Both the position numbers and the translations under genes were made by a program. The notes beneath the pieces were generated by a model that worked only from the letters and a program-made list of their open reading frames with translations, did not search any database and was not told the DNA's origin. Of a DNA stretch of 32,000 nucleotides, positions 1 through 32,000 are shown piece after piece (positions within the stretch are counted from its first letter, which is position 1; each line of letters opens with the position of its first letter). The DNA is from a bacterium (GTDB taxonomy: Bacteria; Pseudomonadota; Gammaproteobacteria; Pseudomonadales; Azotimanducaceae), in the NCBI GenBank assembly GCA_047947175.1, contig CP170489.1, positions 1,251,654-1,283,653 on the forward strand. Direction: 5' to 3'.

Positions 1-597
1 TTTGTGCTGGCTGATCTGGCTGAATTCTGCGCACAGTATGACGAAATCGAACTGGAGATCATTCCGGTCCATGGCAATCTGGATATCATGAAAGCCGATG
101 TCGATGTGGCTGTTCTCGCAACGGAGTCACCGCCGGATAACATGGTTGGCCGCCCTCTTTACCAGGTTGCAGTGGCGGCTTATGGCAGCCGCAGATACAT
201 CGACGAGCACAATGCGCTGGAAAACACTGCGGGTCTGGCATGGATCGATTGGGCGGCACGCGGCGAGGTGATGGATTTTTACGCCAGTCTGCGTGAACGA
301 TATTTTGCGCAAAGCCGGGTGCGCATCCGTTGTGATCAGGTATTCATGCAGCAGACCTGCATCCGCGTCCATATGGGAGTAGGTTTACTGCCTTGTTATT
401 TAAGTGCCGATCAGGCGCTGTGGCAGCCCGATGAGCAACTGCTGCAGTTGCCGCAGATGCCTGTACAGAAGAGTCCAACGCTGTGGCTGCTGACCCACCC
501 TGAGCTGCGCAACGCGCGCCGGGTACAGCTGCTGGTGAGTCATCTGCGGGACGTCTTTGCCAAGCGGCAGCCGTTGCTGCTGGATAAATATGTGTAG
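1..597 (+). CDS. LysR-family transcriptional regulator, C-terminal effector-binding part (5' end off-window)
   Basis: The frame is open from the window edge to the stop at 595-597. The translation (FCAQYDEIELEIIPVHGNLDIMKADVDVAV ... TLWLLTHPELRNARRVQLLV) reads like a LysR substrate-binding domain with no HTH, so the N-terminus is outside the window. It lies directly upstream of the GH78/nitrile hydratase operon. Confidence 0.7.
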   Translation, partial: FVLADLAEFCAQYDEIELEIIPVHGNLDIMKADVDVAVLATESPPDNMVGRPLYQVAVAAYGSRRYIDEHNALENTAGLAWIDWAARGEVMDFYASLRERYFAQSRVRIRCDQVFMQQTCIRVHMGVGLLPCYLSADQALWQPDEQLLQLPQMPVQKSPTLWLLTHPELRNARRVQLLVSHLRDVFAKRQPLLLDKYV

Positions 598-695
598 CGA
601 CGCATTTAAGGCATCAATCCGCGACAATTCTTGCGTGTAACGAATCGCTGGCGCAAACTTAACGTTCTATTTTCGAACGGGGAATCACAGCGACA

Positions 696-3293
696 ATGCC
701 AAGCGCTCCGCTCCGGCTTCGCTGCGAGTTCAAGCAAAACCCTCTCGCTGTGGATGTGTTGTCTCCGCGCTTTTCGTGGTGGGTGAATGATCCACGGCCC
801 GCTGAAGTACAGTCGGCCTACGAAATTCTGGTAGCCTCCAAACAAGCCCTGCTGAATCAGGGCCAGGGTGATCTGTGGCAAAGTGGACGTGTTGAAAGTC
901 ACCAGACGCTGCATGTCGAATATCGCGGCGTTCGCCTGGTTTCCGGGCAGAAAGCCTGGTGGAAAGTGCGTACCTATGACAGTGATGGTATGCCGGGCGA
1001 CTGGAGTGATCCGGCTGGTTTCGAAATGGGTCTGTTGCACGAGTCGGATTGGGGGGGCGCCTGGATAGCTGGTGCCCTGCGGGGCAGTGCAGGACGAGGG
1101 GTGCATGCTGTTTGTCTGCGGCGCGACTTTCTGATCACCCAGGCAGTGACATCAGCGCGGATTCATATTGCGGTGGCCGGTGATTTCAAACTGTTTGTTA
1201 ACGCTGTGCCGATTGCGCCGGCCGGAAGTCTTGCAAGCTGGACGGCGTTTGATGACAAAGTGTTTTACTTCAGTTTTGACGTCACCGAACAACTCCTGGC
1301 GGAACCCAACGCGGTAGCTGTGCTGCTCGGAGATGGTTATTTTGCCGGAGATCTGCCTGGAATCGGTCGCGCCCGTTATGGTGCCCGTCCTTATCTGCGC
1401 CTGTGTTTAACCGCCAACCTGGTTGATGGTACCCGTATCGTCATCAATTCTGATGAACAATGGCGGTGGGCACCGAGCCATCTGCTGGCTGCGGACATCA
1501 ACGGTGGTGAGCATGCTGATGCCAACCAGCTGCCCTCGGGTTGGACCGAACCCGGTTTTGACGATGCGCTCTGGCAACCGGTTGAAAAAATCATGTTCGA
1601 ACCGCAGCTCAAGGCCCTGCCCCACGCCTTGTTTGGTGTTACCCAGGCTTTGCGCCCGATGACCGAACCGTTGGTAACGACAGCTCGAGGGCGCAGTTGT
1701 GCGCTGTTTGATTTTGGTGATCAGATCGTCGGTCGCGTGCATCTGTCGCTCACCTGTCGGCAAAGTGATCACCTGCTGCTGACCTATTGCCTGGATAAAT
1801 CGTTCAGCTGCACCAGTGAAGACAGCTTCACGAGCGCGCCGGATGCTACCGACAGTTATGAAGGACAGTTTGCGCTGCACAGTTTTCGCTACCTCAAAGT
1901 GGAGTTTACGCCCCATCTGACCCAGGTCAGCCATGCAACCGCGTTACGCATTGCCGCACCGGAATCCAGTGCAGTCAGTGTGCGTACTGACCACGCTACA
2001 TTGAATCAGCTGTTCGAAGTGATCGAAAACAGTTTCAAGTGTGCGGCCGCCACGGTGCCCATGCACGGTGTTGGACCGGGTGAGCGTTTGCCTGACTTTG
2101 CCGCCGCGGGCACCTGGATGCCTTATTTTGCCGGCCAGGACAGAAGCCCCGCGCTGGTGCTTAAGTGGCTTGAGGACGCGTTTGCCAAGCTTGCGCCCGC
2201 CCCGCAAGGCTCGCCCGGCACGAGTCCGTTGATTCCCGCGGTAAAGGGCGCGGATGAACGATTGCCTTATGACGAATTTGCCGAGTTTGAGTGCGTGGTC
2301 GCCACGACCTGGCAGCATTACCGCCATCATGGTGATACTCAGGTTCTGAAACACGCCTATCCTCCCCTGCGGGCGATTGCGTTGAGCTACCGCCATGCCA
2401 ACACCCATCTTTTGCGTTCGCCCAGCAACACCGGTTTGTATGGGGAAGGGGTTACAAATCCCCTGGTGGCCACCTGCACCCTGTTTGACGCTTTACGTAC
2501 TCTGGCGCGTATGGCCAGCGTGCTGGCGTTACTGAGTGATCATGAGTTGTTGCAGGCGCTGGCAAGCGATGTGCGCCAGGCGTTTCGTCATCGCTATATC
2601 ACCGGCGATGGGCACCTGGCCTGTGATACGGAGTCAGCCTGTGTTGCCGCGCTGCACTTCGGTTTGCTGGAAGATGCCGAGCAACAGCGTGCTGAACAAC
2701 GTCTGGTCGAGTTGCTGCAGCAACAGAACTACCACAGCCATGCCGCGCCGCTTGTGTTACCCCATCTGTTACCCGTGTTGACGGCGGCGGAGCGGCTGGA
2801 TATTGCTTATATGGTGTTGCTGCAGACCAGTACGCCGAGCTGGCTGGCAGCGGTGCAGGCAGGTGATCGCCTGATTGCGCGCGAACCGGGCAGGCCGGAA
2901 ATGGCCAGTGTCGGGGTGTTGACCTGGTTGCTGGAATCATTGGTGGGTATCTGCCTGCAGGATGAATATGCGCCGGATATGAACGCTTATCGGGCGGTCC
3001 GCGTACGTCCACGACCTCCACTGGGCAAACAGTTTCTGGCCGGTGCGCCGGTGCAGTTTGTAGAAGGCTCGCTGCGCACGCCAATGGGTCGTTATGACGT
3101 CAGCTGGTGGATAAAAGAAGATCGCTTTGAATTGGAATTGCTGGTGCCACCAGGTTGCCAGGCGCAGGTGATCATGCCCGACGACATAGAACAGACGGTG
3201 CAAAGTGGCCACCATCGGTTCAGTATGGATTTTAATGCCGGTGGCGATGGCGTACCTACCCTGCTGGAGCTGGTGGGCGGGAGAACAGCTTAG
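696..3293 (+). CDS. Glycoside hydrolase family 78 (alpha-L-rhamnosidase)-like protein, 865 aa
   Basis: The N-terminus (LRCEFKQNPLAVDVLSPRFSWWV ... QSAYEILVAS ... LWQSGRVESHQTLHVEYRGVRLVSGQKAWWKVRTYD ... GFEMGLL ... WGGAWIAG) matches the pattern I know from the bacterial alpha-L-rhamnosidase N-terminal domain. It is a long uninterrupted ORF. Its stop (3291-3293) abuts the nthB ATG. Confidence 0.75.
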   Translation: MPSAPLRLRCEFKQNPLAVDVLSPRFSWWVNDPRPAEVQSAYEILVASKQALLNQGQGDLWQSGRVESHQTLHVEYRGVRLVSGQKAWWKVRTYDSDGMPGDWSDPAGFEMGLLHESDWGGAWIAGALRGSAGRGVHAVCLRRDFLITQAVTSARIHIAVAGDFKLFVNAVPIAPAGSLASWTAFDDKVFYFSFDVTEQLLAEPNAVAVLLGDGYFAGDLPGIGRARYGARPYLRLCLTANLVDGTRIVINSDEQWRWAPSHLLAADINGGEHADANQLPSGWTEPGFDDALWQPVEKIMFEPQLKALPHALFGVTQALRPMTEPLVTTARGRSCALFDFGDQIVGRVHLSLTCRQSDHLLLTYCLDKSFSCTSEDSFTSAPDATDSYEGQFALHSFRYLKVEFTPHLTQVSHATALRIAAPESSAVSVRTDHATLNQLFEVIENSFKCAAATVPMHGVGPGERLPDFAAAGTWMPYFAGQDRSPALVLKWLEDAFAKLAPAPQGSPGTSPLIPAVKGADERLPYDEFAEFECVVATTWQHYRHHGDTQVLKHAYPPLRAIALSYRHANTHLLRSPSNTGLYGEGVTNPLVATCTLFDALRTLARMASVLALLSDHELLQALASDVRQAFRHRYITGDGHLACDTESACVAALHFGLLEDAEQQRAEQRLVELLQQQNYHSHAAPLVLPHLLPVLTAAERLDIAYMVLLQTSTPSWLAAVQAGDRLIAREPGRPEMASVGVLTWLLESLVGICLQDEYAPDMNAYRAVRVRPRPPLGKQFLAGAPVQFVEGSLRTPMGRYDVSWWIKEDRFELELLVPPGCQAQVIMPDDIEQTVQSGHHRFSMDFNAGGDGVPTLLELVGGRTA

Positions 3294-4001
3294 ATGGACG
3301 GTATTCACGACCTTGGCGGCAAACATGGCTTTGGTGTGGTTGCGCCGGATGATCTGTCTCCGGGGTTCGCTGAGCGATGGCATGGCAGTGTGTTCGCCAT
3401 GATTAACAGCCTCGCGGCGTCGGGCGTGATGCGCAACACGGATCATTTCAGGCATGCCATAGAGCGCATCGACCCGGTCAGTTATCTCGAAGACGGTTAC
3501 TACGGGCGTTGGCTGGGCGCAGCTGAAACACTTCTGGTAGAGGCAGGTGTACTCGACCAGCAGCAGATTACCGAACGTGCCATGACATTAGGTGCGCAGG
3601 GTAGTGAGCGCATTGCCGCACGACCGCAGGCGGTTGTACAGCGCGCACAACGCGCACATCAGCAGCAACACCCGGGTAGCGGATCGCAACCTGCAACTGC
3701 GGAACGTGTCTCTTCACGGCAGGCAAAATTTTCAGTGGGCGATCGCGTGCGGACTACCCTGACACCGGTACCCGGACACACACGGTTGCCTGCATACGCC
3801 CGGGGCAGGTTGGGTACAGTGGTTGCGGTGCACGGTTGCTGGGTCTATCCAGACAGCAATGCGCATCACCAGGGTGAAGCCCCTCAGCATCTTTATACCC
3901 TCTGTTTTGATGCCCGGACGTTGTGGGGCGCTGGTGCAGACAATCTGGAAGTGTGTCTGGATCTGTTTGAACCCTATCTGCATCCGGTGGAAGGAGAGTA
4001 G
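3294..4001 (+). CDS. nthB: Nitrile hydratase beta subunit
   Basis: It starts [14 protein letters not shown], the characteristic NHase beta N-terminus. The C-terminal part (FSVGDRVR ... [14 protein letters not shown] ... YTLCFD ... LWG) is also typical. It sits in an operon with the alpha subunit. Confidence 0.9.
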
Positions 4002-4005
4002 CTTC

Positions 4006-4584
4006 ATGAGTCAGACAACTGCAGCCATCCGTGCTCAGGCCCTGGAAAGCCTGCTGATTGAAAAAGGGCTGCTGGATGCAGACCGGATCGACGATGTCAT
4101 CGTACGCTACAACGAGCGCGTTGGACCCATGAATGGTGCGCAACTGGTGGCGCGTGCGTGGGTGGACAACGCATTCAGGGAGAGGTTGCTCACAGACGCA
4201 ACGGCGGTTGTTAATGAGCTTGAGTTCAGCGGCGGTCAGGTAGACAAGCTTGTTGTGGTGGAAAATACAACTGACGTGCATAACGTTGTAGTGTGCACGC
4301 TGTGTTCCTGCTATCCCTGGGCGGTACTTGGATTGCCGCCAAAATGGTACAAAGACCCGGCCTATCGATCCCGGGTGGTGCGTGAACCCCGTCTGGTGCT
4401 GGAGGAATTCGGCACACATATTCCGGCGCAGAAAAAGATTCGAGTGTGGGATTCATCTGCAGAGATCCGCTACATGGTTTTGCCGGAAATGCCCTCGGGC
4501 TGGCAGGGTCGGGATGTCGATCGCCTTGCGGAGCTGGTGTCAAGAGACAGCATGATTGGCGTGACGGTGTTGGGCGAGCGCTGA
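4006..4584 (+). CDS. nthA: Nitrile hydratase alpha subunit, cobalt-type
   Basis: The internal ATG at 4006 is preceded by AAGGAGAG (3991-3998). The protein [22 protein letters not shown]... contains the metal-binding motif [10 protein letters not shown]. The Thr/Tyr variant indicates cobalt-type rather than iron-type VCSLCSCT. Confidence 0.9.
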
Positions 4585-4585
4585 T

Positions 4586-4936
4586 ATGGCAGATCGTCAA
4601 CCCGCTCTGTTAGAGCATGTGCTGAGCGGACCCCTGCAGCCGCCTATGGCAAATGGCGAGGTTCTGTTTGAAGCACCGTGGCACGGTCGGGTGTTTGGTA
4701 TGGCGGTGGCGCTGCAGGAAGCAGGTTTTTTCAGCTGGCGCGAGTTTCAGCAGCAGCTTATCGCAGTCATCGGCCGCTGGGACCGTGAGGCCGCGCAGGT
4801 GGATCCGTACGAATACTACGATCATTTTCAAACTGCGTTGCAGCAACTCATGCTGCGAAAACGGCTGGTTTCAGCGGATGACCTGACCCATCGTGCAGCG
4901 CATCTGGCGGAACTGCCTCACGGACATGATCATTAG
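4586..4936 (+). CDS. Nitrile hydratase accessory (activator) protein, beta-subunit-homologue type
   Basis: This 116-aa ORF starts 1 nt after the nthA stop. The sequence ...NGEVLFEAPWHGRVFGMAVALQEAGFFSWREFQQQLI... resembles the small NHase activator/metallochaperone proteins that follow alpha subunits. Confidence 0.8.
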   Translation: MADRQPALLEHVLSGPLQPPMANGEVLFEAPWHGRVFGMAVALQEAGFFSWREFQQQLIAVIGRWDREAAQVDPYEYYDHFQTALQQLMLRKRLVSADDLTHRAAHLAELPHGHDH

Positions 4937-4945
4937 CACAGGCTG

Positions 4946-6013
4946 CTAGCTGTTTCTGGCGCTCAGAAAAGCCTGCACTTCGTTGAAGGTTCCGGTGTAA
5001 ATCACCCGACCTGCTTTGCCTTTCAACTGATAATCGTACATGGGGTCGTAATAGTCTTTGAGCAGCCTGTGTACCCACTGTTGATGATCGCACTTCTGTG
5101 CAAATGCCCGCTGGATCATCTCATCTATCTGCCGATACAGAAGCCCGCCTAACCTGCGGGCGATACGTTTCAACGCGCTGCGGTAATGTGCTTCGAGCTG
5201 CTCGGCGCTCTCGCCCTGGCGCAGTCTTGTATCAACGTACTCGCGAGCGATGTGCGCCACACGCTGCTCCATTGTTGCCTCCAACACCACCAGCGGTGAT
5301 TTTTTCATGCGCAGGTGCCAGCTTTCCGGCACCGCAAGACGACCGATCATGCGGCTTTCGTCTTCCAGCACCAGGCTTGCATGCGGGTGACGCAGGTAGT
5401 GTACCGCGAGGTTGTTTTCGAAGGTGGGTAAGCTGGGCTGGGGGCTTGTCTGCGCACCAAAAGCGGAGCCACGATGATTCGCCAGCCCCTCCAGATCAAT
5501 GCTGTTAGGTAGTGTGTTGAGCAGCACGGTTTTCTGCACGCCGGTTCTTCCGGCGAGCACAAACCACGGCATCTGTGCGCGTGCCGCGTTTTCCAGCACC
5601 GCCATGCAGGCCTGCCGAGCGGCTTTATAGCCACCGCTTATGCGTGGGATGGGGTAGCCGCTGGCTGCCAGCCACTGCTCGGCGATCTGCGAGCGCGCGC
5701 CACCGCGCCAGCACATCAACCGTGCATCAGGGTTCTGTCTGATATAGTGCTGCCATTGTGCCAGACGGGCATCTTTGACGGGTCCGCTGACCAGCCTGTG
5801 GCCAAGTCTGGTGGCTGCCTCCTGACCTTCGGTCTTGAAAGTCAGACCAACCTGATGACGTTCATCATCATTCAGGATGGGTACATTGAAACTGTTAGGC
5901 AGGTGGCCCTGTGTGTATTCGGCGGGTGCCCGTACATCCAGTAAAGGCGTCTGGCGGGCAAGCAGTTCAATCAGTGCATCGTGCTCAGGGTGCTTTTTCG
6001 ATGATGGTTGCAC
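4946..6013 (-). CDS. selU: tRNA 2-selenouridine synthase (rhodanese + P-loop)
   Basis: LLDVRAPAEYTQGHLPNSFNVPILNDDERHQVGLTFKTEGQEAA...CWRGGARSQIAEQWL...GGYKAARQ matches E. coli SelU/MnmH closely, and there is a P-loop-like AGRTGVQKT. The maximal ORF reaches 6139 but would overlap the upstream gene by 155 nt. A GTG at 6013 gives an N-terminus of SelU-like length. The start is uncertain. Confidence 0.8.
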   Translation of the reverse strand: MQPSSKKHPEHDALIELLARQTPLLDVRAPAEYTQGHLPNSFNVPILNDDERHQVGLTFKTEGQEAATRLGHRLVSGPVKDARLAQWQHYIRQNPDARLMCWRGGARSQIAEQWLAASGYPIPRISGGYKAARQACMAVLENAARAQMPWFVLAGRTGVQKTVLLNTLPNSIDLEGLANHRGSAFGAQTSPQPSLPTFENNLAVHYLRHPHASLVLEDESRMIGRLAVPESWHLRMKKSPLVVLEATMEQRVAHIAREYVDTRLRQGESAEQLEAHYRSALKRIARRLGGLLYRQIDEMIQRAFAQKCDHQQWVHRLLKDYYDPMYDYQLKGKAGRVIYTGTFNEVQAFLSARNS

Positions 6014-7664
6014 CGGCTTCAAATTTCTCAAGATGGGTTTTGAGTATACCGATGACGTCGTCTCTTTGTTGGTTTGTTGCTGTTTCAATAGCAACGTTCT
6101 GCAGCCGGATCGCCTCTGCAAAGTCGCCGTTAGCGGCATGAGCGGCGGCCCAGGTGTCGATGTACTCCGGTCGTTGCGCGGCTTCTGCGTTTTTGCTCAT
6201 GAGGTTGTCCATGATGCGTTTTGCATAGCTGCTGCGTTGCAGTCCTTCAATGTCAGATACGGCCAGCGTCCAGGCAACTTCGTTAACAATGTCACCGTCT
6301 TCCGGGTTGGCTTTAACTGCCTTTTTATACCAGTTCACGGCGCGGCGGTTAGAGGCTTTCTGCCCCAGTCCGCGCGCATGCAGGTTGCCAAGGAGCACCA
6401 TGGCTTCGGTATTGTCCTCGGCAGCCAGCTTTTCCAGCCAGCCATGAATATTCGCAGCCGCGCTGAAGGTTTGTGTTTCTTCATGGGCGCTGGTCAAAAA
6501 ACGCCCGTAGCTGAGAATGGCGCGGGTATCGTTCAGTGCTGCTGCTCTGGCGAAGTACTGATCAGCCTTGACCAGATCCTGTTCGACTTCCCGGCCGATG
6601 CTGAACAGGTGGCCGAGATACAGCAGAGACTCCGGGTGTTGCAGGTCAGCGGCACGGTGCAGCAGAGGTAGCGCTGCTGCGCGGTTTTGTTCGCCGTAGA
6701 CATCATTGATGTACAGATTGGCCACGGTGTACATGGAATCCGTAGATCCCAGGGCGATCGCGTGCAGATGATTTTCCAGCGAACGTTCGCGCAGTTCCTT
6801 TTTGATTGCCGGATCTTCGCTGTCTTCTGCTTCGCTCCAGTAAATGGTTGCGAGCAGTGCATTGGCCACCACGTTTTCAGAACGTGCGGCCACTTCCAGC
6901 CATCCCGCAGCGTCTTCATATTTCTGTACCGAGGCGAGATAGCGACCTATCGCGGTTTGCGCGGCGCTGTCCATCTGCGCGGCCAGCAGGCGGATGAGCG
7001 TCCACGGGTTGTCGCCCGCAGACTGTGAGTGGTCGGCGGGCACATCTGCGTTTTGCTCACTGCCGTCTTCTAAACCATTCAGCAATGGGCTGATGTCGAA
7101 AAATTCTCTGTGCAACGGCCCGTTTTGCGGGCGGGACACAAGCTGGTAGCCAAATGCCATGATGGCGTTGCTCTGATAGATGGCGCCCACGGCAGAGCGT
7201 TCGTTGAGGCGTGCCAGGGTGTGACCGTCGTAGAGGGTCAGGGCCTTGTACGGTTTGCTGCGCGTCCCATCCGCGTCAGCGCGCATTGCTGCGATCAGTT
7301 CTGACAGAGCCTGTTCGTGTACCGCCTTTGCATCGATGGAGTCGACGTGATCATAAAATTCTCGCATGGCGAAGTGCCCGGTGAGGCTGCCGTTGTAGAT
7401 ATCGAGAATGGCTGAGCCAAGACTGCCGAGTTTCAGCGGCTGGTCCGCCGCCAGTGCCAGCACCTGCTGCTCAAGCTCCAGCAGACGTTGCAGCCGGTCG
7501 GGAAAATCCTGGGCCAGTAGAAAACGCTGCTGTGCGTCGGTTAATGTCTGTTTGGCCGCTTGCTCGCCAGATTCACTGCTGCTGTTGAGCGCGGCAGTTG
7601 TGGGTGTGGCACTCTGACACCCAAGGCTCAGGGCAACGGCAGCCAGTATAATCAGTGTTCGCAT
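5985..7664 (-). CDS. Sel1/TPR-repeat lipoprotein, 559 aa
   Basis: The N-terminal signal has a lipobox (MRTLIILAAVALSLGC). There are several Sel1-like repeats (e.g. LLYLGHLFSIGREVEQDLVKADQYFARAA and MVLLGNLHARGLGQKASNRRAVNWYKKAV). Confidence 0.75.
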   Translation of the reverse strand: MRTLIILAAVALSLGCQSATPTTAALNSSSESGEQAAKQTLTDAQQRFLLAQDFPDRLQRLLELEQQVLALAADQPLKLGSLGSAILDIYNGSLTGHFAMREFYDHVDSIDAKAVHEQALSELIAAMRADADGTRSKPYKALTLYDGHTLARLNERSAVGAIYQSNAIMAFGYQLVSRPQNGPLHREFFDISPLLNGLEDGSEQNADVPADHSQSAGDNPWTLIRLLAAQMDSAAQTAIGRYLASVQKYEDAAGWLEVAARSENVVANALLATIYWSEAEDSEDPAIKKELRERSLENHLHAIALGSTDSMYTVANLYINDVYGEQNRAAALPLLHRAADLQHPESLLYLGHLFSIGREVEQDLVKADQYFARAAALNDTRAILSYGRFLTSAHEETQTFSAAANIHGWLEKLAAEDNTEAMVLLGNLHARGLGQKASNRRAVNWYKKAVKANPEDGDIVNEVAWTLAVSDIEGLQRSSYAKRIMDNLMSKNAEAAQRPEYIDTWAAAHAANGDFAEAIRLQNVAIETATNQQRDDVIGILKTHLEKFEAGATIIEKAP

Positions 7665-7834
7665 GTGGTTGTTATAGCATCCGCGTTGGGGGGTGTGAAT
7701 GTTGAAGGTGAATTAATGTGTCAAACAGCATGTAATGTTGGACAACAAATGTCGGGATTCGTTTGTACTGACCGGGCGAATCGCTACACTTGCGTTGGTA
7801 TGATCACAGGATTGAATTCAATCAGGAGCTTATC

Positions 7835-8497
7835 ATGGGCTTAGGTGCAAAACTTTTAATGCCATCAGAACAACAGGCGCTGCCTGGTCGTTCTACCGCG
7901 ATGCCGGTACCTGCGCAGCATTTTGTTTCCGGTCGACCTCTGCAGCCACCGTTTCCCGACGGTATGCAGCAGATACAGTTTGGCATGGGATGTTTCTGGG
8001 GGGCAGAGCGGCGCTTCTGGCAGGCACCGGGCGTCTATGTCACCGCGGTAGGATATTCCGGCGGTTACACACCTAACCCCACTTACGAAGAGGTGTGTAG
8101 CGGGGCAACCGGCCACAGTGAGACCGTGCTGGTGGTTTTTGATCCCGCGGAAACATCACTGGCAGCCCTTCTCAAGCTGTTCTGGGAGAGTCATGATCCA
8201 ACACAGGGTATGCGTCAGGGGAATGATCTGGGAACTCAGTACCGTTCCGTTATTTATACCTATTCACAGGCTCAGGCGGATGCTGTTGAAACGTCAAGGG
8301 CAGCTTACCAGGCGGCGCTGACCGCGGCCGGGTTCGGCGAAATCACAACTGAAATAAAAGCGGCGCCGGCTTTTTATTACGCGGAGCACTATCATCAGCA
8401 GTATCTGGCCAAGGTACCCAACGGTTATTGTGGGCTGAATGGCACCGGTGTGGGCTGTGACCTGCCGACGCTGGCCACGCTCGAGGCAGACGGCTAA
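7835..8497 (+). CDS. msrA: Peptide-methionine (S)-S-oxide reductase
   Basis: [25 protein letters not shown]...[50 protein letters not shown] is collinear with E. coli MsrA. The ATG at 7835 is preceded by CAGGAG (7822-7827). Confidence 0.92.
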
Positions 8498-8688
8498 CTG
8501 ATTTTTGTTCTTGTCATCTGGCAACGCTCACAGCGCTCAATGCTGATGAGCTTGCCCTGTTTGACGTCGAACTGTTTTTTATCGGAAAACACCCATTTGT
8601 GGAACCCGCTTTTACACAGCGTCGTATGTTTGCCCCGGTTTTTGCGTTGCAGTTTCCTGAACTTGTTGAGATCGGTGGGTTCGGTCAT
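8494..8688 (-). CDS. Small hypothetical protein (64 aa, basic, Cys-containing)
   Basis: Internal ATG of the 8494-8826 ORF. The product [34 protein letters not shown]...[14 protein letters not shown] has a CxxC near the C-terminus. I do not recognise a family and the RBS is weak. Confidence 0.35.
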
Positions 8689-8788
8689 GTTGCTGCTCTG
8701 TGAGAAGGTACAGTTTACCCTGCTTGCCTGTGTATTTGCATGGACTTGCGTATACACTGCCCGCCGGTAAACAAAGGGTTGAACCATC

Positions 8789-9430
8789 ATGCAGCCGCCT
8801 TCGACGCGTGCCACGATCAAACGCAACGCGAAACGCGCTCAGTACGATACTGAAGTGTTGAAAAACATTCTTGATTCCCAACAGATATGTCAAGTGGCGT
8901 TTGTCGAAAATGGCGAACCTCGCCTCATTCCCACACTGTATTTCTGCGATGAAAACTACCTCTATCTGCACGGTAATCGACAAAGCGCGCTGCTTAAACA
9001 CATGGCCGCTGGTGGTGAGGTGTGTATCAACGTCATGTTGGTCGATGGGTTTGTGGTTGCGCGCAGTGGGTTTAATTGTTCCATGAACTATCGGTCTGTG
9101 ACTGTGTTCGGCAAAGGAGAAGCTGTAAACGGCACGTTGCACCGCGAAGCACTGGATCGGTTTGTCGCGGTCCTCCTGCCCGGCCACGAAAAAGCGGTAC
9201 GCGCGCCTACAGCCCAGGAACTTGCAGCCACCGCCGTGGTGCGGGTCAGCCTGGCTGAAATGGCAGGTAAAATCCGCGACGGGGATCCTGTTGACGATGC
9301 CACGGATAAAGACAGCGCAGTCTGGGCGGGTATCATTCCGTTACGCTTGCAGGCGGGTGCAGCGATACCGTCGGCGGACCTCAAAGCAGGTATTGAGTTA
9401 CCCGAATATCTACAGCAGTTCAAGGTTTAA
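8789..9430 (+). CDS. Pyridoxamine 5'-phosphate oxidase-family (FMN-binding split-barrel) protein
   Basis: ...RAQYDTEVLKNILDSQQICQVAFVENGEPRLIPTLYFCDENYLYLHGNRQSALLKHM...NYRSVTVFGKGEAV resembles the PNPOx-like / NimA-like flavoprotein family. Confidence 0.78.
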   Translation: MQPPSTRATIKRNAKRAQYDTEVLKNILDSQQICQVAFVENGEPRLIPTLYFCDENYLYLHGNRQSALLKHMAAGGEVCINVMLVDGFVVARSGFNCSMNYRSVTVFGKGEAVNGTLHREALDRFVAVLLPGHEKAVRAPTAQELAATAVVRVSLAEMAGKIRDGDPVDDATDKDSAVWAGIIPLRLQAGAAIPSADLKAGIELPEYLQQFKV

Positions 9431-9439
9431 GGGCATCTG

Positions 9440-10903
9440 GTGAAAAGGCTGGGCGTAGGGATCGATTTCGGCACCACAAATTCCGCTGCAGCGGTTTTTG
9501 ACGGAGAAACGGTGACGCTCATTCCTCTTGAAAAAGAGGCGTTTGAAAAAGGCGCCCTGGAAACATCCACATCCCATGAGGCACCTGCGTTACAGCTCGA
9601 CAAAGATGTGGCGATCATGCCGTCTGCCACCTACATTGATCGCAATCTGCAGACCAAAACCGGTCAGGCGGCGATCGAACAGTATATCGCGGACAACACT
9701 GGTCGAACCGTAGAGCTGATTCCCGAGGTCATTGCGGAAGTCAGCCAGTTTGTAGAGCACGGAGACGGTGCGGAAAATAACGAAGTAGATACGTCGACAG
9801 AAAAAATATACGGCGCGCCGGTGACGGACAGTGGTTTGCAGGGGCGGCTGTTTCGAGGCACAAAAAGACTGTTGGGGGACTCTCGCGTGCGGCGCCTGCT
9901 GGTCTTTGATCATCCTTTCCGGTTGGTGGCTCTGATCACGCCGCTGCTCCTGCGCATGCGTCTGGCGCTGGAGGCCCAGGTCGGCAAGGTGACGTACGCA
10001 CATCTGGGCCACCCCGTCAATTTTGAAGGCAGAGACCCACACCGCAATAAGCTGGCGCTGTCGCGCCTCGGAGAAGCCTATAAATATGCCGGTGTGGCAG
10101 AACAACATTTTTATCCAGAACCCATTGCCGCCGCAGCCAGCTATCTGCACAACAATCCCGGCGTTGCCGGTGATGTCCTTCTAACGGTTGATTTTGGCGG
10201 CGGCACGCTGGATCTGTGTGTCCTGAAACGCCGCGGCGATGGATTCGATGTGGTAACGACTCACGGTATCGGGCTCGGCGGTGACCATATTGATCAGCTG
10301 CTGTTTCGTAAACTGCTGTTCCCATTGCTTGGTGAAGGCGAAATGTGGCGTCGTCCGGGCTTTGACCGTGAAGTGATTGAAACCCGTTTTCCTTTTGAAG
10401 ATTTTGCCGACCTGCTGTTGAACTGGGCAGTGACCTACACGCTGAATCAGAACAAGTACACCACACCTGTTATGGCCTGTATTGAGCAGGGCGGACCGGG
10501 TCGGCGCAAGTTTGAGCGCCTCCGGGAAGTGATCAAACATAATCTCAGTTACATGCTCTTTGCGCGCATCAAAGCATTTAAGGCAGCGCTGTCGTCCCAG
10601 GCGTCAGCCCGTCTGGATATACCGGAAATAGATGTGGACATCACTCTGACCCGTGCGGAGTTTGAAACTCTGATTGCCGAGCCGCTGCAGCAGATCAAGG
10701 ATGCCGTCGAGGTGACGTTGACTCAGGCGCAAATGGCAAGCCGGGATATCGACATTGTGTTGCGCACCGGCGGCTCCAGCTTAATCCCGGCGGTCAGAGC
10801 GCTGCTCGAGCAGCGCTTTGGGGACAAGGTTGTGGACCACGACCCCTTCACAAGCGTCGCGACCGGTCTGGCCATTGCCAGCTATCACGGGCTGCAACCT
10901 TGA
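9440..10903 (+). CDS. Hsp70-family protein, YegD-like
   Basis: It has a GTG start. The N-terminal actin-like ATPase phosphate-1 motif is GIDFGTTNSAAAV, followed by VDFGGGTLDL and a C-terminal LRTGGSSLIPAV. Overall length and layout resemble E. coli YegD rather than DnaK. Confidence 0.85.
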   Translation: MKRLGVGIDFGTTNSAAAVFDGETVTLIPLEKEAFEKGALETSTSHEAPALQLDKDVAIMPSATYIDRNLQTKTGQAAIEQYIADNTGRTVELIPEVIAEVSQFVEHGDGAENNEVDTSTEKIYGAPVTDSGLQGRLFRGTKRLLGDSRVRRLLVFDHPFRLVALITPLLLRMRLALEAQVGKVTYAHLGHPVNFEGRDPHRNKLALSRLGEAYKYAGVAEQHFYPEPIAAAASYLHNNPGVAGDVLLTVDFGGGTLDLCVLKRRGDGFDVVTTHGIGLGGDHIDQLLFRKLLFPLLGEGEMWRRPGFDREVIETRFPFEDFADLLLNWAVTYTLNQNKYTTPVMACIEQGGPGRRKFERLREVIKHNLSYMLFARIKAFKAALSSQASARLDIPEIDVDITLTRAEFETLIAEPLQQIKDAVEVTLTQAQMASRDIDIVLRTGGSSLIPAVRALLEQRFGDKVVDHDPFTSVATGLAIASYHGLQP

Positions 10904-10904
10904 G

Positions 10905-11534
10905 TCAGTCCCGGTCTACAGGTTGCCAGCCAGGGTCCAGGGTCCAGAAAAACGTTTTCAGAATCCGGTAGGTCAACCCCCACACAAAGTGACCCTGTTC
11001 CAGCCGATAGCCGTTGAAGACGGTAGGCGTGCCGGCCATTGGCTTTGTTTCAGTGTCATGCAGCTCGTTGCGCAACATGGGATGCAGCGGTGCCCAGACA
11101 ACCTCCGACACCTCATAATTGGGTGTGAATTCCGGTTCACCGGATATCTCGAACACATGCGGTGCGATGAGCATGTCCAGAGTGCGGCCTTTAGGTTGTG
11201 CCCGCTGGTGATCGAGGGCCCCGAGGTGGCTGTCTCCGGCGAGTTGCAGCCCGGTCTCTTCCCAGGTCTCACGCATCGCAGCATGCTGCAGGGACGCATC
11301 TACCGGCTCCATATGACCGCCTGGAAACGCCATATGGCCAGACCATGGATCGCCTTCTTTTATGGCACGTTTTATGAACAGCATCTGTGGGCCGAGGTCG
11401 GTTTCCCGCATGACAATAGCCACCGCTGCCTGGCGGGTTTGTGCCGCGGGGGTGACCAGCTCAGGCGTATGCTGAGCCAGGCTTTGCCGGATGTGTGTCA
11501 GATCAACCACAGATGCTTGTTGGGCCAAAAACAT
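10905..11534 (-). CDS. NUDIX hydrolase, CoA pyrophosphatase-like
   Basis: The Nudix box GGHMEPVDASLQHAAMRETWEETGL (G-x5-E-x7-REuxEExG) is preceded by LFIKRAIKEGDPWSGHMAFPGG. The ATG at 11534 (MFLAQQ...) is chosen as start. The longer ORF to 11936 would run antisense through the neighbouring thioesterase gene. Confidence 0.8.
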   Translation of the reverse strand: MFLAQQASVVDLTHIRQSLAQHTPELVTPAAQTRQAAVAIVMRETDLGPQMLFIKRAIKEGDPWSGHMAFPGGHMEPVDASLQHAAMRETWEETGLQLAGDSHLGALDHQRAQPKGRTLDMLIAPHVFEISGEPEFTPNYEVSEVVWAPLHPMLRNELHDTETKPMAGTPTVFNGYRLEQGHFVWGLTYRILKTFFWTLDPGWQPVDRD

Positions 11535-11567
11535 GCATGATACCTGAAACAAAAAACAATCAGGTGA

Positions 11568-12026
11568 ATGATGGATGATGGTGCTCAAGCGGTGGACGCA
11601 AGCCGTGCGCGTGAGTCGCTGCTGCAATCTCAGGGTAACCAGTGTTTTGTCTGTGGCCCGGGGAATCCCAACGGACTTGGGGTAACGTTTACGCTGGATG
11701 GCGACGTCTGTCGCGGCGAATTTACGCCTGCTGCCCAGCATATGGGTTACGACAAGGTCACCCACGGCGGCATTGTTTTCAGCCTGTTGGATGATGTCAT
11801 GGCCAACTGGCTCTGGTTGCAGGGCCAGCAGTGTTTTACCGCGCGCGCCGAAATCCGTTATCGGAATCAGCTGCCGATTGGCACACCAGTGCGGCTGGAA
11901 GGCCGCTGTCTGAAACGCAAGAGCCGGCTGGCACAAATGCAGGGGCTGGTGATAAATGCCGCCGACGGCACAATCTACGCTGAAGCGTCCGCCGCCTTTA
12001 TGATTCCACCTGGGCAGGGGAACTGA
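11568..12026 (+). CDS. PaaI-family (hotdog-fold) thioesterase
   Basis: NQCFVCGPGNPNGLGVTF...THGGIVFSLLDDVMANW...RAEIRYRNQLPIG is the typical pattern of hotdog thioesterases with an N-terminal CxxC-like motif. The start could shift by a few codons. Confidence 0.72.
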   Translation: MMDDGAQAVDASRARESLLQSQGNQCFVCGPGNPNGLGVTFTLDGDVCRGEFTPAAQHMGYDKVTHGGIVFSLLDDVMANWLWLQGQQCFTARAEIRYRNQLPIGTPVRLEGRCLKRKSRLAQMQGLVINAADGTIYAEASAAFMIPPGQGN

Positions 12027-12028
12027 TC

Positions 12029-12418
12029 GTGGCGTATGTCACCCTTGTGGTCATGGTTGCCCTGGCGGAATATTTGTATTTTGGCGTTGCAGTCGGGCGC
12101 GCCCGGGCACGCCACGGTGTGGCCGCGCCAGCTGTTACCGGCGACGAGAAGTTTGAGCGCTTTCATCGCGCGCATCAGAATACCCTGGAGCAGCTGGTGG
12201 TATTTGTGCCCGCGGTTTATGCAGCAGGTTATTTTGCAAACCAGTGGCTGGCAGTGGGGATGGGCGTGGTGTTTGTAATTGCCCGCGCGCACTATTTCCG
12301 TAGCTACATAGCCGACCCTGCCCGCCGCGGGGCAGGCATGATCGGCAGTATGTTCGCGGTGGTGACCCTGCTGGCTGCTGCGATGGTTGGCGCTGTGCGT
12401 TACGCGCTCGCCGGGTAG
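12029..12418 (+). CDS. MAPEG-family membrane protein
   Basis: 129 aa with a GTG start and hydrophobic helices. It contains the motif FERFHRAHQNTLEQLVVF typical of MAPEG/microsomal GST-like proteins. Its 3' end overlaps the convergent hydrolase fragment. Confidence 0.78.
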   Translation: MAYVTLVVMVALAEYLYFGVAVGRARARHGVAAPAVTGDEKFERFHRAHQNTLEQLVVFVPAVYAAGYFANQWLAVGMGVVFVIARAHYFRSYIADPARRGAGMIGSMFAVVTLLAAAMVGAVRYALAG

Positions 12419-12729
12419 TGGCGCTGTAACCAATCCAGCATGGCGGCATTGGTGGCCGCAGGTTGCTCCTGCTGTATCCAGTGCCCGCAAGGCAGATGCA
12501 CAACTTCCAGGTTGCTGACAAATTTGTTCAGTGTTGGTGAGCTGGGCACCATATCGTGCTCGCCGTAGATCATCAGCGTTGGCTGATGAACGTGTTGTTC
12601 ATATGCACCTGTTATTTCCCAGTTACGTGAAAAGTTGCGGTACCAGTTGATTCCGCCGGTAAAGCCTGAATGCGCAAATGCCTTGCTGAATACCTCCAGT
12701 TCTGCGTCACTCATCAGCGCATCAGCCGG
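12395..12729. repeat. Left copy of ~335-bp direct repeat flanking the CRISPR-Cas insertion
   Basis: It aligns gap-free at a constant offset of 16010 nt with 28405-28739. I counted 6 mismatches by eye. It covers the MAPEG tail plus the hydrolase 3' end. Confidence 0.9.
12400..12729 (-). pseudogene. 3' fragment (about 110 codons) of the alpha/beta hydrolase gene; duplicate of 28410-28739
   Basis: The translation ...PADALMSDAELEVFSKAFAHSGFTGGINWYRNFSRNWEITGAYEQHVHQPTLMIYGEHDMVPS...GHWIQQEQPAATNAAMLDWLQRHYPASA is near-identical to the C-terminus of the intact 316-aa gene at 28410-29360. It has no N-terminal catalytic part. The MHIN start of the tracked ORF is fortuitous. Confidence 0.88.
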
Positions 12730-13000
12730 GTTAATGTGCAAATAGAATGATTGTTATGGATCTCATATGGTGCTTAATCAACCGGTTCAGCCTTCTGATT
12801 AGAGGTACCAAAACTGGTTTCCCCACCATCCTCAGATTTACTCATTCCAACTCAGCTTGCGTCAATGCCAGCTTGAGTTGTTACCGAATCTGGCGTTTGA
12901 AGAAATCTGAAGTAAGCAGAGTGCCTTGCTGAAATTGGTATGTCGAGAATCGGTAAAGCAAAAAAGAGCACGCTTGCGATGTTAGGCACAATGCTCTCAA

Positions 13001-16000
13001 TTTTTGAGCTGTCTGTGCGGCAGTGAACTGGGCTATGCGCCAATTAGTTTGTATTGCCTATTTCTAAGCTGCCCATGCGGCAGTGAACACTAACGATTGT
13101 GTTACGAGAATAATCTCTGTTTTCTAAGCTGCCTGTGCGGCAGTGAACGGGCGCACAGATACGCTTACAGCGCCTATATTTTTCTAAGCTGCCTGTGCGG
13201 CAGTGAACATTGTAACCCTGAGGCAACATCAGACGGGGCATTTCTAAGCTGCCTGTGCGGCAGTGAACGTCCCGATGCCTGGCTTTTCAATCCGTGGACA
13301 TTTCTAAGCTGCCTGTGCGGCAGTGAACGACAGCCATAACATAGGGCTTCAGCGTTTAAATTTCTAAGCTGCCTGTGCGGCAGTGAACGCTTGTCGCTAA
13401 AGCAAGTAAGTTTTTCGAAATTTCTAAGCTGCCTGTGCGGCAGTGAACGACACCTACTTTGCCGCCCGATTCATTATCTCTTTCTAAGCTGCCTGTGCGG
13501 CAGTGAACTTCGCGCTGTGCGACCACCTGGTTTGGTGGCTTTTCTAAGCTGCCTGTGCGGCAGTGAACACAAAGAATTCGAGGACTTTATTGACAGTGTT
13601 TTTCTAAGCTGCCTGTGCGGCAGTGAACGTTAGTCGTGTAATTTGAGGCTTTGATGATTCTTTCTAAGCTGCCTGTGCGGCAGTGAACTTTAGTCAACCA
13701 TGCCGCGCCACGCGGATTAGTTTCTAAGCTGCCTGTGCGGCAGTGAACATATTGCAACGGCATTCCCGTATTCGATCAATTTTCTAAGCTGCCTGTGCGG
13801 CAGTGAACGTTTCTCTGCAGCCAGTGCAGCCTCAACACCATTTCTAAGCTGCCTGTGCGGCAGTGAACGCAAATAGATACCCAACACGCACGGCCTTGAT
13901 TTTCTAAGCTGCCTGTGCGGCAGTGAACTTCATCGACCATGACCTGAATTTCATTTGTCATTTCTAAGCTGCCTGTGCGGCAGTGAACGCTTGTATGACC
14001 GCATCACTGTCTCGATAGATTTTCTAAGCTGCCTGTGCGGCAGTGAACCAGGGAGTTCCAGGCCGCTGGCTATGATTTTCTTTCTAAGCTGCCTGTGCGG
14101 CAGTGAACGTGAGTACCAATCAGGCTACCGCATAAGCTCTATTTCTAAGCTGCCTGTGCGGCAGTGAACGTCTAAGTCACTCATCCCTGTTCTCCTGTGG
14201 TTTTCTAAGCTGCCTGTGCGGCAGTGAACCAAGAGATAAAGGACCCTCAGCCACCACAGGATTTCTAAGCTGCCTGTGCGGCAGTGAACGCATTGAACCA
14301 TACCGTCAACAGCAGACTCTTTTTCTAAGCTGCCTGTGCGGCAGTGAACTTGTACAGCCTGACCACTCAGTCCAATGAGGTTTTCTAAGCTGCCTGTGCG
14401 GCAGTGAACGCGCGGAAGGGCATGCAAGCGAATATTTCGGCTTTCTAAGCTGCCTGTGCGGCAGTGAACGCTAGAAGTGTTTCCGCGTCTTGAGGCTGTA
14501 TTTTCTAAGCTGCCTGTGCGGCAGTGAACTGGGTGATTGGCTTTATCACATTCCGAACGGTTTTCTAAGCTGCCTGTGCGGCAGTGAACATCTGCCGTTC
14601 GCACTCCCTAGCTGCCGCTGTTTTCTAAGCTGCCTGTGCGGCAGTGAACTCATGGCCGAGAAGCGCAAAGAGGCCGTGGATTTTCTAAGCTGCCTGTGCG
14701 GCAGTGAACCTCGACCAGCCGTGTCATGCAGATGTGTTGCTTTTCTAAGCTGCCTGTGCGGCAGTGAACTTTTTGGTTGGCGACCCTGCCCACGTTTGTA
14801 TTTTCTAAGCTGCCTGTGCGGCAGTGAACTTGACACCGCTCAAGTTGGCATCGCTCAAGTATTTCTAAGCTGCCTGTGCGGCAGTGAACTGTTTTCTACA
14901 TATGGCAAGGCATATCTGGATTTTCTAAGCTGCCTGTGCGGCAGTGAACTGAAGCCATCGCCAAGCCCAAACCTATTACAATTTCTAAGCTGCCTGTGCG
15001 GCAGTGAACGCAGCACCCCCACGGTTTGCTATCTGCTCGGATTTCTAAGCTGCCTGTGCGGCAGTGAACGCGATGAGGGTGGCTGTAGGCTCGCTGCGAA
15101 TTTTCTAAGCTGCCTGTGCGGCAGTGAACTTTGGGTCGCTATGAAAGTAAGAGAACAACAATTTCTAAGCTGCCTGTGCGGCAGTGAACGATGATGATTT
15201 TCAGGCGTGGACGCGCCTGCATTTCTAAGCTGCCTGTGCGGCAGTGAACATGTACGTGTCGACGTTTGCGGCCGTGATCCATTTCTAAGCTGCCTGTGCG
15301 GCAGTGAACGTGTAGATCGCCGCTTTCGCAATGGCAACCGTTTTCTAAGCTGCCTGTGCGGCAGTGAACGCAGATCCTCAAAGCGTTTTTTTCAATTGGT
15401 TTTCTAAGCTGCCTGTGCGGCAGTGAACGGTGTGGTCAACAGGTACCTGCGCGCTGTGGTTTTCTAAGCTGCCTGTGCGGCAGTGAACGACGGTAGGCCG
15501 CGAGATTCATATCGTGGATTTTTCTAAGCTGCCTGTGCGGCAGTGAACGAAGCGGAAGAATGCAACGAAATCATCGCTTTTTTCTAAGCTGCCTGTGCGG
15601 CAGTGAACACACCGTAACCATCTTGCTCGCTGTCGCGCCATTTCTAAGCTGCCTGTGCGGCAGTGAACGTAGGTGTCCACTCATTAAAATCACTCATCAC
15701 TTTCTAAGCTGCCTGTGCGGCAGTGAACATCTCGCGCTCTATTCTAGCTACCGCGTCAACTTTCTAAGCTGCCTGTGCGGCAGTGAACTAACCCTTGTGC
15801 AATGTACGTGCATTTAATAATTTCTAAGCTGCCTGTGCGGCAGTGAACGCTCAGCGTATCTGCTTAATACGGCTGCAAGATTTCTAAGCTGCCTGTGCGG
15901 CAGTGAACGGTATCCCGCAGCTATCAGGATCTCCTTGCTATTTCTAAGCTGCCTGTGCGGCAGTGAACATAAGCCTGCTGCAAAGCTTGGTAGACCAAAA

Positions 16001-16688
16001 TTTCTAAGCTGCCTGTGCGGCAGTGAACTCCACGATAACGAATTCCATAACGTTCAATTTTTTCTAAGCTGCCTGTGCGGCAGTGAACACCTCGCCCCAG
16101 TCCTTATGGTAAAGCCTGCGTTTCTAAGCTGCCTGTGCGGCAGTGAACCATTACACAGATGATGACTGGGCCATAGTTGATTTCTAAGCTGCCTGTGCGG
16201 CAGTGAACGCCAAGTGTTTTTTAGTCCTGCCTCTGGGGTATTTCTAAGCTGCCTGTGCGGCAGTGAACGCGCACAACGTAGAGCCGCACATTAGAAAGAA
16301 TTTCTAAGCTGCCTGTGCGGCAGTGAACTGAATCGTTTTTTCTTATTGTTGGCCTTAATATTTCTAAGCTGCCTGTGCGGCAGTGAACCTTTGTGGCTGG
16401 CACATCGGTAGTCGGTGACATTTCTAAGCTGCCTGTGCGGCAGTGAACGCCTTTTGGGTGCCCCATTATCTCTCTATGTATTTCTAAGCTGCCTGTGCGG
16501 CAGTGAACTAAGCAGTGGTTGGCGCGGTTTTCACAATGAATTTCTAAGCTGCCTGTGCGGCAGTGAACATGCGCGACCTGAACCTGGTGGTGCGGTTGTT
16601 TTTCTAAGCTGCCTGTGCGGCAGTGAACTTAATGGCGTTTATCATCGTTCGCGGCCTTTCTTTCTAAGCTGCCTGTGCGGCAGTGAAC
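13001..16688 (-). CRISPR. Type I-F CRISPR array, 62 repeats / 61 spacers
   Basis: The 28-nt repeat GTTCACTGCCGCACAGGCAGCTTAGAAA (minus strand) is the I-F consensus type. Period is 60 nt. There are 59 spacers of 32 nt, one of 33 nt (14109-14141) and one of 31 nt (15370-15400). The two repeats at the 13001 end are degenerate (13001-13028 with 3 mismatches, 13061-13088 with 2), which marks the trailer. The cas operon and an AT-rich leader lie on the 16689 side. Confidence 0.98.
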
Positions 16689-16859
16689 TGCAGTATAAGC
16701 CACAAAAACGTTGCGATAACAAAGGCTTAGCGCAATATTCCACGTTTTACCAATGAAAGCTTGGTTAGTTCTAACCGATTGATTTCTAATTAGTATTTTG
16801 AACAGCAAAAAAGATTGGTGTTCCAACACTCCCCGATAGCACCTTATGGCTACCTCGCT
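16689..16859 (-). promoter_or_regulatory. CRISPR leader (AT-rich) with IHF-consensus-like site
   Basis: This 171-nt AT-rich non-coding stretch abuts the non-degenerate end of the array. The minus strand at 16772-16784 reads AATCAATCGGTTA, matching WATCAANNNNTTR. It overlaps the palindrome GGTTAGTTCTAACC (16763-16776). Confidence 0.55.
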
Positions 16860-18257
16860 TTAGGTCTCGCCCAAACAGGACTGTATGAAACGCGGCGCCT
16901 GCCCAACCAGATACAGCGGAAGCGAGAGCAGTTCATACTCTAATGCCGTTCCATCAGTCAATTTTTTGTTGTCAATCCACAAACTGGGGACATCTGCATT
17001 AAACCGCAATGCGAAATGACGCTGTTTTTCCTTTAAAAACTGGTGCAGTGATTTCAGTGTGCCTGTCGTGCCCGCTTTGATTTCCACCGGCACTACGTGC
17101 CGACCGCTGGTTAGCAGGTAATCTACTTCTGCCGCTGCGCTTTTTGCCTCTCGCACCCAGTAATAGAGCATCGGCAGATCAAAATACGGACCACTGTAGA
17201 GTAACTGCTGCCCGATAAACTGCTCGGCAAGTTCACCATTGTTCACCAGGCATAGATCCTCTTTGCTGATATCTAACACATTGAGGTTGAGCGCAGCACA
17301 CATGAGACCAACGTCCATATACAGGGTTTTGAACACGCGGGGATTGGCCTCGGCCCCTAGAGGGATTCCATTAGCGGATGAATGAATCACTCTGGCAGCA
17401 ACCCGCGCCATGCACAATTGCTGCAATGCCGCCTCTAGTTCCGCTGCGCGATGGTCGCGACTGATCTGTGCATACTTGAATTTTCGACCTACCATGCGCG
17501 GCAGACGGTCAAATACCAACTGCACGCGGTACTTTAGGGTGCCCTGGCTGTATTTGTTGAAGTCATCGCGATAGGTGGCCACGATACTGTGATGCACGTG
17601 GGCGACATCAGCAAAATCGCCCGATTGCACATAGCTGGCCACCGCCTCTGGCAGACCACCCACGATCCAGAACTGTTTCAGCAAAGAGAGACTCTTTTCG
17701 TGCACAACCCTGGGTAAGCGTTGCGCGCGAATATCCTCCAATGAGAGTTGTTGCAGGTAATGCACCAGTTCCAGCTGCCCCATGGCCTCAGCAAAATCTT
17801 CAAATTGCATGGGCCCTAGGTGCAAGTATTCGACACGGCCGACCGGCATGGAGAACTGAGCCTCCTCGAGCGCAAACTCCAGCAAGGAACCTGCGGCCAG
17901 TACATGTAGATCTGGCGTCTCCTCATAGAAGTAACGCAGGGTGGTCAATGCCTCTGGCGCAGCCTGGATCTCATCGAGGAACAGCAGAGTAGTGCCGGGT
18001 ACGATCTTAGCGCCGGTCAGCAGCTTCAGGACAGCTTGGACTTGCACCGGATCCTTACTGGTGAACGCCTCGCTGTACTCGGGATTGCGCTCGAAGTTAA
18101 TCTCAAGCAATGAGAGGCCGCTGGTCTCTGCAAACTGCCGCACCAACGTTGACTTACCCACCTGCCGCGCACCTCTGATAATCAAAGGCTTGCGGGGAGT
18201 CCGTGCAGCCCAATTGATCAGATGGGCCAGTTCTCTACGATTGAGTAATTGAGCCAT
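16860..18257 (-). CDS. AAA+ ATPase with C-terminal PD-(D/E)xK-like module (AAA_14/DUF4143-type architecture as I recall it), 465 aa
   Basis: Walker A is GARQVGKST (aa 29-37) and Walker B-like is LLFLDEIQ. The C-terminus EVDYLLTSGRHVVPVEIKAG reads as a D...ExK nuclease core. It lies on the same strand as the cas genes, between cas6f and the leader. Confidence 0.82.
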   Translation of the reverse strand: MAQLLNRRELAHLINWAARTPRKPLIIRGARQVGKSTLVRQFAETSGLSLLEINFERNPEYSEAFTSKDPVQVQAVLKLLTGAKIVPGTTLLFLDEIQAAPEALTTLRYFYEETPDLHVLAAGSLLEFALEEAQFSMPVGRVEYLHLGPMQFEDFAEAMGQLELVHYLQQLSLEDIRAQRLPRVVHEKSLSLLKQFWIVGGLPEAVASYVQSGDFADVAHVHHSIVATYRDDFNKYSQGTLKYRVQLVFDRLPRMVGRKFKYAQISRDHRAAELEAALQQLCMARVAARVIHSSANGIPLGAEANPRVFKTLYMDVGLMCAALNLNVLDISKEDLCLVNNGELAEQFIGQQLLYSGPYFDLPMLYYWVREAKSAAAEVDYLLTSGRHVVPVEIKAGTTGTLKSLHQFLKEKQRHFALRFNADVPSLWIDNKKLTDGTALEYELLSLPLYLVGQAPRFIQSCLGET

Positions 18258-18301
18258 GGTTGTATTTACCTAGTGCTAAAGCTGGGAAAATACGACTTGA
18301 A

Positions 18302-18329
18302 TTGATATTTTACAACCTTGTTATGTCAA
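18302..18329 (-). promoter_or_regulatory. Candidate sigma70 promoter for the ATPase gene
   Basis: On the minus strand, TTGACA (18329-18324), a 16-nt spacer and TATCAA (18307-18302). It sits in the 145-nt AT-rich gap between the cas6f stop and the ATPase ATG. This is a sequence match only. Confidence 0.35.
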
Positions 18330-18402
18330 TATTTTATATATTTAACAGCCTTATTTAACCAAGGGATGCACGTTGGACAATATTTTGGCCCTGCAGCCGG
18401 AT

Positions 18403-18954
18403 CTAAAACCATGGAATCGTTGCGATTTTCGAAAGACCAAACTGATCAAAAGTGCCTTCAACAGGATTATCCAGCAATGGCCCAAATTCTAGATAGCGGC
18501 GATGCCTATGGCCATTTGAGCCGCTTTTCAACTCAATGTAGGGGTTATCCAGACCCTTATTGAACATCTTGGCTTTGTATGCGTTGACTTGATCTCCTGT
18601 GATTGTTCCCCGCTTTAGCAAACGATTTAACTTGGCGTTGCTCATAGTTGTTTGCTTGCGGGAAACAACACGAAATTTTGCACCTGTAGGCACAAGCTCT
18701 ATATTGCTCGGTTCACAATACTCCCTCATCCCTCCTATCCAGTTAAGACTTTGGAGTTTGCCCAATGCTTCTGCGGTACCGTGGATACGCATCAGGTCGC
18801 CAAGCGTTTTCTTATACCTTGGGAAACTAACACCAATACTTACGGAGTGTAGATGGCAAAGGGCTTTGTGAGCTTTGCTAAAGACCGCATTCATCAATAT
18901 TGTTGAATTGAATTCTGGGTCAGGCTTAAGTCGAATATCAATGTAGTAGTCCAT
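18403..18954 (-). CDS. cas6f: Cas6f (Csy4) crRNA endoribonuclease
   Basis: MDYYIDIRLKPDPEFNSTILMNAVFSKAHKAL...IGVSFP... is collinear with Pseudomonas Csy4 (MDHYLDIRLRPDPEF...). It is the last gene of the csy operon. Confidence 0.95.
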   Translation of the reverse strand: MDYYIDIRLKPDPEFNSTILMNAVFSKAHKALCHLHSVSIGVSFPRYKKTLGDLMRIHGTAEALGKLQSLNWIGGMREYCEPSNIELVPTGAKFRVVSRKQTTMSNAKLNRLLKRGTITGDQVNAYKAKMFNKGLDNPYIELKSGSNGHRHRRYLEFGPLLDNPVEGTFDQFGLSKIATIPWF

Positions 18955-18957
18955 GGC

Positions 18958-19977
18958 CTACCCCGCATCCCCAAATACACCGCCGCGAATCAAGGTTGCA
19001 ACGATGAAGTGCTGTTGTTCCGGATCAGGGGTTTTACCTTTGAGAATCCATCCATCTAGCAGGTTATAAAAATCCATTTTTTGCTTTGGTTGGCGATAGG
19101 CTTTTCCCTGAGTTGTTACAGAGCCGTAGGGTTCTACGGCGATGGGCCCCATTTCATCAGCACCTTCATACCACGTATCAATAGTTCGCAAAGCATTGCC
19201 AATTTTCTGCGAGTGCATTGCAGCGATGTTATCGACGTCATAAAGCGTTTTACTCTTGTCGCCTCGCCCGCGTTCTAATATTAGTTCCTGCGATGGATAT
19301 ACTTCCTGGCCAGCTCCGATTCGAACCAAAGCCAAAACTTCCAGCAACACATGCTGCTCACCAAGAAACCCCTGCTCGATCACTTTGGTTAAAGCTTCAA
19401 GATCAGCAGGTTGGGAAGAAAAATCGCGGAGTGAAAAATCCAGCGCGTCAAATTTCCAATGAGCTATAGCTTGTCCGTCACGCAGCTGTGAAACCTGCAC
19501 TTCAATCGTCTCCGCTCCTAAGCGGTTGCGCCATAGAAAGCGGCCATTAGCCAGATTAGTGGCATAACGTTTTGACAACTCTAAAAAGCCAATGTTTTTT
19601 ACATATCCGTTAATGCTGTCTTGAAGTTTTGCCTGGTAGTCTGCACTGTTACAGGCAGATGGCCTCCCCGTGCCTGGCAACACCCGGAGGGAGAAAACTA
19701 CTTTTAGCGTATCCAAATCGCCAGGAAGCGACGCAACGTCAACAGTTTGCAGGTTTGGATTTTCAATTGCAGCATCCAGTTTTGCAGGATCCTGGTCTTT
19801 GGTCTTTAACCGGTTAGAAATTGTGCCTCGCACCGATTTTTCCTGGATACGAACTGCGGGCCAGCTATGGTGATTTTTTCGATCATCCCAGTTACCTGCG
19901 TAAAATTGTGCATCAGAAGGATCGAGCTTACGTTCGAAGGCCAATACAGAAGCAGTTTTCAATGTGTCTTTACTCAT
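18958..19977 (-). CDS. csy3: Csy3 (Cas7f) Cascade backbone subunit
   Basis: 339 aa. Position and size are canonical. The N-terminus ...[25 protein letters not shown]... is Csy3-like. Confidence 0.93.
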
Positions 19978-20006
19978 GGTTGTTTCCTTTGCTTTGTTGA
20001 ATTGAA

Positions 20007-20987
20007 CTAGTCGTAGTCAAATTCGGGGGTAAGGCTGTACACGAAACCGTTTTTGCAGCGGTATACGCCGTTATCAGGTTGATATTCGGCATACCACAAC
20101 AATTGCTGAATTTCCTGAAGTCGATGCGGGCTGATCCACTGGCCGATGCCGTAAAGACTTTCAACAAAACGGAAGTCGGTCTGCATATCTCGGGCATTGG
20201 CGACGGTTCCCGCCGCTTGTAATTCGGTTAGAGCGCCATAGCCTAGCGGGATGGGGACGATCCAGCCTTTACGGTCGTGCTGCCACCCTGCTTTTTCAGG
20301 ATTTTCTCCATCGGTTTGCCAGCGCCAGTTAAACCGTGAAAGTGATAGCCAGGCATCGAGCCGCGTACAGTCCGGAGTTTGATTGCGCATTTCTTCAAAG
20401 CGTTGATCAAGCAAATCCTGTCGTTCCACCAACGCAAAGCCAGGCAATAAATGGCGTTTTAATTTGGCGAATTGCTCATATCGTGTTTCGCCGTCACTGC
20501 TGATTGGCAGAATGTAGGGCGTGAAGCGCTTTTGTGCGCCGGGTTGTGGCAGCACCGTACCACCGGCGATGCGCATTTCTTCGATTAATTGTTTAATCTG
20601 TAATGCCGTGTTCTGTGCTTGCTCGTGATCGTTCAGACTTTGACTTTGTAGAGCGAAAACCAGGCTAATCGTCATATGCATGCGACCCTCTTCTACAATG
20701 GCCGCTGTTGAGCCGTCTTTGCCGATGGGATTGCGTGTTAATCGAAAAGATTTTGCATAGTAGTCATCAGTGACTAGTTCCTCATAGCCATGTGCCACTA
20801 CGCCAACGGCGTTTAACATTAAATCCATTCCCGCCGCGTGCATCTTGCGTTCCAAGGCCCACATTAGCCCAATAAAAGCGCTGATTGCCGGGAAGCCGTG
20901 AGTTAGCGAGCCAGAAATTGCGTTGGCGTTTTGTACGCGCAGCCGGGGAATAACCAAAATTTGGTCAAAGTGAGGAAGCTCAGTCAT
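20007..20987 (-). CDS. csy2: Csy2 (Cas5f)
   Basis: The start at 20987 ([41 protein letters not shown]...) overlaps the csy1 stop in ATGACTGA. Size (326 aa) and position are canonical for I-F. Confidence 0.92.
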
Positions 20988-22347
20988 GGCTGAACTCCTG
21001 TGTGTCGTCCGCGTGCATTTTAGGCTTAGTCGTAGGCAGCCACCCCGCATCTGCAAGCGCTTGCTTTGCCCAGTGTTTTAACTCTGCGTCACCCACCGGC
21101 AAGTCCTCTTCGCGAAGAATGGCGTTTAGCCACAGTGCAAAATCAGTGGCCACCTGATCTGGCCAGTCGTTCCATTCCAGCGCTTGTTGAAATTCGCGAT
21201 CTTCAGCTTCGAAATCCGGTTGCAACGCCAATTCGGCCCGATCCATATCCAGCCAGATTTTTTGATGCAGTGGCAAATCACATTCAGGGTTGCGTGTCCA
21301 GCCAGGCTCGTACCCGTATCGAATTTCACCGCCGAAATTCGCTAATGCCTGCGCGAGCGCTTGTTCGATACGTTCGCGCTTTTGGCGAGTATCTATGGTT
21401 TTTTCCGGATCACTTTTTAGCAGAGTAATCAGTCTTTTGAGCAGCAGATTTGTATCTTCGAAACTGCGAAATCGTTTTAGCGCACTTCCTATTCCTAGAT
21501 ACGACTTTTGATCGGGGTGTATCCATTTCGGAGGGCAACAGGAAAGCAGATAGTTAACACCACCGCGCTCGCTGTTGAGCTGACTGATGTTTTGAGGCTT
21601 GGTGCCTCCCAGCTTGCGCACGGAAAGGTTAGGGTAATTGCGATAAGTTCCATTGTGTGGTGTTTTGGCGTAATAAGCCTTACGTACCTCCTTATTAAAT
21701 TCTCCATAGCGGGCATCATTTAATTGGGAATGTACTACGTGTAGCAGGCTGCTCGGAAAGAGTGTTTGCAGCAGGTGAAAATTTTCGTCATTGCTGGGAT
21801 CGCCGGATATGCACCAGTAAACTTGCTTGGCCATCGTATGCGAGATAAGGCTATCGCCCGCTTGTGCTAAGCCTTTGAATGCTTGCGCCCATTTCTGGCT
21901 CAGTTCGGTGTCAGCGTGGAAGGCAGCGAGCAGATCTGGATCGTCTTGCTGTAACCAATCGAGTAGCCTTCTGTTTTCAACTTCGATTTTCAAAAATTTG
22001 TATACATCAAGGGCTGCTGCATTCCCGACGATGTCGTCGTCGTATTCGTGGCCGAGGTTATGCGTACCGATTTCCGTTCGCTCAGGAAGTGTGTTTAACG
22101 CAATATGCAAACTGGTGCCACGCGCATCTGGGTGGCTTGCCTTCAAGATATGGGTTACCGCTTGAATCTGCGAAACACGGCGCGCAGCGTCTGCGATCCA
22201 AGCGTGGTATTCGTATTTGGCCTTGGCTTCTGCAGCTTTTTGGGCGCTTAGACCCTTAAGTTTCGTCTCTCGCCGGTCGACGATAAAGTCGCTTATCGCT
22301 TGACGAAAGTTGGTCGCACGTGGCGATAGGGAAGGTAGCGTACTCAT
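20980..22347 (-). CDS. csy1: Csy1 (Cas8f) large subunit
   Basis: 455 aa. The N-terminus ...FRQAISDFIVDRRETKLKGL...KYEYHAWIADAARRVSQIQAVTHILKASHPDARG is typical of Csy1. It is the first gene after cas2/3. Confidence 0.92.
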   Translation of the reverse strand: MSTLPSLSPRATNFRQAISDFIVDRRETKLKGLSAQKAAEAKAKYEYHAWIADAARRVSQIQAVTHILKASHPDARGTSLHIALNTLPERTEIGTHNLGHEYDDDIVGNAAALDVYKFLKIEVENRRLLDWLQQDDPDLLAAFHADTELSQKWAQAFKGLAQAGDSLISHTMAKQVYWCISGDPSNDENFHLLQTLFPSSLLHVVHSQLNDARYGEFNKEVRKAYYAKTPHNGTYRNYPNLSVRKLGGTKPQNISQLNSERGGVNYLLSCCPPKWIHPDQKSYLGIGSALKRFRSFEDTNLLLKRLITLLKSDPEKTIDTRQKRERIEQALAQALANFGGEIRYGYEPGWTRNPECDLPLHQKIWLDMDRAELALQPDFEAEDREFQQALEWNDWPDQVATDFALWLNAILREEDLPVGDAELKHWAKQALADAGWLPTTKPKMHADDTQEFSHD

Positions 22348-22486
22348 AATGGAGATTCCTGGTTCGACTTAAGTTCTTCAAAACACTAGTTTCCCAAAGC
22401 GACATCCTGTGGGGATCGTCATGACAAAAACTAAGATGTTCTGATCATACATATGTCACAATGCTTATCTGTCCTCCTTAGTGCGA

Positions 22487-25400
22487 TCATGCGCGTACTT
22501 GGGTGTCATACGAAGTCGTCAATTTTGGTTGCTTCTTCAATCCAAAACCCAGGGCGGGATGAAACCACCAACCTTGGGTGCTTTCCGTTACATTCACTAC
22601 TGTAAATTTTTGCGCGCAGGTTCTTAGTGGTAGCTCTTGTGCTTCTGCCAATTCTCGTAACAGAGTAATCAGATCGAATTCCCCCCAAAGGCTTACACCT
22701 CGACCAAAATCCAAATTCAGAGTGTGAAGCCGTCTTTCTTCTGCGGTATAGATTGCTCGTTTACCTTTAGAGGCCTGCTGGTGCACACGGTGCAACAGCA
22801 ATTTTTCTTCATCGTCGTCGGGTAGAAACAGTAAGGTCTCCTCTCGTACTTGATTTAATCGAAAAGGCTGATGTTGAGGTAACGCCCAAGTTAGAGCCGC
22901 CTGTGGATAAAGCCAATTAGAAGCAGCATTAAGTCGTGTACCAGTCGGCTTTTCACCTCGCACAAGCGGTGTTGAGGACCTTTCTACAGGTAGCATGCAT
23001 TGCGCGAGACGGCTGTGTTCCAGATCCACCAAACTACTTTGCGAATCCCATGGTTGTGATTGCGGAAATATGCGTGGTTTGGCTGAGATGATTTTGTATT
23101 CGTCCTCGCGTAGAAGTTTTTCGAGGTTGTGTGAGTTAAGTCGGAAGAGATCGTGGGGATCTTTGGACTCTAGTTCAAACCCAGGTTTGACAAAGACAGC
23201 ACTGCCCTTCTCCTGATAAAAATGGCGCAGGTTCTTATTAAAAATTAAAATGTTGGGCCGCTCGCAGGTTTTTTGGCGGTGGCGCTGTACTCGGCCCGCG
23301 AGCTGAATTAAAGAGCGCATAGAAGAGGGCTCAACAATTGCCCAATCGTAATCATGGTCACGACCCACTTCCGTAACCGGGGAGCCAAGTACGACAAAAA
23401 TATGGTTTTGCTCCGAATGGGTGTCCAAGCTCTCCCTGATAACCTGCTGTTCGTACACCGCGCTGGGTTGTCGACGGTTGAGAGTAGTATCGAGTTGGTG
23501 CTCAATCCTGGATCGCAACAGCAGCGGAAAACGCGAGTGATAGACACAAATATGAAGATGTACGTTGGTTGGGGCATCGCCCTCAAACAAGGTTTTCGCC
23601 ATGCAAAGTAGAGGCTCAATATTGGCCATGCGCACAAGGCCGAAACTGACGCGTTTGCCACTGACTGGACAGATTTCAAAGTGCGCTTCATGCGCCTCTA
23701 AGATGGCGTCTCGAACAGGGACGGCAAACTCACCCGCAACTTCCTCGAGTTTTTTTCCCTGAAAAGTTAAAGGCTTTAAAACGCCGCGCCGTTTGGCACC
23801 ATGTTTCTTGATGGATTTATCCAGCTGATTCACTCGTCGATCAATAAATTCCAGGTGACTTTTTGAAAATTGATCTCCTGTTGCGCAGCTGTAGGCGCGT
23901 GTCGTGAATTCGTCGACCCAGAGACAAGGTATATCTAGCTGTGCTGTTCCTTGCTTGCCGGCTGCGCTACGATTTCGGAAAAAATGCTGGCGTCCAGCCA
24001 AATAGGCTTGATACATGCCCTCAACTAGCGATGGGGGAAGTGTGGCCGACGAAATTAAAACACGTGTGCCTAATAATCCTGCCCAATGAATGAGACGCGT
24101 GAGCGCAGGCAGGTCATTGATATCGAAATCATCCAACTCGTCCAGCACCAAGTCGCTGCTCATTAATCTAAGCATTGGCGCAATTTGTCTACCAGCGCGT
24201 TGTGCTTCGGTGGCTGGCATCAAGTGATCTATCGTGCAGACCAGCACAGGAGCCGCTAGTAGTTTTTTAATTTTCGAGTCGGAGAGTACTTTAGATAAGA
24301 TTGGGTGTTCCTCGAGCAAGCCTTCGTATTCGATGTAGCCGTCTTCTTCGATTAACTCCTGCACTGATGCAGAACCCGTGCTTTCTGCCTGTTCTTCATA
24401 ATAGTCGAACAAGGCGTGGCTGGCTGAACCGCCTACTCGTATCGCCAGTTCGTCTTCATCTAAATGCAGATCTTCCCGATAACTTCGACCAGTTTGCAAA
24501 GTGAGCGTGCGCAGGCCAAGCGCGAAGGACACTCGCATACCTTCCTCAGGCTTGGCGAGGGCATATAAAATACGCGCATTGGCTAAGGTTTTACCGCAAC
24601 CGGTGGATGCCATGTTAATTATGAAAGCTCCATTTTTTTCTGAGGCTTCACGTATTTTTGTTGCTGCATCTGCTGCTTTGTCCTGCCAGCGAAAGTGTTC
24701 TAAACGGCTACGCTTTTTTAATCCTTGATGCGCCGCCAATCTTGGTAACCCCTTCTCTATGACTGGCAAGCAATGAGCAATACTGCCAGAAAGACGCGCA
24801 ACACCGAGCAAGTGTTCCGTCAATGTTTGTTTGAGTGAGCCGTCTTTATGTGTATTTGCATATATTGCATCGTCTACGTCACCCTGCTCGCGTTCTTTGG
24901 ATTCCGGCGGCAGTGAGGAGTAGTGATGATCAGCGAGCATCAGAGTTAAACGTGAAAGATGCATAACATAGGGATTGTTCAGCCAGGCTTCCGGATGATT
25001 GTTTTTAAGTTGTAGTAGCTTTTCCGCTAGCTTGGCCAAACGTTTGCGCCACTTGGGAAAACTAAAAGGCAATTTTTCCTTGAATGACCAATATGATTTT
25101 ATCGAAGTGGATTCATTCGACTGAGGGATTTCATTCCAGTTTGCTTTGACAGCTAACAGTGGGTCTGCCAACTGAGACGCAGAAAAATTCATTGACGGCT
25201 TTCCTAGATACTGTTGGATGCCATCGAAATCGTAGGACGGAATCACCGGTAGACGATGGTGCGTAACAACCAACCAAGCAATAGCAGCAGCCAACGGCTG
25301 TAAATCTGTAAAAGGGGCTGGAGTTTCCTTGTCGATACCATCACGCCAATAGCGACCATTTTGTGTCCAACTTGCGTCGTCCGAGTCCGTAGGTGAAATC

Positions 25401-25915
25401 ATTCTGCGCAGCCACCTTTCGTCCTCATCGTTGCCGACAAAAGCAAGAAAGAGACGTAATGAAACCCATTCGTGGCGATAGATATTTTTTTCGTGAAGAT
25501 TCTTTTTGAGACGATTTTGAAACGCGATACTTGCTTTGCCGAGGTCGTGTAGCAAAGCCGCAATCTGTGAAAGTAGTTTTATGTCCTCCGCGCTGTACCA
25601 ATCATCATCCATATCGGTTTTGAGCACGGCCCGGTGGGTAGAGTTAACCGGTACTCGGCCATCTTCATCAAATTTGTTGCGGTTGCCCACCACCCAAACC
25701 AACTCCGAACGGCTTCTGCTCCGTATCCAATGACAACTCACCGCTGTATTCTTGCTTGCGGTTTTTCGCAATAGTTTTTTTACGGCCTTTAACCCTTCCT
25801 CAGTAATTACTGTCTGCCAGGTATTGTCGCCAATACGATCGGCAAATGCGTCGAGCACCCGCCGGGTACGGCCGAGCGCCTTTTTCTCACACTGGGAAAC
25901 AAATGTGACCATCAT
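22487..25915 (-). CDS. cas3: Cas2-Cas3 fusion (Cas3f) nuclease-helicase, 1142 aa
   Basis: The N-terminal Cas2 domain (VSQCEKKALGRTRRVLDAFADRIGDNTWQT) is collinear with P. aeruginosa Cas2/3. It also has the HD motif LLHDLGKASIAFQ, helicase Walker A ASTGCGKT and DExD-like LDELDD. Confidence 0.96.
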   Translation of the reverse strand: MMVTFVSQCEKKALGRTRRVLDAFADRIGDNTWQTVITEEGLKAVKKLLRKTASKNTAVSCHWIRSRSRSELVWVVGNRNKFDEDGRVPVNSTHRAVLKTDMDDDWYSAEDIKLLSQIAALLHDLGKASIAFQNRLKKNLHEKNIYRHEWVSLRLFLAFVGNDEDERWLRRMISPTDSDDASWTQNGRYWRDGIDKETPAPFTDLQPLAAAIAWLVVTHHRLPVIPSYDFDGIQQYLGKPSMNFSASQLADPLLAVKANWNEIPQSNESTSIKSYWSFKEKLPFSFPKWRKRLAKLAEKLLQLKNNHPEAWLNNPYVMHLSRLTLMLADHHYSSLPPESKEREQGDVDDAIYANTHKDGSLKQTLTEHLLGVARLSGSIAHCLPVIEKGLPRLAAHQGLKKRSRLEHFRWQDKAADAATKIREASEKNGAFIINMASTGCGKTLANARILYALAKPEEGMRVSFALGLRTLTLQTGRSYREDLHLDEDELAIRVGGSASHALFDYYEEQAESTGSASVQELIEEDGYIEYEGLLEEHPILSKVLSDSKIKKLLAAPVLVCTIDHLMPATEAQRAGRQIAPMLRLMSSDLVLDELDDFDINDLPALTRLIHWAGLLGTRVLISSATLPPSLVEGMYQAYLAGRQHFFRNRSAAGKQGTAQLDIPCLWVDEFTTRAYSCATGDQFSKSHLEFIDRRVNQLDKSIKKHGAKRRGVLKPLTFQGKKLEEVAGEFAVPVRDAILEAHEAHFEICPVSGKRVSFGLVRMANIEPLLCMAKTLFEGDAPTNVHLHICVYHSRFPLLLRSRIEHQLDTTLNRRQPSAVYEQQVIRESLDTHSEQNHIFVVLGSPVTEVGRDHDYDWAIVEPSSMRSLIQLAGRVQRHRQKTCERPNILIFNKNLRHFYQEKGSAVFVKPGFELESKDPHDLFRLNSHNLEKLLREDEYKIISAKPRIFPQSQPWDSQSSLVDLEHSRLAQCMLPVERSSTPLVRGEKPTGTRLNAASNWLYPQAALTWALPQHQPFRLNQVREETLLFLPDDDEEKLLLHRVHQQASKGKRAIYTAEERRLHTLNLDFGRGVSLWGEFDLITLLRELAEAQELPLRTCAQKFTVVNVTESTQGWWFHPALGFGLKKQPKLTTSYDTQVRA

Positions 25916-25952
25916 ATCGCGTCGCCTTCATCTAGTTTGGCACACTTGTTAA

Positions 25953-26915
25953 TCACGCTGTTACATCCTTGCCCTGATGATGTGATAGCGCAACTGTCTT
26001 CACTTGATCAAACATAAAATCAAGTGCTTTATGGTCTGTAAAGGCTTGCAGGCACTGCTGCCGAAATTCCTGTTCGGTTGCCTGTTCATTCGCACAGATG
26101 AAAGCCCAGGGCAGCACAAGACTATCCTTCACCAGGTCCGCGATATCGAACACCAAAGCACCACGGCGGGTCTTCCCGTGCATCACGGCGAAACCATGCG
26201 GAATACCCAGCACCCATAGTGTGGTGGCGGCCAGGCCATAGGCAAGGTAATTCCCGTGGTTGAGAAAAGCATTGGCATCGTCGACGGCGTCCCGTTTACG
26301 CACGAATTTGGTCTGCTTGGTCCGATTGGCCGCAACCTTGTAGAGGTGTTTGGTCAGTTCCGCCTCCAGTTGCAGAAGCTTTCCAACTGTGGGGGCGTGT
26401 GTGATTCCTTCAAGGCTCGTTAACAAGGCACCATGAATATCTTCGTCCCCGACATCGAAGCCTGCCCCAAGAAGGTTCCGGTCTTTCGACCAGACCATAC
26501 GCATGAATTCGATTCGCGCTGTCTGAAAAAGCTTGGCAGCCTCAAGACGCTTCTGCCCGTCGAACCAGAATTGCATCCAGCCCTGGATATATTCGGTGGG
26601 ACGGTATTCGCTCTGCGGTGACAGCCACTCTATTTCCGTCGCCATAAGTAATGGCGTAGCCCCGCCACCACAAAATCCGACCAGCACACCGGCGGAAGCC
26701 AGCATACGCATGGCGGCCTGTGTAATGGACGTCCCCGTGCCGAGTAACAAGCAGGTGGTGTTGGCGATTGGTATGTTCCAGTACTGGTTTTCATTTCTGG
26801 CCTCAGTAAGATAAAGTACGCGCCCATCCTTTTGCATCACGCGGCACTTTTCGAGGTAGTAAATGTTGGCTCTCTTGGATTGAAGTATAGCTTTCAGATC
26901 AGTTAGCGCTTCCAT
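25953..26915 (-). CDS. cas1: Cas1, type I-F
   Basis: ILQSKRANIYYLEKCRV...YWNIPIANTTCLLLGTGTSITQAAMRMLASAGVLVGFCGGG...LNHGNYLAYGLAATTLWVLGIPHGFAVMHGKTRRGALVFDIADL is near-collinear with P. aeruginosa I-F Cas1. Confidence 0.96.
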   Translation of the reverse strand: MEALTDLKAILQSKRANIYYLEKCRVMQKDGRVLYLTEARNENQYWNIPIANTTCLLLGTGTSITQAAMRMLASAGVLVGFCGGGATPLLMATEIEWLSPQSEYRPTEYIQGWMQFWFDGQKRLEAAKLFQTARIEFMRMVWSKDRNLLGAGFDVGDEDIHGALLTSLEGITHAPTVGKLLQLEAELTKHLYKVAANRTKQTKFVRKRDAVDDANAFLNHGNYLAYGLAATTLWVLGIPHGFAVMHGKTRRGALVFDIADLVKDSLVLPWAFICANEQATEQEFRQQCLQAFTDHKALDFMFDQVKTVALSHHQGKDVTA

Positions 26916-27092
26916 GGGTCACCATTGCCATCGACTGACCAACATCCACCTTCAGGCCGCATCCTGTTGCTTGCGAGCAGTGAAAAATCTTCCCACATCT
27001 CCTGATCTCCTTCGGTGGTTATTCGACAACTACACCTTAGCCACCCATGGTGTCAAAATCGTAACTGGTAATTTATACAGCATTCCTGGTTG

Positions 27093-28076
27093 TTAGAGTC
27101 GGGACGCTTTAATTTCTCCCGTGTAGTGGGCAATAGACTGTTTAAGCCGGCCAAGCACCTCGTGCTTGAGCGAATCTGGTCCCTCGACAATACAATCCGG
27201 CACGTGGCGGAGGATGTCTTGCACCAGTTCAGCGGGTTCGCTGAAAGGGATGGTTAGCAGATAGTCTTTCTTGTCCCACTTGCCGGTCTGGGCGGGGTGC
27301 CAGCGTTGGCTGGCTATTTCCCTGGCGATGCGTGGTAGAAAACGTAACATGGCCGTTTGTGTCGCCGCACCGCTGAAAACGCCGTAGCTGCTCTTGGCAA
27401 ATGCATCGAGTTTGGAATCGTCGATCTCTGCGCAGTCTTCGTCCGTATCGCGGCAGTGTTCGATCCGCGCCAGCGAGAAAATACGTAGACCATCACGCAG
27501 ATGACACCAGGCATCTAGATACCAGTTGTCGCGATAGTACACGAGCCGCTGTGGGCTTACGTTTCGTTTGCTCAACTTCTGGTTAAAGTCGCGATAACGA
27601 ATATGTAGCTGATTGCGATCTACGAGTGCGTTCAACACATGATGCAAACGGTGATCTGGTAAGGTGCGCTGTCCTACTGGCACGATGCGAATCCGTCGCT
27701 CCAGATCGGTTCTGGAGACTCCTCGTTTTTCCAGCATCCGATCAACACTGCTCCGAACCCCGCGCAGTTCGTCATCCATCAAACCGTTGCCAAAACGGCT
27801 GAGAATATCGAGCAGTAACAACAAAGACTGCGATTCTTCTCGTGTCATCCAAAGACCCGGTACTTGCCAGCGGTCTCGTTCATCAGAATCATAGCGCCAG
27901 CCAAGATGCGGGAGGTGTTCCAACGGCGCTTCCCAATAATCCTGCAGGTCGTCAAGATAGCGCTTCACTGTCCTTTCTGAACACTCGAGTCTTCTCGCCA
28001 GATCGCTTAACGATATCGGTGTCTTCCGTGAGTCAAGGATCTGGTGGCAGCGGTAGAGTTGATCAAACTTTCGCAT
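27093..28076 (-). CDS. HTH + WYL-domain transcriptional regulator, 327 aa
   Basis: The N-terminal HTH is ISLSDLARRLECSERTVKRYLDDL. The central WYL domain is HIRYRDFNQKLSKRNVSPQRLVYYRDNWYLDAWCHLRDGLRIFSLARI. There is a C-terminal extension typical of PafBC/CapW/BrxR-like proteins. It is on the same strand as cas1 and 177 nt upstream of it. Confidence 0.85.
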   Translation of the reverse strand: MRKFDQLYRCHQILDSRKTPISLSDLARRLECSERTVKRYLDDLQDYWEAPLEHLPHLGWRYDSDERDRWQVPGLWMTREESQSLLLLLDILSRFGNGLMDDELRGVRSSVDRMLEKRGVSRTDLERRIRIVPVGQRTLPDHRLHHVLNALVDRNQLHIRYRDFNQKLSKRNVSPQRLVYYRDNWYLDAWCHLRDGLRIFSLARIEHCRDTDEDCAEIDDSKLDAFAKSSYGVFSGAATQTAMLRFLPRIAREIASQRWHPAQTGKWDKKDYLLTIPFSEPAELVQDILRHVPDCIVEGPDSLKHEVLGRLKQSIAHYTGEIKASRL

Positions 28077-28404
28077 GGGGATAGCCTCTCGACTGTTCGG
28101 ATAGTCACTATAACTGCCTTGGTTCTACTGAGCCAAAGGTATGGAATACCCGTGATTCGATGCGAATGCGTAGTACAGCGGTGAGTTCCAACCGGACGTA
28201 CCCGCAGGTTAGCCCGTGGGGGGCAATCTACTGATCTTGGCGGTATTGAAGCAGAGACCACCAGACCTGGGTTATACCCTGCCCTGGAAAGGATAGGAAG
28301 AATTGACGCGGTTCTGCCGTTGACATGAAAGTATCAGCGGATTCTGGATAAGTTTGGACTGGAGCCCAGTTGGATCATAGGGTGATCGAACGCACGCTTG
28401 AGTG

Positions 28405-28739
28405 GTGCGTTACGCGCTTGCCGGGTAGTGGCGCGGTAACCAATCCAGCATGGCGGTATTGGTGGCCGCAGGTTGCTCCTGCTGTATCCAGTGCCCGCAA
28501 GGCAGATGCACAACTTCCAGGTTGCTGACAAATTTGTTCAGTGTTGGTGAGCTGGGCACCATATCGTGCTCGCCGTAGATCATCAGCGTTGGCTGATGAA
28601 CGTGTTGTTCATATGCGCCTGTTATTTCCCAGTTTCGTGAAAAGTTGCGGTACCAGTTGATTCCGCCGGTAAAGCCTGAATGCGCAAATGCCTTGCTGAA
28701 TACCTCCAGTTCTGCGTCACTCATCAGCGCATCACCCGG
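28405..28739. repeat. Right copy of ~335-bp direct repeat flanking the CRISPR-Cas insertion
   Basis: See the left copy. It begins with an orphan MAPEG tail GTGCGTTACGCGCTTGCCGGGTAG (VRYALAG*) and continues into the 3' third of the intact hydrolase gene. Confidence 0.9.
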
Positions 28740-29360
28740 CATAGTTTGCGCTTCGGCAATGCGGATCATGTTCATGCCGGCAGGTAGATCCGGTGGCGGC
28801 GAGTGCCATTGATTGGTGCGATACAGATTACGTAGAAACTGTTCCCGGTGTGCCGCAAAGGCTGCATCTGCAACCCCAGGTTGGCGGTTGAAGTGGACAA
28901 TGTAGAAGTCGCCACCCAGATGTTTCTCCCAGAAGCCGACCCATTCGGTTGGGCCGCGCTCCATGAAAGGCACGCTCAAATTCACCACGCCGGCCACCCG
29001 CTCACGGTGCATCATTGCCAGATTCCAGACAATAATGGCGCCCCAGTCGTGACCCACAAACAGCGCATCTTCGTAGCCGAAGTGATCGAGCAGACCCATC
29101 AGATCATCAGTGAGGTGCGTGATGTCGTAGTCGGTTACCGCGTCAGGTCGGCTGGAATGGCCGTAGCCGCGCTGGTTGGGTGCAATCACGTGATAGCCGG
29201 CATCTACCAGCGGCTGTATCTGATACCGCCAGGAAAACGCATGTTCAGGCCAGCCGTGGCACAGCACAATGGGTCTGCCGGCACCTGCACTGAATACTTC
29301 GAGCTCGATGCCGTTGGTTGAAATCATCTGAGGTTCGGGAAAAGAAAACGCCTGGGACAT
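28410..29360 (-). CDS. Alpha/beta hydrolase, epoxide-hydrolase-like, 316 aa (intact copy)
   Basis: It has the HGWP oxyanion motif (LCHGWPEHAFSWRYQ), the nucleophile elbow GHDWG and a C-terminal GHWIQQEQP. This is typical of epoxide hydrolase/haloacid-type alpha/beta hydrolases. Confidence 0.88.
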   Translation of the reverse strand: MSQAFSFPEPQMISTNGIELEVFSAGAGRPIVLCHGWPEHAFSWRYQIQPLVDAGYHVIAPNQRGYGHSSRPDAVTDYDITHLTDDLMGLLDHFGYEDALFVGHDWGAIIVWNLAMMHRERVAGVVNLSVPFMERGPTEWVGFWEKHLGGDFYIVHFNRQPGVADAAFAAHREQFLRNLYRTNQWHSPPPDLPAGMNMIRIAEAQTMPGDALMSDAELEVFSKAFAHSGFTGGINWYRNFSRNWEITGAYEQHVHQPTLMIYGEHDMVPSSPTLNKFVSNLEVVHLPCGHWIQQEQPAATNTAMLDWLPRHYPASA

Positions 29361-29530
29361 GCGAGGGCTCGGTAGATGGGGTTAGCGCATTCTAAGGTGA
29401 ATTCTGCATAAGGTGAAATCAGCCCCGTGCTGTGAGGGTGTCATCTGTCGCCGGACGGGGTGTATGGCTTACCAGAGTTTCGAGCGTAACCGGGTAGTCT
29501 CTCAATGCCTTCATTCACGGAGATATTCTT

Positions 29531-29743
29531 ATGACGCCTTCAAAATCACTTCCGGCGACGGTCGGCTATCCACTGCAGCCGCAACAGCTTGCGCGGGTAA
29601 CGGGTGGCTGTGGCACGTGCCAGGCTCAGCTCAATCCGCCTTCCACGCTTGCGCTTTTTGCCCCTTCTCATCACGTGGTACACCCTGGCGCTTCCCAAAC
29701 AGCAGACTTTTCGCCGCCGCCGGAGCATGTGTTTGTGTTCTAG
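29531..29743 (+). CDS. Possible small hypothetical protein (70 aa)
   Basis: The ATG is preceded by GGAGA with 7-nt spacing. Third-position G+C is similar to neighbouring genes. It lies in an otherwise empty 473-nt intergenic region. I recognise no family, and it could be non-coding. Confidence 0.25.
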   Translation: MTPSKSLPATVGYPLQPQQLARVTGGCGTCQAQLNPPSTLALFAPSHHVVHPGASQTADFSPPPEHVFVF

Positions 29744-29833
29744 CAGCCTGTCTGATTAATTCAACGCGTTAACCAGAGTGCCAGCACGGTTGTTCGGTCA
29801 AACTTTTCCGAGCCGCCGTGCGACAATAGGGTC

Positions 29834-30253
29834 ATGGACAGACACAACGATACACACAGCCTGTTTGTGGGCTACGTTTTATGGATCTTCGGCTTTCTTG
29901 GTGCTCACCGCTTTTATTTTGGACGGCCCGTCAGCGGCACCATTTATCTGTTTACGCTGGGGCTGCTGGGCATCGGCTGGCTGATCGACCTGTTTCTCAT
30001 GCCTTCGCTGGAACGCTCCGCAGATCGGCGCTACGCCGCTGGTGAACTCAGCTATACCATTGCCTGGGTGCTGCTCACCTTTCTGGGTATCTTTGGCCTG
30101 CATCGTTTTTATCAGCGCAAGATCGGCACCGGTATATTGTACCTGCTGACTCTGGGTGTCTTTTTTATCGGCATCATCTACGACTGGTGGACGCTGAATG
30201 AGCAGATCTCGGCGGGTAATCTCGAACGGGATGCCCGTTTCTACCGCAGCTGA
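29834..30253 (+). CDS. TM2-domain membrane protein
   Basis: It has two copies of the TM2 pattern (YVLWIFGFLGAHRFYFGRPVSGTIYLFTLGLLGIGWLIDLF and LLTFLGIFGLHRFYQRKIGTGILYLLTLGVFFIGIIYDWW). Confidence 0.8.
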   Translation: MDRHNDTHSLFVGYVLWIFGFLGAHRFYFGRPVSGTIYLFTLGLLGIGWLIDLFLMPSLERSADRRYAAGELSYTIAWVLLTFLGIFGLHRFYQRKIGTGILYLLTLGVFFIGIIYDWWTLNEQISAGNLERDARFYRS

Positions 30254-30324
30254 GGCAGAACCGGTTCAGCGCTTGATAAGCGCCGTCAAACCCGCCACCC
30301 TGCAGTGGGTCAGCAGGAGTGTTT

Positions 30325-31635
30325 ATGGACAAGAAAACGCATCGGGGCCCGGCGCCGATCGGATTTGATACGTTAAGTCTGCATGCGGGACAGACGCCGG
30401 ATGAAACCGGTGCAAGAGCCACCCCCATTTATCAGACGGCCTCCTTTGTGCTGCCGGACACTGACGTTGCCGCAGGTCTGTTCAACATGGAGCGGGCAGG
30501 TCACGTCTATTCAAGGTTGTCCAACCCCACCAACGCAGTGCTCGAAGAACGCATGGCCGCGTTGGATCAGGGTGTGGGTGCAGTTGTCACCGCCAGCGGG
30601 CAGGCGGCTACCCATCTTGGTGTGTGCACCATTGTCAGTGCGGGTGATCATATCGTGGCCTCCCGCTCTCTGTACGGCGGTACACATAACCTGTTCAGCT
30701 ACACGTTGAAGCGCTTTGGCATCGAAACAACGTTTGTCGACCCCCGCGATCTGGATGCTTTTGCGGCGGCTATGCAACCGAATACAAAACTGGTGTTTGG
30801 TGAAGTGCTGGGTAATCCGGGGCTTGAAGTGTTAAATATTCCCGCACTGGCAACGCTCAGCCACGAGCACGGGGTACCTCTTATGGTAGATGCCACGCTG
30901 GCCACGCCCTATCTCTGCCAGCCCGTTGCCCTGGGGGCAGATCTGGTTGTTCATTCAGCGACAAAGTTTCTCAGTGGTCATGGTGTGGTGATCGGTGGCG
31001 TGCTGGTAGATGGGGGTACGTTCAACTGGGCAGCCTCAACTAAGTTTGCCACTTTGACCGAGCCGTACAGCGGTTTCCATGATCTTGTTTTTGCTGAAGA
31101 ATTTGGCCCGCAGGCATTTATCATGCGTGCGCGCAAAGAAGGGATACGTGATTTTGGCGCCTGCATGAGTCCGATGAGTGCCTTTCAGATTCTGCAGGGC
31201 CTGGAGACGCTGTCGCTGCGCATGGAGAAACATGTCAGCAATACCCTGCAACTGGTTGAGTTTCTGGCTGCCCACCCGGCGGTGCGCAGTGTCAACTACC
31301 CTGGCCTTGACACACATCCTGATTACGCTCTGGGTCGAGCACTTATGCCAAGGGGTGCAGGGGCGGTTTTCACCCTCACGCTGCAGGGTGGACGGCGTGC
31401 CGGACAGATTTTTATTGAATCACTGGCGCTCTTTTCGCATCTTGCCAATGTCGGTGATGCCAAGTCTCTGGTCATTCATCCTGCCAGTACAACCCATCAC
31501 AGAATGGATGCCCAGGCGCTGGCTGCGGCGGGTATTGACGAGGCACTGGTGCGTATCAGCGTCGGGCTGGAAGACCCCATCGACCTGATCAATGATCTGA
31601 GCAAAGCACTGCGCTCGGTGGAGAAGCGGTTATGA
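30325..31635 (+). CDS. metY: O-acetylhomoserine sulfhydrylase (PLP-dependent, Cys/Met metabolism family)
   Basis: FDTLSLHAGQTPDETGARATPIYQTASFVL...YSRLSNPTNAVLEERMAALDQG...HSATKFLSGHG... is the canonical MetY/MetZ pattern with the PLP lysine in SATKF. The ATG at 30325 follows CAGGAG (30314-30319). A GTG at 30319 is an alternative start. Confidence 0.9.
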   Translation: MDKKTHRGPAPIGFDTLSLHAGQTPDETGARATPIYQTASFVLPDTDVAAGLFNMERAGHVYSRLSNPTNAVLEERMAALDQGVGAVVTASGQAATHLGVCTIVSAGDHIVASRSLYGGTHNLFSYTLKRFGIETTFVDPRDLDAFAAAMQPNTKLVFGEVLGNPGLEVLNIPALATLSHEHGVPLMVDATLATPYLCQPVALGADLVVHSATKFLSGHGVVIGGVLVDGGTFNWAASTKFATLTEPYSGFHDLVFAEEFGPQAFIMRARKEGIRDFGACMSPMSAFQILQGLETLSLRMEKHVSNTLQLVEFLAAHPAVRSVNYPGLDTHPDYALGRALMPRGAGAVFTLTLQGGRRAGQIFIESLALFSHLANVGDAKSLVIHPASTTHHRMDAQALAAAGIDEALVRISVGLEDPIDLINDLSKALRSVEKRL

Positions 31636-32000
31636 AAGTCGAGTTGAATGGGAAAACCCTGCTTTATGGTAGCGGCGGTGGCAGTGTCGAGAGAGCGGAT
31701 GACAATCTGCTGTTTGTGCACGGTGCCGGCTTTGATCACGCGGTCTGGACGCCGATGGCAAGGTATTTTGCACGACAGGGTGCACGTGTGATTGCACCGG
31801 ATCTGCCTGGACATGGCGGCAGCGAAGGGCCAGCCCTGCAAACCATCGAGGCGATGGCGGACCTGATGAGCAGGCTGCTTGAGCAGTTGGCCGTACCGCG
31901 CGCTACTGTCGTTGGCCACAGTATGGGTACGCTGGTTGCGCTCGCCATGGCCCACCGCTGTCCGCAGCAGGTGCAACGCATGGTGTTGTTGGGCACCTCC
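31632..32000 (+). CDS. Alpha/beta hydrolase (partial, 3' end off-window)
   Basis: This is my own translation; the frame has no stop, so it is absent from the ORF track: MKVELNGKTLLYGSGGG...LLFVHGAGFDHAVWTPMARYFARQGARVIAPDLPGHGGSEGP...VVGHSMGTLVALAMA. It contains the HG oxyanion motif and the GHSMG nucleophile elbow. The ATG overlaps the metY stop (ATGA). Confidence 0.7.
   Translation, partial: MKVELNGKTLLYGSGGGSVERADDNLLFVHGAGFDHAVWTPMARYFARQGARVIAPDLPGHGGSEGPALQTIEAMADLMSRLLEQLAVPRATVVGHSMGTLVALAMAHRCPQQVQRMVLLGTS

Follow-up and report, generated by a model that had tools for sequence, protein, structure and literature searches.

The window analyzed here, a 32-kb stretch of DNA from a 4,636,606-bp contig of a single MAG, carries a complete type I-F CRISPR-Cas system set between a MAPEG-family gene and an epoxide-hydrolase-like gene (Table 1). 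A comparison with E. coli genomes returned no match, which places the source outside the enteric bacteria. The MAPEG protein shares 91% amino acid identity over its full length with its orthologue in a related locus (L081), and the product of the intact hydrolase gene is identical to P0123 (XOV84737.1). A truncated piece of the hydrolase gene is present at the MAPEG side of the system, and in the NCBI annotation this piece appears as a 104-amino-acid fragment (P0127; XOV84728.1) that stands eight genes away from the full gene.

Table 1. Features of the CRISPR-Cas island and of its host flanks (window coordinates).
Feature	Position	Strand	Basis or remark
MAPEG-family gene, intact, 129 aa, left host flank	12029..12418	+	Pfam PF01124, E 1e-20
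Left repeat copy	12395..12729	unstranded	Joined to left host flank in L081 alignment
Hydrolase 3' remnant, last 110 codons plus stop, nonfunctional	12400..12729	-	ORF list
Island left end, 271 nt noncoding past last array repeat, GC 43%	12730..13000		No notable ORF
Type I-F CRISPR array	13001..16688	-	Rfam CRISPR-DR4, 61 minus-strand matches
CRISPR leader, 171 nt	16689..16859	-	By position; likeness to related leaders
AAA_14 + DUF4143 ATPase, PADLOC candidate PDC-S01	16860..18257	-	Pfam; PADLOC PDLC04788, E 1e-148
cas6f (csy4)	18403..18954	-	Pfam PF09618, E 9e-57
csy3 (cas7f)	18958..19977	-	TIGR02566, E 1e-134
csy2 (cas5f), start set at internal ATG	20007..20987	-	TIGR02565, E 2e-87
csy1 (cas8f)	20980..22347	-	TIGR02564, E 3e-104
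cas2/3 fusion (Cas3f)	22487..25915	-	TIGR02562, 1164 bits
cas1f	25953..26915	-	Pfam PF01867; identical to P0135, NCBI name Cas1f
HTH-WYL-WCX regulator	27093..28076	-	Pfam; PADLOC cas-associated WYL
Island right end, 328 nt noncoding	28077..28404		One promoter-like site, facing WYL
Right repeat copy	28405..28739	unstranded	Joined to right host flank in L081 alignment
Alpha/beta (epoxide-hydrolase-like) hydrolase, intact, 316 aa, right flank	28410..29360	-	Pfam PF00561

The block between the two repeat copies spans 15,675 bp and is foreign in composition, with a GC content of 49.8% compared with 56.7% in both flanks. The array and nine genes take up the block, with gaps of 328 nt or less and no room for another gene. 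The genes cas1, cas2/3 (as a fusion), csy1, csy2, csy3, and cas6f occur together, as in a type I-F (I-F1) operon, with TIGR02562, TIGR02564, TIGR02565, and TIGR02566 scores that all exceed the cutoffs, and the adjoining array has the 28-nt repeats and ~32-nt spacers of type I-F. By script count, the array comprises 62 repeats (28 nt each) and 61 spacers, all of them unique and 31 to 33 nt long, and two repeats at its far end are degenerate. None of the spacers fully matched the rest of the window (longest exact match, 14 nt), and no full spacer match was held in common with related loci. The leader is 68 to 75% identical to those in L174 and L177, a WYL gene lies upstream of cas1 in L163, L168, and L174 as well, and the PDC-S01 ATPase occupies the same place in related cassettes. 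We regard this ATPase as a candidate defense gene and not as a mobility gene; a literature search for DUF4143 or COG1373 in connection with CRISPR returned nothing relevant. Overall, the Pfam, TIGR, PADLOC, and Rfam assignments confirm the content given in a preliminary description of this locus, namely, an array, an AAA ATPase, cas6f-csy3-csy2-csy1-cas2/3-cas1, and a WYL regulator.

The direct repeats that bracket this block were recovered as first reported, that is, as a 335-nt gap-free match at an offset of 16010 with 6 mismatches (98.2% identity), by repeat search, MAFFT alignment, and exact counting. The mismatches fall at positions 12409, 12425, 12447, 12607, 12625, and 12725 in left-copy numbering, and the longest mismatch-free stretch is 159 nt. 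Similarity breaks off sharply at both ends of the pair, which is the sole long direct repeat of the window aside from the CRISPR array, and a repeat of this length cannot have arisen by chance. Each copy has a host-like GC content of 54.3%. At its outer end, the unit extends 5 nt beyond the stop codon of the hydrolase gene, and it takes in a MAPEG tail because the MAPEG and hydrolase genes overlap by 19 nt, the last 24 nt of MAPEG lying inside the left copy. Pfam, the ORF list, and the NCBI fragment annotation agree with the earlier account that the left copy combines an intact MAPEG gene with a truncated hydrolase; the right copy, forming the 3' end of the intact hydrolase, runs into the rest of that 316-amino-acid reading frame, as had also been described. 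The concern that the unit might belong to a multicopy repeat family was not borne out, as it is a single-copy gene end in relatives, and such a family was rejected as an explanation.

Empty sites, for which a search in relatives had been suggested, were found at two loci. In L081, whose hydrolase is 88% identical at the amino acid level, the MAPEG and hydrolase genes are convergent, single copy, and overlapping by 19 nt; L173 is a second empty site of this kind, and the convergent pair is widespread and single copy in relatives. Neither locus carries the tandem duplication, whose presence without the island would have spoken against an insertion. In blastn comparisons, window positions 2413 to 12729 and 28405 to 29361 both run into positions 10622 to 10956 of L081, with breakpoints exactly at 12729/12730 and 28404/28405, such that the same 335 nt of L081 are used twice and each repeat copy runs on into one of the host flanks. 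No target sequence was lost relative to L081. The repeats therefore correspond to one contiguous host segment that is single copy in the empty site, as in Campbell-type integration, and the geometry is that of an insertion-duplication at the MAPEG/hydrolase junction in which 335 bp of the target has been doubled. A scan of genome contigs with the hydrolase returned relatives at 74% identity or less among the matches listed.

We found no recombinase gene and no tRNA in the 32-kb window, and the flanking ORFs (12 kb on the left and 3.3 kb on the right) contained no integrase or transposase domain. All of the island genes were identified, and none is a recombinase. The two noncoding island ends lack terminal inverted repeats (≥8 nt), have no 8-mer in common, and show no integrase remnant, and the small ORFs there are featureless. 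The reported lack of an integrase, a transposase, a tRNA, and terminal inverted repeats thus holds across the 32-kb window. Set beside integrase-borne islands and prophages, the locus has the flanking direct repeats and the rebuilt target gene and lacks the element-internal recombinase. Other element types were considered and rejected: transposons, insertion sequence composites, and Tn7-like elements (no transposase domain, no terminal inverted repeats, and a duplication of 335 nt); I-F3 CRISPR-associated transposons (cas1 and cas2/3 are present here, unlike in I-F3); casposons (which combine Cas1 with PolB, terminal inverted repeats, and a 14- to 15-bp target-site duplication; here, PolB and such inverted repeats are both absent, and Cas1 is an ordinary I-F adaptation gene); and tRNA-targeting islands (no tRNA in the window).

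Related cassettes occur in other contexts, with Cas1 amino acid identities of 79 to 87%, and none is close. In the nearest match (L172; Cas1, 87%; nucleotide identity, ~70 to 79%), cas1 has a Phage_AlpA gene, a typical component of integrase-bearing islands, 2.8 kb away. The searches revealed no identical or near-identical cassette in any other place. Plasmid searches returned only a 264-nt cas1 match from Legionella at the DNA level and, at the protein level, ≤37% identity for the ATPase and ≤43% for Csy1, with no plasmid copy of the cassette; viral contigs yielded Cas1 at ≤73% and no ATPase relative, and a metagenome scan with the WYL protein yielded relatives at ≤43%. The noncoding island ends had no match in 185 fetched loci, and no related cassette among the fetched loci was seen with both ends. 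The preliminary description had the system poised for loss or reacquisition "as a unit"; because no related cassette is close, recent movement of that kind is at most something to infer.

A similar footprint was found at L168, where the 263-nt 5' end of ydjM is duplicated around a 2.2-kb insert. The two copies are 7% diverged, the unit ends 32 nt before the ydjM start, and the insert has no recombinase domain, which makes L168 a second case of the geometry seen in the window. L168 is an independent assembly with the same kind of structure. The pattern of ending at a gene end also appears in Paenibacillus loci.

The two copies in the window resemble each other much more than either resembles any orthologue, the nearest outgroup (L081) being 79% identical at the nucleotide level. 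It had been suggested that comparing the differences with orthologues might reveal which copy came in with the island; when L081 and eight more-distant orthologues were used to polarize the six differences, the results were mixed or ambiguous. Nonsynonymous derived states number two in the left copy and one in the right copy. Since the six differences were not cleanly polarized, divergence after an in situ duplication is equally allowed. At the mismatch that lies 4 nt short of the inner boundary, it is the leftover hydrolase fragment that has the derived state; beyond this last mismatch, a possible 4-nt CCGG match (12726 to 12729) sits at the inner junction and could be microhomology.

As a leading but tentative interpretation, we propose that the foreign 15.7-kb defense cassette was inserted by insertion-duplication through a nonreplicating circle and a single crossover. 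Besides the cassette, the incoming circle would have carried the terminal ~330 nt of a hydrolase gene copied from a closely related strain. A single RecA-type crossover of this segment with the resident gene would have integrated the whole circle, producing MAPEG with one unit, then the cassette, and then a second unit with the rest of the hydrolase, with both host genes intact and without any requirement for an element-encoded recombinase. In Escherichia coli, single crossovers of circular DNA generate target duplications of 109 to 950 bp in lacZ and greatly outnumber illegitimate events of the one-ended type (PMC3240628). Divergence of 1.8% between the window copies fits the arrival of one copy from a conspecific donor; no donor or near-identical cassette was found among plasmids, viral contigs, and related loci, and no circle came to light. 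Homology captured at random would rarely end only 5 nt past a stop codon (~2% by estimate); an end at this point fits a gene terminus brought in by the element, as in site-specific integration. The circle may itself stem from aberrant excision of an island once located immediately beyond the stop codon of the hydrolase gene, in the manner of specialized transduction, and such an origin would explain the unit end at the stop codon, the missing integrase, and the arbitrary inner breakpoint at 12729/12730. The preliminary description had likewise invoked a Campbell-type crossover; its block insertion, 335-bp target duplication, and empty site are all upheld, and these observations do not by themselves tell such a crossover apart from site-specific integration or in situ duplication, which we rank second and third, respectively.

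Site-specific integration at the hydrolase 3' end, by an element whose attachment site carried a replacement gene end and whose integrase was deleted or acted in trans, is in our view unlikely; the block would then be a cis-mobilizable remnant resembling a CIME. It accounts for the extent of the right copy, which reaches just far enough to rebuild the intact gene beside it, and for the recurrence of gene-end boundaries at L168 and in the Paenibacillus loci; the Phage_AlpA gene near the closest Cas1 points the same way, and the derived mismatch near the inner boundary may postdate integration. This explanation has to contend with an island that contains no integrase or excisionase and has no room for one, with flanks in which neither gene was found (12 kb on the left and 3.3 kb on the right), with noncoding ends that show no integrase remnant, and with two readable inserts (the window and L168) that both lack recombinase domains. 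In addition, an identity of 98% along 335 nt far exceeds what would be expected for an attachment region that travels with a promiscuous element.

Less likely still is that foreign DNA was captured at the join of a 335-bp tandem duplication formed in situ, by unequal joining of sister strands, template switching during replication, or an event with one homologous and one illegitimate end, with the copies diverging afterwards by mutation. The host-like GC content and mutual closeness of the copies agree with this, as do the share of derived amino acid changes in the leftover fragment (two of three, as in a decaying pseudogene) and the possible microhomology at the inner junction. Homology-facilitated illegitimate recombination normally deletes target sequence, however, and does not duplicate it (PMC3240628), and divergence of 1.8% here and 7% in L168 would require RecA-deletable repeats to have persisted for a long time; the boundary at the stop codon is also left without a reason. 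An assembly artifact, that is, a chimera of two co-occurring strains, is very improbable even though the source is a MAG and a copy difference of ~2% is typical of strain mixtures, since the junction at 12729/12730 would exist neither in an island-bearing strain without the duplication nor in an island-less strain and must therefore come from real reads, and since the NCBI annotation lists the fragment as well as the full gene and the independently assembled L168 shows a like structure.

Where no mobile element is in evidence, it is often hard to tell how complete CRISPR-Cas loci pass between genomes, and the present locus offers a clean example, with base-exact junctions, an empty site in a relative, and no recombinase in the window. 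It shows insertion-duplication to be capable of installing an entire I-F system, which host recombination could then, in principle, remove precisely. Precise RecA-dependent deletion of the block, which the preliminary description had anticipated, is a legitimate prediction given a longest shared identity of 159 nt, and reacquisition of the cassette by the same crossover is speculation. If this footprint is common around defense cassettes, immune systems may be gained and lost independently of recombinases. It seems doubtful to us that defense cassettes of these marine Gammaproteobacteria, entire CRISPR-Cas loci among them, circulate as integrase-free, nonreplicating DNA with a host-gene-end "address label" and are moved solely by host homologous recombination, and just as doubtful that the gene-end duplications here and at ydjM would, on that premise, be the regular footprint of an overlooked mobility route. 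As a single case from one MAG, the locus documents a known type of insertion scar, which is not unprecedented, and no new mechanism.

Among known systems, Campbell insertion-duplication is similar in that direct copies of a single-copy host segment bracket the insert, each joined to one flank, and in that no element recombinase is involved and the event is reversible by homologous recombination. Different from that model is that the 15.7-kb insert in the window is a naturally occurring CRISPR-Cas cassette without a plasmid backbone, the homology stops almost at the stop codon, and the circle is inferential. The elements e14 and phage 21 integrate in the 3' end of icd and bring a replacement gene end. 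As in the window, the target is rebuilt from the element-side copy, the original 3' fragment is displaced to the far end, and the repeats are hundreds of nucleotides long; the window differs in having no integrase or excisionase, copies that are 98% identical and not clearly diverged, and a defense-only cargo. CIMEs are cis-mobilizable islands without an integrase, flanked by repeats that are attachment sites of a known ICE integrase. The window island is likewise flanked by direct repeats and devoid of its own recombination and transfer genes, but its repeats are a host gene end with no known cognate integrase. Homology-facilitated illegitimate joints typically show 3 to 10 bp of microhomology, usually with deletion of target DNA. 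This type of recombination has been put forward for T6SS effector-immunity arrays that contain orphaned 3' ends (PMC5361080), which resemble the present locus in the recombinase-less gain of foreign DNA, the single homologous anchor, and the gene-end remnants; that route usually deletes target sequence, whereas the window has lost nothing and has 335 bp doubled. Finally, type I-F CRISPR-Cas systems on Vibrio genomic islands are reported to be located mainly on mobile genetic elements (PMC6360697), and the window shares with those islands a complete I-F system in the form of a horizontally acquired island, unlike them carrying no mobility gene.

A repeat search and MAFFT both recover the direct repeat that the preliminary description reported. 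By direct count, the two copies of the 335-nt unit align without gaps at an offset of 16,010 nt and are 98.2% identical. The direct count placed the six mismatches at positions 12409, 12425, 12447, 12607, 12625, and 12725; the longest stretch of unbroken identity is 159 nt, and similarity stops sharply at both ends. Each copy consists of 5 nt, the stop codon, and the last 110 codons of a gene for an alpha/beta (epoxide-hydrolase-like) protein. Only because this gene and the convergent MAPEG gene overlap by 19 nt does the unit also take in the final 24 nt of MAPEG. The hydrolase portion at the left copy is a fragment (P0127, XOV84728.1, 104 aa), eight genes away from the intact 316-aa hydrolase completed by the right copy (identical to P0123, XOV84737.1). 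The source is one NCBI MAG, a single contig of 4,636,606 bp.

The block between the copies differs in GC content from its flanks, while both copies are host-like (54.3%). In the array, spacers are 31 to 33 nt long, the 60 leader-proximal repeats are identical, and the last two, distal to the leader, are degenerate. Elsewhere in the window no spacer has a full-length match; the best exact match covers 14 nt.

Features of the repeat unit, the neighboring MAPEG gene, and the block, in order along the window
Feature	Position (strand)	Details
MAPEG gene	12029-12418	Intact
Unit, left copy	12395-12729	335 nt
Block	12730-28404	15,675 bp; GC 49.8% versus 56.7% in both flanks
Non-coding, first in block		271 nt
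I-F CRISPR array	13001-16688 (-)	62 repeats, 61 unique spacers
Leader	16689-16859	171 nt
AAA_14/DUF4143 ATPase (P0255)	16860-18257 (-)	PADLOC candidate defence gene PDC-S01, E = 1e-148
cas6f, csy3, csy2, csy1, cas2/3, cas1 (Cas1, P0135)		Each over NCBIfam or Pfam cut-off
HTH-WYL-WCX regulator		
Non-coding, last in block		328 nt
Unit, right copy	28405-28739	335 nt

The nearest hydrolase cluster (88% aa identity) led to an empty site on L081, a 1.56-Mb JGI contig, where hydrolase and MAPEG genes are convergent, single copy, and overlapping by 19 nt (10933-10951), with gene order on both sides as in the window. By blastn, window positions 2413-12729 match L081 positions 20950-10622 in one collinear stretch of 10.4 kb, and positions 28405-29361 match 10956-10000. 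L081 positions 10622-10956 thus align to both unit copies, placing the breakpoints exactly at 12729|12730 and 28404|28405. In a second empty site, L173, the contig end truncates the hydrolase, and a gap of 20 nt separates it from the MAPEG gene (555-576), so the junction itself differs among relatives, which are marine Pseudomonadales-type MAGs. Two of the three findings that the preliminary description said would count against it are therefore not borne out: the duplication is absent from relatives, in whose MAGs the convergent pair is widespread and never duplicated, and the unit does not belong to a repeat family.

The widest gap in the block is 328 nt and therefore leaves no room for a hidden recombinase gene. 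No tRNA was found within the 32-kb window, and the island ends share no 8-mer, inverted or direct. The flanking ORFs are all ordinary metabolic or housekeeping genes (LysR, rhamnosidase, nitrile hydratase, SelU-like, Sel1, PMSR, Pyridox_ox, Hsp70-like, NUDIX, thioesterase, TM2, and Cys/Met PLP enzyme), so that within the window no recombinase lies just outside the region either.

Cassettes of the same order (WYL, cas1, cas2/3, csy1-3, cas6f, ATPase, leader, and array) occur in other loci with different neighbors, including PadR and chromate transporter genes (L163 and L164), a PIN gene (L174), and ydjM (L168). Their Cas1 proteins are 79 to 87% identical to that of the window, and nucleotide identity is only ~70 to 79%. 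Outside the source genome, the nearest Cas1 (87% aa) is that of L172 (166-363 and 3130-4086), encoded 2.8 kb from a Phage_AlpA gene, a marker of integrase-bearing islands. In place of the WYL regulator, L172 has a pair of unknown genes and a gene for a small WCX/RHH protein. The cassette type has clearly been transferred horizontally. For recent movement of the window's own block, plasmid, viral, and fetched-locus comparisons gave no evidence: PLSDB plasmids and IMG/VR contigs held no close copy of the cassette, and the island's two ends matched none of 185 fetched loci.

In all related I-F cassettes examined (L163, L165, L168-170, L174/175, and L177), the PDC-S01 ATPase lies between cas6f and the leader; it also occurs alone (L166) or behind a Gp49/HTH_37 pair (L171). 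The leader and the 54 nt upstream of the ATPase (18303-18356) are conserved with some ATPase-bearing loci; we found no paper tying DUF4143 to I-F systems. L168 retains, between cas6f and an HTH_37 gene, an 80-nt remnant of the 5' end of the ATPase gene (9272-9351 versus 10100-10179, 80% identical), pointing to an HTH gene that was either inserted into the ATPase module or brought in by a swap with it. ORF6N/pRha-like and Fic-like genes, absent from this position in the window, separate cas1 from cas2/3 in L163 (10954-11836), L164, L172 (4083-4349), and L177 (812-1912); this interval seems to be a variable slot within the cas operon.

Immediately beyond its CRISPR array end, L168 also carries a 263-nt direct repeat (17214-17476 versus 19693-19955, 93% identical) of the first 77 codons of ydjM plus 32 nt upstream, with the same geometry as the window's repeat. 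The 2.2-kb insert that it encloses has three ORFs (250, 70, and 97 aa), all lacking Pfam or PADLOC matches. Three Paenibacillus loci (L044 9935-11925, L046, and L069) hold a hydrolase homologue, a 219-aa ORF, and a 62-aa hydrolase 3' fragment adjoined by a 348-aa ORF. Here a duplicated gene end brackets a single inserted gene, an arrangement shared by three species. Small inserts flanked by duplicated gene ends therefore turn up repeatedly.

The geometry of the block is that of an insertion-duplication, to which four routes can lead. The preliminary description was borne out on this geometry, the empty site, and the lack of a recombinase in the window; its Campbell-type crossover is not set apart from its rivals. 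We tentatively prefer that crossover, in which a circle carrying the unit would have entered the chromosome by single homologous recombination. It has direct experimental precedent at the unit's length scale: in E. coli, single crossovers that duplicated 109 to 950 bp were far more frequent than one-ended illegitimate events (PMC3240628). A donor of the same species would fit the 1.8% divergence between the copies. Site-specific integration of an element that brought its own copy of the gene end is rather unlikely, given the lack of an integrase in the window and the unusually similar copies, although the copy beside the intact hydrolase ends 5 nt past the stop codon, a boundary we estimate as ~2% likely for random homology, and boundaries at gene ends recur in L168 and the Paenibacillus loci. 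Crossover and site-specific integration could be reconciled if the island formerly lay just past the hydrolase stop: aberrant excision, as in specialised transduction, would have gained 335 bp of hydrolase and left the integrase end behind. Duplication in situ at the join point is unlikely, explaining the boundary position no better and requiring recombinogenic repeats to survive long. An assembly chimera is highly improbable because junction 12729|12730 would occur in neither parental strain.

Of the six differences between copies, three are synonymous, ambiguous against orthologues, and three are not. The state common to all orthologues is the right copy's at 12725 and the left copy's at 12447; at 12425, the right copy's Pro is found in some relatives and the left copy's Gln in none. 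With the nearest outgroup only 79% identical over the unit at the nucleotide level, this pattern would fit import of an allele as well as decay of a leftover fragment.

By known recombination biology, repeats of 335 bp with 159 nt of unbroken identity should be able to recombine, and recombination between the copies would excise the block precisely and bring back the empty site. Such loss is a reasonable prediction; the idea that the block could be regained in this way is speculative. The recurrence of gene-end duplications around small inserts is also the basis for a broader and decidedly doubtful reading, that integrase-free defence cassettes move by host homologous recombination, leaving such duplications as a footprint. 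Overall, the block, seen in one MAG, is an I-F CRISPR-Cas/PDC-S01 cassette that was acquired by horizontal transfer and put in place by insertion-duplication, with no recombinase in the window, and it is a new, clean instance of an already known kind of structure.

Follow-up and report, generated by a model that had tools for sequence, protein, structure and literature searches.

A predicted ATPase-nuclease of the PDC-S01 family between cas6f and the leader of a type I-F CRISPR-Cas locus may be autonomous cargo

CreTA is a toxin-antitoxin (TA) module that is nested in a CRISPR-Cas locus and stands under Cascade/Csy control, and the Avs/STAND defences found in defence islands combine a P-loop NTPase switch and a nuclease effector in a single protein. 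In Pectobacterium, TA modules such as VapC/VagC occur in or near type I-F loci (PMC6963963). The candidates known as PDCs owe their nomination to an embedded position within BREX, DISARM, or type I RM systems (bioRxiv 10.1101/2024.01.29.577857). One of them, PDC-S01 (PADLOC; AAA_14 + DUF4143 / COG1373), has been reported to rank fourth by frequency among “defence system” calls in prokaryotes, with about 39,000 copies, mostly stand-alone. One PDC-S01 representative, assayed in E. coli B, was outside the four candidates that protected against T4, T5, and T7 (10.1101/2024.09.26.614923), and our literature search turned up no work on the function of DUF4143 or COG1373.

We analyzed a stretch of 32,000 nucleotides from an Azotimanducaceae contig (CP170489.1), hereafter the window, in which a 465-aa ORF lies between cas6f and the intact 171-nt leader of a type I-F locus (Table 1). 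Since PDC-S01 is already known, this gene is a further member of the family in a new context. Like the founding PDC-S01 cases, it is nested within a multigene defence system; unlike them, its host is a type I-F locus, where it sits precisely between the stop codon of cas6f and the leader. New here, besides the context, are its recurrence in 14 relatives, a conserved promoter with repeats, purifying selection, and a lack of tracking of Cas6f.

The remainder of the locus is a type I-F system, with csy3, csy2, csy1, cas2-3, and cas1 upstream of cas6f. All but one of the 62 array repeats reach the Rfam CRISPR-DR4 threshold, the degenerate repeats mark the leader-distal end, and an Rfam scan of the window returned CRISPR repeats and nothing else. 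The 61 spacers had no match in the window or in any of the fetched loci. The leader can be aligned with those of six related loci (L003, L006, L009, L024, L025, and L032), and a search with a leader profile gave matches with E values down to 1e-32. Outside the cassette, a WYL gene was also seen at the equivalent position in L081, L084, and L094, and a homolog occurs in L024 and L025.

Table 1. Coordinates of the type I-F locus, the PDC-S01 gene, and its upstream region in the window
Feature	Position	Strand	Basis
Type I-F CRISPR array, 62 repeats (GTTCACTGCCGCACAGGCAGCTTAGAAA) and 61 spacers	13001..16688	(-)	sequence, Rfam CRISPR-DR4
Type I-F leader, intact, 171 nt, pushed away from cas6f by the cassette	16689..16859	(-)	alignment and leader profile
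PDC-S01 ATPase/winged-helix/PD-(D/E)xK gene (AAA_14 + DUF4143), 465 aa, ATG start	16860..18257	(-)	ORF, Pfam, PADLOC
Predicted PD-(D/E)xK nuclease core, residues 335-420	16998..17255	(-)	AF2 topology, conservation, Foldseek
DUF4143 region, residues 231-396: helical/winged-helix part, then start of nuclease core	17070..17567	(-)	Pfam
E392-I-K394, strand 3 of nuclease core	17076-17084	(-)	conservation
D379, strand 2 of nuclease core	17121-17123	(-)	conservation
E377, strand 2 of nuclease core	17127-17129	(-)	conservation
E345, helix 1 of nuclease core		(-)	conservation
AAA_14 ATPase domain, residues 22-155	17793..18194	(-)	Pfam, conservation, Foldseek
Walker B LLFLDEIQ, L91-Q98 (D95, E96)	17964-17987	(-)	read from translation
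Walker A GARQVGKST, G29-T37 (K35)	18147-18173	(-)	read from translation
Cassette regulatory region, 145 nt	18258..18402	(-)	conservation in relatives
Putative -35 TTGTAA and -10 TATTTT, 17-nt spacer	18315-18310 and 18292-18287	(-)	conserved in relatives
Proximal 21-nt direct repeat, core TTGTAAAATATCA	core 18315-18303; unit ends at 18303	(-)	conserved in relatives
TTGACA and TATCAA, 16-nt spacer	18329-18324 and 18307-18302	(-)	sequence
Distal degenerate repeat copy, CTGTTAAATATAT, 33 nt upstream of the proximal one	18348-18336	(-)	conserved in relatives
Type I-F cas operon	18403..26915	(-)	Pfam Cas_Csy4, Cas_Csy3, Cas_Csy2, Cas_Csy1, Cas3_I-F_Cas2, Cas_Cas1
cas6f, same strand as the ATPase ORF	18403-18954	(-)	Pfam Cas_Csy4, E=9e-57
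csy3	18958-19977	(-)	Pfam Cas_Csy3
csy2, start uncertain	20007-21056	(-)	Pfam Cas_Csy2
csy1	20980-22347	(-)	Pfam Cas_Csy1
cas2-3	22487-25915	(-)	Pfam Cas3_I-F_Cas2
cas1	25953-26915	(-)	Pfam Cas_Cas1
HTH-WYL-WCX regulator, upstream of cas1, outside the cassette	27093..28076	(-)	Pfam; PADLOC WYL model E=8e-39

The ORF lies exactly where an earlier note on this DNA, made from the sequence alone, had placed it, and the motifs quoted there were all read correctly, including EVDYLL...VPVEIKAG at residues 377 to 396. Pfam found AAA_14 (E = 2.5e-25) and DUF4143 (E = 6.9e-25), both above the curated cutoffs; therefore, the architecture that the note had proposed is right. The note had also called the family one of no established function, which is true of the experimental record but passes over its standing as a PADLOC defence candidate. 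In this regard, the PDC-S01 model PDLC04788 aligns over nearly its full length (residues 5 to 460 against profile positions 2 to 443 of 448; E = 1.2e-148), and the two-domain architecture is that of the family. More than 8000 homologs were found. An exact-sequence lookup of the protein gave no record, an NCBIfam search no match, and a PDB sequence search P-loop similarity to midasin and VCP and nothing more.

Among 68 homologs, K35, D95, and E96 of the Walker motifs are invariant, as is R141. Foldseek matched the ATPase part to RFC, ORC, RuvB, ClpA, FtsH, and MuB (probability of 0.94 to 1.0, E of about 1e-4), with an AAA+ alpha/beta core and a helical lid. In the AF2 models (pTM of 0.80 and 0.74), a middle segment comprising one helix (residues 268 to 283) and two strands (287 to 292 and 309 to 313) looks winged-helix-like. 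Further on, the models give an alpha-beta-beta-beta-alpha-beta core (H335-353, E365-368, E377-384, E387-393, H402-410, E415-420), and E345, E377, E392, and K394 are invariant in the same 68 homologs, with D379 kept in at least 90%. The best Foldseek match of this C-terminal domain is McrC (6hz4; E = 4.5e-4, probability of 0.99), followed by Bax1, BspD6I, EcoT38I, Hjc, DdmD, and Can2; TM-scores are modest, at 0.4 to 0.5. DUF4143 has been listed among the PD-(D/E)XK families (PMC3424549). Topology, active-site residues, and structural matches thus bear out the PD-(D/E)xK-type tail proposed in the note, and the predicted nuclease domain is shown to have its catalytic residues intact.

These features invite comparison with three known systems. 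As in McrBC, an AAA+ NTPase is joined with a PD-(D/E)xK nuclease. Unlike McrBC, in which McrB and McrC are separate, the window protein is a single polypeptide, its ATPase is nearer to clamp loaders, ORC, and RuvB than to McrB, and a winged-helix-like middle stands in place of an N-terminal reader of modified DNA; the TM-score to McrC is only about 0.4. With Avs/STAND defences it shares an NTPase and a predicted nuclease in one protein, but it has no large repeat sensor, its ATPase has the lid of a classical AAA+ and is not of the STAND type, and its nuclease domain is C-terminal. Can2 and Card1 are PD-(D/E)xK nucleases found beside CRISPR-Cas, and Can2 (8bao) is among the weak structural matches. 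Yet Pfam found no CARF or SAVED sensor domain in the 465-aa protein, whose regulator would be an AAA+ ATPase, and cyclic oligoadenylate is not a signal that type I-F systems produce. We rejected a Can2-like ancillary nuclease because CARF is absent and the locus is type I-F.

Upstream of the gene, the 145-nt intergenic region contains the TTGACA/TATCAA pair that the earlier note had pointed out. The sequence is present, but TTGACA is not kept in relatives; what is conserved is the putative TTGTAA/TATTTT promoter, whose -35 element falls within the proximal copy of a pair of 21-nt direct repeats. That the gene has its own promoter region is supported, with promoter-like elements other than those named. 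A generic promoter scan called neither candidate. The repeats keep a constant distance from the ATG in relatives whether these are embedded in I-F loci or not, and they are probably an operator for autoregulation. They set the window clade apart from PDC-S01 as described, and our literature search found no mention of a conserved 21-nt direct-repeat promoter region for the family. No terminator-like site was found between cas6f and the ATPase gene or between the latter and the leader. A small hairpin directly after the ATPase stop codon keeps its position in the closest relatives; we do not call it a terminator because the window copy is no better than shuffled sequences (z = -0.07) and has no U-tract.

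Base composition also differs from what the earlier note had supposed, namely, that the ORF has the AT-rich composition of the island. Its GC content is 53.3% (GC3, 60.5%) versus 44 to 51% for cas6f, csy1 to csy3, and cas2-3; cas1 and the WYL gene have about 53% and the flanks 56 to 57%. Only the intergenic region upstream of the ORF is AT rich (35.9% GC).

A leader directly after cas6f, which the note had taken as the norm, is found within 0 to 6 nt in 5 of 50 related Cas6f-anchored I-F loci; in the other 45, it is shifted by 16 to 1353 nt. The textbook layout is a minority in these environmental loci. The cas6f|leader slot is a general cargo hotspot, which in other loci holds genes for Zeta_toxin, PIN, HicB (antitoxin), HepT (HEPN), RES, Gp49 (HigB-like), or OGFr_N. 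In L112, seen once, it holds a 384-aa PDC-S01 protein of a distant second subfamily (23% identical). The mosaic locus L009 has the order cas6f, leader, two repeats, a 3′ remnant of a second cas6f, ATPase gene, leader, and repeats.

The company of Zeta, PIN, HepT, RES, HicB, and Gp49 modules in this slot raises a second reading of the gene: an addiction or stabilization module without antiviral role, in which a self-toxic nuclease would be restrained by the ATPase or regulatory parts, or by autoregulation, and would either stabilize the island or persist selfishly. The operator-like repeat pair, the negative phage assay of one PDC-S01 protein, and the Pectobacterium TA modules all agree with it, as does a decayed locus, L178, where an intact ATPase gene is stacked with a Csy4 remnant, ParD/Zeta, and MazE/PIN. 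Like those CRISPR-nested TA modules, the gene may be an autonomous conflict module between cas genes and array, and the TA modules of related loci sit in the very same slot. Unlike them, it is a single ORF for a 465-aa predicted ATPase-nuclease without an antitoxin; the 145-nt upstream and 171-nt downstream intergenic regions contain no partner gene, and the layout is not that of a two-gene TA system. Nor is there a sign of the Cascade/Csy control that characterizes CreTA. An HTH_37 gene adjoins the ATPase gene in L094; it was seen once only, and such a one-off neighbor does little for the addiction reading. Solo copies amid housekeeping genes, with nothing obvious to stabilize, also speak against it. 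Several TA modules are themselves defence systems, so this reading overlaps with that of a conflict module. We regard a purely addictive role as doubtful.

To place the gene among its relatives, we compared copies inside and outside I-F loci. Fourteen I-F-linked relatives (48 to 85% identity) lie in the same slot and orientation as the window gene (L003, L006, L009, L024, L025, L032, P0002 to P0005, P0016, and P0029, with the remnant loci L001 and L178), and 11 of the 19 relatives examined with at least 68% identity are I-F linked. For the window clade, the enrichment beside I-F loci that the note had raised is thus real. It does not extend to the family, which is not mostly encoded next to cas genes: none of 43 relatives below 45% identity lies near I-F cas genes or repeats, and a generic detector found only two short, doubtful repeat clusters among them. 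The I-F-linked copies fall at five or more separate positions in the ATPase tree. Conversely, none of the 61 Cas6f-anchored I-F loci examined in which cas6f is followed by a nearby repeat or by no less than 400 nt of sequence has the gene (Cas6f 55 to 68% identical to that of the window); type I-F systems can therefore do without it. Outside I-F loci, an 81%-identical copy stands alone amid housekeeping genes (L002/L092), and close homologs neighbor Cas9 and Cas1 (L010), DrmA (L015), or Cas3e and Cas8e (L023), as well as SoFic, AbiL, AriA, PDC-S04, PDC-S13, and a type IV restriction enzyme. Intact copies also persist beside a mere Cas6f remnant (L001 and L087 to L090, representing 12 contigs). 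The gene is under purifying selection (dN/dS of 0.05 to 0.16), including where the cas genes and array have been lost (0.155 for the decayed locus L001 against L003).

We then asked whether the gene has diverged together with its locus. ATPase and Cas6f identities are uncorrelated (Spearman rho of 0.19); between the window and L091, for example, the ATPase is 81% identical and Cas6f 31%. A single ancestral insertion that co-diverged with the operon is rejected on this ground. Comparison with Csy3 is ambiguous (rho of 0.26, Mantel P = 0.016). ATPase divergence does correlate with that of Cas1 (rho of 0.62, Mantel P of about 0.03, 9 loci); therefore, part of the history of the ATPase is common with that of the locus frame.

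The link to I-F loci could mean that the ATPase-nuclease and type I-F immunity work together. The gene might serve as a back-up nuclease when Csy/Cas2-3 is inhibited or overwhelmed, as an adaptation helper at the leader, or through a promoter that boosts pre-crRNA transcription. The constant slot and orientation in the window and its 14 relatives, the I-F linkage of 11 of the 19 relatives with at least 68% identity, the second subfamily in the same slot, the lack of a terminator-like site before the leader, and the correlation with Cas1 point this way, as does a Thermus AAA_14/DUF4143 gene near a CRISPR array whose expression changed 6.6-fold with plasmid DNA (PMC4406477). Against it stand the 61 loci without the gene, the copies that are solo or beside type II, type I-E, and DISARM systems, the intact and selected copies in decayed loci, the lack of co-divergence with Cas6f and of any CRISPR link in the 43 relatives below 45% identity, the gene's own conserved promoter, and the use of the slot by unrelated TA cargo. 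An accessory role is thus unlikely, and of two options that the earlier note had offered, accessory or single-gene traveling module, the second fits better. A narrower form, to which we give the same low credence, is a guard selected at the cas6f|leader junction that would fire when Csy/Cas2-3 is blocked (e.g., by anti-CRISPRs) or the locus is lost, with its promoter reading into the leader and array. It would account for two distant subfamilies and at least five ATPase lineages in one slot and orientation.

At the other extreme, the gene may be a neutral passenger or have a role outside conflict, such as a DNA-repair or replication helper, or it may be a selfish nuclease gene of the homing type, able to insert copies of itself at the cas6f|leader junction. 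Several traits would fit such readings: the cassette comprises one gene, which encodes a predicted nuclease domain; close relatives are polymorphic for its presence, and no recombinase lies nearby; and its phylogeny does not follow that of the flanking genes. Yet strong purifying selection and enrichment in defence neighborhoods argue against neutrality, a search of viral contigs yielded no relative, and those on plasmids are all below 40% identity. We consider these readings quite improbable. A site-specific homing endonuclease in particular was rejected on two grounds, the use of the slot by unrelated cargo and the presence of the gene at sites unrelated to it. An integron-type cassette was likewise rejected, since a promoter of its own accompanies the gene and a convincing attC-like structure is lacking.

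We favor, at a probability of roughly 55%, the reading that the gene is an autonomous single-gene PDC-S01 conflict module that the I-F locus carries as cargo and that stands outside the CRISPR machinery. The gene encodes an N-terminal clamp-loader/ORC-like AAA+ part, a helical/winged-helix-like middle, and a C-terminal PD-(D/E)xK domain, and it is preceded by its own conserved, putative promoter. Judging from folds and motifs, ATP binding may cause the protein to assemble on DNA by way of its AAA+ and winged-helix parts, and this assembly would license cleavage by the nuclease, as in McrBC-type ATPase-nuclease restriction, so that invading DNA is destroyed directly or the cell suffers abortive self-damage; the direct repeats would allow autoregulation as a probable operator. 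The slot appears to tolerate insertions that leave the cas operon and leader unbroken, so that cargo would move together with the island. Spread from locus to locus may proceed by recombination in the conserved flanks, on the repeat/leader side and on the cas1 side, a route that the sequence of the mosaic locus L009 appears to show directly.

Autonomy is supported by a promoter and repeats that travel with the gene, a solo copy, intact copies in decayed loci, the lack of correlation with Cas6f, and a GC content of 53%, above that of most cas genes of the locus. The conflict-system neighbors outside I-F loci likewise support a conflict module. Several points count against this reading. No member of PDC-S01 has a demonstrated function, ATPase divergence correlates with that of Cas1, and the fixed slot and strand, the scatter over at least five tree positions, and the two distant subfamilies could reflect selection for an I-F link. 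We infer the DNA-bound oligomer, the cleavage, and the autoregulation from folds and motifs only, and the TM-scores of the predicted nuclease domain are modest.

The survey carries “guilt by embedding” beyond BREX, DISARM, and RM systems and into CRISPR-Cas. Should the gene prove to be cargo and nothing more, the finding would be useful yet incremental. The guard reading, if true, would offer a first way into the function of a defence candidate that ranks among the most abundant uncharacterized ones in prokaryotes. One PDC-S01 clade now has a reproducible natural context, an I-F cargo slot with a conserved promoter, a candidate operator, and intact motifs, along with natural “controls”: genes standing alone, genes retained after decay of the I-F locus, and loci whose slot is filled by TA cargo. 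This context allows a direct test of three alternatives, namely, an independent module for restriction or an abortive response, an addiction module, and a partner of CRISPR-Cas.

The 465-aa ATPase gene follows, on the same strand, a complete type I-F operon (cas1, cas2-3, csy1, csy2, csy3 and cas6f, all Pfam-confirmed) and precedes a 171-nt leader and a 62-repeat array, whose leader-proximal end faces the gene because the degenerate repeats sit at the far end. The motifs quoted from its translation in the earlier note are all present as given, and the AAA_14 plus DUF4143 architecture proposed there was recovered by Pfam (E=2.5e-25 and 6.9e-25). The AT-rich composition ascribed to the gene is not its own, however: at 53.3% GC (GC3 60.5%) it lies above cas6f, csy1-3 and cas2-3 (44-51%) and resembles cas1 and the WYL gene (about 53%). 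The island of about 15.7 kb that holds the WYL regulator, cas operon, ATPase and array lies inside direct repeats (see the table) that duplicate the 3' end of an alpha/beta-hydrolase gene; no integrase is visible within it. The HTH-WYL-WCX protein is probably a regulator of the CRISPR-Cas locus, and its gene occupies the same place in three other fetched loci (L081, L084, L094), with a homologue in L024 and L025. Directly 3' of the ATPase stop is a small hairpin (stem ...UAGCC/GGCUA...) with equivalents in the closest relatives (L001, L003 and L084); in the window it lacks a U-tract and is not significant against shuffles.

The PADLOC model for PDC-S01 covers the protein end to end (E=1.2e-148). 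The literature describes this family as an ATPase joined to a PD-(D/E)xK domain and ranks it fourth by frequency among defence calls in prokaryotes; it awaits validation. It owes its nomination as a phage defence candidate to members that lie within BREX, DISARM or type I RM systems (10.1101/2024.01.29.577857); when one representative was assayed in E. coli B, it did not figure among those protecting against T4, T5 or T7 (10.1101/2024.09.26.614923). Among 68 homologues, K35 (Walker A), D95 and E96 (Walker B), E345, E377, E392 and K394 are invariant, and D379 is kept in at least 90%. The full-length AF2 model (pLDDT 77, pTM 0.80) matches the AAA+ modules of clamp-loader, ORC, RuvB, ClpA and MuB. 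Modelled separately, residues 330-465 (pTM 0.74) adopt an alpha-beta-beta-beta-alpha-beta core with D379 on strand 2 and E392-x-K394 on strand 3; the top PDB match is McrC (probability 0.99), followed by Bax1, BspD6I, EcoT38I, Hjc, DdmD and Can2, with modest TM-scores of 0.4-0.5 for the nuclease-like domain. DUF4143 is counted among the PD-(D/E)XK families (PMC3424549). Since motif, topology and fold agree, profiles and predicted structure support the proposal of a nuclease-like tail, a candidate PD-(D/E)xK domain.

Enrichment of homologues near I-F loci is real in the close clade but not family-wide. A scan limited to one genome per species gave 80 loci with relatives. In six of these (L003, L006, L009, L024, L025, L032), the ATPase has Cas6f immediately 5' of it and/or an I-F array immediately 3' of it, and L001 is a decayed form of the cas6f-ATPase-array arrangement. 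In a second sample, look-ups of the closest metagenomic proteins, a complete I-F operon precedes the ATPase in P0002 and P0003 (both 85% identical to the window protein), P0004 (83%), P0005 (81%), P0016 (79%) and P0029 (74%); leader and array lie 3' of these I-F-linked relatives wherever the contig extends far enough. P0008 (82%, 12 contigs) and P0041 (71%) adjoin mere Cas6f remnants. Linkage falls from 11 of 19 examined relatives at ≥68% identity to 2 of about 14 at 60-66%, 1 of about 11 at 45-52% and none of 43 examined below 45%. By our own rough estimate, the chance of a random single-gene insertion hitting this intergenic slot is of the order of 1 in 4000 for each I-F-bearing genome; therefore, the association is far from random in this clade. 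A single I-F locus, L094, has an additional HTH_37/HTH_3 gene between cas6f and the ATPase.

Such linkage could reflect a true guard coupled to I-F or, as the earlier note had suggested, an accessory. Yet several results say that the ATPase is not part of the I-F machinery. First, as judged from sequence, the gene carries its own regulatory region. The TTGACA noticed upstream exists in the window, but the hexamer is not kept in relatives. Instead, two copies of a 21-nt unit (consensus AAACAAGGTTGTAAAATATCA) lie 33 nt from each other. The copy nearer the gene supplies a -35-like TTGTAA, with TAnnCT or TATTTT 17 nt later as -10, and the spacing of this arrangement to the ATG is constant among relatives within and outside I-F loci; the repeats look like an operator overlapping the -35. 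The direct repeat with its 33-nt period recurs in the same region of about 25 relatives, with a third copy in L091. Second, an 81%-identical copy stands alone amid housekeeping genes, and relatives at 60-71% identity adjoin a type II locus (Cas9, Cas1, array), a DISARM DrmA gene or type I-E cas3/cas8e. Other genes near close relatives outside I-F include SoFic, AbiL, AriA, PDC-S04, PDC-S13 and a type IV restriction enzyme. Third, decayed I-F loci keep the ATPase intact and under purifying selection (dN/dS 0.05-0.16 overall; 0.155 for L001 versus L003). Fourth, ATPase and Cas6f identities do not correlate across 11 embedded loci (rho 0.19): the window and L091 share 81% in the ATPase and 31% in Cas6f, and L006 and L084 share 73%, 79% and, in Csy3, 94%. 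Finally, the 61 Cas6f-anchored metagenomic I-F loci that extend far enough 3' of cas6f all lack a window-type gene. We thus consider coupling to I-F improbable. In L001, L087-L090 and L178, the intact ATPase sits beside a lone 75-80-aa Cas6f C-terminal remnant; all but L178 also retain about the first 50 nt of the leader, and L178 has the order ATPase, Csy4 remnant, ParD/Zeta, MazE/PIN. Elsewhere, the Thermus thermophilus AAA_14 and DUF4143 protein TT_P0211 is encoded downstream of CRISPR 2.7, with a listed 6.6-fold expression change when plasmid DNA is present (PMC4406477).

A leader profile mapped onto Cas6f-anchored metagenome loci (L096-L175) placed the start of the leader (about 130 nt) 0-6 nt past the cas6f stop in 5 of 50 loci; in the remaining 45 it is displaced by 16-1353 nt. 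The larger gaps hold varied cargo, encoded on the same strand as cas6f. This makes the junction of cas6f stop and leader 5' end a hotspot for cargo, with the window gene as one recurrent tenant. In L112 the tenant comes from a different, distant PDC-S01 subfamily: PDLC04790 is its best model, and it shares only 23% identity with the window protein. Two further loci carry genes in another slot, which separates cas1 from cas2-3. Toxin-antitoxin genes within I-F loci are already known from Pectobacterium (PMC6963963). With such company, the ATPase might be a stabiliser of the addiction or toxin type that has no antiviral role; we regard this as unlikely.

Features and their positions (window, or fetched loci with ATPase relatives or anchored on Cas6f)
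Feature	Position	Strand	Remark
ATPase ORF	window 16860-18257	-	465 aa
21-nt repeats	window 18303-18356	-	upstream of ATPase
Hairpin	window 16815-16862	-	
HTH-WYL-WCX regulator gene	window 27093-28076	-	just 5' of cas1
Direct repeats, 335 bp	window 12395-12729 and 28405-28739		98.2% identical; bracket whole CRISPR-Cas island
Alpha/beta-hydrolase gene	window 28410-29360	-	
HTH_37/HTH_3 gene	L094:9424-9870		148 aa
Relative by type II locus	L010:2455-11400		
Relative by DISARM DrmA	L015:6620-11400		
Relative by type I-E cas3/cas8e	L023:10001-17613		
Zeta-toxin pairs	cas6f-leader gap		6 loci
PIN/VapC pairs	cas6f-leader gap		4 loci
HicB + partner ORF	cas6f-leader gap		2 loci
HepT + partner ORF	cas6f-leader gap		2 loci
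RES + partner ORF	cas6f-leader gap		1 locus
Gp49/HigB-like	cas6f-leader gap		1 locus
OGFr_N protein	cas6f-leader gap		2 loci
AAA_14 + DUF4143 protein, 384 aa	L112:4717-5871	+	cas6f-leader gap
Fic/SoFic gene	L091:812-1912		cas1/cas2-3 slot
Bro-N/PDC-S13 gene	L085:1504-2358		cas1/cas2-3 slot
Mosaic	L009:8895-11700		

One locus records how the gene can spread. In the L009 mosaic, the resident cas6f, a leader and 2 repeats are followed by the 3' end of a second cas6f (FDQFALSKTATVPWF*), and then by the ATPase with its own promoter, a second leader and 3 repeats. This order is a footprint left by recombination via CRISPR repeats, which brought in cas6f 3' end, ATPase, leader and array as a block. 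ATPase divergence follows Cas1 (rho 0.62, Mantel p about 0.03, 9 loci) and not Cas6f. This correlation and the GC of about 53% common to the ATPase, cas1 and WYL genes both fit a locus frame that retains the ATPase through exchanges of the effector module, which at 9 loci is suggestive only; host relatedness could also produce this pattern. A neutral passenger or homing-type element is a further reading, which we consider very unlikely; the purifying selection on the gene speaks against neutrality.

Overall, we favor (probability about 0.55) a single-gene ATPase-nuclease that forms a conflict module of its own, autonomous and self-regulated, occupies a permissive cargo slot of I-F islands and acts independently of crRNA. 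Such a protein may assemble on DNA in an ATP-driven manner and then cleave it through the PD-(D/E)xK domain, much as McrBC does. The window ATPase thus belongs to a known candidate family, and we found no description of its cas6f-leader context in the literature searched. A functional link to I-F, if shown, would sharply raise the importance of this gene.
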